Of a DNA stretch of 64,000 nucleotides, positions 1-64,000 are shown in pieces. The position numbers and the translations under genes were made by a program. A model generated the notes under the pieces. It ran no database searches. It saw only the letters and a program-made list of their open reading frames with translations, and was not told where the DNA came from. The stretch covers positions 154,476 to 218,475 of the forward strand of contig JBEKCB010000004.1 in NCBI GenBank assembly GCA_050015075.1, read 5' to 3'. This stretch comes from Candidatus Brocadiia bacterium (GTDB taxonomy: Bacteria > Planctomycetota > Brocadiia > CAIUPP01). How positions within the stretch are numbered: the stretch's first letter is position 1; the number at the start of each line of letters is the position of its first letter.

Positions 1-447
1 GTTGACGAACGAGATCGCGGACGCGCCGATGATCTCGCGGCAGACGTTCACGCAGAGCCCGCAGAGGATGCAGTCGCGCTGCGATTGCGTCACCGTCGGC
101 AGCCGCCCGGCCTTGACGCCGAGCAGCTTCGCCATTTCCTTCAGCGGCTCCGATTCCGGCGCGCGCGCCAGGAGCAGTTCCATCACGCCGCGGCGCGCCT
201 TGACGACTTTGTCGCTCGTGGTCGAGACGACCAGCCCGTCGCGGACGTTGTAGCAGCAGGAGGTGACGATGCGCGTCCGGCTGCCCTGCTTGACCTCGAC
301 CAGGCAGAGCCGGCACGCGCCGTACGAAGCCACCGCCGGATGGTAGCAGAGCGCAGGGACGAAAATCCCCGCCGCGCGCGCCGCGTCGAGCACCGTCGCG
401 CCGTCGCGAATCTCAACCGTCTTGCCGTCAATCGTCAGTTTCGCCAC
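1..447 (-). CDS. 2Fe-2S/4Fe-4S subunit (NuoG/HoxU/HydA N-terminal-like), runs off the window start
   Basis: Manual translation from GTG at 447: MAKLTIDGKTVEIRDGATVLDAARAAGIFVPALCYHP...YGACRLCLVEV...TSCCY...CILCGLCVNVC; directly downstream of the NuoF-like gene. Confidence 0.85.
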   Translation of the reverse strand, partial: MAKLTIDGKTVEIRDGATVLDAARAAGIFVPALCYHPAVASYGACRLCLVEVKQGSRTRIVTSCCYNVRDGLVVSTTSDKVVKARRGVMELLLARAPESEPLKEMAKLLGVKAGRLPTVTQSQRDCILCGLCVNVCREIIGASAISFVN

Positions 448-459
448 AGCCTCACCTTC

Positions 460-617
460 ACCACCAAGGCACCAAGGCACAAAGACATGACGACTTCCAC
501 GACGGAATACACGGAGCACACCGAATGAATTTCCTAAACAGCTTCAGTGTCTTCCGTGTGTTCCGTGGTTGCAATATCAGCTGACGTTCTTGGTGCCCTC
601 GTGCCTTGGTGGTAAAA
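460..617. repeat. Nested palindromic intergenic element
   Basis: Outer arms CACCACCAAGGCACCAAGGCACAAAG / CTTGGTGCCCTCGTGCCTTGGTGGT enclose inner arms ACGGAATACACGGAGCACACCGAA / TTCAGTGTCTTCCGTGTGTTCCGT. Confidence 0.8.
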
Positions 618-618
618 A

Positions 619-2490
619 CTAGACTTTCGCCACCGCCGAGAACGGGCAGACCTCGTAACATTTCCCGCACCGGGTGCACTTTGCGGCTTCGATGACGTGC
701 GCCTGCTTGCGCTCGCCGGTGATGATCTTCTCGGGGCATTCCTTCTTGCACAGGCCGCAGCCTTTGCATTTCTCGGCGACGATCTGGAACTTGAACAGCC
801 CGCGGCACTCGTGCGCCGGGCAGTGGCGCTCGAGGATGTGCTCGTCGTATTCCTTGCGGAAATAATGGATGGTGCTGCGGATCGGGTTGCAGGCGGTATT
901 GCCGAGCCCGCAGAGCGCGGCGACTTCGAGGATATCGCAGAGTTCCAGCAGCAGCTCCACGTCGCCCGGCTGGCCTTTGCCCGCGCAGATGCGCTCGAGG
1001 ACGTGCAGCGCCTGGGCGACGCCTTCGCGGCAGGCGGTGCATTTCCCGCAGGACTCCTTGACGAGGAAGTCCAGGAAGTACCGCGCCACGCCGACCATGC
1101 AGGTGTCCTCGTCCATGACGATGAGGCCGCCGGAGCCCATCATCGAGCCGAGCTTCGTCAGCGCGTCGAAATCCACCGGCGTATCCAGCAGGCTCTCCGG
1201 GATGCATCCGCCGGACGGGCCGCCGGTCTGCACGGCCTTCAGCTTCCGCCCGCCGGGCACGCCGCCGCCGATGTCGCAGACGATCTCGCGCAGGCTCATG
1301 CCCATCGGCACCTCGACGAGGCCGGTGTTCGTGATCTTGCCGACGAGCGAGAAAACTTTGGTGCCCTTGCTGCCTTCGGTGCCGACGGAGGCGAACGCCT
1401 TCGCGCCGTTCGTGATGATGTACGGCACGTTCGCCCAGGTCTCGACGTTATTGAGCGTGGTCGGCTTGCCGTGGAGACCGACCTCGACGGTGTGGACGTA
1501 CTTCGCGCGCGGCTCGCCGACCTTGCCCTCGAGCGAGGCCATCAGCGCGGTGGATTCGCCGCACACGAACGCGCCGCCGCCGCGGTTGATGCGGATGTCG
1601 AAGGAGAATCCCGAGCCGAGGATGTCCTCGCCGAGCAGCCCGTACCGGTGCGCGTCCTCGATCGCCTGGCGCAGCCGGACGACCGCCAGCGGGTATTCGT
1701 TGCGGACGTAGATGAAGCCCTGGTGCGAGCCGATGGCGAACGCGCCGATGATCATCCCCTCGATCACCGAGTGCGGCACGTCCTCCATGACCGAGCGGTC
1801 CATGAACGCGCCCGGGTCGCCTTCGTCGCCGTTGCAGATGACGTAGCGGACGTCGCCGTGCGCGTCGCGGCAGGTGCGCCACTTGCGGCCGGTCGGGAAC
1901 CCGCCGCCACCGCGGCCGCGCAGGCCGGAAAGCTCGACTTCCTTGATGATCTGCTCGGGCGTCATCTCGGTCAGCGCCTTGGCGAGCGCGGCGTAACCGC
2001 CCATGGCGATGTAATCGTCAATGCTCGTCGGGTCAATGAACCCGTTGTAGCGCAGGACGAAGCGCGTCTGCCTGCGGTAGAAGGGAATCTCCTGGCTGGT
2101 GGCGACGCTCTTTCCGGTGTCCGGGTCCGCGTAGAGCAGCCGGGCGACGGCGCGCCCGCCGAGGATCGTCTCGCGCACGATCTCGGGCACGTCGGCCTCC
2201 TGAACGTTGCAATAGAGGATATTGCCGGGATGCACGATGAGGATCGGCCCGATCTCGCAGAAACCGTGGCAGCCGATGCGCTTGAGCTGCACGTCTTTGC
2301 CGCCGGCACGGACCTCCTCGACCGCCCCTTGCAAGGCCGCGAAGAGTCTGCCGGAACCTTTGACCTCGCATCCACCGCCCCGGCAGAGCGAAATCACCGT
2401 GCCGGTCGGCTTGCCGCGCGCGGCGGCCTCTTCGCGAAGGCGCGCCAGGTCGGCGGGCGAATTCAGCAGCCGTTCCGTCGCGACGATCAT
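619..2490 (-). CDS. NADH-binding flavoprotein, NuoF/HydB/HoxF-like, with N-terminal thioredoxin-like 2Fe-2S and C-terminal 2x[4Fe-4S]
   Basis: GLRGRGGGGFPTG, CNGDEGDPGAFMDR, AFVCGESTAL, ESCGKCTACREG, and two C-terminal CxxCxxCxxxCP motifs. Confidence 0.95.
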   Translation of the reverse strand: MIVATERLLNSPADLARLREEAAARGKPTGTVISLCRGGGCEVKGSGRLFAALQGAVEEVRAGGKDVQLKRIGCHGFCEIGPILIVHPGNILYCNVQEADVPEIVRETILGGRAVARLLYADPDTGKSVATSQEIPFYRRQTRFVLRYNGFIDPTSIDDYIAMGGYAALAKALTEMTPEQIIKEVELSGLRGRGGGGFPTGRKWRTCRDAHGDVRYVICNGDEGDPGAFMDRSVMEDVPHSVIEGMIIGAFAIGSHQGFIYVRNEYPLAVVRLRQAIEDAHRYGLLGEDILGSGFSFDIRINRGGGAFVCGESTALMASLEGKVGEPRAKYVHTVEVGLHGKPTTLNNVETWANVPYIITNGAKAFASVGTEGSKGTKVFSLVGKITNTGLVEVPMGMSLREIVCDIGGGVPGGRKLKAVQTGGPSGGCIPESLLDTPVDFDALTKLGSMMGSGGLIVMDEDTCMVGVARYFLDFLVKESCGKCTACREGVAQALHVLERICAGKGQPGDVELLLELCDILEVAALCGLGNTACNPIRSTIHYFRKEYDEHILERHCPAHECRGLFKFQIVAEKCKGCGLCKKECPEKIITGERKQAHVIEAAKCTRCGKCYEVCPFSAVAKV

Positions 2491-2978
2491 GGCTTCTCCT
2501 TCGCGCCGTACTCGGCAAGGATCTCCGGCACCTGCGCGGGCGTCACCTTGCCGTAGTACTTCTCGTCAATCATCAGCACCGGCGCCAGCGCGCAGGCGCC
2601 GAGGCAGTTCACCGGCTGGTACGTGAACAGCCGGTCCTCCGTCGTGCCGCCCGGCTCGATCTTGAGCCGGCCCTGGATCGCTTCGGCCACCGCCTTCGCG
2701 CCCTTGAGGTAGCAGACGGTGCCGACGCAGAGCGTGATGAGGTGCTTGCCGCGCGGCGTCAGCGAGAAGGTCGTATAGAACGTGGCGACGGAGTAGATGC
2801 GGCTGAGCGGCACGTCGAGGACTTCCGCCAGCCGCTTCATCGCCTCCGGCGGCACGTGCTCGTTCTCGGACTGGAGGTCCTGCAGCATCGGGATGAGGAA
2901 GTCCGGGTCGCGCCCGTAACGCGCGACCACGGCATCCGCAGCGGCGCGGTAGTCGGGCTTTGCAGTCTTCGTCGGCAT
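2487..2978 (-). CDS. NuoE/HydC-like 2Fe-2S subunit
   Basis: SVATFY, CVGTVCYLKGA, NCLGACALAP; 4-bp overlap with the NuoF-like gene. Confidence 0.95.
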   Translation of the reverse strand: MPTKTAKPDYRAAADAVVARYGRDPDFLIPMLQDLQSENEHVPPEAMKRLAEVLDVPLSRIYSVATFYTTFSLTPRGKHLITLCVGTVCYLKGAKAVAEAIQGRLKIEPGGTTEDRLFTYQPVNCLGACALAPVLMIDEKYYGKVTPAQVPEILAEYGAKEKP

Positions 2979-3010
2979 GGTTGCTTACTCAAAACGACGG
3001 CAGGGCCGGA

Positions 3011-3511
3011 TTATTTGCCGCGCAGAGCCGCGGCGGCTCGGCGTCGGGCTTCGAGGACCACGTCGTCCAGTTCCTTGAACTCCATCGCATGGGTCGGGCA
3101 CGCGGCGACGCACGCCGGTTCCAGGCCGCGCGCCAACCGGTCGGCGCAGTTGTCGCACTTGATCACCGTCTTCCCGTCGGCGGTCTGGCGGACCATCCCG
3201 AACGGGCAGGCGACGATGCAGGACTTGCAGCCGATGCAGCGCTCGCGCGCCAGAAGGATCGGGCCTTCCTCGGTCTCGCGATAGATGGCGCCGCTGGGGC
3301 AAACCGCCAGGCAGGGCGCGTCCTCGCACTGATGGCAGACGAGCGGCACCGCCTCGGACTCGACCGCCAGCACGCCGCAGCCGGCCTGGGAGAAATTCAC
3401 GGCGTTCAGGGGCGCATTCGCAGCCGCGCCCGCGCGCCGGTAAGAGCACTCCACCACGCACGAAAGGCACGCGTAGCACTTCTTCGAATCCACGACAATC
3501 GCCTTGCGCAT
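3011..3511 (-). CDS. 4Fe-4S dicluster protein (CooF/HydN/DmsB-like)
   Basis: CYACLSCVVEC, CHQCEDAPCLAVCP, CIGCKSCIVACP, KCDNC...PACVAACP; GGAGG RBS before ATG at 3511. Confidence 0.9.
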   Translation of the reverse strand: MRKAIVVDSKKCYACLSCVVECSYRRAGAAANAPLNAVNFSQAGCGVLAVESEAVPLVCHQCEDAPCLAVCPSGAIYRETEEGPILLARERCIGCKSCIVACPFGMVRQTADGKTVIKCDNCADRLARGLEPACVAACPTHAMEFKELDDVVLEARRRAAAALRGK

Positions 3512-3630
3512 CCGCCGCAACCTCCGCCAGGGAACGTAGTTTTTCCGCCATGCGCCGCTCTATCCAGCTTACACCCGCACGGAAAAACTGTCAAGCGAGG
3601 GTCGGAAGCCGCAATGCGTTCAGAAACAGC

Positions 3631-3659
3631 TTGACCTCACCGCCGGCCGCCGATATCCT
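3631..3659 (+). promoter_or_regulatory. Putative sigma70 promoter
   Basis: TTGACC-17 bp-TATCCT upstream of ORF 3723. Confidence 0.45.
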
Positions 3660-3722
3660 TCAGGCACAGGCGACTTTGGGCCGCTCGGCTAACGAGAATT
3701 CGTCCGGAATAAAGAATTCGAC

Positions 3723-4856
3723 ATGAAACGCAACTTGATACTGCTTCTCGCCCTGCTCGGTGTCATTGCTTTCCCTCAGTACGCCTGGGCGGATGCCGGG
3801 ACGCCGCTGATGTGGGCCGGGATGCTTCATTTGGTTTTCGGGAATGCGCTGATCGGAGTGGCAGAAGGGTTGCTGCTCGGCTGGCTGTTCGCCGTCCCGC
3901 AACGCAAGGGCCTTCCGGCCATGATCCTTGCGAACTACACCTCCGCGTGGCTCGGCGGCTTGGTCATCGGCGGCGCGATTGCACGATCAGTGCCGATGGA
4001 CCTGAACAATGGGTGGACATGGTTCTGGATCATGGTCGTCGTCACATTCTGCATCACCCTGGTGCTGGAGTGGCCGTTCTTCGCATGGTGCTTCCGTGGC
4101 ACGCAGGATTGGCTGAAACGCAGCGTGCGGGCCACTCTCCTCCTGGTGAGCGCATCCTATATCGTTCTGTTCGGCTGGTATTGGATGGCCAGCGGCACTT
4201 CTCTTTACACCACAATGCATATCGTCGCACCGGCCAATATTTCGCTTCCGGAGCAGGTGGTTGTCTATTACATCGCTCCGGCTGACGGCAATGTTTACAG
4301 GCGGCAGTTGGCAGGCGGAGGCGAGCAAAAGGTAAATGATCTGCACTCGACGGACGAGAACGACCGATTGTTCGTTCGGCCGAGTGCAGCGGACAAGAAC
4401 CGCTGGGACCTGGTGGCACGCCTTCAACCGAAGGGGTATCCCGATCACCGCTTCGTAGACGTGCTGACGAATTTGCCGCTTGAGGCGGCGCCAGACTGGC
4501 GCAGCACTGGGATCAAGTCTCCTGAAGATGAGGATACATGGTTTAACTTCGGGAAGGTGCCGAGCCTTGGGAGCGCGACGAGCAGCCAATGGGAGTTCAC
4601 GACCGGCTTTTGGCCAATGGCGGGGCTTCACGCCTTAAATAAGGCGACCGGCGAGGAAGAACGGTTCTCTTACGAGACTCTTTTTGGCGCCTGGATGATC
4701 CGAAACGCGGTTAACCTGCCCTCAGACAAGGTCTTGTTTCAGTTGGGCGCTGACCAGATTTGCGCGTTTGATCCTGTGACTCGACGAGTCGCTTTGCTTT
4801 GGCACGGAAGAGGTCCGGTGCCGGTCATCCCCATGGCCAATGTCCTCGCGCAATGA
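3723..4856 (+). CDS. Hypothetical membrane protein (signal peptide, several TM helices, C-terminal soluble domain)
   Basis: 377 aa ORF; N-terminal signal ending AWA/DAG; hydrophobic segments; lower GC than its neighbours. Confidence 0.7.
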   Translation: MKRNLILLLALLGVIAFPQYAWADAGTPLMWAGMLHLVFGNALIGVAEGLLLGWLFAVPQRKGLPAMILANYTSAWLGGLVIGGAIARSVPMDLNNGWTWFWIMVVVTFCITLVLEWPFFAWCFRGTQDWLKRSVRATLLLVSASYIVLFGWYWMASGTSLYTTMHIVAPANISLPEQVVVYYIAPADGNVYRRQLAGGGEQKVNDLHSTDENDRLFVRPSAADKNRWDLVARLQPKGYPDHRFVDVLTNLPLEAAPDWRSTGIKSPEDEDTWFNFGKVPSLGSATSSQWEFTTGFWPMAGLHALNKATGEEERFSYETLFGAWMIRNAVNLPSDKVLFQLGADQICAFDPVTRRVALLWHGRGPVPVIPMANVLAQ

Positions 4857-5019
4857 TCAGATCGTTCAGGCCCTCGCCAGCTTGTCCTAAGTCTGCCCGA
4901 CCCAAGACCGCTTGCGCGATGAAAGGCAGCGGGCTAATATGACCGCAGAGGATTCGATGCGGCTTTGGCTTGCTGCGCCGGGGGTTGGCTGCGGCTCGCG
5001 GTTGAGAGGTGATGTCCAA

Positions 5020-5994
5020 ATGAAAGACACCCGCCCGGAAGGCAATTCTGCACGCGACGCGCAGGCGACGCCGCACGTGTTCGGGCCGGTGCCCTCGCGC
5101 CGCCTGGGGCGGTCGCTCGGCGTGGACTTGACGCCGCGCAAGGTCTGCTCCTTCGATTGCATCTACTGCCAGGTCGGCCGCACAACGCGCAAGACCACCG
5201 AGCGCGAGCAGTTCGTGGCCGCCGCCGATATCGTCGCCGAGGTCCGCCAGAAATTGAAGACAGTTCCCCGGCCGGATTTCATCACCCTCTCCGGCTCCGG
5301 CGAGCCGACGCTGCACGCCGGCATCGGCCAGATCATTGACGGCGTCAAGCAGATCACGGACGTGCCGGTGGCGGTGATGACGAACGGCTCGCTCTTCTAC
5401 GACCCGGAAGTGCGCCGGGCCTGCCTGCACGCGGACCTCATTCTGCCGACCCTGGACGCCGGCGATGAGGAGACGTTCCAGGCGATCAACCGCCCGGCGG
5501 CGGGGCTGACGCTGGCGCGCGTCGTGGAGGGACTCGAGGCGCTCCGGCGGGAGTACCGCGGACAGATCTGGCTCGAGGTGTTCCTGGTCGAAGGCGTCAA
5601 CTCGAGCCCGGAACAGGTGAGGAAAATCGGCGCGATCGCGGAGCGGATCCAGCCGGACCGCATACAGCTCAACACCGCCGTACGCCCGACCGCCGAGCCG
5701 GACGTGAAAGCGCTCTCGGAGGCCGCCCTGGCGGAGCTGGCGAAACTGCTCGGCCCGAAGGCGGAGGTCATTGCGGATTTCCGCCGTCCGCAGGAAGCGG
5801 CTGCGTTCGAGTCGCGCGGCGCGGAAGTGCTCGACATGATCCGGCGCAGGCCGGTGACGATCGCGGACATCGCCGCCGGGCTCGGAATTCCGCCGGAGGC
5901 CGCCGCGGCGCGCGTCCGGGAACTGCTCAACGAGAAACTGATCACGCGCGAGCGCAGGGGCGGGAAAGAGTTCTATCGCGCGACGGCCCCCTGA
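5020..5994 (+). CDS. Radical SAM protein (FGPVPSRRLGRSLG family) with C-terminal HTH-like tail
   Basis: CSFDCIYCQ motif, SGSGEPTL; GAGAGGTG RBS before ATG at 5020. Confidence 0.9.
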   Translation: MKDTRPEGNSARDAQATPHVFGPVPSRRLGRSLGVDLTPRKVCSFDCIYCQVGRTTRKTTEREQFVAAADIVAEVRQKLKTVPRPDFITLSGSGEPTLHAGIGQIIDGVKQITDVPVAVMTNGSLFYDPEVRRACLHADLILPTLDAGDEETFQAINRPAAGLTLARVVEGLEALRREYRGQIWLEVFLVEGVNSSPEQVRKIGAIAERIQPDRIQLNTAVRPTAEPDVKALSEAALAELAKLLGPKAEVIADFRRPQEAAAFESRGAEVLDMIRRRPVTIADIAAGLGIPPEAAAARVRELLNEKLITRERRGGKEFYRATAP

Positions 5995-6001
5995 GCGGTC
6001 G

Positions 6002-6060
6002 GCTTGTAGTGGCGCCGTCAGGCGCTACTCCGTATGCCCTGACGGGCACACTACGAGCGG
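6002..6060 (+). repeat. GTAG-type REP doublet (REPIN-like), copy 1
   Basis: GTAGTGGCGCCGTCAGGCGCTA...TATGCCCTGACGGGCACACTAC: two inverted hairpin units; other copies at 9359-9417 and 48051-48107. Confidence 0.85.
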
Positions 6061-6089
6061 CTCGCCGGAAAAAGTCCACTCCGCCCGCT

Positions 6090-6119
6090 TTGACTCCGCG
6101 CGACGAGGGGGCCTATAAT
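6090..6119 (+). promoter_or_regulatory. Putative sigma70 promoter of the glycoside hydrolase gene
   Basis: TTGACT-18 bp-TATAAT; AAAGGAG RBS before ATG at 6180. Confidence 0.6.
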
Positions 6120-6179
6120 CCCGAATCTTTTCAATGTTGCCCATATCAACAATGTGCACACGACGAAAAGGAGCCTTAA

Positions 6180-9100
6180 ATGAGCGACGCGATCGCGCGC
6201 GAATTCGCCTTTCCCGGCGCGGCCTGGCGCGGCAAGCCGTTCTGGGGCTGGAACGGGAAGCTTGAGCCGGAGGAGTTGCGCCGGCAGATCCGCGTGATGC
6301 GCAGGATGGGCATGGGCGGCTTCTTCATGCACGCGCGCGTTGGGCTGGCTACGCCGTACCTGTCGCAGCGCTGGTTCGAGTGCGTCAACGCCTGCGTGGA
6401 CGAGGCGAAAAAACTGAAGATGGAAGCCTGGCTCTACGACGAAGACCGCTGGCCCTCCGGCGCGGCGGGCGGACTGGTGACGAAGAATCCCGGCTGGCGC
6501 CAGAGGATGCTGCGCGTCGTCGAGAGCGACGATCCGGCGAAGTTCCGGTGGACGCCCGGCACGCTCGCGGCGTTTACCGCCATCGTGAAGGAGCATGCGG
6601 CGTTCTCAGTGCGGCCGATCCCGAAAGGCAACCGGCCGCCGCGGTTGGCGAAGGGAGAGAAGATCATCGCCTTCCAGGTGGAGACCGCCGAGCCGAACAG
6701 TTGGTACAACGGGTACACCTATATTGACGTGCTCAACCCCGGTGCGGTGCGCGAGTTCATCCGCGTGACGCACGAGGCCTATCGCCGCAAGTGCGGCCGT
6801 GCGTTCGGCAAGCTCATCCCCGGCGTCTTCAGCGACGAGCCCAACGGCGGTGACTGCTTCGTCGAATCCATTCTTACCGAAACCGGCGCGGGCGGCACGC
6901 TTCCCTGGACCGGCGCGCTGCCGAAAGTCTTCCGGGAGCGCTACGGATATGACCTGCTGCCTCACCTGCCGGAACTCGCCTATGACCTCGAAGGCCAGGG
7001 CGTCCGGCCCGCGCGCTACCACTTCCACGACTGCCTCAACCATCTCTTCGTGACCGCGTACTCGAAGCAGATCGGCGAATGGTGCGACCGCAACGGGCTG
7101 CTCTACACCGGCCACGTCCTCGAAGAGGACAGCCTCTCGAAGCAGGTCGCGACCACGTCGGCGTGCATGAGGTTCTACGAATACATGCAGGCGCCGGGGC
7201 TGGACATGCTGACCGAGCGCCGGCGCATCTACGACACGGCCAAGCAAGTCAGTTCCGCCGCGCGGCAGTTCGGCCGCAAGTGGCGCCTGACCGAGACCTA
7301 CGGCTGCAGCGGATGGGATTTCGCCTTCGCCGGGCACAAGGCGCTCGGCGACTGGCAGGTGGCCCTCGGGATCAACCTGCGATGCCCGCATCTCTATTGG
7401 TACACGATGCAGGGCGAGGCCAAGCGCGACTTCCCCGGCCCCATCGGCGAGCAGTCGCCCTGGTGGGTGCATTACGGGAAGGTGGAAGATTACTTCGCGC
7501 GCCTGCACGCGGCGCTCACGCCGGGCGAGGAGGTGCGCGACATCCTCGTGGTCCATCCGGTCGAGAGCATGTGGCTCCAGGTGCGGAAGAACTGGCGGCA
7601 GGCGCCGGCGCCGCGCCGGATGGACAGCGAGTTCGGCAAGCTGCGCGACGCGCTCCTCTCGGCTCATCTCGATTTCGATTACGGCGACGAGGAACTTCTC
7701 TCGCGCCACGCCCGCATCCTCCGCGCAGGCGGGACGCGCCCGGTTGCGCTCCGGGTCGGCCGGGCCACTTATAAAGCCGTGGTCGTGCCGCCGATGACCA
7801 CGATGCGCCGGACGACGCTCAGCCTGCTGGAACGTTTCCGGGAAGCCGGCGGAACGGTGGTCTTTGCCGGCCGGCCTGCGGCATACGTGGAAGCCGTGCG
7901 CGATCCGGGCCCGGCAGCGCTGGCGCGGCGATGCATGCGGACTCCCGCCCGCGGGCCGAAACTCGCCGCCGCGCTCGACCCGCTCTGCCGGCGCGTATCC
8001 ATCGCCGACGCCGCCGGGAAGGAGATCGCCGGCGTCCTCTACCTCCTGCGGGAAGACCGCGACGCATTCCGCCTGTTCATCTGCAACACCGGCTACACCG
8101 CCGCGCAGTTCCGCAGCCTGGGTTTCAACGAGGACAAAATGGTCCGCGACCGCCGCGCGGTCTGGCCGGCGGTCAAGGTTCGCGGCTTCGCCGAGTGCGC
8201 CGGCGCGCCGCAGGAATGGGTCGCGGCCACGGGCCGCCGCTTCGCCGCGAACGCGGCACGGACGAAAGGCGGCGCATGGGAAATCGCCACCGATCTGCCC
8301 GCACTGGGCAGCCGGCTGTTCGTCTTCCCCAAAGGAAAAACGCGCGAATCGCTCCCGACACGGCCGGTTTCAACCACCGTGCGCAGCCTGCCGGTCGCGG
8401 CCCGGCCGTGGGAGATCGCGCTCTCGGAGAGAAACGTCCTCCTGCTCGACCGGGCGCAATACCGCATCAAAGGCAGGAACGGGAAGGGCGAAGAGGAAAT
8501 CCTTCGCCTCGACCGGCGCGCCCGCCAGGCGCTGGGCGTTCCCCCGCGCGGCGGCATGATGGTCCAGCCCTGGGCGCGCAAGCAGCAGAAAAGGAAAAAG
8601 TCCGTCCCGGTCGGCCTGGAGTACCGCTTCCACGTGGAGGCGCTCCCGCAGGGCGAACTTCTCCTGGCGATCGAAACGCCGGAACGTTTCAGCATCGAGA
8701 TCAACGGGCGCCCGGTCTCCTCGGACGCGGCGCGCGGCTGGTGGGTGGACCCCTCGTTGAAACTGCTCGCGCTCGACCCCGCGTGGCTGCGCCTCGGCGA
8801 AAACCGGCTCCACCTGGATATCGCGTACACCGAGGACGACGGGCTGGAGATCGTCTACCTCCTGGGCGACTTCGGCGTCACGCTGACTGGCGGCCAGGCG
8901 CGGATCGTCGCCGCCCCGGCGCAGTTGAAGATGGGCGACTGGACCGTGCAGGGACTGCCTTTTTACGCCGGCTCGGTCTGCTACCGGCGCGACGTCGTCA
9001 CGCCGCGGCTGGCGAAGGGCGAGCGGCTTTTCGTGCGCGTGCCGAGCTATCGCGGCGTTGCAGTCCGCGTGCTCGTCAACGGGAGGCGAGCCGGTTTCAT

Positions 9101-9368
9101 CGGATGGGAACCGTCTGAGGCGGACATCACCGACCTCATCGAGGGCGATGCCTTCGAGCTGGGCATCGAACTCCTCGGCCACCGCCGCAACTCCCACGGA
9201 CCGCTCCACTTCGCCGAAAAGTGGCCGGTGATGGGCGCACGGCCGTGGCAGTTCGTCACCCAGGGCAAGGACTGGTGCGACGACTGGAACCTGGTCCCCT
9301 GCGGGCTGATGGAAAGCCCGCGGCTGGAAATCCGGCGGCTCTCGAACCCGCCTCGGCGCCGCTCGTAG
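6180..9368 (+). CDS. Glycoside hydrolase, GH106 (alpha-L-rhamnosidase-like) family
   Basis: PFWGWNG, GMGGFFMHAR, WLYDEDRWPSGAAGG, FSDEP, ETYGCSGW, LGINLRCPHL motifs; 1062 aa. Confidence 0.8.
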   Translation: MSDAIAREFAFPGAAWRGKPFWGWNGKLEPEELRRQIRVMRRMGMGGFFMHARVGLATPYLSQRWFECVNACVDEAKKLKMEAWLYDEDRWPSGAAGGLVTKNPGWRQRMLRVVESDDPAKFRWTPGTLAAFTAIVKEHAAFSVRPIPKGNRPPRLAKGEKIIAFQVETAEPNSWYNGYTYIDVLNPGAVREFIRVTHEAYRRKCGRAFGKLIPGVFSDEPNGGDCFVESILTETGAGGTLPWTGALPKVFRERYGYDLLPHLPELAYDLEGQGVRPARYHFHDCLNHLFVTAYSKQIGEWCDRNGLLYTGHVLEEDSLSKQVATTSACMRFYEYMQAPGLDMLTERRRIYDTAKQVSSAARQFGRKWRLTETYGCSGWDFAFAGHKALGDWQVALGINLRCPHLYWYTMQGEAKRDFPGPIGEQSPWWVHYGKVEDYFARLHAALTPGEEVRDILVVHPVESMWLQVRKNWRQAPAPRRMDSEFGKLRDALLSAHLDFDYGDEELLSRHARILRAGGTRPVALRVGRATYKAVVVPPMTTMRRTTLSLLERFREAGGTVVFAGRPAAYVEAVRDPGPAALARRCMRTPARGPKLAAALDPLCRRVSIADAAGKEIAGVLYLLREDRDAFRLFICNTGYTAAQFRSLGFNEDKMVRDRRAVWPAVKVRGFAECAGAPQEWVAATGRRFAANAARTKGGAWEIATDLPALGSRLFVFPKGKTRESLPTRPVSTTVRSLPVAARPWEIALSERNVLLLDRAQYRIKGRNGKGEEEILRLDRRARQALGVPPRGGMMVQPWARKQQKRKKSVPVGLEYRFHVEALPQGELLLAIETPERFSIEINGRPVSSDAARGWWVDPSLKLLALDPAWLRLGENRLHLDIAYTEDDGLEIVYLLGDFGVTLTGGQARIVAAPAQLKMGDWTVQGLPFYAGSVCYRRDVVTPRLAKGERLFVRVPSYRGVAVRVLVNGRRAGFIGWEPSEADITDLIEGDAFELGIELLGHRRNSHGPLHFAEKWPVMGARPWQFVTQGKDWCDDWNLVPCGLMESPRLEIRRLSNPPRRRS

Positions 9369-9417
9369 TGTGCCCGTAAGGGCATACGAAGCAGCGCCTG
9401 ACGGCGCCACTACAAGC
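9359..9417 (-). repeat. GTAG-type REP doublet, copy 2 (inverted relative to copy 1)
   Basis: Reverse complement matches 6002-6060 with 3 mismatches in 59 nt; contains the GH106 stop codon. Confidence 0.85.
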
Positions 9418-9489
9418 AACTGCAAAACAGCGGTTTCGATTACGAGCACATTAGCCGCGCCAACGGCTGCGCGGCTGGTGCATCAATAG

Positions 9490-9517
9490 AAAATGCGCGC
9501 CCGGCGCGCATTTTTTT
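9490..9517. terminator. Probable bidirectional intrinsic terminator
   Basis: AAAATGCGCGC-CCG-GCGCGCATTTTTTT between convergent genes. Confidence 0.7.
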
Positions 9518-9536
9518 AGGAGATATTCAGACCCGA

Positions 9537-10505
9537 CTAGTCCCTGAAGTACCTCTGGCAAACCGGCTTCGTCCGTTCCCAGACCGCGTCGAAGGCGCGG
9601 ACGAACGGCGGCGGCAGCGGGCCTCTGCGGCAGGCCGCGAGGTTCTCGCGCAGATGCTCGACCTGGCTCGCGCCGACGATAAGGCCGTCGGATCGGGAAT
9701 GGTGGAGCAGCCACCGCAGCGACGCGGCGGCCAGCGGGATGCGGCTCTTCCTCGCCGCCTGCCGCAGCGCGCCGACCGCCGCAAAATACTCGCGCTTCCA
9801 GTACCGGTCGCGGTAGTACTCTCCCGAGAATCGGCCGGTGGCCGGGATCGCGCTGAGGTCGGAGTGCTTGCCGGTCAGCAGGCCGCCGGCGAGCGGGTTG
9901 TACGCGATGAACCGCAGCCCGAAATGCCGGCACGACGGGATGCACTCGCGCTCGACGTCGCGCGTGACGGCGTTGTACATGCCCTGGTAAATGACCGGCG
10001 GTTGCCAGCCGTTCCGCGCGCAGATGAGCGCGGCCTCCGCGACCTGCCACGAGGCGTAGTTGCTCAGCCCGATCGCGCGCGTTTTCCCCTCGCGCGCCAG
10101 GTCATGGCACGCCGCCAGCGTCGCCTCCAGCGGCGTGCGGTTGTCGGGCGCGTGAAGATAGAAGAGGTCCACGTAATCCATCCGCAGGCGGCGCAGGCTC
10201 GTCTCGAGTTGTCCGCGCACTGAGCCGGGCGTCAGGCCGCGCGGCTTGCCCTTGCCGAGCTTGTCCGGATACGCCTTCGTCGCCAGAAAGGCCTTCTCGC
10301 GTGCGCGCCCCTTGAGCAGCCGCCCGAGGATCATCTCGCTCCGGCCTTCGGTGTACATGAACGCGGTGTCCACCCAGCGATGGCCTTCGTCCAGGAACAT
10401 CCGGAGCATCCGGTCGGCTTCCGCAGCCGAGGTCTGCGCGCCGAACGTCATCGTGCCGAGCGCGATGATCGGCGTCCGCTCGAACAACTTCCCCGATTTC
10501 TGCAT
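9537..10505 (-). CDS. Aldo/keto reductase (AKR7-like)
   Basis: LGTMTFG, DTAFMY, DLFYLHAPD, IGLSNYASWQ, YQGMYN, YNPLAGGLLTGK. Confidence 0.9.
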   Translation of the reverse strand: MQKSGKLFERTPIIALGTMTFGAQTSAAEADRMLRMFLDEGHRWVDTAFMYTEGRSEMILGRLLKGRAREKAFLATKAYPDKLGKGKPRGLTPGSVRGQLETSLRRLRMDYVDLFYLHAPDNRTPLEATLAACHDLAREGKTRAIGLSNYASWQVAEAALICARNGWQPPVIYQGMYNAVTRDVERECIPSCRHFGLRFIAYNPLAGGLLTGKHSDLSAIPATGRFSGEYYRDRYWKREYFAAVGALRQAARKSRIPLAAASLRWLLHHSRSDGLIVGASQVEHLRENLAACRRGPLPPPFVRAFDAVWERTKPVCQRYFRD

Positions 10506-10520
10506 CGTTCGCCCTCCAGG

Positions 10521-11876
10521 TTACCGCAACAGGTCCAGCGTCTCCGCCAGCGTCCCGACCGGGTGGAGCTTCAAGTCGGCCGGCAGGTCCGGCGCAGGGC
10601 CGGAATGCAGCGGGACGTACGCGTGGCGGAAGCCGAGCTTGGCGCACTCGCGGAGGCGCTGCTCCAACTGGCTCACGCCGCGGACCTCGCCGCCGAGTCC
10701 GACCTCGCCGATCACGACCGCGTCGCGCGCGACCGGGAAATTCTGGAAGGACGACGCGATCGCCACGGCGATCGGCAGGTCCGCCGCCGGCTCGTCCACG
10801 CGGACGCCGCCGACCACGTTCACGAACACGTCCTGCCCGGTCAACTGGATCCCGGCGCGCCGTTCGAGCACCGCCAGCAGCATGCAGACCCGCGCGTAGT
10901 CCACGCCGCTGACCTTGCGCTCCGGCGAGCCGTAACGCGCCGTCGCCAGCAGCGCCTGCACCTCCACGAGCAGCGCGCGCGTGCCTTCCATGCACGGCAC
11001 CACCGCCGCGCCGGTCACCACACGGCGGCGGTCCGAGAGGAAAAGCTCCGACGGGTTCGCGACCTCGGCGAGTCCCTCGCGCGTCATCTGGAACACGCCG
11101 ACCTCGTTCGTCGGCCCGAACCGGTTCTTCACCGCGCGCAGCAGCCGGAAGGCGTGATGCCGGTCGCCCTCGAAATAGAGCACCGTGTCCACCATGTGTT
11201 CGAGCGTGCGCGGGCCGGCCAGCGCGCCGCCCTTGGTCACGTGCCCGACCAGGTACAGCACGTGCCCGTGCCGCTTGGCGTGATAGACCAGCCGGGTGGC
11301 CGACTCGCGCACCTGGCCGACGCTGCCCGGCGCCGACGGCAGCTCGGGCATGAAGACCATCTGGATGGAATCCACCACGACCATCTGCGGGCGCACGCGC
11401 TCGATCTGCTGAAGGATCGCCTCGACGCTGGTCTCCGAGAGCAGGAACAACTGCGGCGTCGCGATCCCCAGCCGCTCCGCGCGGATCTTCGTCTGCAGGA
11501 GCGACTCCTCCGCCGCCACGTAGAGCACCTTCAGCCCGGCGGCCGCGACGCGATCGGCCGCCTGGAGCAGCAGCGTGGACTTGCCGATCCCCGGATCGCC
11601 GCCGATCAGCACCGCCGACCCGAGCACCGCCCCGCCGCCGAGGATGCGGTCGAACTCCTGGATCCCGGTCAGCACGCGCGGCGCGTCCACGGACTCGACT
11701 TCCGTGATCGGCATCGCCTCGCCCGCCGCGAGCGCCGGCTGCTCGCGCACCGGCTCCGGCACTACCCGCTCCTCGACCAGCGAATTCCACTCCTGGCAAT
11801 CCGGGCATCGCCCCGCCCACCGCGCCTGCTGCGACCCGCACTGCTGGCAGACGTAAATCGTCTTCGCCTTCGCCAT
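10521..11876 (-). CDS. radA: DNA repair protein RadA/Sms
   Basis: CQQC...CPDC zinc finger, GGDPGIGKST Walker A, KNRFG motif, Lon-like C-terminus. Confidence 0.97.
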   Translation of the reverse strand: MAKAKTIYVCQQCGSQQARWAGRCPDCQEWNSLVEERVVPEPVREQPALAAGEAMPITEVESVDAPRVLTGIQEFDRILGGGAVLGSAVLIGGDPGIGKSTLLLQAADRVAAAGLKVLYVAAEESLLQTKIRAERLGIATPQLFLLSETSVEAILQQIERVRPQMVVVDSIQMVFMPELPSAPGSVGQVRESATRLVYHAKRHGHVLYLVGHVTKGGALAGPRTLEHMVDTVLYFEGDRHHAFRLLRAVKNRFGPTNEVGVFQMTREGLAEVANPSELFLSDRRRVVTGAAVVPCMEGTRALLVEVQALLATARYGSPERKVSGVDYARVCMLLAVLERRAGIQLTGQDVFVNVVGGVRVDEPAADLPIAVAIASSFQNFPVARDAVVIGEVGLGGEVRGVSQLEQRLRECAKLGFRHAYVPLHSGPAPDLPADLKLHPVGTLAETLDLLR

Positions 11877-12039
11877 CGAATCTCCTCTCGCGCGTAGATT
11901 AGTTGGCCGGCCCCGACCTGTCAAGGCGAAACGGCTGGGAGGTAGAAATAAGTCGCCTGATACCCGGAACTCCGGGATTCCCCAGTTCGTAGGCTGCCTT
12001 GCGATCTGGCACTTCGCGGTTTACAATTAGGTCAATGGA

Positions 12040-12534
12040 ATGTACGGGAGAAAAGCCTTGCGCAAGATACGGGTTTATGTTGATACCTCCGTCTTTGGCG
12101 GCACGCAGGACGAGGAGTTCGCCGAAGCCACGAAGAGGTTCTTCGATCGTGTTCACCAAGGACGCTTCCGCGTCCTGGTATCGCAGGTCACGGCAGATGA
12201 GTTGACCGATGCGCCGCCGGCGGTTCAAGCGATTCTCAGGGAACTGCCCCGTCTCAGCATCGAGAGGGTGACCGCCGAGAAAGAGGTGCTTGCTCTTGCC
12301 ATGGCTTATATCGCTGTAGGTGCTCTTGGACCGGCCCAGCGTGCAGACGCGATTCATGTTGCCACCGCGACTGTGGCGCGCGCTGATCTCATTTTGAGTT
12401 GGAATTTCAAGCATATCGTGAACTTCGACCGCATTCACAAATTCAATGCCGTGAATCTTAAGCGCGGCTATCCGCAGATCGAGATTCGCAGTCCGCTGGA
12501 GGTGGAGTATGGCGACGAAGACCAAGACGTTTGA
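12040..12534 (+). CDS. PIN-domain protein (VapC-like toxin)
   Basis: VYVDTSVFGG, DAIHVATA, SWNFKHIVN; start uncertain; lower GC. Confidence 0.85.
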   Translation: MYGRKALRKIRVYVDTSVFGGTQDEEFAEATKRFFDRVHQGRFRVLVSQVTADELTDAPPAVQAILRELPRLSIERVTAEKEVLALAMAYIAVGALGPAQRADAIHVATATVARADLILSWNFKHIVNFDRIHKFNAVNLKRGYPQIEIRSPLEVEYGDEDQDV

Positions 12535-12688
12535 CTGCGTGGAAATGAAGAACCGCATCCAAGCGCAGCGGTTGGCGGAATACGAGGCGCACAAGGCAGA
12601 GTTCGGCTCGTACATTGACTTTGTCAACGCGAGATTGAAGAAATCAACCGTCTGGAAGGAGTTGGCCAGAAAATCAGAGAAGGGTTGA
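12509..12688 (+). CDS. Small putative antitoxin (59 aa), absent from the ORF track
   Basis: Manual translation MATKTKTFDCVEMKNRIQAQRLAEYEAHKAEFGSYIDFVNARLKKSTVWKELARKSEKG; GGAGGTGGAG RBS; overlaps the PIN gene end. Confidence 0.65.
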   Translation: MATKTKTFDCVEMKNRIQAQRLAEYEAHKAEFGSYIDFVNARLKKSTVWKELARKSEKG

Positions 12689-12741
12689 TCACAAGATCGT
12701 TAGAGATAAGACGTGTGACTATCCTCGTTATTCGTCTTTTC

Positions 12742-13023
12742 CTATTTTCCGAACACCTTGTGAAGTCCGAAGTAGGCGCATACCCCGCAGCCGGCGGACA
12801 AGAACATATAAATATACGCTTTCATCTGGTCCCACCAGGTTACTTCCGGCTCTTCTTCATCGTCATGGTCGCCCTCAAGTATCGAAAAGATTGTCCTCCT
12901 GCGCCGACTGCGGCAGCATTCCCAGAAATCGTCCATGTCATTGAAGAAGACGTGGAAGAGCGCCCAAGCGACAAGCGCTGTGACTACTATGGATGCCGCG
13001 ATAATCACCTGCGCTATTCCCAC
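12742..13023 (-). CDS. Small hypothetical two-TM membrane protein
   Basis: 93 aa with two hydrophobic helices; GTG start overlaps the guaA stop. Confidence 0.5.
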
Positions 13024-14600
13024 TCGATGGTGCTCGGCGGCTTGGAGCTGATGTCGTAGACTACGCGGTTGACGCCTTTGACTTCGTTGATGATGCGGTT
13101 GCTGATGTGGGCGAGCAGGTCGTACGGCAGGCGCGACCAGTCGGCGGTCATGAAGTCCTTCGTCTCGACGGCGCGCACGGCGATGGCGTTCTCGGCGCTG
13201 CGCTCGTCGCCCATGACGCCGACGGATTTCACCGGTAGCAGGACGGCGAAGCTCTGCGCGACGGCGCGGTAGAGGCCGGCGCGCTTGATCTCCTCGACGA
13301 CGATGGAGTCCGCCTTGCGCAGGATGGCCAGGCGCTCGGGGGTGACTTCGCCGGCGATGCGCACCGCCAGGCCCGGGCCCGGGAACGGCTGCCGCCAGAC
13401 CATTTCCTCGGGCAGGCCGAGGTCGAGGCCGATCCGCCTTACCTCGTCCTTGAACAGTTCGCGCAGCGGCTCGATCAACTCGAAGCCGAGTTCCGCCGGC
13501 AGGCCGCCGACGTTGTGGTGTGTCTTGATCGTCGCCGAGGGGCCGCCGATCGGCGAGCGGCTCTCGATCACGTCGGGGTAAAGCGTGCCCTGCGCGAGGA
13601 ACCGCGCGCCGGGAATCTTTTTCGCCTTCTCGCGGAAGACCTCGATGAACGTGTGGCCGATGATGCGCCGCTTCTGCTCAGGGTCGGCGACGCCGCGCAG
13701 CTTGTCGAGGAAGAGCGCCGCCGAGTCCGCGACGACCAGGTCCACGCCGAAGTGGTCGCGGAACGTGCTGCGCACGCTCTCGACCTCGTTTTCGCGCATC
13801 AGGCCGTTGTCCACGAGGATGCAGTGCAGCCGGTCGCCGATCGCCTTGTGGACGAGCATGGCGACGACGGAGGAGTCCACGCCGCCGGAGAGCCCGCAGA
13901 CGACGTGCCCGTCGCCGACTTTCCCGCGGCAGGCGGCGACGGCGCTCTCGATGAACGCGGCCATCTGCCAGTCGCCGCTGCAGCCGCAGACCGCGCGAAG
14001 GAAATTGCGCAGGATGTCGTTGCCGAGCGGCGTGTGCGAGACTTCGGGATGGAACTGCACGCCGTAGAACTCGGAGCCGCGGTGCCGCACGGCGGCGTAG
14101 GGACAAGTGGCGGTCTGGCCGAGCGGGATGAACTCCTCCGAGATCGCGTTGACCTGGTCGCCGTGGCTGTTCCAGACGATCAGCTCGCTCGGCAGGCCGG
14201 CGAAGAGCTTGTCGCTGTCGAGGACGCGCAGCGTCGTCCGGCCGTACTCGCGCGCGGGCGTGGGCTTCACGTCGCCGCCGAGCAGCAGCGAGCCGAGTTG
14301 CATGCCGTAGCAGATGCCGAGGATCGGGATGCCCAGCCGCAGGATTTCCGGGTCGCAGCGCGGCGCCTTCTCCGCGTAAACGCTCGCCGGCCCGCCGGAG
14401 AAGATCAGCCCTTTCGGCGCGCGGCGGCGGATTTCGGCGGCGGAGATGGTGAACGGGACGATCTCCGAGTACACCTGCAACTCGCGCACGCGGCGCGCGA
14501 TGAGCTGCACATACTGCGAGCCGAAATCCAGGATCAGAACGGTCTCATGCGAGACGGCTGCTTTCACGGCATCCTCGTCGAAGCCAGAATGATGAGTCAT
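13014..14600 (-). CDS. guaA: GMP synthase (glutamine-hydrolysing)
   Basis: [39 protein letters not shown]-terminal KPPSTIEWE. Confidence 0.98.
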
Positions 14601-14844
14601 AAAAGATACGCGCGCCGATTATATGGCCGGCCGGCGCGCGGCGTCAACACGGGTCAGCGCGCGGGCGCTCGATTCCGCTGAATCCTGCGCGCCGGGACTG
14701 CTCATTCCGGGCGTCACGGCAGGCTAAATTTGCATTTTTGAGGCGAAAAGCGTTTAATTCCCTGGAAATGTCGGGGGCGGAAAACCCGCTGACGGGTGTA
14801 AGCGGGCGCGGACTGCTTCCGGGGTTCTTATGCGGAGGGTCGGT

Positions 14845-15384
14845 ATGCGTTACTTGCGGGCGTTGGCCATTGCCGTCGTCATGCTGCCGTTGGTGGCGGG
14901 AACCGGGTGCGTCACCAGGCAGACGTACGACACGGACATTCAGGTCGAGCGCGACAAGACGGTCAAGGCCATGAAGGAACGCGACCAGGCCAAGATTGAC
15001 CTGAAGAAGGCCAATGACACCATCGCCGATCTGACCCAGAAGGTCGCCTCGGTCTCCAAGCTCCAGGACCAACTCGCCGACGCGCAGAAACGCGCGGAGA
15101 TCGCCGAGGCCTCGGTCAAGACCGAGGTGGATAAGGCGAAGAAGGCGCAGGCAACCGCCGATCAGGAGAAGAGCCGCGCGTCCAGCCGCACCACGGCCGC
15201 GGAGCTGACCAAGGCGCGTGAGGAGATCGTGACGTTGAAGAAGGAAGTGGAAAAGCTGAAGAAAGAGATGAAAGAGCCGAAAGAGACGAAAGAGCCGAGG
15301 CCGATGCCGCCTCCGCCGGCGGCGCCGCCTGCTCCGCCGGTCGCGCCGGTCACGCCGGTCACCCCTGCTGCTCCGCCCAGATAA
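14845..15384 (+). CDS. Coiled-coil lipoprotein with Pro-rich tail
   Basis: Signal peptide with lipobox-like AGTGC then VTRQTY; heptad K/E/A-rich body; GGAGG RBS. Confidence 0.7.
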   Translation: MRYLRALAIAVVMLPLVAGTGCVTRQTYDTDIQVERDKTVKAMKERDQAKIDLKKANDTIADLTQKVASVSKLQDQLADAQKRAEIAEASVKTEVDKAKKAQATADQEKSRASSRTTAAELTKAREEIVTLKKEVEKLKKEMKEPKETKEPRPMPPPPAAPPAPPVAPVTPVTPAAPPR

Positions 15385-15410
15385 ACTTTACTTGTCGTTC
15401 GGGATAGCTG

Positions 15411-15460
15411 ACCGGCCACGCGAGCCACGCGCTTGTGTGGCCGGTTTCTTATTGGGAGGC
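15411..15460 (+). terminator. Intergenic hairpin / possible terminator
   Basis: ACCGGCCACGCGAGC-CACGC-GCTTGTGTGGCCGGT-TTCTT. Confidence 0.55.
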
Positions 15461-15466
15461 GCTGAG

Positions 15467-16018
15467 ATGCGGCATTCGCAGACATGGGCCGTCACGGCCG
15501 TTGCAGCGGCGCTGATGATGGGCGCCGGTTGCGTAACGCGAAGCACGTACAATCACGACCTGGCAATCGAGCGGTCCAGGACCGAGGCCGAGCGGCTGAA
15601 GACCGCCGCCGTGCAGGAGAAGCTCGACCAGGCCAACCAGGACGTCAAGAAGGCGTGGGACGCCATCGCGCAGAAGGCGGCCGACTACACGACCAACCAG
15701 AAAGCCGCCGACGACGCGCGCCGGCAGCTTGCCGGCCTGAGACAGCAGATTGATCAACTCAAGAATGCGGAAAAGACCACCAAGGCGACGACGGACAAGG
15801 CGAACAGCGACGCGGCGGAGAAGCTGAAGAAGCTGCAGGACCAGTTCGACGCGGCGCAGAAGGAAAACGCCGATCTTCACGAGCTTGCCGAGAAGCAGAA
15901 GGCGCAGATTGCGGACCTCCAGGCGCGGCTCGGAGAGAACGGCTCCCCGGTGCGCCCGCCGATCCATACGGCGCCGATGATGCCGGCGACCGGCGCTCCG
16001 GCGCCGGCGGGGACATGA
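15467..16018 (+). CDS. Coiled-coil lipoprotein, paralog of the upstream gene
   Basis: Lipobox MGAGC then VTRSTY; coiled coil; Pro-rich tail; GGGAGG RBS. Confidence 0.7.
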   Translation: MRHSQTWAVTAVAAALMMGAGCVTRSTYNHDLAIERSRTEAERLKTAAVQEKLDQANQDVKKAWDAIAQKAADYTTNQKAADDARRQLAGLRQQIDQLKNAEKTTKATTDKANSDAAEKLKKLQDQFDAAQKENADLHELAEKQKAQIADLQARLGENGSPVRPPIHTAPMMPATGAPAPAGT

Positions 16019-16024
16019 GGCGGG

Positions 16025-16639
16025 TTACCAGTAGATGTACCGCTGGAATTCCGTCCGCTCCTTCGGCGTGAGCTTGTCGAGGTCCGGGATCAAGTAGCGG
16101 TTGTTTTCGAGGCTGATCAGGACCTTGCCTCGCTGTCCGTAATCCACGGCGCGGTCCTGCGACCAGCGCATGTAGAAACTCGACGGCCCCTTGTCGGTCT
16201 CCACCTGGAACGCGACGAGGCCGTACTTCCAGCCGACCTCGACGATGGCGGTGATGGTGTGGATGAAGTAGCGCCGCGCCAGCGCCTGCCGGACGAGATC
16301 CTGCGCCGGCGGCGGGAACGCGTCGAGGTCGCGGATGAGGCCGATCTCCACTTCCTGCTCGCCCACGCTCTGCAGCAGCGAAATATAGCCGCCCGGATAC
16401 GCCACGGGAAAGGCGTACGCGGCGTACACGCCGCCGTAGATGTCCTCGTTCAGAACCGTCACGTGCAGCGCGCCCAGGTTGCCCAGGTGGATGCGGCACA
16501 TGTCGGGCGTGAGGAACCGCGTCCGCGTCGGGTCCAGTCCCGTCGGCGCGCACTCGGCGTCCATGTTCTTCACTTCAGGCGGCGTTGCCACTCCGGCCAC
16601 TCCTTCTAGCACAACGGCCATGACGACGGCGAAACTCAC
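16025..16639 (-). CDS. DUF1854-family protein
   Basis: AFPVAYPGGYISL, EIGLIRDL, VETDKG, NRYLIPDL pattern; coupled to the ABC transporter; start uncertain. Confidence 0.75.
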   Translation of the reverse strand: MSFAVVMAVVLEGVAGVATPPEVKNMDAECAPTGLDPTRTRFLTPDMCRIHLGNLGALHVTVLNEDIYGGVYAAYAFPVAYPGGYISLLQSVGEQEVEIGLIRDLDAFPPPAQDLVRQALARRYFIHTITAIVEVGWKYGLVAFQVETDKGPSSFYMRWSQDRAVDYGQRGKVLISLENNRYLIPDLDKLTPKERTEFQRYIYW

Positions 16640-18921
16640 TTCTTCCCGCTGGCCACGACCTGGTCCACGTTCGGCTCGCGCGAAAGCTCGGTCTGGATTT
16701 TCACCAGCCGGTAGTACATCCCGCCGAGCGCCAGCAGTTCCTCGTGGGTCCCCTGCTCGATGATCCGGCCCTCGTCCACGACGATGATGCGGTCGGAGTT
16801 CTTCAGCGTGCTGAGCCGGTGGGCGATGGCGATCGTCGTCCGCCCCTGCGTCACGCGCGCGAGCGCCTCCTGGATGAGCTGCTCGCTCTCCGTGTCCACG
16901 TTGCTGGTGGCTTCGTCGAGGACGAGGATTTTCGGATCGTAGAGGAGCGCGCGCGCGATGGAGATGCGCTGCCGCTCGCCGCCGGAGAGTCCGGCGCCGC
17001 GCTCGCCGATGTAGGTGTCGTAGCCGAGCGCGTGGCGGATGATGAAATTGTGCGCGTTGGCCGCCTTGGAGGCGGTCAGCACCTGCTCGGGCGTCGCGTC
17101 GTGCCGGCCGTAAGTGATGTTCTCGTAGATCGTCCCGCGGAACAGGAAAGGCTCCTGCAGCACGATGCCGACGGTGCGGTTGAGGTCGCGCGCTTCAATG
17201 TCGCGCACATCGGCGCCGTCCACGAGCACCACGCCCTCGTCCACGTCGTAGAAGCGGGCGAGCAGGTTGATGAGCGTCGTCTTGCCCGACCCGCTCTTGC
17301 CGACGATGCCGATCCGCTCGGCGGGCTTGATCTCGAGCGAGACGTTCTTGATGACCGGCTCGTGCCGGCTGTAGCCGAACGTCACGTTCTTGAACGACAC
17401 CGCGCCCTGCGGCTCGGCCAGCCGCATGGGCTTCTCGGCCAGCATGATCTGCGGCGACGTGTCGAGGATCTCGAAGGTCCGCTGCGCGGCGGTCAGGAAG
17501 CGCGTAAACCAGTCGGTCAACTGCGTCATGTACGTCAGCGGCGCGTAGAACATTCCCAGGTATGCGAAGAACGCCATCAGGTCGCCGAGCGTCAGCCCCC
17601 GTTTGGCGATGACGTCGCGGCCGCCGACGTCCCAGACGATAAGGCTGCCTAACGCGAAGATCAATCCCATCGCCGGGTTGAAGAGGCTCGTCGCGTATTC
17701 GACCCGGCGCGACGAGTCGCGCACGTACGCGCTCGAACGCGCGAAGCGCGCCTCCTCGTGCGGCTCCTGGCCGAACGCCTTGACGACGCGGATGCCCGAG
17801 AGCACCGAGCCGAACGCGCCCATCATCCGGCTGCCGCTGTCCCAGACGCGGAAGTACCGCGGGTAAACGCGCTTCCAGTAGAAGATGCTGGCGATGACCA
17901 CCAGCGGCGCGGGCAGCAGCGTCCACAACGCCAGTTTCCACGAGATGCTGAACAGCATCAGGCCGGTGACGATCACCATCAGGATCTGCGCCAGGAAGCC
18001 CTGCGTGGCCTGCCGCACGAAGTCGCGCATCGCGTCCGTGTCGTTGCCCATGCGGCTGATGAGATGCCCGACGCTGTGCCGGTCGTAGTAGTCCACGCTC
18101 AACTGCGTCAGCTTCTTGAAGAGCGCGTTGCGCAGGCCGTTGGTGACCTCGGTGCCGACGAAGCTGCTCAACCGGCCGTTGATGGCGTTGCCGATGGCCG
18201 TCAGGACCAGGACCCCGAACAGGCAGGCCACCAGGCGTATGAGCGAGGCGGTGCGCGCCGCCTTGTCCACCGAGGGGTTGTTGAGCACGTCGTCCACGAG
18301 GATTTTCGTCAGCCGCGGCGGCACCATCTGGAGGGCGATGACCACAAACAGCACGACCAGCATCAACGCGGCCCAACCGCGATACGGCCTCATGAGCGCC
18401 AGCACGCGCGAGAGCACTTTGCCCCGGTCCACGCAGCGCCGGCAGAGTTCGCCCTTGTGCTCAAGGGTCAGCCCGCACTTCGGGCACTTGCGCGGATCGT
18501 AATCGTCGTCCGGGCCGACCTCCACCGGTTCGTTAGCGAGCCACTTCTTCAGCTTGGTGGCGACTTTGTGGAAGGTGTCCGCGCTGGCGTTCGAATAGGC
18601 GAGGATCTCGACATAGACGCCCTCGACGCGCGCGTCCATGAACCCGCCGCCGATGCCCTGCCGCGTGCGGATTTCGGTGATGTCCTGGCGCGCCAGCGCG
18701 ATCCGCACCGCCTTCGGGCTTTTCGCCGTCGGCCGGCCGACCGTGAGCAGCCGGTTCGGCTCGGCCAGCAGGAACACCTGCTCATAGTTGCCGGAGAGGT
18801 TCAGGTCCGTCTCCGTGCACAGCCACGTCCCGCCCGGATCCACGCCCTCGCTGCGGAGCAGATCGGCCAGGTCTTTCGGGAGGTCCCGATTCAGCAGAAC
18901 CGAACGGCCTTCAGACATCAT
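16636..18921 (-). CDS. ABC transporter, fused TMD-NBD, with N-terminal extension containing CxxC motifs
   Basis: GKSGSGKTT, LSGGERQR, LVLDEATS, IAHRLST; CPKC...CRRC before the TMD. Confidence 0.93.
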   Translation of the reverse strand: MMSEGRSVLLNRDLPKDLADLLRSEGVDPGGTWLCTETDLNLSGNYEQVFLLAEPNRLLTVGRPTAKSPKAVRIALARQDITEIRTRQGIGGGFMDARVEGVYVEILAYSNASADTFHKVATKLKKWLANEPVEVGPDDDYDPRKCPKCGLTLEHKGELCRRCVDRGKVLSRVLALMRPYRGWAALMLVVLFVVIALQMVPPRLTKILVDDVLNNPSVDKAARTASLIRLVACLFGVLVLTAIGNAINGRLSSFVGTEVTNGLRNALFKKLTQLSVDYYDRHSVGHLISRMGNDTDAMRDFVRQATQGFLAQILMVIVTGLMLFSISWKLALWTLLPAPLVVIASIFYWKRVYPRYFRVWDSGSRMMGAFGSVLSGIRVVKAFGQEPHEEARFARSSAYVRDSSRRVEYATSLFNPAMGLIFALGSLIVWDVGGRDVIAKRGLTLGDLMAFFAYLGMFYAPLTYMTQLTDWFTRFLTAAQRTFEILDTSPQIMLAEKPMRLAEPQGAVSFKNVTFGYSRHEPVIKNVSLEIKPAERIGIVGKSGSGKTTLINLLARFYDVDEGVVLVDGADVRDIEARDLNRTVGIVLQEPFLFRGTIYENITYGRHDATPEQVLTASKAANAHNFIIRHALGYDTYIGERGAGLSGGERQRISIARALLYDPKILVLDEATSNVDTESEQLIQEALARVTQGRTTIAIAHRLSTLKNSDRIIVVDEGRIIEQGTHEELLALGGMYYRLVKIQTELSREPNVDQVVASGKK

Positions 18922-19102
18922 TATCAACTTCCTTGTCGGCGGTCAGAATGCACTGCGTGTCCCCGGGCGCCGGGCCCCATAGATGGGGTATTTTACCGCG
19001 TTCGACGAATCTGCGCAAGATTAGCGCAGTTCGGCTGGGGAAAAGCGCCGCGGATAGCAGATGGAGTCGGTCACCGGAGGCGCGAAGGCGGTCTGAGAAA
19101 GA

Positions 19103-19177
19103 TGGAGCCAGAGGTGGGAATCGAACCCACAACATCCGCTTTACGAAAGCGGCGCTCTACCATTGAGCCACTCTGGC
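19103..19177 (-). tRNA. tRNA-Thr(CGT)
   Basis: GCCAGAGTGGCTCAATGGTAGAGCGCCGCTTTCGTAAAGCGGATGTTGTGGGTTCGATTCCCACCTCTGGCTCCA: cloverleaf, anticodon CGT, encoded CCA. Confidence 0.97.
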
Positions 19178-19237
19178 TCTCGGCCTTATCCGGGCGAAGA
19201 GTATAGCAAGCGCGTTTCTCGCGCGCAACGGCACCGC

Positions 19238-19303
19238 GACGATAGACTATGGACGATGGACGATACGCCACGGTAGCGCGTCTATCGTCCATCGTCCGTC
19301 GTC
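19238..19303. repeat. Inverted heptamer (GACGATR) tandem array
   Basis: GACGATAGACTATGGACGATGGACGAT ... TCTATCGTCCATCGTCC; same family at 20231-20338 and 45381-45445. Confidence 0.75.
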
Positions 19304-20157
19304 TCACGTTGCAGCACCTCCGCCAGCAGCTTGATCAGCCGCGCGGTGAGCGGGCCGATACGACCGTCGCCGATGGGCTTGCCGTCTACGCGGACGACGG
19401 GGCACACGTCCGCCGTGGTGCCGGTGAGGAACGCTTCTTCCGCCGCGAAGAGTTCCGCCTTGCTGAAGGCGCGCTCGGCGGCGGGAATACCGTGCGTTCG
19501 GGCCAGGTCGAGCACGACGTTCCGCGTCACGCCGGGCAGGACGTGGCCGTCCACCGGATGCGTCCGCAGGCTCCCGCCGATGACCACGAAGAGGTTCGAC
19601 ACCGCGCCTTCGTGCACCGTCCCGTCCTGCCCGACCAGGATCGCCTCGAACGCGCCCGCGTCGGTCGCCTGCCGCTTGGCCAGCGTGTTCGCCAGCAGCA
19701 TCGAGGTCTTGATGTTGCACCGCTGCCAGCGCAGGTCCTCCACGGTCGCCACCGAGACGCCGCCCGGATATTTGCGCGGCCACGCCGGCACTTCGCTGGT
19801 CTGGATGAAGGCGAAGACGTTCGGCGCGATATCCTTCGGCGGCACGTGCGCGCGCATCGCCGCGCCGTGCGTGACCTGGATGTACACCAGTCCCGACTTC
19901 ACGCCGTTGCGCCTCGCCAGTTCGGTCAGAATCGCCTCGTACTGGCTTGCGGAGAACGGGACCGGGATCCCGAGCGCCTTCAAGCCGTTTGACATGCGCG
20001 CGTAATGATCGCCGACGCGGAAGAGCCGCCCGTTGTTGACGCGCAGCGCCTCGTACACGGCGTCGCCGAAAAGCAGGCCGCGGTCGAGAATCGAAATCTT
20101 CGCATCCGCCAGGTCGCAGAATTCGCCGTTCACGTAGCCGGTTGCGGTCGTTTTCAT
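19282..20157 (-). CDS. dat: D-amino-acid aminotransferase (class IV PLP)
   Basis: DRGLLFGDAVYE, CNIKTSMLLAN, EGAVSN, LPGVTR, EAFLTGT. Confidence 0.85.
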   Translation of the reverse strand: MKTTATGYVNGEFCDLADAKISILDRGLLFGDAVYEALRVNNGRLFRVGDHYARMSNGLKALGIPVPFSASQYEAILTELARRNGVKSGLVYIQVTHGAAMRAHVPPKDIAPNVFAFIQTSEVPAWPRKYPGGVSVATVEDLRWQRCNIKTSMLLANTLAKRQATDAGAFEAILVGQDGTVHEGAVSNLFVVIGGSLRTHPVDGHVLPGVTRNVVLDLARTHGIPAAERAFSKAELFAAEEAFLTGTTADVCPVVRVDGKPIGDGRIGPLTARLIKLLAEVLQRETTDDGR

Positions 20158-20230
20158 TGGGGATCTTTCCGTTCAGAATTCAATATGCGGGAAGTCTATT
20201 GCATGCGCGCGGATTTATCAAGCAAGGCGT

Positions 20231-20338
20231 GACGATTGACGATAGACGATGGACGATGGATTCGCAAGCGGGTGTGATCCTCCATCGTCTATCGTCCCTC
20301 GTCCATCGTCCATCGTCTATCGTCCATCGTCCATCGTC
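20231..20338. repeat. Inverted heptamer (GACGATR) tandem array
   Basis: GACGATTGACGATAGACGATGGACGATGG ... (CCATCGT/CTATCGT)n. Confidence 0.8.
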
Positions 20339-22134
20339 TCTTCTTTCCGGAACACCGCCGCAAGAATCAGCCCGGCCAGCGCGGCCATGCAGGCCCACGC
20401 GAACAGGTCGCCATGTGCAGTGTAGAAACTCTTCAGTTTCGTCATGGACAGGTTCCCGATCAGGGTGCCGGCCACTTCGCGATATCGGCCGTCGGGCAGG
20501 ACGATTCGCTCCGTGATCCGCCCATCGGGCGCGATCAGCGCGGAGATGCCCGTGTTGGCGCAGCGCGCGATCGGCACGCGGTTCTCCACCGCCCGGAACG
20601 TGCAGGCCGCCAGGTGCTCGTCCAGCTCCGTGCTGTTCCGGAACCAGCCGTCGTTGGTGATGTTCACCATGAACTCGGCTCCGTCGGCGACGAACTTGCT
20701 GAAGAGGTCGGCCACGGAGTCCTCGTAGCAGATCGTCACGCCGAACTTCATCTCCCTGCCCTGAGCTGTTGTCGAGGGGCCGCCCTGAGCCGTTGTCGAA
20801 GGGGCCTGCACGGGCAGGTCGAAGAGCTGCCGCAGCTTGCCGGGAGTCAGGTCCGGTCCCATCACCTCGGGCCGGAAGAAGCTGAGGAACGGCAGCACGT
20901 CGGTCAGCGGCGTGTACTCGCCGAAGATGACGAGGTGGATTTTGTCGTAGCGCCCGGCGATGCGCCCCTGCGGCGTGATGAAGTACGCGCTGTTGCAGCG
21001 GCGGAGCGGCTCGTGGAACGTCATCGCCGTCGAGCCGACCAGCATATACGCGTCCACCGCGCGGGCCGCGCCGATCAACTCCTTCCGGCACTGCGTCAGA
21101 AAGCCGGCGTACTCGCGCTTGTCTTCCTCCGGCTGGGCGGCGAGCCGCGCGATGAACTCCTCGTCGTAGGCCACGTTCATCGGCGGCGGAAAGATCGTCT
21201 CCGGCCAGATCACCAGCGCCACGTGTTGGCCGATCGCCGCCCTGGAAAGCTCGACGTGGCGCCGCAGGTATTCGATCTGGTCCGCGAGCGACGGCGTGTC
21301 TTTGAGATCCTGCGGCACGTTCCCCTGGACGAGTTCCACTTTCGGCCCCGGCTCCGGCCGGAGCGCGCGCATCCGGCTCCAGCCGTACCCGAGCGCCGCC
21401 GCCACGAGCGCCACCGCGACCGCGCAGGAAATCATGATCCGACGCCGGCGGCTCGTCCTGGACTCCGCATTCCCGCCTTCGCCCATTCGGCTGCGCTCAG
21501 GGCTGCGGCGGGCAAGCCCCACTCCGCCGTCCGCCATCCGCGCTTCGCACTCGATAAGGATATCCGCCAGGCAGCCGTTCACGAGAGCGATCAGGAACGT
21601 GACGCCGTAAACTCCGGTGATGTCCGCGACCTGGACGATCGGCAGATAACGATATTGCGTGTGCGCGAGCAGGTAGAACGAGAAGCCGGTGAGGAAATTG
21701 CAGCGGATGAACTCGAACGCCGCGAACGTCACCGGCGCGGTCAGCGCGAAAGGCAGCCCGCGGCGCTTCAGCCGGCGCAGCAGCCACGTCGCGGCCGGCC
21801 AGTACAGCGCGCAATAGAGCGCCAGCGTCACCCAGCCTTCCGGTCCGACGAACCGGATCCACTGCAGCAGCGCGATGAACAGCGCGTACCCCGCCAGGAG
21901 CGACCAGAGCCAGGCCCGGCGCGACGCGCTCCGCCCCGCCATCACCAGCCACGGCGTCAGCGCCACCCACGCCAGAAAGCCGCAGTCCAGCGGCGGAAAC
22001 GCCGCCCAGATCAGCGCGGCCGACCCGAACGTCAGGAGCGCGGTCGTCAGGTGCCTCTTGAGAAATCCCAAATTCCGATCTCCATGGTCCATGCGACGCA
22101 GTGAAAAAGGCGCGGGGCAGGCGATTGTCTCCAA
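20317..22134 (-). CDS. lnt: Apolipoprotein N-acyltransferase
   Basis: N-terminal TM helices; VQGNVPQ, IWPET, YDKIHLVIFGEY, TICYED, TNDGWF, RAVENR, ANTGIS; start uncertain. Confidence 0.95.
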   Translation of the reverse strand: METIACPAPFSLRRMDHGDRNLGFLKRHLTTALLTFGSAALIWAAFPPLDCGFLAWVALTPWLVMAGRSASRRAWLWSLLAGYALFIALLQWIRFVGPEGWVTLALYCALYWPAATWLLRRLKRRGLPFALTAPVTFAAFEFIRCNFLTGFSFYLLAHTQYRYLPIVQVADITGVYGVTFLIALVNGCLADILIECEARMADGGVGLARRSPERSRMGEGGNAESRTSRRRRIMISCAVAVALVAAALGYGWSRMRALRPEPGPKVELVQGNVPQDLKDTPSLADQIEYLRRHVELSRAAIGQHVALVIWPETIFPPPMNVAYDEEFIARLAAQPEEDKREYAGFLTQCRKELIGAARAVDAYMLVGSTAMTFHEPLRRCNSAYFITPQGRIAGRYDKIHLVIFGEYTPLTDVLPFLSFFRPEVMGPDLTPGKLRQLFDLPVQAPSTTAQGGPSTTAQGREMKFGVTICYEDSVADLFSKFVADGAEFMVNITNDGWFRNSTELDEHLAACTFRAVENRVPIARCANTGISALIAPDGRITERIVLPDGRYREVAGTLIGNLSMTKLKSFYTAHGDLFAWACMAALAGLILAAVFRKEETMDDGR

Positions 22135-22180
22135 CCTCCTGCCCCGCTCCGAGAACCGCCGTCATGTTCTCAGCGTGGCA

Positions 22181-23674
22181 TTAGTGCGTGGTGCCGCCGC
22201 TCAGGACGTCGATCTGCTCCTGGCCGTCGAGATAATGCCAGAGGAGGAAACCTTCGCTGGCGCTGAAAAGGTTGAGCGGCGCCGCGCCGGCCACGGTCGA
22301 AGTGGGCAGCACGGAGTAGTTCGTGGCGATGCGCTTCCCCGCATTGGTGGGGTAGGCAATCGTTGCGATGCTGGCGCTGATGTCCGCGTAGTCCAGCGGG
22401 ATGCCGTCGGCGTTGGCTTCCGACCAGTTCAGCATAACACCTTCCGTGTCGCTGACCTGCAGCACGTGCCAGTCGCCGTAGAGGACATTGTAAGAGGTTT
22501 TGTGCGCGAAAGAGCCGTAGCCGAGCCGATACTGTGTGGTCAACGTCGGCGAGTAGGTGCCTTCGTTCGCCTCATCCCACTTCGAGAAGGTGTCGGAACA
22601 AATCGCGCGCGCGCCCAGGAGCTTCTGGCTCTTGAACTGCGGGCAGCCGGCGTAGGCCTTGATGCCCGGAGTGGTGGTATCGGTGAAGTCGGCATAGGCC
22701 TGATTGGATGAATCCGTCGGGATGCCGGTGCCGACCGTCGTGAGGGCCGCCGTTGTGTAAGGGACGCCGCCCTTGCCCGCGCCCGTGAAGGCCCGAGACG
22801 CGCCGCCCGTGCTGATCGGGACTCCGCGATAGTTGTACGAGCATTGGAAACCGAAAACGTTGAATTGGTTCTGCCAGCCGTTCCAGAACCCGTTGCCGGT
22901 TGAGGTCCCGCCGTAGCCCTGCACCATCTGAGGGTAGTTGCCGCCGCGCAGCGCGTCCGCATCCAGCAGGCCGGTGTTCATCATCAGGGTGGACAGGTCG
23001 CCTTTTGAGAGGCCGGCATTCGCAGCGCCCGCATCCGGCGGCATGCCCGGCGAGGACGGGCAGATGAACACTTTGGCGTCCTCGATGTAAGCGCCCGTGA
23101 GCAGGTAGCCAAGGCCGACCGGGCCGGCGAAGCACGCCTTTCCGGCTTGTGGAGGCGTCCCCGGGACCGTGGATCCATAGTAGATCGTCGGCGATCCGAA
23201 GAATATCGTCCTGAAAAAGTTCACGCCGGGGAACGCGAGGCCGCAGGGTATGCCGACGGGCTCTCCGCGGCCGAGTGCCGCCAGGCTTAAAGGCTCGTCC
23301 GTCACGACCGAAGGTTCGCCCGTCACGGGCGATTTGTCGTAGGGGATGAGGCCCGTCATCTGGCACGTATACGCCGAACCGTTGATGTTCGTCTTGTAAG
23401 TGACTTGGCCGCTTCCCGCCTGGGTCGTGCTGCTCGGGTCGATTCCATAGCCCGGATAACAGGGGAAGTAGCCGGCGAAATCAGCACAGTACGATTCCAA
23501 CGCCTTCGAGAACTGGTTGAGGTTGTTGAGGCACGCAATGCGGCGCGCCTTCTCCCTTGCCGACGTCAGCGCCGGCAGCAGCAAGGCGGCCAGGATGCCG
23601 ATAATCGCAATCACCACCAGCATCTCGATCAACGTGAAGGCCGCTGAACGCCTGGCGCGATTTCCGACTTGCAT
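22181..23674 (-). CDS. Prepilin-type N-terminal cleavage/methylation protein, DUF1559/H-X9-DG-like
   Basis: [39 protein letters not shown]; FICPS; [14 protein letters not shown]. Confidence 0.85.
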
Positions 23675-23859
23675 GAGGTTTCCTTTTTCTCTCGAACGTG
23701 GTGCGACTGCGTACCATTAAGCAATGCTAGTGTTTCGTTCAGCCTTAGTCAAGTCAAGCGGGAAAGCCGATTTCCAAGAGGTTCTTGCGCATCGCTGAGA
23801 TGCCGGGTAAGATGCGGTGCGTGGAACGCTGCGCGCAATCCGGCACGGGAGGCAACCCC

Positions 23860-24993
23860 ATGAGCAGCGAGCGGAAGAAAGTTCTGATCCTCTCCGTCAA
23901 GGCCGGCGCCGGCCACATACGGGCTGCGGCGGCCATGGAGCAGGTACTCAAAGAGACCCATCCGGAGGTCGAGACACACAACGTCGAGGCGCTTGAATAC
24001 ACCAATCCCGCATTCCAGGCCAGTTTCACGAGCGCGTACAACAAGCTCGCCTCCGACCTGCCTTCGGTCTGGGGAATCATCTACGAGCAGATGAACAAGA
24101 AGTCCTCCGCGAAATCGAAGAAGTTTGCGGCGCTCATTGACCGGTTGAACGCCACACCGATCGTCCGCATGGTCCGCCGGCACGCGCCCGACGCCATCAT
24201 CTGCACGCACTACCTGCCCGGCGAAATCCTCGGCCCGCTCCGGCGCAAAGGCAAGCTGGCCGCGCCGCTGTTCGTGACGCTGACCGACTACGACATCCAC
24301 GCGATGTGGATTCAGGAAGGCGTGGACCGGTACTTCGTCGCGACCGACGAAATGGCGCACGCGCTCCAGGAAACGGGAATCGGCAGCGCGAAAGTCAGCG
24401 TGACGGGAATCCCGATCATGCCGGTCTTCTCGCAGCCGCAACTCGCGCCGCGGGCGATGCGGCTGAAGCTCGGCCTGCGCGCGGAGCCGCCGACGGTCCT
24501 CCTCTCGGCCGGCGGGTTCGGCCTGAAGCGCGTGGATGAAACCGTCGCCATGCTCGCCGACGCCGTGGACGACGTGCAGCTCGTCGCGCTGGCGGGAAGG
24601 AACCAGAAACTCGAAAAGGCGCTGCGAGCCGTCGCGGCGTCGCGGCCGGGCAAGATCGTGCCGATGGGTTTCGCCGGGAACATGCACGAACTCATGGCCG
24701 CCAGCGATTTCGTCGTCTCGAAGAGCGGCGGCCTGACGTGCGCCGAATGCCTGGCGATGGGCGTCCCGATGGTGGTTTTTAATCCGATCCCCGGGCAGGA
24801 AGAGCGCAACGCGGATTACCTGCTCGAGAACGGCGTGGCGCTCCGCGCCAGCTCCGCCGCGCACCTGGTTTACAAAGTGCGCCGCCTGCTGACCGACTCG
24901 GCGCTCCTCGCCCGCATGAAGAGCGCCACGCAACAGATCGCCCGCCCGCGCGCGGCGTTCGAGATCGTCGAGACCGTGCTCAGTTGCATCTGA
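23860..24993 (+). CDS. Diacylglycerol glycosyltransferase (UgtP/MGDG synthase, GT28)
   Basis: GAGHIRAA, TDYDIH, TGIPI, SKSGGLT, PIPGQEERNA. Confidence 0.9.
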   Translation: MSSERKKVLILSVKAGAGHIRAAAAMEQVLKETHPEVETHNVEALEYTNPAFQASFTSAYNKLASDLPSVWGIIYEQMNKKSSAKSKKFAALIDRLNATPIVRMVRRHAPDAIICTHYLPGEILGPLRRKGKLAAPLFVTLTDYDIHAMWIQEGVDRYFVATDEMAHALQETGIGSAKVSVTGIPIMPVFSQPQLAPRAMRLKLGLRAEPPTVLLSAGGFGLKRVDETVAMLADAVDDVQLVALAGRNQKLEKALRAVAASRPGKIVPMGFAGNMHELMAASDFVVSKSGGLTCAECLAMGVPMVVFNPIPGQEERNADYLLENGVALRASSAAHLVYKVRRLLTDSALLARMKSATQQIARPRAAFEIVETVLSCI

Positions 24994-25016
24994 ATCGGCG
25001 CCCTTCCGGTCCCCCG

Positions 25017-25922
25017 CTACGCCCGCATCTCGATCACGCGCAGCGCCGCGGGCGCCACGTCCACCTCCACCGGCGTCCAGCCTGCCGCGTCGCCGTCCAC
25101 CTGCACCGGCAGCGGCTGCTGCGACGTGATGCGCAGCCGCACCGCCGTCCCGTGGTGGACATCGTTTCGCCGCAGGTGCCGCCGCCGCGCCGCGGCCTGG
25201 AGATACAGCAGCAGGTTCCGCAGGCCCGGCCGCTCGAACACCACCCAGTTCAGCCGGCCGTCGTCGTCGCGCGCCTCCGGCGCCAGCGGGAGCCCGAGCG
25301 CGTATCGCGGCAGGTTGAAAACGAACGCGTGCGTCCCCGCGACGCGCACGCCGTCCGCTTCGAGTTCCAGGCGCCCGTACGAATATCCCGCAATCGCTTC
25401 GAGGATCCGGCCGACGTAGCTCCAATACGTGACGCGCTTGAGCTTGCGGCCGTGCGCGCGCCAGAGCGCCAGCCGGCGGATGACCTCCGCATCGAAGCCG
25501 ACGCCGATCATGGAGCTGAAGCGCCGGCCGTTCGCGTGGCCCAGGTCCACAGAGCGCACGCGCCCCTGCGCGATCGCGCTGACGAGGCGCTCCTCGTCGG
25601 ACGAAAAGCCGAACGCCTGGGCAAAGACATTTTCCGTGCCGAGCGGCAGGACGGCTATCGGCACGCGAGGACGTTCATTGATGAGGTCGGCGACCGTGCC
25701 GTCGCCGCCGGCTGCGACGACGCAGTTCCAATTCGCGGCATGGTTCGGGTCGGCCAGTTCAGCGGTGCGCTCGCTGCGGTGCCAGAGTTCCTTCGGCTCG
25801 AAACCCGCGCGGCCGAGCGCCTCCGCCAGTGCGGCGACGCGCCGCCGGTTCGCCAGGGAGCCGCTGTAGGGATTTGCCACGATCAGAACGCCGCGCGCGT
25901 CGCCGGTGTCATTGCCCGCCAT
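25017..25922 (-). CDS. Diacylglycerol/lipid kinase family protein
   Basis: ANPYSG, GGDGTV, LPLGTEN, GVGFDA, QVDGD. Confidence 0.9.
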   Translation of the reverse strand: MAGNDTGDARGVLIVANPYSGSLANRRRVAALAEALGRAGFEPKELWHRSERTAELADPNHAANWNCVVAAGGDGTVADLINERPRVPIAVLPLGTENVFAQAFGFSSDEERLVSAIAQGRVRSVDLGHANGRRFSSMIGVGFDAEVIRRLALWRAHGRKLKRVTYWSYVGRILEAIAGYSYGRLELEADGVRVAGTHAFVFNLPRYALGLPLAPEARDDDGRLNWVVFERPGLRNLLLYLQAAARRRHLRRNDVHHGTAVRLRITSQQPLPVQVDGDAAGWTPVEVDVAPAALRVIEMRA

Positions 25923-26041
25923 CGCTTAACCCGACCACACATGACGGGCGAGTGACGAGTTCCACGCTCGGGACTCGCCACTCGCCGTTGCTCGGTGTCC
26001 TTGTGTCTTCTATGCCGGAAATCCAAGCTGATCCGGGAATC

Positions 26042-26809
26042 CTAACGCGTTCCCCTTCCCAGCCCTTGCTTGGTCAGCCAGGCGCAGCTCTCTCGAGCCG
26101 CCGTCACCATGTCCGTCGCGCAGCTATCCAGCTCCACCACCAGCCATTGGAGCACCTTCGGATCGGCGGCGCGGACGCAGCCGGCCACGTCCATCTTGCC
26201 CGCGCCCACCGCCGTGTGCGGCTGATCTTTGACCAGCGGCCCGTCCTTGATGTGGAGCAGCGGCATGCGGCTGCGATACTTCTTGATGACCTCCGGCACT
26301 TTCACCGCGCCGAAATTCGCCGCCCAGTAGGTGTCCAACTCGCCGAAAATATCCGGCGCCTGCTCCATCAGCAGGTCGTACTTGTACCGGCCGCCCTCGA
26401 CGTCGAATTCCCACCAGTGGTTATGATAGCCGAACCGCAGCCCGTGCGGTTTCAGCAGCTCGGCGGCCTTCTGAAGCTCCGCCGCCACGGTCTTCACGCC
26501 GTCCGGCCCCTTGAACTTGTCCGGCCCCCGGTTGGTGATGATCATTTTGTAGCCGAGCGCGTTGGCGGTCTCCACCGTCTCCTTGAGATTCTCCGCCGTC
26601 GGCAGGCCCACGTGCGCGGAGGAGGCGACCAGCCCGAGGTCGTCGAGCATCTTGCGCACCTCGGCCGCCTTCTTGCCGTACAGCCCGGCCATCTCGACAC
26701 CGACGTAGCCGCTCGCGGCGACTTCTTTGAGCGTCTTGAGCAGGTCCTTCTCCGCCTCCTTGCGCAGCGTGTAAAGCTGAATACTGACCGGCGGCTTCTG
26801 CTTCGCCAT
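26042..26809 (-). CDS. Sugar phosphate isomerase/epimerase (TIM barrel)
   Basis: QLYTLR, GYHNHWWEF, ELDTYW, LHIKDG, VVELD; GGGAGG RBS before ATG at 26809. Confidence 0.88.
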   Translation of the reverse strand: MAKQKPPVSIQLYTLRKEAEKDLLKTLKEVAASGYVGVEMAGLYGKKAAEVRKMLDDLGLVASSAHVGLPTAENLKETVETANALGYKMIITNRGPDKFKGPDGVKTVAAELQKAAELLKPHGLRFGYHNHWWEFDVEGGRYKYDLLMEQAPDIFGELDTYWAANFGAVKVPEVIKKYRSRMPLLHIKDGPLVKDQPHTAVGAGKMDVAGCVRAADPKVLQWLVVELDSCATDMVTAARESCAWLTKQGLGRGTR

Positions 26810-26826
26810 GGCGTCCTCCCTCTGAA

Positions 26827-27216
26827 TTATGCCGGAACAGCCTTGTGAGCGTACACGATGACGCCCGTGCGGCCCTCCGAGCGAATCTTGCGGAATTCCA
26901 GGCGCACCTTCATTCCCATCTTCATGTCCTCGGGCGCGACGTCCGCCACCTGGGCGGTCAGGCGCGTCGTGTCTTCCATCTCGATCACGGCGACGACGTA
27001 AGGCACTTCCTGCGCGAAGGCGGGCGGCGCGACGCGGATCACGCTGTACGTCAGCACCTTGCCCGACTGCGCCATCGGCTTCATCTCGAACTCGCGCCCG
27101 CGGCAGCCGTCGCAGACCTGGCGCGGCGGAAAGTGCATCTTCCCGCACCCCTTGCACCGGGCGACTTCGTTCAAAAGGCGCTGCCGCCGTTCGCGCCAGA
27201 CGCGGACTGTGCTCAT
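26827..27216 (-). CDS. DUF35 Zn-ribbon/OB-fold protein (thiolase-HMG-CoA synthase scaffold)
   Basis: CKGCG..FPPR.VCDGC, GKVLTYSVI, PYVVAVIE, GMKVRLEFRK. Confidence 0.9.
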   Translation of the reverse strand: MSTVRVWRERRQRLLNEVARCKGCGKMHFPPRQVCDGCRGREFEMKPMAQSGKVLTYSVIRVAPPAFAQEVPYVVAVIEMEDTTRLTAQVADVAPEDMKMGMKVRLEFRKIRSEGRTGVIVYAHKAVPA

Positions 27217-27217
27217 T

Positions 27218-28375
27218 TCAGATCAGCTCCAATACGTGCACCACCGAACTTCCGCCGCTGCCGCCCATGTTCTGGGTCAGGCCGATCCGCGCGTTGCGGA
27301 CCTGGCGCTCGCCGGCCTCGCCGCGCAGTTGCGTCACCACCTCGTTGATCTGCGCAACGCCGGTGGCGCCGACCGGATGGCCCTTCGACTTCAGGCCGCC
27401 GCTCGTGTTGACCGGCGATCGGCCGTCGCGCGCGGTCAGTCCGCTGCGCGCCGCGTCGCCGCCCTGCCCGCGCGGCACGAATCCCAGTTCCTCGATCGCG
27501 CACACCTCGGCGATCGTGAAGCAGTCGTGCACCTCCGCCAGGTGGATATCCGCGGGCTTGCGCTTCGCCATCTTGAGCGCGATCTGCCCGGACCGCTCGA
27601 CCGCCGGCAACCTCGTCAGGTCGGCGCGGCGATAGAGCGCCAGGCTGTCGGTCGCGTGGCCGACCCCGGCGATCCGCACCGGCGCCTTCTTCGCCATCTT
27701 TTTCGCCAGTTCGAGCGGACACAGGATCGCCGCCGCCGCGCCGTCGGTCACGGGCGAGCAATCGAGAATGTGCAGCGGGTCGGCGACCATCATCGAATCG
27801 AGCACGTCCTCCACGGTGATCCGGTTCCGGAACTGCGCCAGCGGGTTGAGCGCCCCGTTCGCGTGGTTCTTCACTGCGATCGCGGCGAGTTGCTCGCTGG
27901 TGGTGCCGTATCGCTCCATGTGCGCGCGCGCGATCATGGCGTAGAGCCCGGGGAACGTCACGCCGTGGAACGCCTCGTAGTCCTGGTCGGCGGCCGTCGC
28001 GAGCGCGGCCGTGCAAACGTCGCCGGCCACGTCGGTCATCTTCTCGACGCCCATCGCCAGCACGACGTCGCTCAGGCCGCTGGCGACCTCGATGAAGGCC
28101 GACCGCACCGCCAGTCCGCCCGAGGCGCAGGCCGATTCCACGCGCGTCGCCGGGATCGGCCCCAGGCCCAGGAAGTCCGAGGCCAGGCTCGCCAGGTGCT
28201 CTTGCTCGGCGAACAGGCCGCTCGACATGCAGCCGACGTACATCGAGTCCACGTGGTCCACGCCCGCGTCGGCGATCGCCTTGAGCCCCGCCTCGACCAT
28301 CAGATCGCGCAGCGATTTTTCCCAAAGCTCGCCGAACCGCGTCATCCCGATCCCGATAATCGCAACGTCCCGCAT
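27218..28375 (-). CDS. Acetyl-CoA acetyltransferase, archaeal (SCP2-like) type thiolase
   Basis: [52 protein letters not shown]. Confidence 0.92.
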
Positions 28376-28412
28376 CGTCCGCCGCTCCACAATTCAATTT
28401 CGAAAACGCCGG

Positions 28413-29471
28413 TCAATCCTCTTCGCGCGCGATCTTGCTGCGGAACCGCGCGTAGCGCGTGTAATCGAGCTGCACGGTCGGCTTCGCGAGAATCTCCTCG
28501 ACGGTTGGCCCGCGGCCGCGGACCTCCGCGATCAGGCCGGTGACCGTGAAGACGAACGCGTCGCTGCCCGCGCCCGATCCGTACGAGACCATGAAGATTT
28601 TCTGCCCCGGCTTCGCTACGTCGAGCACTGCGCAGAGCCCGAGCGGCGACGCGCCGCTGTACACGTTGCCGATGCGCGGCGACAGAAGCCCCGCGCGGCA
28701 TTGCTCCTTCGAGAACCCGAGCAGTTGCCCCGCGCGGACCGGGAACTTGCCGTTCGGCTGATGGAAGATCGCGTGCGCGAAGTCGCCGACCTTCATGCCG
28801 GTCTGTTCGAGCAGCTTCCGCGCCGCCGTCATCGTGTGATGGAAATAGCCCGGCTCGCCCGTGAAGCGCCCGCCGTGCCGCGGGAACCGCTCCTCCTCGC
28901 GGCGCCAGAAGTCGGGCGTGTCCGTGGTGTAGGCGAGCGACGCGTCCATCGTCGCCACAACGCCTTCGCGCCCGAAGATGAAGGCCGCGGCGCCGGCGGC
29001 GGTGGCGAACTCGAGCGGGTCGCCCGGCGCGCCCTGAGCGGTGTCGGAGCCGATCGCCAGGGCGCACTCCACCGCGCCCGCCTCGACCAGGCGCGAGCAC
29101 AGGTACATCGCCTCGGTGCCCGCCTTGCAGGCGAACTCCAAGTCCGCGGTGTGGATCCAGCGGGTCGTCCCGATCGCCTCGGAGACGACGGTGCTGCTGG
29201 GCTTCACGGCGTACGGATGCGACTCGGAGCCGATGTAGATCGCGCCGATCTTTGCCGGATCGGTTGCTCCGCGCCGGATCGCGCGGCGCGCCGCCTCGAC
29301 CGCCAGCGTGATGCAGTCCTGGTCGCGCGCGGCGACGGACTTCTCCTCCATGCCGAGTCCCTTGCGATAGATCTCGGCCTCCCATCCCCACGCGCGCGCG
29401 ACTTCAGAGGTCTTGATGCGATAGCGCGGGATGTACGCGCCATAGCCCACGATTCCGACCGGGTCCTTCAT
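28413..29471 (-). CDS. Hydroxymethylglutaryl-CoA synthase, archaeal type
   Basis: GYGAYIPRYRI, GSESHPYAVKP, DLEFACKAGT, DTPDFWRR, FHQPNGKFP, SYGSGAGSD. Confidence 0.92.
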   Translation of the reverse strand: MKDPVGIVGYGAYIPRYRIKTSEVARAWGWEAEIYRKGLGMEEKSVAARDQDCITLAVEAARRAIRRGATDPAKIGAIYIGSESHPYAVKPSSTVVSEAIGTTRWIHTADLEFACKAGTEAMYLCSRLVEAGAVECALAIGSDTAQGAPGDPLEFATAAGAAAFIFGREGVVATMDASLAYTTDTPDFWRREEERFPRHGGRFTGEPGYFHHTMTAARKLLEQTGMKVGDFAHAIFHQPNGKFPVRAGQLLGFSKEQCRAGLLSPRIGNVYSGASPLGLCAVLDVAKPGQKIFMVSYGSGAGSDAFVFTVTGLIAEVRGRGPTVEEILAKPTVQLDYTRYARFRSKIAREED

Positions 29472-29501
29472 CCGGAATTCTCCGAACAAACAACGACCAG
29501 C

Positions 29502-29661
29502 TTGACCGCGAAAGCGCGAAAACGCGAAAACGACAACGGAATACAACTTTGAACCACAGATGAACACAGATAAGCACAGATACGAAATTCTTTATCTGTG
29601 AACATCTGAGTCCATCTGTGGTTTAAATTCTTCTTTCGCGTTTTCGCGCTTTCGCGGTCAA
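29502..29661. repeat. Nested palindromic MITE-like element, copy 1
   Basis: Outer IR TTGACCGCGAAAGCGCGAAAACGCGAAA / TTTCGCGTTTTCGCGCTTTCGCGGTCAA; inner IR AACCACAGATGAACACAGAT / ATCTG...CATCTGTGGTT. Confidence 0.88.
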
Positions 29662-29704
29662 ATAATTTGCGGTTGCCGTTTTTCGTTTCTTCACGGTTCC
29701 GCGG

Positions 29705-30565
29705 TTAACGGACCGCGGTCCCGGCCTCGCCGCCGCACAGTGCCGACTCGACCGTCCCGGCGACCAGGCCCGAAACGATCCGCGCGTCGAGGCCGCGAAT
29801 CCTCTGCGCGATCTTGTACAACCGCTCGACCTTCCCGAGCATTCCACCGGTCACGTCCGGCCGGTCCGCGCGCTGCGGGACTGCGGCGCGAAGAGCGCGG
29901 CGGATTCCCGTGATGTTCTTCCGGTCCACGCATCGCACACAGTCCGCTGCGCGCTCGTGGACGGCCGGCGGCGCTGGAGAGAGGCGGCGTGGAGCAGCAA
30001 GATACACACCTTCCACGTCGCATGCAAGTATGATCCGCTCCGGATGCAGCCGGCCGGCCAGAAAATCGAAGAGTTCCTCCGTGCTCAGAATCGTGAAACC
30101 GCGGCGCTCATCGAGCACCGCATCGCCGTGGATCAGCGGAATCTGGCCGTCTTTCAACAGCGCGCGGATGACTCGCAGGTCCCAGCGGCGCACCTTGCCG
30201 TCGCGCGCGATCAGCTCCGCGCTGGGGCTGACGAGGGCCGGACGCAGCCCGCCGCGCGCCAGGGCGTCGAGCACGCGCGCATTCATCTCCAGCACGCCGC
30301 GCCGCGTCTCCGCGAACCCGCGCCATCCGCCGCCGCCGGCCAGCCCTTCGCGCGTATGGTGCCGCTTCGCCGGGAAATGCGCGAACCCGCCGCCGCCGTG
30401 CGCCAGCAGAAGCCGCATCTGAGGACGCCGCTCCAGCGCGCGCCCGATTTCGCCCGCCAACCGCTCGACCGCCGCCCGCCGGAACGCCCGCCGCCGCCGC
30501 TTGTCGCCCAGCAGCGATCCGCCGAGCTTCAGGAAGACAAGCGAAGCCGACCCGGATTCCTTCAC
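29705..30565 (-). CDS. ipk: Isopentenyl phosphate kinase (amino acid kinase family)
   Basis: LKLGGSLLGDK, HGGGGFAHFPA, PLIHGDAV, ILSTE, DVTGGMLGK; mevalonate context. Confidence 0.85.
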   Translation of the reverse strand: MKESGSASLVFLKLGGSLLGDKRRRRAFRRAAVERLAGEIGRALERRPQMRLLLAHGGGGFAHFPAKRHHTREGLAGGGGWRGFAETRRGVLEMNARVLDALARGGLRPALVSPSAELIARDGKVRRWDLRVIRALLKDGQIPLIHGDAVLDERRGFTILSTEELFDFLAGRLHPERIILACDVEGVYLAAPRRLSPAPPAVHERAADCVRCVDRKNITGIRRALRAAVPQRADRPDVTGGMLGKVERLYKIAQRIRGLDARIVSGLVAGTVESALCGGEAGTAVR

Positions 30566-30604
30566 GAACCCGCCTCCATCACTACCGCGAAAACGACGGC
30601 ATCT

Positions 30605-30804
30605 TTAACCGCGAAAACGCGAAAGCGCGAAAAACGGAAACGTCAAATGGATTTGGAACCACAGATGGACACAGATGAATGCAGTCAAGAAATTACGTAT
30701 CTGTGTTCATCTGTGTCCATCTGTGGTTTAAATTCTTCCGTGTTTTAAATTCTTCTTTCGCGTTTTCGCGTTTTCGCGGTCAAACAATCCGTAGTTGCCG
30801 TTTT
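30605..30804. repeat. Nested palindromic MITE-like element, copy 2
   Basis: Same outer and inner IRs; its last ~105 bp are identical to copy 3. Confidence 0.88.
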
Positions 30805-30825
30805 TCGTTTCTCAGCGGTCCGCGG

Positions 30826-31800
30826 TCAAGCCAGGTGCGCGCCCGGCCCGGCGTGGTCGGTCAGGACCTCACAGCCGGTCTCGCGCGCGATCTCATCGGC
30901 GACCCGCACGGCATCCTTTTTGAGCGTGAGGACGTGGACGTTCGGGCCTGCGTCAATGGTGAAGTACGCCTCGATGCCGCGCTTTCGAAGTCCGTACACG
31001 GCGCGGATCGCCTCGAGTGTGCCGGCGGTCCAATAGATCAGCGGCGGCGTCGAGGTCAGCATCACCGCGTGCATCGAAAGCGCATCCTCCTCGGCGGCTT
31101 CGCCCAGGAGCGCCAGGTCGCGGCGCAGGATGCCCTGTCGCACGCGGCCGGCGCGATCGGGAATCGCCGCCAGGCGACCCGTGAACGCCTCGCTCGTGTG
31201 GGCGATCCGGTGCCCTTCCGCGGAAGAGACCGTCTTCTCCTCGCGCGAGACCAGCGCGATGAGGTCGCACAGTTCCGGCCAGTGCGTTTCCGGCGCGATG
31301 GGCTCGGCGAAGGATTCTTCGTGAGTCGTCCCCGGATGCAGTTCCACGAATCCGCCCGGCACCGAGCGCGCGGCCGATCCGGAGCCGAGCCGCGCGATCC
31401 GCGAAAGCTCCGCCGCATCCGCCCGGATGCCGTACGCCGCCGAGGCCGCCACGGCCAGCGCGGCGAACCCGGAGGCGGATGAGGCGATCCCGCAGCCGGT
31501 CGGAAAACTGTTCTGCGAGGTGACCCGCGCGCTCTCTTTCCGGCCGGCGATCCGCCGGACGCGGTCCAGGAACAGGCCGATCCGGCGCGCGGATTTTTCG
31601 CCCGGCGGCGCGCCATCGAGCCGGATCTCATCGCGCGAAGCGCTCTCGTCCAGGAGCGCGACCATCGTCGTCGTGACGCACGCGGAAAGCGTCATCGAGA
31701 TGCTCGGGTTCAGCGGCAGGTTGTCCGCGCCGGGCCGGTTTCCCCAGTACTTGATGAACGCGATGTTGGCGCCGGCCAGCGCGGTGACGTTCGAAGCCAA
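30826..31800 (-). CDS. mvaD: (Di)phosphomevalonate decarboxylase, probably mevalonate-5-phosphate specific
   Basis: NIAFIKYWG, SISMTL, GIASSASGFAAL, RLGSGSAARS, FTIDAGPNVH. Confidence 0.9.
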   Translation of the reverse strand: MASNVTALAGANIAFIKYWGNRPGADNLPLNPSISMTLSACVTTTMVALLDESASRDEIRLDGAPPGEKSARRIGLFLDRVRRIAGRKESARVTSQNSFPTGCGIASSASGFAALAVAASAAYGIRADAAELSRIARLGSGSAARSVPGGFVELHPGTTHEESFAEPIAPETHWPELCDLIALVSREEKTVSSAEGHRIAHTSEAFTGRLAAIPDRAGRVRQGILRRDLALLGEAAEEDALSMHAVMLTSTPPLIYWTAGTLEAIRAVYGLRKRGIEAYFTIDAGPNVHVLTLKKDAVRVADEIARETGCEVLTDHAGPGAHLA

Positions 31801-31859
31801 GATTCACTCCGGAAAACGAGGAAGCATGAATGATTAACGGCGAAGCACTTCTTCATTCA

Positions 31860-32819
31860 TCATTCAAACTTCGGACTATCCCCGAGGCTGGTGGTGATGG
31901 TGCTTTCGGCGCCGGCGAGCCGCAGCTCGGCGGCGATGCGTTCCTCGCCGGCCTCGTCATCCACCAGCGCGATCATCGCGCCGCCCCGGCCCGCGCCGGA
32001 GAGCTTCGCCCCGAGCGCGCCTTTCCGCAACGCGACTTCGACGAGCCGGTCCAGCTCCGGGCTGGAGACGCCGACGTGCCGCAGGATGCTGTGCGAGTGC
32101 GTCATGCAGACGCCGAGTTCGGCGGCCGACCCGCTGCGGATCACCTCGCGCGCGACGCTGGCCATCGAGCCGAGTTCCCAGAAATACGAATCGTACCGCG
32201 CCCGGTCCTTGTCGCGCGCCGCGCTCACGTCCTCGACGACCTGGAGCGTGGGCGATTCGATCCCCGTGTCGCCCACGATAAACCGGAAGCGGTTGGCGCC
32301 GACGGCGATTTCCTGCGGCGGCTTGCCGCGCACGAAATAGACCGGCTCGCCTTGCGCGACGACCGCGCAATCCACGCCGCTGGGGTTGCCGTGGAACTCG
32401 CGCTCCGCCTCGATCGCCAGCTCGCAGACCTGCTCCGTGGCGAGCTTGCGGCCGAGCGCACCGCAGACGCCGCGCACCAGGGCGACGGCGATCGCCGCCC
32501 CGCTGCCCATGCCGCGCCGCATCGGGATCGTCGAGTGCAGCCGGATGCGCATCCCCTGCTTCTGCTCGCCGAAGAGCCCTGCCACCGACTCGGCGAGCCG
32601 GTACAGCGGCGCCAGGCGCTCGGACGCCTCTTCCGCGCTGTGGACGCGCTCCTTCAACTCGTCCGAGCTCATCTCGATCCCGACGCTCGGCGTCAGTTCG
32701 ACCTCCGCGCGCGCGCGGACTCCCCGGAGCGGAATCGCGATGGCCGGATGGCCGTAGACCACCGCATGCTCGCCGATCAATAGGATTTTGCCCGGGGCTT
32801 CGCCCGACGCATTCGTCAT
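31860..32819 (-). CDS. mvk: Mevalonate kinase
   Basis: PGKILLIGEHAVVYG, PMRRGMGSGAA, HGNPSGVD, GAKLSGAGRGG. Confidence 0.92.
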   Translation of the reverse strand: MTNASGEAPGKILLIGEHAVVYGHPAIAIPLRGVRARAEVELTPSVGIEMSSDELKERVHSAEEASERLAPLYRLAESVAGLFGEQKQGMRIRLHSTIPMRRGMGSGAAIAVALVRGVCGALGRKLATEQVCELAIEAEREFHGNPSGVDCAVVAQGEPVYFVRGKPPQEIAVGANRFRFIVGDTGIESPTLQVVEDVSAARDKDRARYDSYFWELGSMASVAREVIRSGSAAELGVCMTHSHSILRHVGVSSPELDRLVEVALRKGALGAKLSGAGRGGAMIALVDDEAGEERIAAELRLAGAESTITTSLGDSPKFE

Positions 32820-32872
32820 CGAACTCTCCGTACCGCGAAGACGCGGGACCACGAAACAAAGTCAACGGCAAC

Positions 32873-33080
32873 TTGACCGCGAAAACGCGAAAGCGCGAAA
32901 ACGGCAACGGACAACGGCGTTTGAACCACAGATGTACACAGATACGCACAGATACGAATTCTTTGACTGCGTGCATCTGTGTTCATCTGTGTCCATCTGT
33001 GGTTTAAATTCTTCCGTGTTTTAAATTCTTCTTTCGCGTTTTCGCGTTTTCGCGGTCAAACAATCCGTAGTTGCCGTTTT
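32873..33080. repeat. Nested palindromic MITE-like element, copy 3
   Basis: Same outer CGCGAAA and inner CACAGAT arms; lies between the divergent mvk and serA genes. Confidence 0.88.
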
Positions 33081-33260
33081 GGTTTTTTCGCGGTCCGCGG
33101 CCCGCGATCTACTCGATTCTATATGTCCATCAAGACAATTGCAACGCATGCGGCCGGACGCTATGATAAGCGGCGTGCGGCGGTGAAATGGAGACCCGAT
33201 CGAGTCCTCGAGCGCGACCGCCGCCGCTTCGGGACCAATGCCAGATTCGGAAGCCAGCTT

Positions 33261-34838
33261 ATGCCCAGAGTCCTGGTCGCGGATTCGCTGTCGGATGTCT
33301 GCATCGCGATCCTGCGCGATGCCGGATTGGACGTGGATGTCAACACCGGCCGGAGCGAGGAGGAACTCATCCGGCTCATTTCCGCCTACGACGCGATGGT
33401 GGTCCGCAGCGCGACGAAGGTGACCGCGCGCATCCTCGAGGCGGCCGACCGCCTGAAGGTGGTGGGCCGCGCGGGCGTCGGCGTGGACAACGTGGACGTG
33501 CCGGCGGCGTCGCACAAGGGCGTGGTGGTGATGAACACGCCGCTGGGGAACATCACCAGCGCCGCGGAGCACGCCGTGGCGATGCTGCTGGCGCTGGCCC
33601 GCAATGTCGCGCCCGCGGACGCCTCGATGAAGCGCGGCGAGTGGGAGAAGAAGAAATTCACCGGCGTGGAACTCGCCGAGAAAACGCTCGGCGTGGTCGG
33701 CATGGGCAAGGTCGGCCAGATCGTCGCGCGCGCCGCGATCGGGCTGGGGATGAGCGTCTGCGCGTACGACCCGTTCCTGCCGGAGCGCCGCGCGAAGGAA
33801 CTCGGCGTCGAGCTGGTCGAACTCGACGCGCTGCTGGAGCGGTCGGACTTCGTCACGATCCACACGCCGCTGACCGACAAGACCCGCGGCCTGATCGGCG
33901 CGGCCGCGCTGGCGAAAATGAAACCCTCCAGCCGCCTGGTCAACTGCGCGCGCGGCGGGATTGTGGACGAGGCGGCGCTCGTCGAGGCGCTCAACCACGG
34001 CCGGCTGGCCGGCGCCGCGCTCGACGTGTTCGACGCGGAGCCGCTCCCGGCCGACAGCCCGCTGCGCTCGGCGCGGAACATCATCCTCACGCCGCACCTC
34101 GGCGCCAGCACCGAAGAGGCGCAGATCAAGGTCGCCGAGGCGATCGCGCGCCAGATCGGCGCGTTCTTCAAGGAAGGTAAAATCCAGCACGCGGTCAACC
34201 TCAGTGTGACGCTCACGCCGGAACTGGAGCCGTTCGCGAAGCTTTCCGAGACGCTCGGCCGGCTCCTCTCGCAGATCCTCTCCGGTCCGCCGCAGAGCCT
34301 GACCTGCTCGGCGCGCGGCCGCATCGCTCAGGGCGACACGCACGCGCTGGCGGTCTTCGCCCTGCAGGGCCTGCTCTCGCACTGGCGCGAACAGTCGGTC
34401 AACCTCGTCAACGCGCCGCTCGTCGCCGAGGAGCGCGGCATGGCGGTGACGGAGGAAAAATCGCTCGAATCGCCCGATTTCGCCAGCATGGTCCGGCTCG
34501 AGGTCAACGGTCCGCGCGCCGCGCATAGCGCCGCCGGCACGGTCTTCGAGGGGCGCGAGCCGCGGATCATCTCCATTGACGGATTCACCGTTGACCTCAA
34601 GCCCGAAGGGACCGTGCTCGTGATGTTCTACCCGGACCGGCCGGGCATGGTCGGCAAGTTCGGCACGATCCTGGGCAACGCGGGGATCAACATCGCCGGG
34701 ATGGACGTGGGCCGCCGGGAACGGCGCGGTCGCGCGTGCGTGGCGCTTTCGGTGGACGACCCGGTCCCGCGGCCTGTGCTCGAGCAGATCCGCACCTGCA
34801 CCGGCCCCGATGGCGAGGCGCACCTCGTCGAATTGTAG
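33261..34838 (+). CDS. serA: D-3-phosphoglycerate dehydrogenase (with ASB and ACT domains)
   Basis: VRSATKVT, RAGVGVDNVD, GMGKVG, NCARGG, TPHLGASTEEAQ, DRPGMVG ACT domain. Confidence 0.95.
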   Translation: MPRVLVADSLSDVCIAILRDAGLDVDVNTGRSEEELIRLISAYDAMVVRSATKVTARILEAADRLKVVGRAGVGVDNVDVPAASHKGVVVMNTPLGNITSAAEHAVAMLLALARNVAPADASMKRGEWEKKKFTGVELAEKTLGVVGMGKVGQIVARAAIGLGMSVCAYDPFLPERRAKELGVELVELDALLERSDFVTIHTPLTDKTRGLIGAAALAKMKPSSRLVNCARGGIVDEAALVEALNHGRLAGAALDVFDAEPLPADSPLRSARNIILTPHLGASTEEAQIKVAEAIARQIGAFFKEGKIQHAVNLSVTLTPELEPFAKLSETLGRLLSQILSGPPQSLTCSARGRIAQGDTHALAVFALQGLLSHWREQSVNLVNAPLVAEERGMAVTEEKSLESPDFASMVRLEVNGPRAAHSAAGTVFEGREPRIISIDGFTVDLKPEGTVLVMFYPDRPGMVGKFGTILGNAGINIAGMDVGRRERRGRACVALSVDDPVPRPVLEQIRTCTGPDGEAHLVEL

Positions 34839-34865
34839 ATTGTTCATTCTTTCTGCAATTGTGAG

Positions 34866-34893
34866 TTGACGGAAGCGCCGGCTTCTGTATAAT
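34866..34893 (+). promoter_or_regulatory. Putative sigma70 promoter of the two-component/hydrogenase operon
   Basis: TTGACG-16 bp-TATAAT. Confidence 0.55.
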
Positions 34894-34945
34894 CGCTTGC
34901 GTGCGGCGTCGGCGGCCGCTCAGGACACGAAGGGAGGAGTCGCGA

Positions 34946-35380
34946 ATGGCCCAGGAAAAGACGATCCTCATCGTGGATGATGACCCGGACATCGTGGAGT
35001 CCACGCGCGTGGTGCTGGAGTCGGCGGGTTACCGAGTGATGAGCGCGTCGAACGGCACCGAGGCGACCGCCCGCATCGAGCGGGAGATCCCGGACCTGAT
35101 CCTGCTCGACATCATGATGGCCGAACCGACCGAGGGCTTCCACCTCGGCTACAAGCTCCGCGAGGACCCCGTCTACGCTCACATCCCGATCATCATCGTC
35201 AGCGGCATCAGCGAGAAGACCGGCTTCGACTTCTCGAAAGAGAAGGAAACCGATTATATCAAGGCGGACGAGTTCCTGGACAAGCCGGTCAGCCCGCAGA
35301 CGCTCCTGAGCAAGGTCGCCACCCTCCTGGAGCGGAAGCCGCGCCGCGCCGCGTCCGACGGGCAAGCCCGCGCGAAATGA
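34946..35380 (+). CDS. Single-domain response regulator
   Basis: ILIVDDD, LILLDIMM, IIIVSG, LDKP; GGGAGGAG RBS. Confidence 0.92.
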   Translation: MAQEKTILIVDDDPDIVESTRVVLESAGYRVMSASNGTEATARIEREIPDLILLDIMMAEPTEGFHLGYKLREDPVYAHIPIIIVSGISEKTGFDFSKEKETDYIKADEFLDKPVSPQTLLSKVATLLERKPRRAASDGQARAK

Positions 35381-35389
35381 GGCCGCCCC

Positions 35390-36748
35390 GTGCCGGCGCA
35401 GCGAATGGCGGAGACGGCGTTGCTGGCGCGATGCCACTGGCTGCTGAAAGCCCGGTGGGTGTTTGTGGCGGCGCTCGCCGGAGCGCTGGCGTTGAGCGAC
35501 GGCGGGCTGAACTGGCAACGGCACACGGCGCCGCTGTGGGCCGTCGCGGCGTTCATCGCGCTCTACAACGCGGGGTTCACGGCGGTCGAGCGACGGCCGA
35601 AGTTCTGCGTCATCGGCGAAAGGCGAGGCGTCGGAGAGCGCATCGCGGCCTTCGTCTTCGTTCAGATGGCGCTCGACGCGATAGCGCTGACGGTGCTGCT
35701 GGGCTATTCGGGCGGCATCGGGAACCCGATTGCGTTCTTTTACATTTTTCACGTCGCGCTCGCCGGCATCCTGTTGAGCCGGCGGTTGTGCTACGCGCTG
35801 GCGTCGCTGGCGACCGCGCTGGTCGTGGCAGTCGCAATCGCGCCGCTGAATTACGGCTTCCTGAGCGGCGTCATCCAGGATGCCGGAGTGCGCCGGCCGG
35901 AGTGGCCGTTCGTGGTCGCGTACCTTGCGGCGTTCGCCTGCACGATGTACGTGACCGCCTACGTGACCACGTCGGTCGCGGCGGATCTGCGGAAGCGCGA
36001 GTTGGAGCTGGTGAGCACCGCCGAGGCGCTCCGCCAGACCAGCCAGAAACTGGCGGAGCTGGAGGAACGCAAGTCGCTGTTCATGATGACGGCGGCGCAT
36101 CAACTCAAGAGTCCGCTGGCCGCCGTCGTGAGCCTCTTGCAGGCCGCCGGGACCGCGGGCGTTTCGCCGGAGAAGGAAAAGGAGATGATCGCGCGCGCCG
36201 TGGAGCGCGCGAACGGAGCCGTGCGGCAGGTACAGGAATTGCTGGACCTCGCCCGGCTGCGCTCGCTGGACCCGGAGCGCCAGGCGCGGAAGGTGCTGGA
36301 TTTCCGCGAAGTGCTCGACGGTGTGCGCGCGACGATTGCCGCCCAGGCGGAAGGGAAGCAGGTGAAGATCGAGTTCCAGGCCCCCGACCGCGCCGCGTGG
36401 GTCGAAGGGAACCGCGATGACCTGTTCGTCGCGGTGCTGAACCTGGTGGAGAACGGCGTGAAGTATACCGAAAGCGGCGGAACGGTCAAGGCCGCGTTGA
36501 GCCCCGCGGACGGCGGATGGCAACTGGTCGTCTCCGACACCGGCATCGGCATCCCGCAGGCGGCGCTGCCGAACCTGTTCAAGGAGTTCTTCCGCGCCGG
36601 CAACGCGATCCGGCGGAAGATCGAAGGGACCGGACTGGGCCTTTCCATCGTCGAGCAGATCGTCCGAATGCACGGCGGCCGCATCCGGGCGGAGTCGGAA
36701 GAGAACAAAGGATCCACTTTCACCGTTTGGCTGCCGCGCGCGCCGTGA
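35390..36748 (+). CDS. Membrane sensor histidine kinase
   Basis: Several TM helices; AHQLKSPL, NLVENGVKY, DTGIGI, GTGLGL. Confidence 0.93.
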   Translation: MPAQRMAETALLARCHWLLKARWVFVAALAGALALSDGGLNWQRHTAPLWAVAAFIALYNAGFTAVERRPKFCVIGERRGVGERIAAFVFVQMALDAIALTVLLGYSGGIGNPIAFFYIFHVALAGILLSRRLCYALASLATALVVAVAIAPLNYGFLSGVIQDAGVRRPEWPFVVAYLAAFACTMYVTAYVTTSVAADLRKRELELVSTAEALRQTSQKLAELEERKSLFMMTAAHQLKSPLAAVVSLLQAAGTAGVSPEKEKEMIARAVERANGAVRQVQELLDLARLRSLDPERQARKVLDFREVLDGVRATIAAQAEGKQVKIEFQAPDRAAWVEGNRDDLFVAVLNLVENGVKYTESGGTVKAALSPADGGWQLVVSDTGIGIPQAALPNLFKEFFRAGNAIRRKIEGTGLGLSIVEQIVRMHGGRIRAESEENKGSTFTVWLPRAP

Positions 36749-36771
36749 ACCGCGGCAAAAAGAAAACTGAG

Positions 36772-36960
36772 GACCGCGAAAACGCGAAAACGCAAAAAAA
36801 CGCTAACGTTAAAACGAGTTTGGAACCACAGATGGACACAGATGAACACAGATGCACGCAGTTAAAAAATTCGTATCTGTGTTCATCTGTGTCCATCTGT
36901 GGTTTAGATTCTTCCGTGGTTTAGATTTTTCTTTTTTCGCGTTTTCGCGCTTTCGCGGTC
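36772..36960. repeat. Nested palindromic MITE-like element, copy 4
   Basis: Same architecture; between the kinase and hydrogenase genes. Confidence 0.85.
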
Positions 36961-36996
36961 AGACGGACTTTCCGTTGGGTTGGAAGGAGATAAGCG

Positions 36997-38022
36997 ATGC
37001 AGGAAAAGGTCGTCCAGAAAGAGGCGATGCCCGGCTTCCTCCAGCGATTGATCGGCACGGCCAAAACGGTCGCGCCGGTCCGGCAGCCGTCGGGCCACTA
37101 TCTCTTGAAGCCGGTCGCCCGCGCGGACGAAGTGGCGCTCGATTTTCCCTTCCTCTACTACTCGGCCAAGGAATATTTCCTGCCGCCCGGCGAACCGGTG
37201 CTGCAGTTCGGCCGCCGCGAGGGAAAGGCGGTCGTCACGCCGGAGACCGACACCGAGGAGGTCATCCTCTTCGGGCTGCATCCGTGCGACTTGAACGCGA
37301 TCTGGACCTGCGAGGCGTTCTTCAATGCGGATAACAAGGACGACAACTTCCTCGCCCGCCGCCGGCACATGACCATCGTCGGGCTGGACTGCGCCAAGCC
37401 CTGCGACGAGTATGCCTTCTGCGCCGACATGAAAACCGATGTCGCCCAGGGCGGCTACGACGTGCTCCTGACCGACATCGGCGACGCGTACTTCGCGCGA
37501 GCCGCCACGGAGCGCGGAGAGAAGCTCCTCGCCCATGCGCCCGCCGCGACCGCCAAGCATCGCGCCGCGCTGGCGGACCTGGCGAAATCCCGCCCGCAGC
37601 AGTTCCCGAAACGCATCGAGTTCGACACCGACGAACTGCCCAAACGCCTCGAAGGCAGCTACGACAGCCTCGTCTGGACCGCCGTCGCCAAGCGCTGCTA
37701 CAGTTGCGGCTCGTGCGTGCTGGTCTGCCCGACCTGCTTCTGCTTCGACCTGAAGGACCGCCTTTCGCTCAACCTGGCCGACGGGCAGCGCGAGCGCTGG
37801 TGGGACGGCTGCATGCTCAACGCCTTCGCGCAAGTCTCCGGCGGCGAGAACTTCCGGCGCGAGAAGCACGAGCGCCTGCGCCATCGGATGTTCCGCAAGG
37901 GCAAGTACATCAAGGAGCAGATCGGCCGCTTCGGCTGCGTCGGCTGCGGCCGGTGCGACCGCGCGTGCACCTCGAAAATCTCCATCGTCGCAACCTATAA
38001 TCAACTGAAAGGGGGTGCGTGA
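36997..38022 (+). CDS. Group 3b hydrogenase/sulfhydrogenase beta subunit (AsrA-like Fe-S)
   Basis: GLHPCD, CYSCGSCVLVCPTCFCF, WDGCM, CVGCGRCDRAC. Confidence 0.88.
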   Translation: MQEKVVQKEAMPGFLQRLIGTAKTVAPVRQPSGHYLLKPVARADEVALDFPFLYYSAKEYFLPPGEPVLQFGRREGKAVVTPETDTEEVILFGLHPCDLNAIWTCEAFFNADNKDDNFLARRRHMTIVGLDCAKPCDEYAFCADMKTDVAQGGYDVLLTDIGDAYFARAATERGEKLLAHAPAATAKHRAALADLAKSRPQQFPKRIEFDTDELPKRLEGSYDSLVWTAVAKRCYSCGSCVLVCPTCFCFDLKDRLSLNLADGQRERWWDGCMLNAFAQVSGGENFRREKHERLRHRMFRKGKYIKEQIGRFGCVGCGRCDRACTSKISIVATYNQLKGGA

Positions 38023-38879
38023 TGCCCGTCACGAGCCCGACCGCCGAGCCGCGCACCATCTACACCTCCGAGATCGCCGAAGTCCTGGCGACCCGGAAGC
38101 TCACCGAGAAGGAGATGCTGTTCACGGTCCGCCTGCCGAACGGGCGCGACCTGGGCCACACGCCCGGCCAGTTCGTCGAGGTCTCCGTCTTCGGCTCGGG
38201 CGAAGCGCCGATCTCCGTCACCTCGCCGCCCACGCAGAAGGGCAATTTCGAGATCTGCGTCCGGCGTGTGGGAATGGTCACCGGCGACCTGCACCGGCTC
38301 GAACCCGGTGCGACCATCGGCGTCCGCGGGCCTTACGGGCGCGGGTTCGACATCCGCGAGTTCGAGGGGAAAGACATCATTTACGTCGCCGGCGGGCTCG
38401 GGCTGGCGCCGCTGCGCTCGCTCATCAAGGCCACGCTCAGCCCCGCCCTGCGCAGCAAATTCAAGCGCATCACCATCCTCTACGGCGCCAAGAACCCGGG
38501 CGAACTGCTCTACACCGACGAACTGCGCGAGTGGCAGGAGCGCGGCGACGTGACGTGCCTCGTCACCGTGGACCGGCCCGACGAAGCCTGGCGCGGGAAC
38601 GCCGGCGTGATCACCACGCTCTTCAAGAAGCTGCCCAAAACTTCGCCGGCGAACACGATCGTGGCCATCGTCGGCCCGCCGGTGATGTACAAGTTCGTGA
38701 TCCTCGAAGTGTTCATGCTCGGCATTTCCGAGTCGCAGATCCGGCTCTCGCTCGAACGCCGCATGAAGTGCGGCGTCGGCAAGTGCGGCCACTGCCAGAT
38801 GAACGGCGTCTACGTCTGCCAGAAAGGCCCCGTCTTCAGCTATTCGGAGATCAAGGGACTGCGCGAGGCCATCCATTGA
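38019..38879 (+). CDS. Group 3b hydrogenase gamma subunit (FAD/NAD(P)-binding, 2Fe-2S)
   Basis: PGQF, GEAPIS, RGPYGRGF, GGLGLAP, ERRMKCGVGKCGHC. Confidence 0.9.
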   Translation: MMPVTSPTAEPRTIYTSEIAEVLATRKLTEKEMLFTVRLPNGRDLGHTPGQFVEVSVFGSGEAPISVTSPPTQKGNFEICVRRVGMVTGDLHRLEPGATIGVRGPYGRGFDIREFEGKDIIYVAGGLGLAPLRSLIKATLSPALRSKFKRITILYGAKNPGELLYTDELREWQERGDVTCLVTVDRPDEAWRGNAGVITTLFKKLPKTSPANTIVAIVGPPVMYKFVILEVFMLGISESQIRLSLERRMKCGVGKCGHCQMNGVYVCQKGPVFSYSEIKGLREAIH

Positions 38880-38904
38880 ACCGCCTCTTGGAGGAGAACG
38901 CACG

Positions 38905-39648
38905 ATGAAACCCAAGGTCGCTTTCTTCGATTTCACCAGTTGCGAGGGATGCCAGCTCGCCGTCCTGGAACTGGAGAACGAGCTGCTCGACCTGCTCGGC
39001 CTGGTGGAGATCGTCAATTTCCGCGAGGCGATGGACGACCGGCGCGAGGATTACGACATCGCATTCCTCGAAGGCTCCATCACGCGCCCGGCGGACCTGC
39101 CGCGCGTGCAGAAGATCCGCGACACCGCGAAGATCTGCGTCGCCATGGGCGCATGCGCCACGACCGGCGGCGTCAACGCGATCAAGAACACCGCGCCCGA
39201 CCTCGAAGAGGTCCGCCGCTACGTCTACGGCGAAAAAGCGCACTGCTTCGACACCTTCGCGACCAAGCCGATGAAGCAGGTCATCAAGGTGGACTACGAA
39301 CTCTTCGGCTGCCCGATCAACAAGTATGAGTTCGTCGAACTCGTCAAGTGTCTGCTCACCGGCCGGCCGTTCGTGAACAAGAACTACCCGCTCTGCGTCG
39401 AGTGCAAGCAGAACGGGAACATCTGCGTCTTCCACAAGAACATGGTCTGCCTCGGCCCGATCACCCGCGCCGGGTGCGATTCCATCTGCCCGAACAACGG
39501 CAACAAGTGCGAAGGCTGCCGCGGGCTGGTGGACGACCCGAACACCGACACTGCCCGCGAGGTGCTCTCCGAGCACGGCTACACGGTCGAAGACATCCTC
39601 CGCGAGTTCACGCTCTTCAATACGATTACGGAGGCGCCCAAGAAATGA
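38905..39648 (+). CDS. [NiFe]-hydrogenase small (delta) subunit
   Basis: TSCEGCQ, GACATTGG, GCPI, CVECK, CLGPITRAGC. Confidence 0.9.
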   Translation: MKPKVAFFDFTSCEGCQLAVLELENELLDLLGLVEIVNFREAMDDRREDYDIAFLEGSITRPADLPRVQKIRDTAKICVAMGACATTGGVNAIKNTAPDLEEVRRYVYGEKAHCFDTFATKPMKQVIKVDYELFGCPINKYEFVELVKCLLTGRPFVNKNYPLCVECKQNGNICVFHKNMVCLGPITRAGCDSICPNNGNKCEGCRGLVDDPNTDTAREVLSEHGYTVEDILREFTLFNTITEAPKK

Positions 39649-40940
39649 GAAACGTAGATGTCGGCGTCCACTACGTCACGCGCATCGAAGGCCACGGCAA
39701 CATCCTGCTGAACGTGCGCGACGGCCGGATCGAGAAGCTGGAGTGGGAAATCCCGGAGGCCCCGCGCTTCTTCGAGGCGATGCTCCGCGGCCGCCGCTAC
39801 GACGAGGCGGCCGACCTTTCCTGCCGCATCTGCGGCATCTGCTCCTGCGGCCATCGGCTTGCCTCGCTCCAGGGAATGGAAGCGGCGCTCGGCGTGCAGC
39901 CCTCGGAGCAGACCGTGCTCCTGCGCAAGCTGCTCCTCATGGGCGAGGAGATCTCCAGCCACGTCCTGCACGTCTGCTTCCTCGTCGTGCCGGACCTCCT
40001 CGGCGTGCCGAGCGTCATCCCGCTCGCCGCGACGCATCCGGAAGTCGTCAAGAAGGCGCTCAAGCTGAAGAACCTCGGCAACGAGATCGGCCGAGCGATC
40101 GCCGGCCGGCACATCCACGCCCTCAGCGCGGTACTCAACGGCTTCACCAAGCTCCCGACCGAGCAGGAACTGCGCGACCTCAAGGCGTACATCCAGAGCT
40201 GCTGGGCCGACCTGCTGGCCGTCGCCGAGGTCTACGCCTCGCTCGCGGGCGCCCTGCCCAAGTTCAGGCGCGAGACGGAATACCTGGCGCTCCAGAGCCA
40301 GGACGATTACGCGTTCTACAACGGCGACATCGTCTCCAGCGACGCCCCGAAGCCCACGCCCGTCGCCAAGTATCGCAGCCGCGTCAAGGAACACATCGTG
40401 GACCATTCCAGCGCGAAGCACGCGCGCTCGAACCGCGAGGCGTACATGGTCGGCGCGCTCGCGCGCTTCAACTGCAACAGCGAGCAGCTCCACGACGAGG
40501 CCAAGCAGCTCGCCCGGAAGCTCGGCCTCACCGCGCCCTGCCACAACCCGTTCATGATCACCACCGCGCAGCTCGTCGAAACGGTGCACTGCGTCAAGGA
40601 AGCGCTGATCCTCTGCGACAAGCTGCTCGAGCGCGGCCTCAAGCAGGAAGAGCGCTCCGTGCCGATCCGCGCCGGCCTCGGCGTCGGAGCCGTCGAGGTC
40701 CCGCGCGGCACGCTCTACCACGAATACGCCGTGGACTCGAAAGGCATCATCACCGACGCGAACCTCGTCATCCCGACCGGGCAGAACCACGCGAACATCG
40801 AGCAGGACATGCTCGCGTTCGTCCCGCAGATCCTCGACAAATCGAAAGAGGAAATCACGCACCTGCTTGAGATGCTCGTCCGCGCCTACGACCCGTGCGT
40901 CTCCTGTTCGACGCACCTGTTGAACGTCGAATTCGCCTGA
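39645..40940 (+). CDS. [NiFe]-hydrogenase large (alpha) subunit, group 3b-like
   Basis: TRIEGHG, L1 RICGICSCGH, EVPRG, L2 DPCVSCSTH with a short C-terminal extension; ATGA overlap with the small subunit. Confidence 0.93.
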   Translation: MRNVDVGVHYVTRIEGHGNILLNVRDGRIEKLEWEIPEAPRFFEAMLRGRRYDEAADLSCRICGICSCGHRLASLQGMEAALGVQPSEQTVLLRKLLLMGEEISSHVLHVCFLVVPDLLGVPSVIPLAATHPEVVKKALKLKNLGNEIGRAIAGRHIHALSAVLNGFTKLPTEQELRDLKAYIQSCWADLLAVAEVYASLAGALPKFRRETEYLALQSQDDYAFYNGDIVSSDAPKPTPVAKYRSRVKEHIVDHSSAKHARSNREAYMVGALARFNCNSEQLHDEAKQLARKLGLTAPCHNPFMITTAQLVETVHCVKEALILCDKLLERGLKQEERSVPIRAGLGVGAVEVPRGTLYHEYAVDSKGIITDANLVIPTGQNHANIEQDMLAFVPQILDKSKEEITHLLEMLVRAYDPCVSCSTHLLNVEFA

Positions 40941-41029
40941 TGGTCGCCTATCAGGTTTTATTGGCGGGAGAGTCTGTCCGCCGGGTACGTTCCAAACTGA
41001 TCGCATGCATGGTTGGTTACCGGTGAAAA

Positions 41030-42538
41030 GTGACTAACTACCCACTGTTTGACCTCGGCCTACCTCACGAGTTGATCGCCGACTTGGCGCGGCAGAATCC
41101 GTGGTGGGAGAATAAGCCGCTACCGATGGTTCCGGCTTTCCATCGCTGGCCGTTCGACAAGCTCCGCCAAAGACTTGACCAACCGATTGCCTCCATCGCA
41201 GTGGTTCGTGGACCACGGCAGATAGGCAAGACAACCCTTCAGATGCAGTTGATCCAATCCCTGCTCGACGACGGAAAGATAGCGCCGCAGCGAATACTCC
41301 GAGTTCAGTTCGACGAACTCCCGGCGTTGACTGCCGCCAAGTTGCGAGAACCCATTTTGCGTATAGCTGATTGGTTTGAAAGAGCGGTGCTGAGGTCCAC
41401 GCTGAACGAAAGCGCTCATCGGCAAGAGCCTGGGTTCCTCTTTTTTGACGAGGTGCAGAATCTCCCAGGTTGGGACGCACAGCTCAAGTCTTTGGTTGAT
41501 CATACTACTGTTCGAGTCATGGTCACCGGCAGTTCTGCCTTGCGTATAGAGATGGGGCGCGACAGCTTGGCTGGCCGCATCCATTCGCTGGAAGTCGGGC
41601 CTCTCCGTTTGACTGAGATTGCAGCCTTACGCGGCTTTGGACAACTGAGGGCCCTGCAGGCGGATAATGGCTCGCAGGATTGGCTGAAAGCTGATTTCTG
41701 GCGGGCATTGACCGAACACGCCCATTCTCAAGCAGCTGTGCTCACGGGCGCTTTCGCCGCCTTTTCTCAGCGCGGCGCGTATCCGCTCGCGCAAAAGATA
41801 GCAGACGTTCCCTGGGAGGACATCGCCGCACAACTTAATGAGACAGTTGTCAAACGCGTCATTGAGCATGACCTTCGCGTCGGCGAACGTGGTCGGAAGC
41901 GCGACCGCCAACTGCTTGAAGAAGTGTTCCGTATGGGCTGCCGTTATATCGGCCAAAGCCCGAATCCCGCCACTCTGGCATCAGAAGCACAGAGAACGCT
42001 CAGCGGCAATGTGGGTCCTCAGCGCATTCGACACTACTTGGATTTCCTCGACAGCAGCCTCTTGTTGAGAACCATCAGTCCCTTGGAGATACGGCTGAAG
42101 AAGCGGCATGGCTACAGCAAGCTATGCCTGTGCGATCACGCGATCAGAGCCGCGTGGTTACAGGAGGTCGTTCCACTTGAAATCGGAGCGTTGGATCGCT
42201 CGCCGCATCTGAGCGACCTTGCTGGGCGCATTGCCGACAGCACTGTCGGATATTTCTTCGCGTCCCTGACCGGTCTTTCTGTCGCACATCTGCCGGAACG
42301 GCGGGGAGATCCGGAAGTGGACTTCATCCTCACTATCGGAGACAGGCGCATACCGGTCGAGGTCAAATATCGCAGAGTCCTCGACGACTTAAGCGACACT
42401 GTAGGCCTCCGAACTTTCATTGAGAAAGCAGCCAACAACGCGCCCTTTGGGCTGCTGGTCACGCGCGGTGATGCTCCACCAGTCCCCGACCCCCGCATTA
42501 TCACAGTTTCCTTGCCTGCCCTGCTCATTGTCCGCTAA
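41030..42538 (+). CDS. AAA+ ATPase (AAA_14/DUF4143-like) with C-terminal PD-(D/E)XK-like motif
   Basis: GPRQIGKTT, FFDEVQ, VTGSSA, SLAGR, EVDF...PVEVK; lower GC. Confidence 0.85.
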   Translation: MTNYPLFDLGLPHELIADLARQNPWWENKPLPMVPAFHRWPFDKLRQRLDQPIASIAVVRGPRQIGKTTLQMQLIQSLLDDGKIAPQRILRVQFDELPALTAAKLREPILRIADWFERAVLRSTLNESAHRQEPGFLFFDEVQNLPGWDAQLKSLVDHTTVRVMVTGSSALRIEMGRDSLAGRIHSLEVGPLRLTEIAALRGFGQLRALQADNGSQDWLKADFWRALTEHAHSQAAVLTGAFAAFSQRGAYPLAQKIADVPWEDIAAQLNETVVKRVIEHDLRVGERGRKRDRQLLEEVFRMGCRYIGQSPNPATLASEAQRTLSGNVGPQRIRHYLDFLDSSLLLRTISPLEIRLKKRHGYSKLCLCDHAIRAAWLQEVVPLEIGALDRSPHLSDLAGRIADSTVGYFFASLTGLSVAHLPERRGDPEVDFILTIGDRRIPVEVKYRRVLDDLSDTVGLRTFIEKAANNAPFGLLVTRGDAPPVPDPRIITVSLPALLIVR

Positions 42539-42554
42539 GGGCATTCAAATAAAC

Positions 42555-42583
42555 TTGCACTCCGGCGAATTTCGCCGTATAAT
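42555..42583 (+). promoter_or_regulatory. Strong sigma70-type promoter with palindromic spacer
   Basis: TTGCAC-17 bp-TATAAT; spacer contains CGGCGAATTTCGCCG. Confidence 0.7.
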
Positions 42584-42589
42584 AATTCG

Positions 42590-42872
42590 AAACGTCCCCG
42601 AACGAACCGCGGGGATGCGGGTCGCGCAGTCGTGCGCGACGGGTCCTCGTTTGAGCGAACTTCCGCTCAGGCCAGGAGCAAAAGGCCTCGACCTTCCGGA
42701 ACGGTTCGCCGGATACGTGTCGGGCAGCCTTTTGTGGAAAGGAGGTGGTCCAGCAGTGTGCCATAGACCTAGGAGGCCGCTGACGTAAGCCGGCCGACGG
42801 GCCCGCTTCGTCGGCGGCCCCGATAAGTGTGCCGGGCCGGTCCTCATCGCGAGGATCGGCCCGGTTGCTTTT
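42590..42872 (+). ncRNA. Candidate structured small RNA (unknown family) with extended Shine-Dalgarno and 10-codon ORF
   Basis: Bounded by a promoter and a terminator; chain of hairpins; AAAGGAGGTGGTCCAGC at 42738-42754; ORF 42756-42788 MCHRPRRPLT. Confidence 0.55.
42831..42872 (+). terminator. Intrinsic terminator-like hairpin
   Basis: GCCGGGCCGGTCCTC-ATCGC-GAGGATCGGCCCGGT-TGCTTTT. Confidence 0.65.
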
Positions 42873-42909
42873 AACCGCCAAGAGGCGCAAGAATTCGCTG
42901 GACAGTCGT

Positions 42910-44136
42910 TCAGGCCAGACTGCGCGTGGCGGCGGAGATGAATTCCTCCGTGGTGACCCAGCTTTCGCGCGGCGGGTCGGCGGTCTCGTGGACCAGGCGC
43001 GCCAGGTCGCGGGTCATTACGCCGGACTCGATGGCGCCGAGGACGGCATGTTCCAAGGCTGCTGCGAAGGCGGAAAGCTCCGGCGTCTGGTCCAGCTCGC
43101 CGCGTTTCCGCAGCGCGCCGGTCCACGCGAAGATCGTGGCGACCGAGTTCGTGCTCGTCGGCTTCCCGGCCAGGTGGTCCTGGTAGTGCCGCGCGACGGT
43201 GCCGTGCGCCGCCTCGAACTCGTACTGGCCGTCCGGGCTGACCAGTTCCGACGTCATCATCCCGAGCGACCCGAACCCCGCCGCGACCATGTCGCTCAGC
43301 ACGTCGCCGTCGTAATTCATCAGCGCCCAGAGGATGCCGCCCTCGTGCTTCATCATCTGCGCCACCGCGTCGTCAATCAGCAGGTACCGGTACGCGATCC
43401 CGGCGGCGGCCATCTCGTCTTTCCGCCGCGCGACCTCCTCGGCGAAGACTTGCTTGAAGAAGGTGTGGTACGTCTTGCTGATCGTGTCCTTCGACGAGAA
43501 CCAGATATTGATTTTCTCGTCGAGTGCGTAGCGCAGGCACGCGCGCGCGAACGAGCGGACCGACTTCTCCGTGTTGTGCATCGCCATGACCACGCCCGGC
43601 CCTTTGAACTCATGCACGAGATGCCGCGTCGGCTCGCCGGAGACGGGCCCGCCCTGAGCCTGTCGAATGGGAGTGAAGACGATCTCGGCTCGGCCCGGGC
43701 CGTGGACTTCGATCTCGGCTGCCTTATAGATATCGCCGTACGCATGGCGGCCGATGACGATCGGCTTGCGCCAGCTTCGCACGGCCACGGGCACGTTCGA
43801 GGCCAGGATCGGCTTGCGGAAGACGGTGCCATCGAGCTCGCCGCGGATCGTGCCGTTCGGGCTCGGCCAGGCCTTCTTGAGGCCGAACTCCTTCACCTGC
43901 GCGATGCTCGGCGTGATGGTGGCGCACTTGACGCCGACGCCCTGCCGCCGGATCGCCGCCGCCGCGTCGTGCGTCACCCGGTCGTCCGTCCGGTTGCGGT
44001 TCTCGAGGCCGAGGTCGTAGTATTCCAGCTTCACATCCACGAACGGCAGGATGAGTTTATCCTTGACCAGCCGCCAGATCACGCGCGTCATCTGGTCGCC
44101 GTCCATCTCGACGATGATGCCCTTGGAATGAATCAC
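42910..44136 (-). CDS. icd: NADP-dependent isocitrate dehydrogenase (type II)
   Basis: [44 protein letters not shown]. Confidence 0.95.
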
Positions 44137-44305
44137 GGTGTTCCTCCACCTTTCATCGTAATCGTCCTCGTCCTCGTCCTCGATTCGTCGTCCGTTAAAC
44201 CGCGGCAGTATATCACGCCGCGCGCGCCTTGCACCAGCCCGACGTGCCGTGTATGATGTCCCTCGCGATCAGGCTGAGAGGGACTTCCGCCGGAGGGCCG
44301 GCAGC

Positions 44306-44719
44306 ATGGTGTGTCCGGTCTGCAACAAGGACATGCTCGTCCTCGAGTTCGAGCTGGTGGAGATTGACCACTGCGCCGAATGCGGCGGAGTGTGGCTCGA
44401 CAGCGGCGAGATCGCGCTCATCGGCCAGCGCGCCGGCGCGCTGCACGGCGACCTGCTGGCCGCGCTGGAGAGCGAGCCGGGCGAGCCGGACAAGGCGCGG
44501 CCGAAGCGCCGCTGCCCGGTTTGCCGCAAGCGCCTGCTCCGCGCGCGCAGCCAGACTCGCAATATCCAGGTTGAGAAATGCCCCAGCGGCGACGGCCTCT
44601 GGTTCGAAGCCGATTCGCTTCAGACCGTCGTTCAAGCCGCAGGCGTGGACAGCGGAAATGTTTTCGTTCGGTTCCTCGCGGACCTCGCCGCGCGGAGAGG
44701 AAGCGCGAAGTCAAAGTGA
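44306..44719 (+). CDS. Double zinc-ribbon (zf-TFIIB-like) protein
   Basis: CPVC...EIDHCAECGGVWLDSGE and CPVC...EKCP.GDGLWFE. Confidence 0.8.
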   Translation: MVCPVCNKDMLVLEFELVEIDHCAECGGVWLDSGEIALIGQRAGALHGDLLAALESEPGEPDKARPKRRCPVCRKRLLRARSQTRNIQVEKCPSGDGLWFEADSLQTVVQAAGVDSGNVFVRFLADLAARRGSAKSK

Positions 44720-44783
44720 TGAGCGATGAAGGCTTTCGTCGCTCGTTGTTCGGCATTCCCGGTTTCTGAGAGGAGGATCGGAT

Positions 44784-45368
44784 ATGACGGCTCTCCTGAT
44801 CGCACTGGTCGTGATCGTTGTGCTGATCATCGGGATCGCGCTCTGGCTGGTCGGGATGTACAACGGCCTCGTCACGTTTCGCAACGAGGTGAAGAACGCG
44901 TGGGCGCAGATTGACGTGCAGCTCAAGCGCCGGCACGACCTGATCCCGAACCTGGTCGAGACCGCGCGCGGATACATGCAGCACGAACGCGGGACGCTCG
45001 AGGCGGTGACGCAGGCGCGGAACGTCGCGCAGGCGGCGCGTTCGTCCGCCGGCGGAGCGGCATCGCCCGAGGCGGCCAAAGCCGAGCAGGCCCTCACCAC
45101 CGCGCTGGGGCAGTTCCTCGTGACCGTCGAGCGCTACCCCGACCTGAAGGCGAACCAGAACTTCCTGGCGCTCCAGGAGGAACTGGCCTCGACCGAGAAC
45201 AAGATCGGGTTCGCGCGCCAGTTCTACAACGACCAGGTGATGCAGTACAACACGCGGATCCAGAGCGTTCCGTCAAACGTGATCGCCGGGATGTTCCACT
45301 TCGAGCCGATGGACCTCTTCGAGTTGAAGGCCGAAGAGGAACGCGCGGTGCCGGTGGTGAAGTTTTAA
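44784..45368 (+). CDS. lemA: LemA family protein
   Basis: YNGLV, AWAQIDVQLKRRHDLIPNLVE, ERYPDLKANQNF, TENKIGFARQFYN. Confidence 0.95.
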   Translation: MTALLIALVVIVVLIIGIALWLVGMYNGLVTFRNEVKNAWAQIDVQLKRRHDLIPNLVETARGYMQHERGTLEAVTQARNVAQAARSSAGGAASPEAAKAEQALTTALGQFLVTVERYPDLKANQNFLALQEELASTENKIGFARQFYNDQVMQYNTRIQSVPSNVIAGMFHFEPMDLFELKAEEERAVPVVKF

Positions 45369-45380
45369 ACGGCTGGACGG

Positions 45381-45445
45381 CAGACGATGGACGATAGACG
45401 TGGGCGCATGGTCGTCCCTCCATCGTCAATCGTCAATCGTCCATC
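45381..45445. repeat. Inverted heptamer (GACGATR) array
   Basis: AGACGATGGACGATAGACG ... CCATCGTCAATCGTCAATCGTCCATC. Confidence 0.7.
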
Positions 45446-45470
45446 CTCACTCGTCAACGGTCCCTAATCC

Positions 45471-46667
45471 ATGTGGGAACAAATCCGCGCCAACCGGCGA
45501 CGTTCGGTCATAATGATCACGGTCATCGCCGCAATCCTGCTGGGGCTCGGCTACGTGATCGGGCTGTACTTTGATCCGCAATCGGGCCCCTGGTTCGGCC
45601 TCGTGGTCGCCGTGGCCGTGCTGGTGGTGCTCTGGACGGTCGCGGTCGTCGGCGGCGACGACATTCTCCTCGGCAGCGCCAACGCGCGAGAGGTCCAGAA
45701 GGCCGACGCCGCCCAGCTCTTCAACATCGTCGAGGAAATGACCATCGCCTCGGGCCTGCCGAAGATGCCGCGCATCTACATCATTGATACCGACGCGCCC
45801 AACGCCTTCTCGGTGGGCACCCCGGAAAAGTCCGTCGTCGCCGTGACCTCGGGGCTGCTGATGCACCTCAACCGCGATGAACTCCAGGGCGTGATCGGCC
45901 ACGAGATCGGCCACATCCGCAACGAGGACACGCGCTTCATGACGCTCGCCGGCGTGATGATGGGCGCGATCATCCTGATCTCGTATATGTTCAGCCGGCT
46001 CACGTTTTATTCCGGCCCGGGCCAGCGGCGGTCGTCGTCGCGCGGCGCCGGCAACGCGCAGGTCATCATCTTTCTTGTCGCGATCCTGTTCGTCATTCTC
46101 GCGCCGATCGCGGCGCAGCTTTTCTACTTCGCCTGCTCGCGCCGCCGCGAGTACATGGCGGACGCGAGTTCCGCCACGTTCACGCGCTACCCGGAAGGGC
46201 TCGCCTCCGCGCTCGAGAAGATCGAGCGCAGCGCCGGCCTGATGAGCGACGTCAATCGCGCCGTGGCGCCGATGTACGTAATCAACCCGCTCGAGGCCTC
46301 GGGGACTTCCGGCCTCTTCAGCACGCATCCGCCGACGGCGGACCGCGTCCGCATCCTGCGCTCGATGGCCGGCGCCGGGCTGGGCGCTTACGAGAAGGCC
46401 TACTCCAGCGTGCAAGGCGCAGGACTGCTCGGCAGTGCGACGCTCTCGCAGGCGGCCGAAGTCCAGGCCCGCGCGCCGAGCGCCGAGGCGGAGAAGGAGC
46501 CGCTCCAGAAGGCGCGCGAGGCGGTGGATCTGCTCCACCAGGCGAACGGGTTCATCTTCGTCCCCTGCGCCTGCGGCGTGAAGATCAAGGTGCCGCCGAG
46601 CTATGCCGGGGAGACGGTCCGCTGCCCGCGCTGCGGCGCGGAAGATCCCGTGCCGCCAGCCACGTGA
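45471..46667 (+). CDS. htpX: M48 zinc metalloprotease HtpX-like with C-terminal zinc ribbon
   Basis: PNAF, HEIGH, SRRREYMAD, STHPP; C-terminal CACG...CPRCG. Confidence 0.88.
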   Translation: MWEQIRANRRRSVIMITVIAAILLGLGYVIGLYFDPQSGPWFGLVVAVAVLVVLWTVAVVGGDDILLGSANAREVQKADAAQLFNIVEEMTIASGLPKMPRIYIIDTDAPNAFSVGTPEKSVVAVTSGLLMHLNRDELQGVIGHEIGHIRNEDTRFMTLAGVMMGAIILISYMFSRLTFYSGPGQRRSSSRGAGNAQVIIFLVAILFVILAPIAAQLFYFACSRRREYMADASSATFTRYPEGLASALEKIERSAGLMSDVNRAVAPMYVINPLEASGTSGLFSTHPPTADRVRILRSMAGAGLGAYEKAYSSVQGAGLLGSATLSQAAEVQARAPSAEAEKEPLQKAREAVDLLHQANGFIFVPCACGVKIKVPPSYAGETVRCPRCGAEDPVPPAT

Positions 46668-46748
46668 TTACGGGAAACTCCACAAACAAAGTTCAACCAC
46701 TGCGTCACCACGGGCACAACGAACTTCAACACAACGGATCGTCATACA

Positions 46749-46841
46749 TTCACCACGACGAGACGACGGGCACGACGAGCACTTACACAACGGTATGCTG
46801 TAACAGTAGTTCCGTCGTGATCGTCGTGTCGTCGTGGTGAA
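46749..46841. repeat. Palindromic element with three-unit arms
   Basis: TTCACCACGACGAGACGACGGGCACGACG ... CGTCGTGATCGTCGTGTCGTCGTGGTGAA. Confidence 0.75.
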
Positions 46842-46961
46842 ATCTGGTGTTGTCGTGGTCGAAGAGCGGATTCCGTGTCTCCACGAATGACAAAGCCGCC
46901 GAAATATGGTAAAAGCGTGGTTCGTTCCTGACGACCTTGAACTCAATCAGGAGACCGCCTG

Positions 46962-47915
46962 ATGAAGAAGAAATGGGCCGTGCTCTGCGCGACCGACGTC
47001 TCGGTATTCCCGGAAGTGCTCGATCCTCTTAAGGACGTCGCCAAGGTCACGATCTGCAAGCCCGGCCACGACGCGCTGCTGCGCGAGATTCGCAACGCGG
47101 ATGCGTTCATCGCCAGCCTGCACGTCCGCCTGGACGCCGAGGCAATCGCCGAAGCGAAAAAACTCCGCGTCATCGCCACCCCTTCAACCCGAGTGGATCA
47201 CCTGGACCTGAAGGCCGCCGACGCGCGCGGGATTACGCTGCTCAGCCTCAAGTACGACCGGGAGTTCCTGGACACCGTCACAGCGACCGCGGAGTTCGCC
47301 TGGGCGCTGATGCTCGCCTGCCTCCGCCGGATTCCGTGGGCCTTCGACGCCGTCAAGCGCGGCGAATGGGCGCGCGACAAGTTCCGCGGCCACCAGCTTT
47401 CCGGCAAGACCTTCGGCATTCTCGGCTACGGCCGCCTCGGCGCGATGGTCGGCGAATACGCGCGCGCGTTCCGCATGCGCGTGCTCGCGCACGACTTCAA
47501 GGACTTCCAGGCCGAAGGGATCGAGCGCGTGGACAAGCAGACGCTCTTCCGTGAATCCGACGTGATCTCGCTCCACGTGCCCCTGACCCCGGAGACCACG
47601 AACCTGGTGGACCGCAAGGAGTTCGCGCTGATGAAGCCCGGCGCGATCATCGTCAACACCTCGCGCGGCGCGATCATCAACCAGGAAGCGCTGCTCGAGG
47701 CGATCAAGACCGGGCGCATCGCCGGCGCCGGGCTCGACGTGATCCACTGGGAATGGCCGGACGTCAAGCGCAATCCGCTGATGGTGTACGCGCGCTCGCA
47801 CGAGAACCTCATCATCGTGCCGCACCTCGGCGACATCACCTACGAGTCCCAGGCGATGAGCCTGCATCACATCGCCGAGAAACTCAGGGACTTCATCAGC
47901 GCGGACAAAGAATGA
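46962..47915 (+). CDS. D-isomer-specific 2-hydroxyacid dehydrogenase
   Basis: GYGRLG, LHVPL, NTSRG, GLDV, PHLG. Confidence 0.9.
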   Translation: MKKKWAVLCATDVSVFPEVLDPLKDVAKVTICKPGHDALLREIRNADAFIASLHVRLDAEAIAEAKKLRVIATPSTRVDHLDLKAADARGITLLSLKYDREFLDTVTATAEFAWALMLACLRRIPWAFDAVKRGEWARDKFRGHQLSGKTFGILGYGRLGAMVGEYARAFRMRVLAHDFKDFQAEGIERVDKQTLFRESDVISLHVPLTPETTNLVDRKEFALMKPGAIIVNTSRGAIINQEALLEAIKTGRIAGAGLDVIHWEWPDVKRNPLMVYARSHENLIIVPHLGDITYESQAMSLHHIAEKLRDFISADKE

Positions 47916-48050
47916 AAAGCTGTCCGCCGCCCGCGCGTTCCGTCGCGAACCGCTCCCGATCCGCTGAACAACTATTGTCCTGTGCGGCATCCCGGGGAAA
48001 AAATGCATAGCGTCGGGTCATTCCGAGCGGAGTGAGGAAGCTCATATGCC

Positions 48051-48107
48051 GCTTGTAGTGGCGCCGTCAGGCGCTACCTCGTATGCCCTGACGGGCACAC
48101 TGCGAGC
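48051..48107 (+). repeat. GTAG-type REP doublet, copy 3
   Basis: GCTTGTAGTGGCGCCGTCAGGCGCTACCTCGTATGCCCTGACGGGCACACTGCGAGC. Confidence 0.85.
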
Positions 48108-48167
48108 AGCCTGACACGAGCCGGACTTATGCGTCTCATCTGGAGGACAGTACATTAGGGATAGCCC

Positions 48168-50936
48168 ATGAAAAGTAAAATGCTGGCGGCGATGGCGATA
48201 GCCCTGCTGACCTTGACTGCCGCGGCTTCGCCGACCGAAAAGACCCGGCCGGTGCCCGAGGCCAAGCTGGCCGAGATCCTGAAGTCCGCACCGGCGCTGC
48301 CCGGCGGGATCGTCGGCGAGCTTGGGATCAAGGCCCATCTGATAGACTTCGTTGATTGCACCCGCACCGACGATCCGCACGATTTCCGCGACCAGGGGAC
48401 CTCGAAGGTCGAGAGCGGACCCGCCGGAACCTACCGCGTCACGGCGCCGCACCGCCACGCTTTCTTCTCCTATGCCTACCGCACCGCCGGGGCGGACAAA
48501 CCGGTGCTCCTGGTGATCGAATATCCCGACGACGCGCAGCGCATGATCAGCTTTATGACCCACGATTCGATGCGGCCCGGCATTCAGCACCTGTCGTTCA
48601 GCCAGGAGACCGGCGTCTACACCGGCGCCCCGTACCCGCTGACGAACAAGATGCAATATTTCACGCTGGTATCCTGGCCGCAGGACAACTGGTCGCCGTT
48701 GATCGTCTTCAACTTCGGCCGCACAGGCGGCGCCGGGGCCGCCAGCCGCATCTGGGCCTACGCGATAGACGAGTTGCCGCCGCTGGAGGTGAACGCCCCC
48801 GATCCCGCGAACGAGCGCGTTCTCGGCGCGTTCTTTCCGCTCCTGTTCCTGGCCCAGCGCGACAACTTCGGCTGGCAGAGCCCGCGGTCGGTCGAGCACA
48901 TGGTGGACTACTTCAAGTTCATCGGCGTCAACCGCGTGACGGCTGAAGTCTACGGCAACCAGACCTGGGGCGCGATGTGCACCGTGCCGGCCTGGGACGC
49001 CGACGACCACGGCAACCTCGACGACGTGCTGCGCCGCATGGACGCCAAGGGCGGCATGAGTTTCATCGCCGGGATCGTCGCGCCCGGCATGTACGGCCGT
49101 GTGACCGCCGGCGGCCGGGACGTGGCGACGCTGCCGCCCGAGCAGTTCAAGGCGGTCATGCTCAAGGGCTTCGACGAGCTGATCGAGCGTTACGGGAAGT
49201 ACAAGAGCTTCAAGGGCTTCGCGCTCGGCTCGATGGAGACGATCGGCTTCTACGATATGCTCCAGGCCAAGGGCGCCGCCGCCGAGGTCGTGGCCCACAT
49301 CAAGGCCCGGCGGCCCAATCTCGATGTCATGACCTTCGTCGGCAACCCGTATCTCCAAACTCCCTACTTCGACGGCCAGTACGGTCCGACCTCGTGGGAC
49401 GTGATTGCGAAGTGGGAGCGGGCCGGCGGCGGCGACTGGCCGGCCTTCCTGGCCGGGGAAATCCTGGCCGACTTCACCAAGTGGCGGCATGTCCCGGCGG
49501 AACTCGAGAAAGTTGCCGGGCTCCAGGTCTGCGAGCAATATGCCCCGGATGACTGCGTGACGCACCCGCTCTATCGGCAGGAACCGCGGGCCATGATCTA
49601 CGCCGACACCGAGCGCTCGCAGGCGCGCAGCGACCTGTTCCGCACGCCCTATGCCGCCATCTTCGGCACGTTCACCGAGGGATGGATCGGCCTGCACAAG
49701 GACCTGAATTTCTGGTACACCAAGCCCTGGACGGCGCCGGAGCTGAACCCGGCGGGCGAGTTCGCCACCGCCGCCTGGGCCCTGGCCGAGGGCCAGCATG
49801 ACCGCCTGGCCATCACCGCCGGCGGCTGGAGCGTCAAGTACTTCGGCCTCGACCTGGCCATGCGCCGCTTCGCCAAAGCCTTCCGCGCCCTGCCGCCGGT
49901 GGAGATGGCGGAAGCGCCCGCGAGCATGGATTTCGTCAAAGCGCGGTGGGCGATTTTCAAGGGCAAGCGCTACAGCTCCCTCCAGAATCTCACGCCGTTT
50001 GCAGTGGACGTGGAGGCTGATTCCACGAAGGTGCGGCTGGGACCTTGCGAGCTGGCCACGCTTGTTGACGACGGGACTTCCGCGCCGAAGGTCGTGGTCG
50101 CGCGCTGCGCCGACTACGAAAACTGGCTGCGCTCGCGATGCGAGAGTTTTGCGCGCGCGGTCAAGGAACTGGCCGCCATCAACCGCGACGCGGTTCCCGA
50201 AGCGTATGAAAAACTGGCGGCGATCCAGTGGCCGCCGCCGGCCGGCGCTCTCTATGCCGCGGACATGGCCTTGAGCTGGGGGCTGAGCAATGAAATTCAG
50301 CTCCGCCGGGACATCGTCCAGCGCCCCGAGATGAAGGCCGCGAAACTCCCCGCCGCGCCGCCCATGAACGGCAACCTCGACGCATGGCCCAAAGAGGCCG
50401 CCGACATCCGGGCCGAGGGCGGCGAGTACCTGGCCGGCCACATCTTCTTCCCGAACAGTTGGACCGGCCCGAAGGACCTTTCGGCCCGCATCCGCCTGGG
50501 CCACGACGGCAAAAGCCTCTATCTCGGCGTCGAGGTCCGCGACAACGTCCTGGAGAAAGGCGACAGCTTCCGGTTCTCCATCTCAAAGAGCGGCTACGCC
50601 GACTGGCGGACGCAGAGCGTCAAGCCGGACTACAACTGGCTGATCGAAGTCCCGTTCGACAAGCCGCAGACCAGCGGCGGCGGGCAGGACGGGTTCACGT
50701 ACGTCTGCCGCCGGACACCCGCCGGCTACGTCGTCGAAGGGAGCGCCCCGCTCGAGTCGCTGGGCCTGAAGCCCGGCGGCGCCATGGGCCTTCTGCTGGT
50801 CATTTCCGACAGCGACAACACGCCGAACTTGGCCAAGGAGTCCTGGTCCCGCAAGCAGGAGTTCCTCTATCCCCACAAGCCGAACTTCCCCTACTGGGAC
50901 GATGCGCGCAACTGCGGGAAGCTGATTATCGAGTAG
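48168..50936 (+). CDS. Large secreted protein with C-terminal CBM9/DOMON-like sugar-binding domain
   Basis: Signal peptide; C-terminal NGNLDAW...LYLGVEVRD...GYVVEGSAPL...ISDSD pattern; 922 aa. Confidence 0.7.
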   Translation: MKSKMLAAMAIALLTLTAAASPTEKTRPVPEAKLAEILKSAPALPGGIVGELGIKAHLIDFVDCTRTDDPHDFRDQGTSKVESGPAGTYRVTAPHRHAFFSYAYRTAGADKPVLLVIEYPDDAQRMISFMTHDSMRPGIQHLSFSQETGVYTGAPYPLTNKMQYFTLVSWPQDNWSPLIVFNFGRTGGAGAASRIWAYAIDELPPLEVNAPDPANERVLGAFFPLLFLAQRDNFGWQSPRSVEHMVDYFKFIGVNRVTAEVYGNQTWGAMCTVPAWDADDHGNLDDVLRRMDAKGGMSFIAGIVAPGMYGRVTAGGRDVATLPPEQFKAVMLKGFDELIERYGKYKSFKGFALGSMETIGFYDMLQAKGAAAEVVAHIKARRPNLDVMTFVGNPYLQTPYFDGQYGPTSWDVIAKWERAGGGDWPAFLAGEILADFTKWRHVPAELEKVAGLQVCEQYAPDDCVTHPLYRQEPRAMIYADTERSQARSDLFRTPYAAIFGTFTEGWIGLHKDLNFWYTKPWTAPELNPAGEFATAAWALAEGQHDRLAITAGGWSVKYFGLDLAMRRFAKAFRALPPVEMAEAPASMDFVKARWAIFKGKRYSSLQNLTPFAVDVEADSTKVRLGPCELATLVDDGTSAPKVVVARCADYENWLRSRCESFARAVKELAAINRDAVPEAYEKLAAIQWPPPAGALYAADMALSWGLSNEIQLRRDIVQRPEMKAAKLPAAPPMNGNLDAWPKEAADIRAEGGEYLAGHIFFPNSWTGPKDLSARIRLGHDGKSLYLGVEVRDNVLEKGDSFRFSISKSGYADWRTQSVKPDYNWLIEVPFDKPQTSGGGQDGFTYVCRRTPAGYVVEGSAPLESLGLKPGGAMGLLLVISDSDNTPNLAKESWSRKQEFLYPHKPNFPYWDDARNCGKLIIE

Positions 50937-51124
50937 GAGCGGCGAACCGGTCCGCCTGCGACGCGAAAAGGTCCATAGGGACCATGCCGCGGACATGGTG
51001 CCGCACAAGCCGATCATGTGACTGGGGCCGGCCGAATTCAAGTGTTTGGGATATCCCGCTAACGTCCCGTATCCGACTTTACAGGCTTCTCATAGATGTC
51101 CTCAGCCTTCCCCCAGCCGTCCCA

Positions 51125-51625
51125 TCAGTCCAATCCCAGGTCTTGAACGAGCCGGCTTTCCATCGCGATCTTTTTCTGTGGCACGCCCGTTACATGCGAA
51201 ATGAAGCCGATGACACGCCCGCGCACGTCGTCCGGCGTGAACATCACTTCCATTAATTGGCCGACAGTCCAGCGTCGGGACAGCTCTCTGTAAAGCGGGA
51301 CATAGCCTTGCCGGTTGAGGGCCGCGACGATTCGGTCTCGGGTAGCAATCCACTCTCTCCTTGGCACCAATTTCCCGAGCTTTATATCGCTTCCGACCGC
51401 TCCTTCGTCGCGCCCGGTTGCATCGGCGACCGCGTGACGAACCGCGGCAGCCGGATCGCAGGAGGGGCTTGGAATGGTTTTCAGCGCGACCTTTTCTCTG
51501 ACGAGTCGCTCCACCGTCGCTACAAGATCACCCACGGTCCGTATCCGTACTGCATCCTGCTCCGAAATGTCAATGCCGAACGCATCCTCAATGTCCATCA
51601 ATAGCTCGACACTGCCAAGGCCCAT
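51125..51625 (-). CDS. Acyl-carrier-protein-like protein (apparently permuted)
   Basis: N-terminal MGLGSVELLMDIEDAFGIDI...IRTVGDL; C-terminal SRLVQDLGLD. Confidence 0.7.
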   Translation of the reverse strand: MGLGSVELLMDIEDAFGIDISEQDAVRIRTVGDLVATVERLVREKVALKTIPSPSCDPAAAVRHAVADATGRDEGAVGSDIKLGKLVPRREWIATRDRIVAALNRQGYVPLYRELSRRWTVGQLMEVMFTPDDVRGRVIGFISHVTGVPQKKIAMESRLVQDLGLD

Positions 51626-51910
51626 GGCGTGGTCTCTCAATTGTCGGAATCCGAATGAGGCGCACGAAAAGCCGTGCCGCCGCTTCATCGCCACATTCTC
51701 TATGGTCTGCCAGCCAGGAATTTCCTATTGCCCGCCCTCCAGAGGACAGTCCGCATTCGACCTTGAGATTCTACGCTCGAAGAGCCCGCTGTCAAGCAGT
51801 CTATTGGCTATTCTGGAAGGCGATACGTCCACGCGCGCCCCTGGCGCGCCTGATGGGAAAGAGAATTCGGAGCGATTTATCGCTGGACCTATTTGGCCAG
51901 GCTTAAATCC

Positions 51911-53002
51911 TCATTGAAGCGCAGTCTCAAACATGGCATAAATGTTTTCCGGCGGCGTGCCGGCCTGTATTGCGTGCGAAGGTCCTAGAATGTATCCGCC
52001 GTTTCGCCCCAACACGCGCTTAAGTTTGACGACTTCGCGCCGCACGTCATCAGGCGTGCCAAAAGGAAGGGTGTGCTGCACGCTGACTCCGCCCTCAAAG
52101 CACAACCGGCGTCCGTAAGCGTCTTTTAATTTGTCGGCGTCCATGCCGAGAGCGTCGAACTGAAGCGCCTGCAGTATGTCAATCCCCATGTCCATAAGCC
52201 CCGGCACGGCCTCCTGCACTGCGCCGTCTGAATGGTAAATGACCTTTGCCCCGAATTCGTGAATCGTCCGGTTCAACCTCGCATGGTACGGTTTGATGTT
52301 TTTCCCCCACATTTCAAGAGACATCAGAAGGCCGTTCTGACCGGCGATATCATCCGCGGTAAAGACCAGATCGATTTCGCCTTTGGCCGCTTCAAGGACG
52401 CTGCGGAAATGGGCCTCGTAAAATATGGCGACTTTTTCCATGATGGCGTGCGCCAGTTCAGGGTTCAGCGCCAGATCGAGAAACATTTGCTCAAAGCCCC
52501 GCATGTACCACGAACTCTCAAAAACATTCCCGTTCGACGCCATCAGGCAGCGATTGCCTTTTGCGCGCAAGGCCCGTATTTTTCCCGGCAGGCCGGCGTA
52601 ATCGAACCAAGCGGTCTTCGGCCAGGGGTACGATTGGATTTGACGGATGTCCGTGATGCCCTTCAGGGGATAGTAAGCGATTTCATCGTATTCACTCTGG
52701 CCGAAGCTGACCGGGTGCCGACGCACACCCCAAATATCGGTGCCGTTCGGCAAAGCGGGTCCGATATAATCCGGAGAAACCCCCTCAACGTCAAGAATCG
52801 GTTCGAGGTACTGCGAAAGCGAAAGGCCTCGGTGCTCCTTTAAGAAAGCGTCGAACGCGCGATCCGCCGGCGCGTTGATTCCTGAACAAATAAGGGCGAC
52901 GGGGACCCGGTCCGTCACTTGATGGTCCAGCGCCAGGCGCACGCGCTCGCGTGAAGTCAGTTCACTGACAGGAGATTTGATCCTTCGGCGAGGAGCTGTC
53001 AT
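51911..53002 (-). CDS. Uroporphyrinogen decarboxylase/MtaA-CmuA family protein
   Basis: TSRERV..AL.H...DRVP, MRGFE, ADDIA, YHSDG, LPFGTPDDV, GGYILGPSH. Confidence 0.85.
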   Translation of the reverse strand: MTAPRRRIKSPVSELTSRERVRLALDHQVTDRVPVALICSGINAPADRAFDAFLKEHRGLSLSQYLEPILDVEGVSPDYIGPALPNGTDIWGVRRHPVSFGQSEYDEIAYYPLKGITDIRQIQSYPWPKTAWFDYAGLPGKIRALRAKGNRCLMASNGNVFESSWYMRGFEQMFLDLALNPELAHAIMEKVAIFYEAHFRSVLEAAKGEIDLVFTADDIAGQNGLLMSLEMWGKNIKPYHARLNRTIHEFGAKVIYHSDGAVQEAVPGLMDMGIDILQALQFDALGMDADKLKDAYGRRLCFEGGVSVQHTLPFGTPDDVRREVVKLKRVLGRNGGYILGPSHAIQAGTPPENIYAMFETALQ

Positions 53003-53382
53003 GCCGTTGCGGGACCTCCTGGCAAGGCGTTAAATCTTCGGGGAGTTGCCCATCAACAGGTGCGTAAGCCAATATTCTGTGAGGGAAAACAGGGACAGGT
53101 CGTTTTCTCCAGCGCTGCCTGCCGCTAATGAACCAGAAACTCCCGGCCCGGCCCTTCCTGCGCTGATGGTCGTCTTTTCCCGACGGGGCTGTCAAGTCCA
53201 GGTTGCCGAAATAAGGGCACTCAAACCGCTGCGAAGCGCACTAAAGCGCACTCAAACCGCTCCCAACCGCACTGAACCCGCTGGCAAGCGCACTCGTTTT
53301 CCTCCGCCTGCTCGGCGCCGAAATCGCGTGTTATAATAACGCCTCTCCAGTGGCTGCTGATGGTCACATAAAGAAAAAAGTG

Positions 53383-53474
53383 CTCTCGCGAAGGCGCCAA
53401 GAGCGCCAGGATCGAAAAACAACCTGATGAAGTTATTCATGCAGTTCTTAGCGCTCTTCGCGTCTTGGCGAGAG
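53383..53474. repeat. Palindromic element with three-unit arms
   Basis: TCTCGCGAAGGCGCCAAGAGCGCCAGGA ... TCTTAGCGCTCTTCGCGTCTTGGCGAGA. Confidence 0.7.
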
Positions 53475-53611
53475 ACCTGTCGTTCGAACGGTGCAAGATG
53501 CCGGCGAGCAAGCAGATAGCGCGCAAAAGCGATTTGAAAAAACGAATCCAATTTGTCGCAACGGGTTCTACTGAAACGTATTATGCGACTAAGCAGCAGT
53601 TTTCTACCTGC

Positions 53612-53704
53612 GTCATGTCCGCGCAGGCGGGAATCCAGGCGTTTGAAAGTGATTTGGTCGCCGAAGGAAGGATGGTTCTGGATTCCCGCCTTCGCGGGAA
53701 TGAC
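53612..53704. repeat. REP-like doublet (GTCATTCCCGCG-CAGG-CGGGAATCCAG type)
   Basis: GTCATGTCCGCGCAGGCGGGAATCCAG ... CTGGATTCCCGCCTTCGCGGGAATGAC. Confidence 0.8.
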
Positions 53705-53832
53705 AGAGGAACAGCAAAAGACGACTTGAAAAAACGAACCCGGCGTGTCGTAAGTGACGCACTGAAACCGACTTAGCAGGTTCGCGCATAGACGCCCGGC
53801 GAATGCCCGGCGTAAGGAACATCCGGGCTGCG

Positions 53833-54270
53833 CTACTTCGCCGCCTTGGCCAGTTGGGTGCCAAGGGCTTTCAGCTCGGCGGTGCCTTCGGCGTCGGGGC
53901 AGCCCTGGACGCCCACGAAGTGCGCGACGCTCTTTAACTTGAGCGCATGCGCCATGGCCTCGATGCTCGCGATGGCCTTCCCTTCGCCGCCATAGGTCAG
54001 GAAGGCCGCGTAGGGCTTGCCCGCTACACCCTTGTTTCCGGCATCGGCCGTCCGCTCAAGAAAGAGTTTCAGTTCGCCGCCCATCAAATCGAAGAGATCG
54101 TAGGAGCCCAACGCCACCGCGTCACATGCCCGGAGGTCCTCCGGTTTCGCCTCCGAGGCGGACTTCACTGTGACCTTGGCGCCTGCCTTGCGCGCGCCGT
54201 CCGCGACCGCCTCTGCGGCGGCCTTCGTGTTGCCGGACATGCTGCAGTAAACCACCAGTACCTTGGCCAT
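53833..54270 (-). CDS. Flavodoxin family protein
   Basis: VVYCSMSGNTKAAAEAVADG FMN loop, ALGS, FLTYGG. Confidence 0.88.
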   Translation of the reverse strand: MAKVLVVYCSMSGNTKAAAEAVADGARKAGAKVTVKSASEAKPEDLRACDAVALGSYDLFDLMGGELKLFLERTADAGNKGVAGKPYAAFLTYGGEGKAIASIEAMAHALKLKSVAHFVGVQGCPDAEGTAELKALGTQLAKAAK

Positions 54271-54347
54271 GACGATTCTCCATTTGCCGGTTCCCGGCGC
54301 GAGTCTTCGACGTCTCTGGATTGCCGCCGGCACGCGCTCCTCTGGTC

Positions 54348-55496
54348 CTACGGCGAGACCCAGGCGCTCCGTTTCAAGGTGGCCATGGCGGCCGTCGCCG
54401 AGGAGATCTTCTGCGCCGCGAGCAGCCTGGCCACGTCGGTCTCATACTTCTGCATCCCGTAGGAGCGCCCGGCCTCCATGAACGCGGGGATCTGCCTGCT
54501 TTGCGCGGTGGCGATGCAATGCGCGATCGCCGGCGTGTTGATCATGATCTCGCATGCGGCGACGCGCCGCTTCGGCGCCGGCCGCTGTTTCGTCTTTTCA
54601 GCGCCCGCCCACGCCTCCGAGTCGGCCGCAGGCAGCAGGTGTTGCACGACGACGGCTCGAAGGACCATCGCCAGTTGCAGGCGCACGCCGGCCTGCTCGT
54701 CGGCGGTGAAGGGCATCAGCATCCGCTCGATGGCGCCGACGGCGTCGCCCGAGTGGGCGGTGGTGAACACGAGGTGCCCGGTGTCCGCCGCCGTAATGGC
54801 CGTGCGAATCGTGTTGAGGTCGCGCGATTCGCCGACGAAGATCACGTTCGCGTCCTCCCTCAGGGCCGAGACCAGGGCGTCATTGAAACTGGGCGCATCA
54901 AGGCCCACCTGCCGTTGGTCCACCACGCCCAGGATCGGCGTATGAAGGTATTCCACGGGATCTTCGATCGTGACAATGCGCGCCTTCCGCTTACGGTTGA
55001 TGTAATCGAGGAGCGTCGCCATCGTCGTCGTCTTCCCGGCGCCCGTAGGACCGGCGACGATGACCAGTCCGTCGCGGAGGTCGCAGAAGTGATACAGCGT
55101 CCGGGGCAGCCCCAGGTCCTCCAGCGACCGGAAGCGTTCCTCCAACTGCCGGAACGCGATGCTCCACTGGCCCTGGCAGCGGAAGACGTTGAATCGAAAG
55201 CGCGGCCCGTTGCGCAGGCTGTACGAGCCATCCACGGAGCCGGCGCGCTTGAGGGCATCGCCAGGGTCCATGTGCGCCGTGATCGCCTGGACGATGCTCT
55301 CCATGCACTCCTCGGTCAGCGTGCCCAACTGCGCCTGAGGGGCAATCTCTCCCTCGATCCGCAGGTAGGGGACGCGGCCCGTCGAGAGATGCAGGTCCGA
55401 TGCCTGCGCCCTGACGCATTCTCTGAGCACGCGGTCGAGGGACTCGATGCCGGCCCGATTCGGGTCAGAAGCCATCGCCTCGTTCCTTTTTTCCAT
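54348..55496 (-). CDS. pilT: PilT/PilU family type IV pilus retraction ATPase
   Basis: ASDLHL, GPTGAGKTTT, TIEDPVEY, LREDANVIFVGESRD, TGHLVFTTAH. Confidence 0.88.
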   Translation of the reverse strand: MEKRNEAMASDPNRAGIESLDRVLRECVRAQASDLHLSTGRVPYLRIEGEIAPQAQLGTLTEECMESIVQAITAHMDPGDALKRAGSVDGSYSLRNGPRFRFNVFRCQGQWSIAFRQLEERFRSLEDLGLPRTLYHFCDLRDGLVIVAGPTGAGKTTTMATLLDYINRKRKARIVTIEDPVEYLHTPILGVVDQRQVGLDAPSFNDALVSALREDANVIFVGESRDLNTIRTAITAADTGHLVFTTAHSGDAVGAIERMLMPFTADEQAGVRLQLAMVLRAVVVQHLLPAADSEAWAGAEKTKQRPAPKRRVAACEIMINTPAIAHCIATAQSRQIPAFMEAGRSYGMQKYETDVARLLAAQKISSATAAMATLKRSAWVSP

Positions 55497-55878
55497 CCCG
55501 CTGCTCTCCTTCCTGCTCAAGAGTCCACGCGACGGCCGCCCATCAAGCGCGGGATTCTGACCATCGGAATCCCGCTGGCCAAGAAGGAGTCGCGTGGTGA
55601 AAGAAAGCCTTAGCTCCGGCCGCCTGGACTATGGCGACAAAGTCATGACCGGCTTCGTCGCGCAGTTCTGGAAAACGATGCTCCCCTGCGCGGCCCCATG
55701 CGGCCGACTGGAACGAAGCGCCTGAGCGGTTTGCCGAACGACCGATATTGCCGGCCGTCCAGCGCGTTACAGCGAAGCGGAGGCTTGCCGAGGAACACCT
55801 CCATGGTGATCGCGTGTGGACACACGACCGCTCAGGGACAATGCGACGTTCCTCTCTGCAGCCTCGCCTCCGGCTGTT

Positions 55879-56970
55879 TCACCGGCCCACAACGATGATA
55901 TCCAACTGTCCCGGTCCGCCGCGGTCGCCACCGCCGCGCCGGCCGCCGCCGCGCTCATTCGCGCCGGTGGTGGAAGCTGCCGCGGGTGCGCCCGGGGCGG
56001 GCGCCGCGCGTTCCACGGCGATCAGAATAATCCGGTTATTCTTGGTGTCGAGCGTGCAGGTCTTGGCCCGAGGCTTGGTTTGCACGTTCTGTTCCACTTC
56101 AAAGCTCGTCGGGCTCTTTTCCTTGATAATGGTCAAGGTGCCATCGCCCTGCGAGCTGAACGCTTCCATGGTGGCCGGATTGAATCCGCCGCCGTCCGTG
56201 CCGTTGCCGATGGGCAGTGTCGCCAGGATTTTTCCGTCCACGGCGCTGAGCACGACGCAGGTCGCCGGCTCGTGGCACATGGCGAAAAGGATGTGGTTTT
56301 TCGCGTCGAGGCCGAGCCCACCCGGACCGCCGCCCTTGCCCGCGAGGTCGAAATGAGCCGTCACCTTAAGGGTCTTGACGTCCACGACGGCGATCTGGTC
56401 CTTGTCTTCGAGGTCAATATACATGTGCCCCTCGCCGTCGCTTTGCGCCTGCTCCGGCGCGCCGCCGAGGTCAATCGTGCCGGCCACGGTGCCGTCCTTG
56501 CCGTCAACCACCGTGACATTGGGAGCGCGGTGGCTGAAGACATAAATGCGTTCCGTCAAGGGTTCGAAGAGGATGCCGTCCGGCCCGCCTTGCACGTCAA
56601 TCGTCTTGATCATCTCCAGCGTCTTGGCGTCCCACATCGCGACCGGGCTGCTGCTGCTGAAGCCGTGGTTGGATTTGGGATCAACCGCCACGCCGCGCGC
56701 GCGGACATTGGGGATGGCGCCCACGGACTTGAGCGTGTCCTCATCGAACACCAGCACCTGGTTGCCGCGCGCGACATAAAGCTTGCGGTTGTCGTTGTCG
56801 GCATAAACGTAATCAATCCCACCGGTGCCCATGACCTGGGTGGAGTTGACTATTTTGTAAGGTCCGGCGGCGGGCGCTGCCTGGGCAAAGGCGCGGGATG
56901 CCAGCATGACGGCGGCCGCCAGAAGGAGCGCAAACGCCCACGCGAACGTGGCTCGACTTCCAGACTTCAT
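55879..56970 (-). CDS. Secreted YncE/YVTN-type beta-propeller protein
   Basis: Signal peptide; repeated beta-propeller blades (GIDYVYAD, PDGILFEP, PEQAQSDG). Confidence 0.8.
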   Translation of the reverse strand: MKSGSRATFAWAFALLLAAAVMLASRAFAQAAPAAGPYKIVNSTQVMGTGGIDYVYADNDNRKLYVARGNQVLVFDEDTLKSVGAIPNVRARGVAVDPKSNHGFSSSSPVAMWDAKTLEMIKTIDVQGGPDGILFEPLTERIYVFSHRAPNVTVVDGKDGTVAGTIDLGGAPEQAQSDGEGHMYIDLEDKDQIAVVDVKTLKVTAHFDLAGKGGGPGGLGLDAKNHILFAMCHEPATCVVLSAVDGKILATLPIGNGTDGGGFNPATMEAFSSQGDGTLTIIKEKSPTSFEVEQNVQTKPRAKTCTLDTKNNRIILIAVERAAPAPGAPAAASTTGANERGGGRRGGGDRGGPGQLDIIVVGR

Positions 56971-57103
56971 AGCTCACTCCTTTAAACCGGGGTTTCCTAT
57001 TTGACCGTCCTCCAAAGGACAGTCGGCTATCGAACTAAGATTCTACTCTCAAATGTTTTCGTTAGCAAAGATGAACAGGAGCAATTCCGCTATGGGCTTG
57101 CGC

Positions 57104-59107
57104 TCAGCCCGACGGCGCGAACGTGCTCGAGCCGCACTTCTCGCACCGGCGCAGTTCGGCCGTCCGGGCCAGGTAGCTCATCACGCACTCGACGAACGTC
57201 GAGTGGCTCCACGTCAGCGGAGAGACGCTCAGCGGCACGCCGGTCTCCGGATGGATCTGCTCCGCGAGCACGCCCGACGGCAGCGCGTGCTCCGCCGTCC
57301 AGAGCAGCAGCGGCAGCGCCTCCGCCGCCAGTTGCGCCTCGGACCGGGCCAGCCGGATCCGGTGGAGCGCGTCCCAGAGCGTGCAGAGGAACCACGGGTT
57401 CCCGGCGCCGCGCGTGGCCGGACACGGGACGCGGAAATACGGGTCGTTCTCGTACCGCGCCATTCCGCCGACGGTGCTCTTCATGGTCAGCTTCTCTCGA
57501 AGGTGCCGCGCGGTCTCCAGCACGCGCGGATCGTCCGGCGGATACGCGCCGAAGGCCCAGAGCCCCATGGTCGAGGAATCGGCCGAGTCGTCCGGCTTGA
57601 ACTGCGAATCCTGCGGAAGGAGCGAACGGAGGAACCGCTTGCCGTCCGGCGTGCAGAGATGCTCGTCCATGCCTTTGCGCAACTGCGCGAGGGCCTCGGC
57701 ATACTCGCGCGCCTTCTCCTCCTGCCCGAACATCCGCGCGCAGTTCATCGCGGCCGAAAGTCCGCCGTACACCGCCCCGCACGTGAAGGCATGGATTCCC
57801 GCGCGCTCTTCCCACAAGTCCCACGAAGGCAACGGCAGGCCGGTCTTCGGGTCGCGATACTTGACGAAGAAGTCGGCGATCCGGATGACGAGCGGCCGAT
57901 AGAACGGCGTGAGGAACTCGATGTCGCGGAACTTCAGGTAATGCTGCCACAGCGACCAGAGCACCAGCGCGGATTCGTCCTCCTGGATCGGCAGCAGGCC
58001 CGCGCCGTTGACCCACGGCAGCCAGGAACTCGCCACGGTGCCGTCCGGGTTGTACTTGTGCATCAGGTAGCCGGCCGGCCGGACGCCCTTCGCGCAGAAC
58101 TGGAAGAACTTCTCCGAGATCTCTCCGTAGCCGGCCATGTCGAGGGCGCGGCAGACCAGCGCGCCGTCGCGCGGCCAGCAATAGCTGTACGTGTCGCGCG
58201 AATAGTGCAGGAAGTCCGAGTCGTTCGCCGCCACGATCGCGCCGTGGTTATCCACCTGCGTCCGCAGGATCAGCAGGCTGCGCTTGAAGAGCCGCGCGAC
58301 CGGCTCGGGCAGCAGCTCGAGGTTCCACTTCTCCTTGTTCACCCAGCAACGCCAGTAGTCGCGCGTCCTTCGGATAAAGGAATCCGGCGTGCGCGAGAGG
58401 ATGACCTTGTCGAGCTTCAGGATCGAGTCGTAATCCTTGGCCGCCACGATCCAGTAATGCACGGAGGCTTCGCCGTTGCCGGCGAGTTTCAGTTCGATCT
58501 CGATGACGGAGTCCACGCTGCCCTGCGTAATCGGGTTGCGGCTGAGGACTCCGTCCTCGGCGTCGCGGAAAGTGCCCTCGAATCCGGGCTGGTCCTTGGC
58601 GCCGGTCGCGAAGGAGTTGATGCCGCAACTGTCCGGCCCGCAGCAGTTGCAGAGGAAGTAGCGGTCGCGCTTGTAGTGGATCATCGCGCGCGTCGCCGGA
58701 TCGAAATACGCCGTGTCGCCGACGTCGTTGCCGAGGATGTTGAAGTTCTGGTGGAAGTACAGCCGCGCCACGCGGGCCATCGGCGAGAGGTTCCGCACGG
58801 TGACGTGCCGCAGGTAAAGGTTGAGGTGGAAATCCACCGTGTCCGCGCAGTCCATCTCGATCTGCATCGCGGCATTGCGCAGGCGCACCTGCGTGACCAG
58901 CGTCTCCTCTTCGTAGGAGATCGAGCGCGTCCAGCCGTCGTCGTGGACCCAGCTCAGCTTCCCGTCAACCCAGATGCCGAAGTGAAACGGCCGCGCTCCG
59001 GCGTGGTTCTCCTGGCCGACATGAGGGAAATAGAAATCGCGGATCCGGTAGAAACTGTCGAACGTGACGAGCATTTCGCCGTTGCCGACGGGAATATCGC
59101 GCGGCAT
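57104..59107 (-). CDS. Glycoside hydrolase family 15 (glucoamylase-like)
   Basis: YSYCWPRDG, IQEDE, DLWEER, LAEQI, SPLTWSH; AGGAGGAG RBS. Confidence 0.9.
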   Translation of the reverse strand: MPRDIPVGNGEMLVTFDSFYRIRDFYFPHVGQENHAGARPFHFGIWVDGKLSWVHDDGWTRSISYEEETLVTQVRLRNAAMQIEMDCADTVDFHLNLYLRHVTVRNLSPMARVARLYFHQNFNILGNDVGDTAYFDPATRAMIHYKRDRYFLCNCCGPDSCGINSFATGAKDQPGFEGTFRDAEDGVLSRNPITQGSVDSVIEIELKLAGNGEASVHYWIVAAKDYDSILKLDKVILSRTPDSFIRRTRDYWRCWVNKEKWNLELLPEPVARLFKRSLLILRTQVDNHGAIVAANDSDFLHYSRDTYSYCWPRDGALVCRALDMAGYGEISEKFFQFCAKGVRPAGYLMHKYNPDGTVASSWLPWVNGAGLLPIQEDESALVLWSLWQHYLKFRDIEFLTPFYRPLVIRIADFFVKYRDPKTGLPLPSWDLWEERAGIHAFTCGAVYGGLSAAMNCARMFGQEEKAREYAEALAQLRKGMDEHLCTPDGKRFLRSLLPQDSQFKPDDSADSSTMGLWAFGAYPPDDPRVLETARHLREKLTMKSTVGGMARYENDPYFRVPCPATRGAGNPWFLCTLWDALHRIRLARSEAQLAAEALPLLLWTAEHALPSGVLAEQIHPETGVPLSVSPLTWSHSTFVECVMSYLARTAELRRCEKCGSSTFAPSG

Positions 59108-59311
59108 CGGGCTCCTCCTTCGCCTCCGGACCCCATTTCCGCCCTCAATATCCCTTACCACGCTCCGGCGGGCAATGCAACTCGGATTTCACGACGGCGC
59201 GAGCCGCCGAAGCGCGCATTTTGCTTTTCTTTGCCGCGGCGAGGACTTATACTGGAAAGTGGAAACCGCTGTGGCGAAATGCAGTGAGACGCTTTTTCGG
59301 AGAATAGCCGC

Positions 59312-59944
59312 ATGTCCGGTCTATACCTCGCGTGCCTGAGCCTGGCGAAGCGCGACGTGCTCGTCGCCGGCGGCGGGTCGGTCGCGCAACGAAAGGTCGC
59401 GGGGCTGCTGCGCGCCGGCGCGCAAGTGACCGTCGTTGCGCCGCGGGTCTGTCTCGGACTGGCCCGACTCAGGACAAGACTGAAGATCCGCCGACGCGCC
59501 TACCGCACGAGCGATCTCAGGAACCGGTGGCTGGTCGTCGCCGCGACCGCCGATCCGGACGTGAACCGGAAGATCTTCGAGGACGCCTCGCGCGCGCGAG
59601 TTTTCTGCAACGTGGTGGACCAGCCGGAACTCTGTACCTTCCAGGTCCCGGCGGTCGTCCGCCGCGGCCGCCTGCAGATCGGCATCTCCACCGATGGCGC
59701 CAGCCCGGCGCTGGCTCGCAACATCCGTCGCCAACTCGAAAAGGAATACGGCCGCCGGTACGCTCAACTCCTCGATGCGCTGCACGGACTCCGCAGGCAC
59801 TTCAGGCAGAAGTACCCCGACGACCGCGCGCGCCGCAGGAAGTTGCTCGAATCGTTCCTGGAATCCTCCGCGCCGGCGCTGCTGTTGAAGCACGCCGCGC
59901 CCGGAGAATTCCGCCGCGAGGTGGAACGGTGGAAATCGCTGTAG
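59312..59944 (+). CDS. Precorrin-2 dehydrogenase/sirohydrochlorin ferrochelatase (CysG N-terminal/SirC)
   Basis: VAGGGSVAQRK, VVAAT, NVVDQPELC.F, ISTDGASPALA. Confidence 0.9.
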   Translation: MSGLYLACLSLAKRDVLVAGGGSVAQRKVAGLLRAGAQVTVVAPRVCLGLARLRTRLKIRRRAYRTSDLRNRWLVVAATADPDVNRKIFEDASRARVFCNVVDQPELCTFQVPAVVRRGRLQIGISTDGASPALARNIRRQLEKEYGRRYAQLLDALHGLRRHFRQKYPDDRARRRKLLESFLESSAPALLLKHAAPGEFRREVERWKSL

Positions 59945-60097
59945 AGTCTGTTTCATAAATGGCACGAGGAATGCACTGATCGTCCTCGTCGTCGTCCTCG
60001 TCCTCAGCCGTTCAGCGCCGCAGTTCGAGGACGAGGACGATTGACAGCGGGCAGCACTCGCAGTTCCTGTGCAGTTGCAGAAAGGGGGCGCTGTGTC

Positions 60098-60457
60098 ATG
60101 CCGATCAAGATCAAGCGCGCGTACGAATCGCCTTCGAAAAGCGACGGCGCGCGGATTCTAATTGACGGCTTATGGCCGCGCGGCGTGACGAAGGAGAAAG
60201 CTGAAATCGCCGAGTGGATGAAGGAGATCGCCGTCAGCGCGGCGCTAAGGAAGTGGTTCTCGCACGATCCGGCGAAGTGGCCGGAGTTCAAAAAGCGGTA
60301 CCGGGCCGAACTCGCGGGCAAGCCCGCCGCGATCGCGCGGTTGCGCGAGAGGGCGCGGAAGGGGACGCTGACCATCGTCTACGGGGCGAAGGACGAGGCG
60401 CATAATAACGCCGTCGTCCTGAAGGAATTTCTGGAAGCTCGGGGCGGCAAGCCGTGA
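60098..60457 (+). CDS. DUF488 (YeaO-like) protein
   Basis: IKRAYE, DGARILIDGLWPRG, LRKWFSHDP, HNNAVVL. Confidence 0.9.
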   Translation: MPIKIKRAYESPSKSDGARILIDGLWPRGVTKEKAEIAEWMKEIAVSAALRKWFSHDPAKWPEFKKRYRAELAGKPAAIARLRERARKGTLTIVYGAKDEAHNNAVVLKEFLEARGGKP

Positions 60458-60579
60458 ATTTCAGACCGTGGATCGAAGCCCGGCAAGCTCACCATGACCC
60501 GCTCATCACACCGCTCCGAGTTCAAGCATCAGCACGAGGATGACGACGATCACGAGGTGCCTGACCGGCCTGCGCAGGC

Positions 60580-61554
60580 TCATTCGGTGATCCATCGGAT
60601 GAGTTCCTCGGCGAAGTAGGTGATGATCGCGTCCGCGCCGGCGCGGTGGATGCAGAGGGCGGCTTCGAGCGCGGCGGCCTTCTCGTCGAGCGCCGACGCG
60701 GCGCCGGCGAATTTCAGCATTGCGTACTCGCCGCTGACCTGGTATGCCGCCACCGGGCGGCGCGTCGCGGTCCGCAGCTCGGCCAGCACGTCGAGGTAAG
60801 GCATCGCCGGCTTCACCATCAGCCAGTCCGCCCCTTCCGCCTCGTCCATCAGCGCGTCGCGGATCGCCTCGCGCCGGTTGGCCGGCGGCAACTGGTACGA
60901 GCGCCGGTCGCCGAAAGCCGGAGCGCTGTGCGCCGCCTCGCGGAACGGGCCATAGAAGCTCGAGGCGAACTTCGCGGCGTAGCTCATGATGGCGGTGTGG
61001 TGGAACCCGCCTGCGTCGAGCGCGTCGCGGATCGCGCGGACCTGGCCGTCGGCCATCGCGGACGGCGCGACCATGTCGGCGCCGGCGGCGACGTGAGCTT
61101 TGGCCATGCCGGAGAGAACCTCCAGCGTCGCGTCGTTATCCACTTCGCCGCTCGCGGCGGTAAGAATCCCACAGTGGCCGTGGCTGGTGTAGCCGCAGAT
61201 GCAGATGTCGGTAATCACGATCAGGTCCGGCCGCTTCGCCTTCAGCGCGCGCACGGCGCCGGGGACCAGGCTGTCCTCGCGGACGGCCGAGGAGGCGCGC
61301 TCGTCCTTGTCGGCGGCATCGGGCACGCCGAAGATCATCACCGCGGGCGACCGGATCGCTTCAGCCCGGCGCAGGAGCAGGTCTGCCGAAATCCGCTCGA
61401 CTCCCGGCATCGCCGAGACCGCCTCGCGCCGGCGCTTGCCCGGCAGGATCAGCAACGGCAGGATGAAGTCCGCCGGCGTCAGCGCGGTCTCCTGCGCCAG
61501 GCGGCGGAGTCCCTCAGTGCGGCGGTTGCGGCGCATGCGCGTCCGTGGAAACAT
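60580..61554 (-). CDS. hemB: Porphobilinogen synthase
   Basis: DICICGYTSHGHCG, APSAMADG, SSFYGPFREA, MVKP, YQVSGEY. Confidence 0.96.
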   Translation of the reverse strand: MFPRTRMRRNRRTEGLRRLAQETALTPADFILPLLILPGKRRREAVSAMPGVERISADLLLRRAEAIRSPAVMIFGVPDAADKDERASSAVREDSLVPGAVRALKAKRPDLIVITDICICGYTSHGHCGILTAASGEVDNDATLEVLSGMAKAHVAAGADMVAPSAMADGQVRAIRDALDAGGFHHTAIMSYAAKFASSFYGPFREAAHSAPAFGDRRSYQLPPANRREAIRDALMDEAEGADWLMVKPAMPYLDVLAELRTATRRPVAAYQVSGEYAMLKFAGAASALDEKAAALEAALCIHRAGADAIITYFAEELIRWITE

Positions 61555-61776
61555 CGCGCCATCTCCTTCCGGTTTGTCCGGCGTTTCAGCCAACCCTCAT
61601 AATAGTATAAGCCGCGCGTGCGGTCCGAAACAACCGTTTGACACGGATATGCGCATTGCTTATCATCGTTTTGGGAGCACGATTCCGGCAAGCCGAGGCT
61701 TTTGGGCTGCTCGCCGGTTGTTCGGATATGGGGACAAGTCACGGCATTATGAACGCACGCAGGGGGTGAAGCGCTC

Positions 61777-62157
61777 GTGTTGTGGCCTATGCTGGTTTAC
61801 CTGGTGGCTGTGGTGCTGCTCGCCGCAGCTCTGATTGCCACGTCGTACGTCCTCGGCGAGCGGCATCGCGAGCGCTCGACCGATGAAGCCTACGAATCGG
61901 GAATCCCGCCGACCGGCTCCGCGCGTCTGCGCATCTCCGCGAAATTCTATCTCATGGCGATGTTCTTCGTCATCTTCGACCTCGGCGCCGCGTTCGTTTT
62001 CGCCTGGGCGATCGAGGTCCGCAGGCTCGGCTGGACCGGCTATGTCGGCCTCTTGATCTTCATCGCAACTCTCGTCAGCGGCTTGCTTTATCTCTCGCAA
62101 CAGGGCGCGCTGGACTGGGGCGTGCCGTCGTCGCGAGATCGCTCGGACCCAAAATAA
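61777..62157 (+). CDS. nuoA: NADH-quinone oxidoreductase subunit A
   Basis: [22 protein letters not shown]. Confidence 0.93.
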
Positions 62158-62173
62158 AGGCAAGGCGATTCCG

Positions 62174-62812
62174 ATGCAGAGTCCTCCTGACGCGCGTGGG
62201 CCTTTTCCCGTAAAGCACGGCGGCGACGGCAGCGCCGATGAGGTCGTTCGGCAGAACGTGCTCCTGACGCGCTTGCAGGACATTGTCGCGTGGGGACGGA
62301 AATACTCGATCTGGCCGTTCAACTTCGGGCTGTCGTGCTGCTACGTCGAGATGGCGACCAGCCTGACGAGCCGCTACGACATCGCGCGCTTCGGGTCGGA
62401 GGTGATCCGCAGCACGCCGCGCGAGGCGGACTTGATGGTCGTCGCGGGCACCGTATTCATCAAAGTTGCGCCGGTCATCCGCCGGCTCTATGAACAGATG
62501 ATGGCGCCGCGGTGGGTCGTCTCGATGGGCTCGTGCGCCAACTCCGGCGGCATGTTCGACATCTACAGTGTCGTTCAGGGAGTGGACAAAATCCTGCCGG
62601 TGGACGTGTACGTGCCCGGCTGTCCGCCGAGCCCGGTGGCGCTCATGGAGGGGCTGCTGCTCATGTCGAAGGCCATGGGCCGGGAGAAGCGCCCGTTGAG
62701 TTGGGTGGCCGGCGCGCAAGGGGTGTATCGTCCCGCGCCGATTTCGCAGCGCGACCTGAAGCGCCCCGAGCGACAACGCGCGACCGGACTGCGATCTCCG
62801 GATGAGGTCTGA
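62174..62812 (+). CDS. nuoB: NADH-quinone oxidoreductase subunit B
   Basis: [27 protein letters not shown]. Confidence 0.95.
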
Positions 62813-62818
62813 ATTCTC

Positions 62819-64000
62819 ATGAACGCGGTTTCGGAAATCGTCCAGGAACTGCAGACCCGGCTCAGCGGAGTCCCGCTCGAGCCGCAGGCCACGCGCGACG
62901 GCATCCCGACCGTCTGGGCGCCGAAGGAGCGCCTGTGGGAGCTTCTGCGTTACCTCAAGACGGAGGCGCAACGGCCCTACCGGATGCTCTACGATCTCTC
63001 CGCTCTGGACGAGCGCGAGCGGACGCATCGGCAGGGACAGCCCGAGAGCGACTTCACCGTCATCTACCACCTGCTTTCCTTCGAGCGGAACGAGGACCTC
63101 CGCATCAAGGTCGCGCTCAAGGGGGAATCCCCGGCCGTCCGCACGGTGACGGACCTTTGGCCTGCTGCAAACTGGTACGAGCGCGAGGTTTGGGACATGT
63201 TCGGCATCGGCTTTCCCGGCCATCCCGACCTGCGCAGGATCCTGATGCCGGCCACCTGGCAGGGACACCCGCTTCGCAAGGAGCACCCCGCGCGCGCGAC
63301 CGAGATGGAGCCGTTCCGGTTGACCGACGACAAGCAGGCGGCGGAAGAGGAGGCGCTGAAGTTCCGGCCCGAGGAATGGGGCATGAAGCGCACCGGCGAG
63401 GACAGGGACTTCATGTTCTTGAACGTCGGCCCGCACCATCCCGGCACGCACGGACTCCTGCGCGTGGTCCTGCAGCTCGACGGCGAAGTGATCGTTGACG
63501 CCGTGCCGGACATCGGCTTCCATCACCGCGGCGCAGAGAAAATGGCCGAGCGGCAATCGTGGCACACCTTCATTCCGTACACCGACCGGATTGATTACCT
63601 CGGCGGCGTGATGAACAACCTGGCGTACGTGCTCGCCGTCGAGAAGCTCGCGGGCATCGAGGTCCCGGAGCGCGCGCAGGTGATCCGCGTGATGCTCTCG
63701 GAATTTTTCCGCGTGGCCAGCCACCTGGTCTGGTACGGGACGTTCGCCGCGGACGTGGGCGCCATGTCGCCGGTCTTTTACATGTTCAACGACCGCGAGC
63801 GCATTTTCGAAATCATCGGCGCGATCTGCGGCGGGCGCATGCACCCGAACTGGTTCCGCATCGGCGGTGTGGCGCAGGACCTGCCGAGAGGCTGGGACAA
63901 GCTCGTCCGGGATTTCCTCCAATACATGCCGCCGCGGCTGCTCGAGTACGACCGCATGGTGATGCGCAATCCGGTCTTCAAGGCGCGCACGGTGGGCATC
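62819..64000 (+). CDS. nuoC: Fused NADH-quinone oxidoreductase subunit C/D (partial, runs off the window end)
   Basis: Manual translation from ATG 62819: [20 protein letters not shown], then in the same frame [26 protein letters not shown]. Confidence 0.93.

Follow-up and report, generated by a model that had tools for sequence, protein, structure and literature searches.

The closest known counterparts of the locus reported here are mevalonate pathways of the haloarchaea/Chloroflexi type, which decarboxylate first and phosphorylate second. Haloferax volcanii is said, after VanNice in 2014, to have the haloarchaea-type mevalonate pathway. For the upper steps, structures of an archaeal thiolase/HMGS/DUF35 complex (PDB 6esq and 6et9) were reportedly presented by Voegeli in 2018, and we take 6esq to be the complex of Methanothermococcus. 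Among bacteria, Dellas 2013 places the haloarchaea/Chloroflexi-type pathway in Roseiflexus castenholzii (PMC3857490), and the relevant sections of papers from 2018 to 2024 name Chloroflexi as the only bacteria with a route through mevalonate-5-phosphate decarboxylase and isopentenyl phosphate kinase (the MPD-IPK route; PMC6107057, PMC9254496, PMC11052028). According to the part of Hoshino & Gaucher 2018 that deals with these genes, the MVA genes of Chloroflexi are not clustered, and CPR bacteria (Microgenomates) have clusters of their own (PMC6107057). The archaeal trans-anhydromevalonate phosphate pathway comprises MVK, an AcnX-type dehydratase, a UbiD-type decarboxylase with UbiX, and IPK, and is called unique to archaea in a 2023 paper.

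The window (the whole 64,000-nucleotide stretch analysed, from a Candidatus Brocadiia bacterium) carries six co-oriented genes on its minus strand, encoding MVK, an MDD-family decarboxylase, IPK, an archaeal-type HMGS, a thiolase and a DUF35 protein, at the positions at which the earlier note had placed them. We conclude that this cluster very probably encodes the organism's only route to IPP, by the haloarchaea/Chloroflexi-type pathway. As in that pathway, MVK, an MDD-family decarboxylase and IPK are present and no phosphomevalonate kinase (PMK) was found; the difference lies in the host, a planctomycete, and, relative to Chloroflexi, in the gathering of upper and lower pathway genes, except HMGR and IDI, in a single cluster. 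The organism dwells in peat. A DUF1559/N-methyl protein encoded in the window fits the prior guess of a probable PVC bacterium. The features, in the direction of transcription, are:

32866..33096, no strand, palindromic element, third copy, 47 nt upstream of the MVK start
31860..32819, minus strand, mevalonate kinase (MVK), ATG at 32819, reading frame open to a GTG at 32852
30826..31800, minus strand, predicted mevalonate-5-phosphate decarboxylase (MPD/PMD) of the MDD family, TTG start
30592..30800, no strand, palindromic element, second copy, separating the decarboxylase stop from the IPK start
29705..30565, minus strand, isopentenyl phosphate kinase (IPK), GTG start
29489..29708, no strand, palindromic element, ~210 nt long, separating the IPK stop from the HMGS start
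28413..29471, minus strand, archaeal-type HMG-CoA synthase (HMGS), start set at MKDPVGIV; the mechanical ORF extends to 29567, inside the repeat element
27218..28390, minus strand, acetoacetyl-CoA thiolase, archaeal/SCP2-thiolase-like (NF004720, 546 bits vs a cut-off of 420)
26827..27216, minus strand, DUF35 protein (zinc ribbon plus OB fold; PF01796 and PF12172), predicted scaffold subunit of a thiolase/HMGS complex
26042..26806, minus strand, xylose-isomerase-like TIM-barrel protein (PF01261, 55 bits), 20 nt downstream of DUF35
25017..25922, minus strand, co-oriented, YegS/BmrU-type lipid kinase (PF00781 and PF19279)

Each of the six genes from MVK to DUF35 passes the curated cut-off of at least one NCBIfam or Pfam model for its assigned family, and their order is identical in a genome of the same genus and in a second genus. 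MVK scores 235.3 bits against TIGR00549 (cut-off 163), has GHMP N and C domains, and shows the motifs GKILLIGEHAV, GMGSGAA and PSGVD. HMGS scores 518 bits against NF003274 and 494 bits against TIGR00748 (cut-off 353), with DLEFACKAG at residue 142 of the long ORF, and the DUF35 protein has CxxC at residues 21-24 and 35-38. DLEFACKAG and the decarboxylase motifs KYWGN and SSAEGH, all cited in the earlier note, were located in the translated sequences.

IPK passes NF040647 (143.2 bits vs a cut-off of 120). Seven of its eight PDB matches are IPKs plus the IPK-like kinase 3lkk, with 3ll9 the best at 125 bits and FomA the weakest. In alignment with solved IPKs, the His of its HGGGGFAH motif coincides with that of their ‘fgh’ motif (signature residues as listed in PMC3857490). 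The kinase matches IPK and not uridylate or acetylglutamate kinases, a grouping with which had been named as refuting the reading. In the upper pathway, each of the three archaeal-type proteins matches a chain of 6esq best: HMGS chain I at 417 bits, the thiolase chain A at 377 bits, and DUF35 chain E at 97.8 bits over residues 3-128. The genes are adjacent in the order HMGS-thiolase-DUF35, a likeness to the archaeal system, although here the host is bacterial and the complex a predicted one. HMGS falls in a planctomycete-only clade (99/98) that is sister to a Chloroflexota clade and outside the archaeal rows of a 22-row tree, and IPK belongs to a clade of planctomycetes, separate from the IPK group of Chloroflexota. 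The label ‘haloarchaeal-style’ given to the cluster at first reading therefore holds for the route and not for the source of the genes, whose nearest relatives in the trees are bacterial.

In the decarboxylase, KYWGN at residue 17 and SSAEGH at residue 192 put Asn21 and His197 in the PMD state, Lys being the DMD marker and His the PMD marker in PMC3857490 (Table 4) and PMC11052028. Among solved structures the enzyme matches 6n0x best, at 275 bits, and the highest-scoring classical DMD reaches 215 bits; 6n0x is described in PMC9254496 as the PMD of Anaerolinea thermophila. In the alignment, Asn21 and His197 are common to the window's enzyme and 6n0x, whereas the deposited variant 6n0z and the Enterococcus faecalis DMD 5v2l have Lys and Met there. 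Position 21 is Leu in Roseiflexus, as given in PMC3857490. Across the decarboxylase alignment, the catalytic Asp283, Arg145 and the Ser107/108 loop do not vary. Since the enzyme fails the NCBIfam PMD model NF040704 (185 bits vs a cut-off of 475) and passes the DMD model TIGR01240 (273 bits vs a cut-off of 171), automatic annotation calls it a diphosphomevalonate decarboxylase. That name is applied to the enzyme throughout.

The residue at position 21 tracks the presence or absence of IPK. The comparison set comprises 80 related loci, 18 with Lys or Arg at this position and 62 others. IPK is encoded in the locus in 18 of the 80, each with Asn or Ala at position 21, and two adjacent GHMP kinases occur in 6, each with Lys or Arg. 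When whole genomes were searched for IPK (50 of the 80 loci, which took in the 18 Lys/Arg loci in full plus 32 of the remaining 62), it was present in 29 of the 32 genomes without Lys/Arg vs 2 of the 18 with it; the exceptions are thus 3 non-Lys genomes that lack IPK and 2 Lys genomes that have it. The His of SSAEGH alone is not discriminating: it occurs also in Lys-bearing CPR enzymes adjoining two GHMP kinases. The CPR clusters share with the window the association of archaeal-type HMGS-thiolase-DUF35 with lower-pathway genes, as set out in a section of PMC6107057. However, the five CPR-type loci in our set (L018, L026, L042, L044 and L068) combine two GHMP kinases with a Lys/Arg decarboxylase, and no IPK was found in the four of these genomes that were searched (all except L068).

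The genome assembly is 93.56% complete and in 66 contigs. A class II HMG-CoA reductase and an IDI-2 are adjacent on contig C15; as the earlier note had stated, neither enzyme is encoded in the window. The genome encodes 10 GHMP kinases, none of which is PMK or IspE; GalK, ThrB and six sugar-kinase-like proteins make up the eight that are not in the cluster. The cluster itself lacks PMK, as the earlier note had reported. The animal-type PMK (PF04275) gave no match in the genome, in a search without a positive control (no match in any control genome), and TIGR01220 found nothing in the order's four other genomes. Searches of the genome for Dxr, IspG and IspH were likewise negative, with controls matched in 9 bacteria. 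The genome search suggested with the first reading thus recovered hmgR and idi, and did not recover pmk, MEP genes or GGGPS (PF01884). Archaeal ether lipids were dropped from consideration on the GGGPS result.

In the pathway proposed from the sequences, the thiolase, HMGS and DUF35, acting as one complex, would convert three acetyl-CoA to HMG-CoA, from which the class II reductase would form mevalonate. MVK would yield mevalonate-5-phosphate, the MDD-family enzyme would phosphorylate and decarboxylate this directly to isopentenyl phosphate, and IPK would produce IPP, with IDI-2 providing DMAPP. Passage through mevalonate-5-phosphate and isopentenyl phosphate, as first suggested from the window, is supported by the marker residues, the IPK, and the lack of PMK and MEP genes in the searches.

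Could the decarboxylase instead act on mevalonate-5-diphosphate, as in the classical pathway, with an unrecognised or unassembled PMK supplying the substrate and IPK serving only to salvage isopentenyl phosphate? The pass against TIGR01240 and failure against the PMD model would agree with this, as would the IPKs of the two Lys-bearing genomes; and it is possible, given an assembly of this completeness and the uncontrolled PF04275 search, that a PMK lies on missing DNA. The classical pathway is, however, defined by PMK and a Lys-bearing DMD, both missing here: the beta-phosphate Lys is replaced by Asn, no GHMP kinase in the genome and no TIGR01220 match in its relatives points to PMK, and in three genera the operon itself contains IPK as the neighbour of the decarboxylase. 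We regard this account as very improbable. An enzyme of intermediate form that accepts both mono- and diphosphate, rather than a dedicated MPD, is also unlikely, if less so. A Chloroflexota DMD with additional PMD activity has been shown, and Lys-less, His-keeping enzymes may be dual, according to the portion of PMC11052028 that treats them; mutagenesis can switch PMD specificity to DMD (PMC9254496), and the variant 6n0z differs from 6n0x at both marker residues. Yet without PMK there would be no diphosphate to act on, and flux would still run through mevalonate-5-phosphate and IPK.

We give almost no credence to a third account, in which the cluster serves a specialised product or degradation (PhlABC-like acyl condensation or HMG-CoA catabolism) and not general isoprenoid supply. 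It draws on the second-best structural matches of HMGS and DUF35, which are PhlA and PhlB homologs (205 and 50 bits), and on the NCBIfam title of the matching reductase model, ‘degradative’. Against it, the Phl proteins reach about half the scores of the 6esq chains; such processes would leave MVK, the decarboxylase and IPK without a role, and a genome without MEP genes needs the cluster's pathway for IPP.

The relatives of the organism suggest how the cluster arose. HMGR is found in all five genomes of the order and in none of 16 others of the class, and Dxr in none of the five and all of the 16; we infer that the order replaced the MEP pathway with the mevalonate pathway. The decarboxylase is present in 4/4 genomes of the window's family, where the arrangement is MVK-decarboxylase-IPK. 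In the sister family, a contig (L185) encodes MVK-UbiX-UbiD-AcnX (large and swivel)-IPK, i.e., the set of the archaeal trans-anhydromevalonate phosphate pathway in one run. The IPK and HMGS of the sister family are orthologous to those of the window's family. The window's genome differs from this pathway in having no AcnX and one MDD-family gene in that position. AcnX occurs in 1/1 sister-family genome (88% complete, 880 contigs) and 0/4 genomes of the window's family (PF04412: no match in the window's own genome or the three others, with archaeal controls matched).

A single clade (97/95) holds the IPKs of both families, and its sister group (100/97) comprises the IPKs of two other AcnX-bearing families; the link between the MVKs of the two families is weak (80/45). 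In its tree, the decarboxylase belongs to a radiation dominated by Chloroflexota, where it groups with enzymes of Acidobacteriota, Gemmatimonadota and another planctomycete family; a quick tree alone links it to the Acidobacteriota clade, with 91% SH-aLRT support. Because the IPKs of the two families belong together in trees and the decarboxylase sits instead with enzymes of Acidobacteriota, Gemmatimonadota and Chloroflexota, the pattern suggests an in-place swap, in which a single decarboxylase gene took the place of the UbiX-UbiD-AcnX block between MVK and IPK. On balance, we lean slightly towards reading the operon as preserving, in a bacterium, a step that has been proposed for haloarchaea, the displacement of oxygen-sensitive AcnX and UbiD/UbiX by a single ATP-dependent decarboxylase, here at an unchanged position between MVK and IPK. 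If so, the trans-anhydromevalonate-phosphate route would also operate in the sister family and in three other planctomycete families. The obvious candidate reason for replacing the archaeal route with the ATP-costlier MPD route is oxygen tolerance. The two families differ only between MVK and IPK, and so form a natural pair for asking why the costlier route took over, and the sister family supplies, from bacteria, a candidate dehydratase and decarboxylase for a pathway previously described in archaea only.

The pathway in the window is thus known and its host phylum new; it adds a planctomycete order to the bacteria with MPD-IPK. Our search of the literature for Planctomycetes with a mevalonate pathway, IPK, or phosphomevalonate decarboxylase or dehydratase found no paper describing either route in the phylum; PMC10663253 names Planctomycetota and mevalonate together, in text whose subject is IspG only. 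Thermoanaerobaculia and one Gemmatimonadota genome fall in the same decarboxylase clade in our trees, and with the planctomycete order they indicate a route wider in bacteria than the cited sections of PMC6107057, PMC9254496 and PMC11052028 state.

The operon may extend downstream to the TIM-barrel and lipid-kinase genes. Homologs of both (318 and 239 bits) lie in L015, from a different genus of the family, the first after DUF35 in the same orientation and the second at the equivalent position. Among 171 loci examined, L015 is the only other one with these genes beside mevalonate genes, so a role in the pathway is unsupported beyond family-level synteny. The lipid kinase matches NF009604 and TIGR00147 below their cut-offs.

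The co-oriented cluster may be transcribed as a unit, but three large hairpin elements interrupt it, so a single transcript is not assured. The region 29485-29712, taken as coding-strand RNA, folds at -109 kcal/mol and consists of nested inverted repeats. The second copy folds at -105 kcal/mol; the genome of the same genus (L137) has it at the corresponding site, and the other genera (L015, L138 and L139) lack it. Over positions 25000-38000 of the window, the sole Rfam matches were to microRNA hairpins, in the elements and below threshold, and were treated as chance. Terminator-like sites are not above the shuffled expectation (7 vs 6.5), and promoter-like sites number 2 vs 0.6. A promoter-like site occurs on the minus strand at 33144-33116, further upstream of the third palindromic copy.

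Six ORFs, all in the same orientation on the minus strand (26827-32852), encode mevalonate-pathway enzymes, as the earlier note had claimed; Pfam and NCBIfam models assign the family of each ORF in the list, and the motifs quoted in that note are found in the cluster sequence.

Mevalonate cluster, with family model, score and cut-off
31860-32819, minus strand, mevalonate kinase (MVK); TIGR00549, 235 bits (cut-off 163)
30826-31800, minus strand, MDD-family decarboxylase; TIGR01240, 273 bits (cut-off 171)
29705-30565, minus strand, isopentenyl phosphate kinase (IPK); NF040647, 143 bits (cut-off 120)
28413-29471, minus strand, archaeal-type HMG-CoA synthase (HMGS); TIGR00748, 494 bits (cut-off 353)
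27218-28390, minus strand, thiolase; NF004720, 546 bits (cut-off 420)
26827-27216, minus strand, DUF35 protein; PF01796 and PF12172

The HMGS ORF as mechanically called runs upstream into a repeat element, and the Met at 29471 is likely its start. The top solved-structure matches of HMGS, thiolase and DUF35 are all chains of the archaeal complex 6esq/6et9 (417, 377 and 98 bits), and the runner-up PhlA/PhlB and benzoylsuccinyl-CoA thiolase systems reach about half of these scores. Both zinc-ribbon CxxC pairs are kept in DUF35. From this likeness only, we infer that the three proteins would assemble as a complex.

The best PDB match of the decarboxylase (275 bits) is 6n0x, the Anaerolinea thermophila phosphomevalonate decarboxylase (MPD, or PMD) with bound mevalonate-5-phosphate (PMC9254496), and the best classical enzyme is that of E. 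faecalis (5v2l, 215 bits). In the alignments, the window enzyme reads KYWGN and SSAEGH, 6n0x KYWGN and GSTQGH, and 5v2l KYWGK and SSRDGM. Across residues 7-321, the deposited variant 6n0z carries just two changes relative to 6n0x, N to K and H to M. Alignment with these three structures bears out the claim of Asn in place of the Lys of diphosphomevalonate decarboxylases (DMDs), together with SSAEGH. According to Table 4 of Dellas et al. (PMC3857490), the DMDs of bacteria, Sulfolobales and eukaryotes keep Lys21 (S. epidermidis numbering), and MPDs have a different residue there. The NCBIfam PMD model scores 185 bits, below its cut-off of 475, so automatic naming would give diphosphomevalonate decarboxylase.

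We read the residue at position 21 and the neighbouring genes in the best 80 loci from species-representative genomes that encode a relative of the decarboxylase. Position 21 is Asn in 9 and Ala in 9 of the 18 loci that carry IPK, and Lys or Arg in all six loci where the decarboxylase has two GHMP-kinase-like genes as neighbours; none of these six loci includes IPK. A whole-genome IPK search covered the genomes of 50 of the 80 loci (all 18 with Lys or Arg and 32 of the 62 others). IPK was found in 29 of the 32 (one split and below cut-off; the misses are the genomes of loci L025, L063 and L084) and in 2 of the 18 (loci L059 and L089). The counts come from interrelated genomes, so they are descriptive and do not amount to a statistical test. 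The PMD His alone does not discriminate, since Lys-bearing CPR enzymes carry it too.

The IPK assignment also held. The family model is passed, all but the weakest of the 8 PDB matches (the fosfomycin kinase FomA) belong to IPKs or to the IPK-like kinase 3lkk, with 3ll9 best at 125 bits, and the His of HGGGGFAH aligns with that of the ‘fgh’ motif of solved IPKs, an IPK signature per Dellas et al. (PMC3857490). The DVTGG motif is also there.

The remainder of the genome (4.64 Mb in 66 contigs, 93.56% complete) was searched for missing steps and rival routes. HMG-CoA reductase (HMGR) and IPP isomerase, which the earlier note had placed outside the window, occur side by side on another contig, C15, as a class II reductase (TIGR00532, 458 bits, cut-off 260) and a type 2 isomerase (IDI-2; TIGR02151, 345 bits, cut-off 281). 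A classical route would call for a phosphomevalonate kinase (PMK). The GHMP N-terminal domain occurs in 10 genes of the genome (MVK, the decarboxylase, a galactokinase, a homoserine kinase and six sugar-kinase-like genes), none best explained as PMK or IspE. The animal-type PMK model PF04275 has zero matches, but its control also matched in no genome, which makes this negative uninformative. Nor did Dxr, IspH or IspG match, with controls matching in 9 bacteria; type 1 IDI and the archaeal lipid gene GGGPS, the latter also suggested as a check, likewise gave no match. With the cluster genes and the HMGR and IDI-2 genes on C15, the predicted gene set is complete from acetyl-CoA to IPP and DMAPP by way of isopentenyl phosphate, and the searches for PMK and MEP genes turned up no other route.

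Among bacteria, the MPD-IPK route is described as restricted to Chloroflexi (PMC6107057, 2018; PMC9254496, 2022; PMC11052028, 2024), and our literature search on a mevalonate route in Planctomycetota found nothing. As the pathway type is already known, the new part is the host.

A DUF1559/N-methyl protein, typical of Planctomycetota, is encoded in the window. Among 21 relatives, the decarboxylase occurs in 4/4 genomes of the window's family and 0/17 others. HMGR is present in 5/5 genomes of the order and 0/16 others of the class, whereas Dxr shows the reverse (0/5 and 16/16). IPK is in all five genomes of the order, and above cut-off in 12 of 301 sampled genomes of the phylum, from 6 families. 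The PMK model TIGR01220 matched none of the order's four other genomes, with a control that matched only below cut-off. The six-gene order recurs in a same-genus genome (locus L191) and a second genus (L015); in a third genus, one contig carries MVK-decarboxylase-IPK and a different contig HMGS-thiolase. Downstream of DUF35 on the same strand (25017-26806) are a xylose-isomerase-like TIM-barrel gene, after a 20-nt gap, and a YegS/BmrU-type lipid kinase. This arrangement is kept in L015 as an eight-gene block, the only other one of the loci examined in which these two genes were seen near mevalonate genes. Runs labelled as peat metagenomes contain DNA near-identical to 26827-32900, with at least half of the sampled words in 12 rows, three of them marked as possible sources.

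Gene trees, all unrooted, were built for the decarboxylase (87 rows, quick method), HMGS (22 rows, careful method) and IPK (30 rows, careful method). The window's family is a decarboxylase clade (support 99), within which the L015 enzyme is identical to that of one same-family genome. Its link (91, not starred) is to a clade with support of 100 that comprises another planctomycete family, eight Acidobacteriota genomes (mostly Thermoanaerobaculia) and a single Gemmatimonadota genome, and both clades sit within a Chloroflexota-dominated radiation. Lys/Arg-bearing enzymes (CPR, Bacillota, Pseudomonadota, archaea) lie elsewhere, except the Arg-bearing L061 among Chloroflexota rows. The IPK tree unites the window's family with its sister family (97/95) and places two further planctomycete families as sister to that pair (100/97); the Acidobacteriota/Gemmatimonadota-group IPKs stand apart (100/100) among Chloroflexota. 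These placements give the cluster's decarboxylase and its IPK different histories. In the HMGS tree, the window's enzyme groups with the sister family (100/96) inside a planctomycete-only clade (99/98) that also takes in two more families, and a Chloroflexota clade is sister to this clade (93/89).

Nine loci (L027, L029, L037, L039, L048, L060, L062, L064 and L067), from Gemmatimonadota and from Acidobacteriota that are mostly Thermoanaerobaculia, each combine an MVK-like gene, a decarboxylase with Ala at position 21 and IPK, with IDI-2 in 7/9; a second planctomycete family (L140, L141) groups with them. The decarboxylases of this group fall into a single well-supported clade, and so do its IPKs, a pattern that suggests joint transfer of the two genes. 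In the planctomycete genome G010 (66% complete; loci L142, L100), the MDD-family gene is very divergent (end branch 2.2) and the IPK falls with archaeal-like IPKs.

The sister family encodes a different set of genes, on one strand of L185 (genome G304, contig C119, 922-6437), in this order:
MVK; TIGR00549, 243 bits
UbiX flavin prenyltransferase, between MVK and UbiD
UbiD-family decarboxylase, between UbiX and AcnX
AcnX, large and swivel domains in a single ORF
IPK; NF040647, 160 bits

The best PDB matches of this AcnX are chains A and B of 7cnr/7cns (281.5 and 130.5 bits), with bacterial hydroxyproline dehydratases close behind (264 bits). 7cns is a putative Thermococcus phosphomevalonate dehydratase from a route, through trans-anhydromevalonate phosphate, described in 2023 as ‘unique to archaea’ and as having an oxygen-sensitive dehydratase (PMC10040528). 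L185 carries the gene set of that route. The planctomycete genomes with IPK and no MDD-family gene are exactly those with AcnX (PF04412): 5/5, 2/2 and 1/1 in three families plus the one sister-family genome. AcnX had no match in the window's genome, the family's other three genomes or the two other MPD-bearing genomes tested, in a search whose controls matched only in two archaea. In another AcnX-bearing family (L174, 7512-8715), an AcnX swivel gene and the start of IPK share 4 nt. Further AcnX/IPK loci are L176-L184, making four families in all with IPK and AcnX but no MDD-family gene. By gene content, it looks like the archaeal route is present in these bacteria.

Between orthologous MVK and IPK genes, then, the window has one decarboxylase gene, whereas L185 has UbiX-UbiD-AcnX. 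Among MVKs, that of the sister family is closest to the window's, with weak support (80/45). AcnX is shared by the sister family and the two families that come next in the IPK tree, so that the simplest history, based on a single sister-family genome (88% complete) and unrooted trees, would have the AcnX form older in the lineage and the decarboxylase arriving by transfer. The same replacement of AcnX by a decarboxylase was proposed for haloarchaea by Aoki et al. (PMC9254496). A relation of the swap to oxygen is something we only infer.

The cluster is also interspersed with a nested palindromic element of ~210 nt, three copies of which precede the HMGS, IPK and MVK starts by 17 to 47 nt.

Palindromic elements in the window
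29489-29708, upstream of the HMGS start
30592-30800, upstream of the IPK start
32866-33096, upstream of the MVK start
36760-36970, fourth copy, outside the mevalonate cluster

Each of the four has a predicted fold of -104 to -109 kcal/mol. With both strands counted, the genome contains 46 copies of the inner-arm motif, equivalent to ~23 elements, of which 3 are in the mevalonate operon; the same-genus genome has the element at these three sites, whereas in the family's other genera the sites are empty and the element itself is absent. Rfam has no family for the element, and its translation accounts for the spurious ‘ICVHLWFKFF’ peptides of the mechanical ORF list. On the plus strand at 36997-40937, downstream of a two-component pair, are a Fer4_22 iron-sulfur protein, an FAD/NAD-binding oxidoreductase with a DHODB-type Fe-S domain and a NiFe-hydrogenase large-subunit-like protein.

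Follow-up and report, generated by a model that had tools for sequence, protein, structure and literature searches.

The locus at 42590–42872 of the window (the whole 64 000-nt stretch of Candidatus Brocadiia DNA analysed here) raises the question of what kind of RNA combines a long complement to the 3′ end of 16S rRNA with an open reading frame (ORF) of ten codons and has no downstream gene to serve. A sequence-only reading of the same DNA had offered three answers: an undescribed ribosome-binding RNA (30S decoy or hibernation/standby factor), a micropeptide mRNA with a structurally gated ribosome-binding site, or a type I toxin-like unit. By computation we saw sequence features, conservation, a coding signature, structural covariation and presence in RNA libraries. 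In our judgement the element is probably a small mRNA of the rre type, whose stand-alone transcript (~283 nt) would serve to capture a 30S subunit.

An independent RNA gene

As judged from its sequence, 42590–42872 is an independent gene with its own promoter and terminator. Its predicted features are:

42555..42583, plus strand: promoter; −35 TTGCAC at 42555–60, 17-nt spacer, −10 TATAAT at 42578–83 (from the sequence)
42590..42872, plus strand: whole predicted transcript, ~283 nt, bounded by promoter and terminator
42593..42617, plus strand: hairpin P1, CGUCCCCG/CGGGGAUG; minimum free energy (MFE) fold, 3/6 pairs compensatory (helix 2)
42621..42640, plus strand: hairpin P2, GUCGCGCA GUCG UGCGCGAC; 8 pairs, 1 compensatory (helix 4)
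42644..42677, plus strand: hairpin P3; restricted to the window's genus-level group
42678..42735, plus strand: long hairpin P4/P5, GCAAAAGGC...GCCUUUUGU, closed by UCCGG/CCGGA; MFE fold
42736..42754, plus strand: extended Shine–Dalgarno (SD) sequence GGAAAGGAGGUGGUCCAGC, complementary to the 16S 3′ end
42756..42788, plus strand: micro-ORF MCHRPRRPLT, 10 codons; GTG start at 42756, TAA stop at 42786–88
42771..42776, plus strand: internal second SD-like AGGAGG; 9 nt separate its GGAGG from the stop codon
42775..42819, plus strand: hairpin P6, GGCCGCUGACG ... CGUCGGCGGCC, apical GGCC-GACG-GGCC; fold and alignment (helices 11, 12)
42831..42872, plus strand: intrinsic terminator; 15-pair stem (hairpin 42831–42865), then UGCUUUU (terminator scan)

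The sequence-only reading had called the promoter near-consensus. Its position, 17-nt spacer and −10 box (6/6 consensus) stand, and the label itself fails at the −35 box, which matches TTGACA at 3/6 positions; for that reason a consensus promoter scan listed zero sites on either strand. In the alignment, read by eye, TTGnnn-17/18-TAnnnT occupies the identical place in 8/8 distinct relatives, and the predicted promoter is supported by this conservation rather than by its match to the consensus. The terminator-like hairpin that had been noted at the end of the gap was recovered by the terminator scan as the 15-pair stem followed by TGCTTTT. Four of the 15 stem pairs are compensatory (helix 13), and the U-tract lies on the plus strand only. 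The next gene is, as first read, a convergent isocitrate dehydrogenase gene (icd; 42910–44136, minus strand; Pfam Iso_dh, E = 1.9e-49). Flanks of the element vary among four genomes, with a convergent gene downstream in G000 and G002 and other genes in G001 and G003. Across 124 loci, synteny analysis found no dominant neighbour cluster, the largest comprising 17 loci with stop-to-stop frames that overlap the element. The RNA gene is single copy in the window's genome, and a tRNA/tmRNA scan found none.

The transcript predicted by the sequence-only reading has counterparts in RNA libraries: contigs of 80–212 nt from four metatranscriptome runs (four studies) cover 42596–42831 at 85–99% likeness, these records being assembled contigs from which strand, ends and level are not readable and in which DNA carry-over is possible. 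Contig placement covered these four RNA runs; X19 and X22 are two further RNA records of the element. The start of three contigs at ~42594–42597, 11–14 nt after the −10 box, is a weak hint of the transcript 5′ end. On the flanks (42400–42595 and 42832–43000) no contigs were placed in the four runs, and such missing cover proves nothing.

Complementarity to the 16S rRNA tail

At 42738–42754 the transcript carries AAAGGAGGTGGTCCAGC, a 17-nt complement to the 16S 3′ end with one G·U; a search of the window allowing up to two mismatches finds this single copy, against 0.03 occurrences expected from shuffles. A search for 16S rRNA in the window's own genome assembly gave zero matches, and pairing was computed with G003, a genome of the same family that stands in for it. 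The G003 16S ends in ...GCGGCTGGATCACCTCCTTTCT; the 17-nt pairing with one G·U, which the sequence-only reading had drawn against a typical bacterial tail, therefore holds. Partial 16S sequences of G001 and G002 are 91.5–91.8% identical to the G003 16S, which is why we let it represent the family. The 16S tail of a cultivated member of the class (G006) ends in ...GGAUCACCUCCUUUCU. Should CU belong to the mature 16S end, 19 nt would pair (42736–42754, two G·U), and the duplex energy is then predicted at −37.3 kcal/mol.

Eight distinct relatives carry the complement unchanged. The GUG start lies 10 nt downstream of GGAGG and begins 1 nt past the complement, as compared with 0–2 nt past in the relatives; at locus L174 the complement runs into GTG, and among the other matches in the phylum GTG overlaps CCAG in 20/22. 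According to the fold prediction, 42736–42739 are unpaired (p ~0.9) and a small hairpin (GUGGU/GCCAU) holds the rest of the complement together with the start codon. The same unpaired seed and hairpin are predicted in 6/7 relatives. Helices 8–10, which surround the SD and start codon, never vary in the alignment, so that the putative gating hairpin gains no support from covariation.

A folded transcript with a conserved micro-ORF

The MFE of the transcript (−161.9 kcal/mol) lies well below that of shuffles (−124.4 ± 5.9 kcal/mol; z = −6.35), and changes on both sides affect 15/87 pairs, a count that 0/500 shuffles reach. From the hairpins proposed by the sequence-only reading, the MFE fold retains TCCCCG/CGGGGA, GTCGCGCA/TGCGCGAC, TGAGCG/CGCTCA, TCCGG/CCGGA and GGCCGCTGACG/CGTCGGCGGCC and drops CCTTT/AAAGG and AGGCC/GGCCT. 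The window's family has a structured domain of ~150 nt 5′ of the SD. P3 is missing (34 gap columns) in 3/7 aligned relatives, and a hairpin resembling P2 is present in G011, a genome of another family. The P1 and P5 loops contain invariant GAACC (42604–08) and GGUUC (42703–07), respectively; a contact between these loops may exist and is mentioned as a lead only, its two sides being invariant in the family and not seen in G011.

Around the SD, two pairings compete in the predictions. RNAalifold favours a CCUUUU/AGGAGG hairpin, whereas in the single-sequence MFE fold CCUUUUG pairs with an upstream CAAAAGG; both partners are invariant, and pairing of CCUUUU with the SD costs 1.2–5.8 kcal/mol more across seven relatives. 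G011 and locus L200 of family f89 likewise retain CAAAAGG and CUUUUG. Downstream, the 5′ arm of P6 consists of the last four ORF codons, and its apical GACGGGCC recurs in G011 and in the f89 loci.

The GTG start, the peptide MCHRPRRPLT and the second AGGAGG within the ORF are all present as first described. The ORF's Arg codons are AGA, AGG and AGG, and their reported rarity is borne out by three neighbouring genes, where AGR accounts for 4/103 Arg codons. We compared eight distinct ORF sequences, all from close kin. The start codon is GTG in four and ATG in four, codon 5 varies between CCT and CCC and codon 10 between ACG and ACT, all three stop codons (TAA, TGA and TAG) occur, and the spacer to the start varies by 0–2 nt with the frame kept. 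Amino-acid changes number zero: at least five kinds of substitution fall within the 33-nt ORF and all are silent, where by our own count ~25 of 99 possible single changes would be silent. The micro-ORF therefore appears to carry a coding signature, part of which could reflect RNA constraints, since the silent sites fall at weakly paired or unpaired RNA positions. A longer conserved ORF was not found among the relatives.

Distribution and relation to rre genes and CC2171

The element is present in 3/3 other genomes of the family and in 8/30 metagenome pattern matches, and similar genes occur in 23/401 sampled genomes of the phylum. Relatives keep both the 16S complement and the ORF, and the sequence-only reading is not refuted on this count. 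The window's class was sampled with 132 genomes from 11 families. A pattern scan of the class gave 9 matches, and a reversed-pattern control gave 12; as these counts are about equal, each match was read individually. Two loci were rejected as looking like chance (L024, with gap 1 and CTG, and L149), as were four f5 matches that lie inside ORFs, where AAG GAG GTG ATC CAG reads KEVIQ in-frame (by eye), and L193, in which a start codon is absent at the right place.

The layout of the window's RNA resembles that of the rre genes, rreB of Bradyrhizobiaceae and rreR of Rhodobacterales, small mRNAs described with an extended SD of 16–17 nt and a tiny ORF (Hahn et al., RNA Biol 2016/17, PMC5711450). 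Since they were published in 2016, and alphaproteobacterial forms are listed in Rfam as CC2171, the RNA kind is not undescribed, as the sequence-only reading had supposed. As reported for Bradyrhizobium, full-length rreB RNA co-sediments with 30S subunits, is weakly translated, has a long complement that impedes translation, and is predicted to expose as single strand only the 5′ few nt of that complement. Its decay is start-codon-dependent (half-life 10 → 37 min on loss of the start codon). By the same account, overexpression had no growth effect and the RNA was judged far scarcer than ribosomes, and Hahn et al. argue against a plain decoy or hibernation role (PMC5711450).

Like the rre genes, the window's RNA would be a small mRNA that stands alone between its own promoter and terminator, pairs with the 16S 3′ end through at least 16–17 nt centred on a canonical AGGAGG, and has a tiny GTG-start ORF (10–18 codons, usually GTG, in rre genes). 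It shares the seed-only single-stranded complement, the remainder and the start lying in a hairpin (predicted in both), and a genomic context that is not conserved across families. It differs in its ~150-nt structured domain before the SD, where rreB measures 165 nt in total, and in its start codon, which lies 1 nt past the complement, whereas the complements of rreB and rreR end in the first base of GTG. The window's complement also has one G·U, and its peptide is unrelated, as the RreB and RreR peptides are to each other (PMC5711450). The biochemistry comes from rreB of one alphaproteobacterium, and the window's form is known from its sequence. By 16S comparison, its host lineage is far outside the Alphaproteobacteria (~76% identical): the G003 16S is 75.8–76.1% identical to those of Bosea and Brevundimonas, which are themselves 90.8% identical to each other.

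Rfam family RF01867 (CC2171 sRNA, Caulobacter) has been validated by Northern blot in Methylorubrum (bioRxiv 10.1101/2022.01.24.477521). An alignment of the window spans this model, whose consensus is GAAAGGAGGUGAUCCA-GUGUCUCAU and then a terminator hairpin, from one end to the other, at 29.1 bits (E = 0.0011 over 2.5 kb) as against a gathering score of 75; there is no match above threshold, and here too the sequence-only reading is not refuted. G001–G003 score 27.8–30.5 bits, and 0/132 genomes of the class reach the cut-off. Otherwise, the Rfam scan of 41500–44000 at E up to 1 returned two chance snoRNA matches. Where the consensus has GAAAGGAGGUGAUCCA directly before GUGUCUCAU, the window reads GAAAGGAGGUGGUCCA, GCA, GUGUGCCAU, that is, one SD transition, a 3-nt insert and two codon-2 changes. 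The CC2171 model starts ~8 nt before the SD, whereas the window adds the ~150-nt 5′ domain; and CC2171 is filed by Rfam as a non-coding sRNA, whereas the window carries a conserved micro-ORF. Alphaproteobacterial loci with the CC2171 motif score 88–102 bits and an rreB-type locus beside a tRNA gene 55.7 bits, from which CC2171 and the rre genes look like one family. The word "Rfam" occurs zero times in the text of Hahn et al. (PMC5711450), and the CC2171–rre link was not seen there.

A covariance model of the window's family (R1) found over the class only its own training genomes, plus a 22.8-bit match in G123 that we took as noise. Alphaproteobacterial loci and other metagenome types scored at most 21 bits with R1, scores that do not show homology to the alphaproteobacterial family. 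With 29.1 bits in one direction and at most 21 in the other, common descent with the rre genes is unproven and convergence is possible. The window's RNA is an RNA family of its own.

Sinorhizobium trpL (rnTrpL) and its peptide peTrpL (PMC6614838, PMC7298713) offer a further parallel: here too a very small ORF stands on a small, structured, terminator-ended RNA, and RNA and peptide may both be active. trpL leaders have SDs of the ordinary kind and precede an operon that is under their control, unlike the window's RNA with its extreme SD and no downstream gene.

New here are the host lineage beyond the Alphaproteobacteria, the extra ~150-nt 5′ domain of an RNA family of its own, and the spread in 23/401 genomes of the phylum. 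The rre/CC2171 RNAs have the longest natural SD sequences described, and, within the library searched, the three papers that cite the 2016 description appear to come from the describing group. An rre-like design at phylum-level distance from the Alphaproteobacteria bears on function, as do the family's large 5′ domain and the constant spacing between the second SD-like element and the stop codon. Together with the spread across the phylum, they argue that the design was selected for action at the ribosome rather than for one lineage's peptide. The comparison also links an Rfam "sRNA" family, CC2171, to translated micro-ORFs.

Alternative explanations

An mRNA of the rre type has to be weighed against a mainly non-coding 30S-binding RNA (one that caps the anti-SD, acts as a decoy, a standby or a hibernation-like factor, or protects or senses the 16S 3′ end), whose ORF only loads and releases ribosomes and whose peptide has no role of its own. 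We hold this to be unlikely. It would explain a complement far longer than translation needs, one that impedes translation in rreB, and the reported sedimentation of full-length rreB with 30S subunits (PMC5711450). It would also explain peptides that are unrelated across families, be it RreB and RreR or MCHRPRRPLT in the window vs MSYHDRRWLSP in G011 and others. SD pairing (GUGGU/GCCAU) accounts for codons 2–3 and the internal GGAGG for the RR motif, and the conserved 5′ domain, large as it is, plays no part in coding. What such an RNA does not predict is that all ORF differences within the family are silent, that three different stops stand at one place, or that ORF length is narrow, at 10–19 codons in the phylum and mostly 21–25 in 119 alphaproteobacterial loci. 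Moreover, rreB overexpression reportedly did not slow growth, and its authors judged the RNA far scarcer than ribosomes (PMC5711450). The ribosome-binding RNA of the sequence-only reading survives in part: by analogy it agrees with the co-sedimentation of rreB, and its plain decoy or hibernation form is at odds with the reported lack of a growth effect. Its micropeptide mRNA with a gated ribosome-binding site also agrees, again by analogy, with what is known of rreB, the same layout being predicted in the window.

The remaining explanations fare worse. A base-pairing regulatory sRNA, in which AAAGGAGG and AGGAGG target pyrimidine-rich, anti-SD-like stretches and the 16S match is incidental, seems very improbable given an invariant match of 17–19 contiguous nt to the 16S tail, a start codon at SD spacing in 8/8 sequences despite spacer indels, and the reported 30S binding of rreB (PMC5711450), even though the RNA is stand-alone, structured and terminator-ended with a predicted single-stranded seed, and Rfam files its alphaproteobacterial relatives as sRNA. 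We give still less credence to a type I toxin-like unit or a leader-peptide attenuator controlling a neighbouring gene, to which a tiny ORF with rare codons, directly followed by a hairpin and a terminator, might point. The toxin proposed by the sequence-only reading is not supported, as the ten-residue peptide contains three Arg, two Pro and no hydrophobic segment; an antisense gene was not noted, the promoter scan gave zero sites on either strand, and the terminator U-tract is on the plus strand only. With a convergent next gene and neighbours that differ in four genomes, there is nothing to attenuate. Membership of a longer protein-coding gene is hardly credible at all. The frame is open from 42420 to 42788 (122 codons, TTG start), in register with the micro-ORF and closed by its stop codon, but in-frame stops lie 120–186 nt upstream of the start in 6/8 relatives, this stretch would run through both the upstream gene's end and the promoter, and the 5′ domain varies by indels of 34, 2 and 1 nt, not multiples of three, and by compensatory changes in its hairpins.

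A model for the window's RNA

If the RNA is an rre-type small mRNA, the 4–5 unpaired nt (GGAAA) at the 5′ edge of the extended SD would nucleate pairing with the 16S 3′ tail, upon which the GUGGU/GCCAU hairpin, with the start codon and the remaining complement in it, would melt. A duplex of 17–19 bp would then form, using the whole single-stranded 16S tail and reaching the base of helix 45 (E. coli 16S numbering), and the GUG, 10 nt past GGAGG, would be set in the P site. The ten-codon ORF would be translated, probably slowly, as an SD helix of great length would have to be broken and P6 unwound by the ribosome; translation would couple decay of the RNA to the ribosome, as for rreB. With the ribosome at the stop codon, the internal GGAGG would lie 6 nt before the last sense codon, a normal SD-to-P-site spacing, and the anti-SD could re-pair there, keeping the 30S subunit tethered to the RNA. 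We infer 30S binding, weak translation and start-codon-dependent decay at this locus by analogy with rreB, and likewise infer that the second SD acts as an anchor at the stop. Physiologically, the RNA could deliver a peptide effector or report on free 30S subunits. RMF of Gammaproteobacteria, a protein hibernation factor, masks the anti-SD, the very site that an RNA would occupy by pairing with the 16S tail in full. Unlike RMF, the factor here would be an RNA, and for rreB no growth effect of overexpression is reported (PMC5711450). If the RNA does hold or sense 30S subunits, it would represent a new RNA-based layer of ribosome control.

A broader reading, which we regard as speculative and rather unlikely, is that extended-SD micro-mRNAs form a cross-phylum, two-anchor class of "captive-ribosome" RNAs, in each of which one 30S subunit is held and recycled. 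The start anchor may be the 17–19 nt that take up the whole 16S tail and open the base of helix 45, and the stop anchor may be the GGAGG 9–12 nt before the stop, re-pairing with the anti-SD at termination. The RNA, not the peptide, may then sense or buffer 30S subunits that are free or immature, or may guard the 3′ end of the 16S rRNA, and in the window's phylum the ~150-nt 5′ domain may dock on the subunit. Such a class may be ancient or may have evolved twice, in the Alphaproteobacteria and in the window's phylum.

The stop-proximal motif recurs outside the window's family. An exact GGAGG ends 9–12 nt before the stop in 15/24 tabulated elements of the phylum (11 families). In the f12 locus and in a 9-codon metagenome type the G-rich motif falls in a different reading frame, which argues for a signal at the RNA level. 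In alphaproteobacterial ORFs, 71/130 SD-like 4-mers lie 5–14 nt before the stop.

Gene layout and genomic context

The RNA gene occupies 42590–42872 on the plus strand and is organized as follows, with all features read from the sequence except the terminator, which was placed by a terminator scan:

from 42555, plus strand: promoter elements TTGCAC and TATAAT with a 17-nt spacer
between the promoter and 42738, plus strand: hairpin region of ~150 nt, 5′ of the Shine-Dalgarno (SD) sequence
42738–42754, plus strand: 16S rRNA complement AAAGGAGGTGGTCCAGC
42756 (GTG) to 42786 (TAA), plus strand: micro-ORF encoding MCHRPRRPLT
between the micro-ORF and the terminator, plus strand: long GC-rich hairpin
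42831–42865, plus strand: terminator, followed by TGCTTTT

The features that a sequence-only reading had described at 42555–42872 are present as stated, two corrections aside. The elements of its "near-consensus" promoter exist, but the −35 hexamer matches the consensus at only 3 of 6 positions and a promoter scan returned no site. Two of its hairpins, CCTTT/AAAGG and AGGCC/GGCCT, are absent from the minimum-energy fold, in which CCUUUUG pairs with an upstream CAAAAGG; its terminator-like hairpin was recovered by the terminator scan. The fold energy of 42590–42872 is −161.9 kcal/mol, compared with −124.4 ± 5.9 for shuffles (z = −6.35). The 17-nt complement occurs once within the window at ≤2 mismatches (0.03 expected). 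The 5′ seed of the extended SD (42736–42739) is predicted to be single-stranded (unpaired p ~0.9), and the remaining complement and the start codon are predicted to lie within a small hairpin.

The next gene downstream is indeed a convergent isocitrate dehydrogenase (icd), and an AAA_14/DUF4143 ATPase lies upstream. Gene order varies within the family: hydrogenase-ATPase-RNA-icd in the window, and hydrogenase-RNA, serA-RNA-icd and amidohydrolase-RNA-proB in the family genomes G001, G002 and G003, respectively. The ATPase gene (41030–42538, plus strand; GC 0.57 against 0.65–0.67 in neighbours), located between a NiFe-hydrogenase gene and the RNA gene, looks like an insertion, because the hydrogenase gene of G001 sits directly upstream of the RNA gene.

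Six metatranscriptome runs contained ~30–35% of the element's sampled words, and contigs of four of these runs (four studies) were compared with 42400–43000. Contigs of 80–212 nt with 85–99% likeness cover 42596–42831 in the four runs; being assembled, they show presence in RNA libraries and not strand, ends or level. Three start at ~42594–42597, 11–14 nt past the −10 box, a weak hint at the RNA 5′ end.

An rre-like RNA outside Alphaproteobacteria

The genome carrying the window (66 contigs, 93.6% complete) has no assembled 16S gene, so pairing was evaluated with the full 16S of G003, which ends in ...GCGGCTGGATCACCTCCTTTCT and shares 91.5–91.8% identity with the incomplete 16S genes found in G001 and G002. 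This tail confirmed the proposed 17-nt pairing with one G·U. If the mature 16S end retains CU, pairing would extend to 19 nt (42736–42754) with two G·U pairs at a predicted −37.3 kcal/mol. The final four pairs of the complement fall on the 3′ strand of helix 45 (E. coli numbering).

The sole Rfam match was sub-threshold: RF01867, the Caulobacter sRNA CC2171, at 29.1 bits (cut-off 75), whose consensus likewise starts GAAAGGAGGUGAUCCA-GUGUCUCAU. None of the 132 genomes (11 families) of the window's class reached the cut-off. Searching one genome per species with the pattern AAAGGAGGTGRTCCAG(0-5)TGTNNCAT yielded at least 120 loci, and the titled ones among the matches listed were nearly all alphaproteobacterial. 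In 119 of the 120 loci listed, an ORF of 14–33 codons, mostly 21–25, starts at a GTG that overlaps CCAG; its peptide begins with MSH (usually MSHC) and is variable beyond it. Four such alphaproteobacterial loci scored 88–102 bits on RF01867, and a 14-codon form adjoining a tRNA gene scored 55.7 bits.

This layout is that of the rre genes. rreB of Bradyrhizobiaceae is a 165-nt mRNA adjoining a tRNA-Gly gene, with a 14-codon ORF and 17 nt of perfect complementarity to the 16S 3′ end, the G of GTG included; 30S subunits co-sediment with it, and replacing GUG with UAG prolongs its half-life (10 min with GUG, 37 min with UAG; Hahn et al., RNA Biol 14:1353, PMC5711450). Its overexpression had no growth effect, its function is reported as unknown, and the analogs described there come from four alphaproteobacterial orders only (PMC5711450). 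A term search of that article found no mention of Rfam, and the literature searched contained no rreB/rreR work beyond it and three citing papers apparently from the same group. In Methylorubrum, Northern blotting verified CC2171, and there too no function was assigned (bioRxiv 10.1101/2022.01.24.477521).

Like the rre genes, the window's RNA has a long complement around AGGAGG, a very short ORF, a promoter and terminator of its own and neighbours that vary (G000–G003, the window's genome and its family). Again as in the rre genes, its seed is predicted to be single-stranded, and a predicted hairpin takes up the start codon and the remaining complement. The RNA differs in carrying a ~150-nt domain 5′ of the SD, in a start codon 1 nt beyond the complement and in lineage: the G003 16S is 75.8–76.1% identical to those of Bosea and Brevundimonas, which share 90.8% with each other. 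The RNA is a variant of the rre kind with an added 5′ domain, the first rre-like gene found outside Alphaproteobacteria within the searches done, and part of a related gene set spread through its phylum. It had been called undescribed, which does not hold for a kind already published as rre genes; the reading as a ribosome-binding mRNA with a gated micro-ORF was right in kind, judging from the rre-like layout, and that as a type I toxin-like unit found no support.

Side observations concern the alphaproteobacterial loci. Many of their ORFs contain a ACCTGGATCCTCGCCTC-like stretch similar to the 16S 3′ end, a potential pairing partner of the extended SD. The one free A/G position of the complement, opposite a 16S U with which both bases pair, carries G at 10/120 loci listed (L013–L132) and also in several families from the phylum of the window (L192–L214); the search patterns fixed all other positions. 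Two MAGs labelled Hydrogenophaga intermedia (L062/G513) and Parcubacteria group (L066/G514) carry the element, and their labels or bins look wrong, given 16S matches of 94.2% to Bosea and 95.4% to Brevundimonas.

Conservation of peptide and structure

A DNA search detected the element in 3/3 other family genomes (96% and 81% identity). Scanning metagenome contigs for the pattern returned 30 loci, of which 8 belong to the window's type; pooled with the family genomes, these represent 8 distinct sequences. All 8 keep the promoter elements (TTGnnn-17/18-TAnnnT, by eye), an invariant 16S complement and the ORF. The start codon is GTG in four and ATG in four, codon 5 is CCT or CCC, codon 10 is ACG or ACT, the stop is TAA, TGA or TAG, and the spacer from CCAGC to the start is 0–2 nt with the frame intact; amino-acid changes number 0. 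As only about a quarter of possible single changes would be silent (our count), five kinds of change, all silent, are unlikely by chance, within the limits that the 8 sequences are close kin and that pairing in the RNA is also weak at the silent sites. A longer conserved ORF was ruled out by in-frame stops 120–186 nt upstream of the start in 6/8 sequences and by 5′ indels that are not multiples of three.

Among 7 sequences, 15/87 base pairs changed on both sides, a count matched by 0/500 shuffles, and 96.7% of cells were paired, compared with 38–48% when partners were slid. Covariation support for the RNA structure comes from the terminator and from hairpins P1, P2, P4/P5 and P6; no variation at all was seen in the small helices that surround the SD and start. 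The P1 loop GAACC (42604–42608) is complementary to the P5 loop GGUUC (42703–42707), and the invariance of both in 8 family sequences suggests a loop-loop contact; this complementarity was not seen in G011, a genome of family f6 in the same class. In one metagenome contig (L156, ~436–665, minus strand), P6 of a window-type RNA is broken by an insert, with its 3′ arm reappearing further downstream.

Relatives across the phylum and a second SD-like motif

Within the class, a covariance model of the window's RNA matched only its own family and G011, which shares the 5′ architecture and encodes MSYHDRRWLSP. Elsewhere in the phylum it scored 45.9, 27.7 and 25.9 bits on loci of family f89 and 23.1 bits on a locus of f79; alphaproteobacterial loci reached ≤21 bits. 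The pattern AAAGGAGGTGRTCCAGND matched 23/401 sampled phylum genomes (reversed control, 3 matches). The 22 other matches span nine further families, and 21 have an ORF of 10–19 codons, whose start is a CCAG-overlapping GTG in 20 cases and, in the remaining case, an ATG placed 1 nt further downstream. A class scan for the bare 15-mer, for which the reversed control gave 12 matches in 132 genomes, returned four loci that were rejected (L182–L185; G031, G033, G015 and G124): AAGGAGGTGATCCAG lies inside protein-coding frames there, reading KEVIQ in-frame (by eye), so bare 15-mer scans yield coding false positives.

An exact GGAGG ends 9–12 nt before the stop in 15/24 tabulated elements, and GAGG lies 11–12 nt before it in two more families. 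The motif mostly reads Arg-Arg (CGG AGG, or AGG AGG in the window), which explains the AGA/AGG codons previously singled out as unusual; they are, as AGR makes up 4/103 Arg codons in three neighbouring genes. In the f12 locus and a 9-codon metagenome type, the G-rich motif is read in a different frame (IGGL), which points to an RNA-level signal. In the alphaproteobacterial ORFs listed, 71/130 SD-like 4-mers lie 5–14 nt before the stop; a term search of the main text of Hahn et al. (PMC5711450) found no mention of an internal motif of this kind.

Two further micro-ORF types were observed. One has GAAGGAGGTGGTCCAG, AA, then GTG TCT CAT, a 14-codon peptide MSHSNTVT[VLS]EVV[ST]S and an imperfect second SD copy (GAGGTGGTTTCCAGC) immediately 5′ of the stop; it accounts for 17/30 metagenome loci (L147, L150, L151, L153–L155, L157, L162, L163, L165–L169, L173 and L175 listed). 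The other has 9–11 codons and a GTG overlapping CCAG (MTCRIGGLP, MACNIGWLP, MSSDCIGGLRF, MSDCIKGLHS; metagenome loci L158, L161, L164, L170 and L171, L201 of f12 and L207 of f79), with its pre-stop G-rich motif in a different frame from the RR motif of other types.

Proposed mechanism

We propose that the seed nucleates pairing with the 16S tail, after which the gating hairpin would open and a 17–19 bp helix would lock the 30S subunit in place, its P site occupied by GUG. The micro-ORF would then be read slowly, through P6. At the stop, the internal GGAGG would lie 6 nt upstream of the final sense codon, the SD-to-P-site distance, and the anti-SD may re-pair with it, keeping the subunit on the RNA. 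Ribosome engagement would finally drive RNA decay; this step and the first are proposed by analogy, having been shown for rreB only. By sequence comparison, the peptide is perfectly kept within the window's family and not between families.
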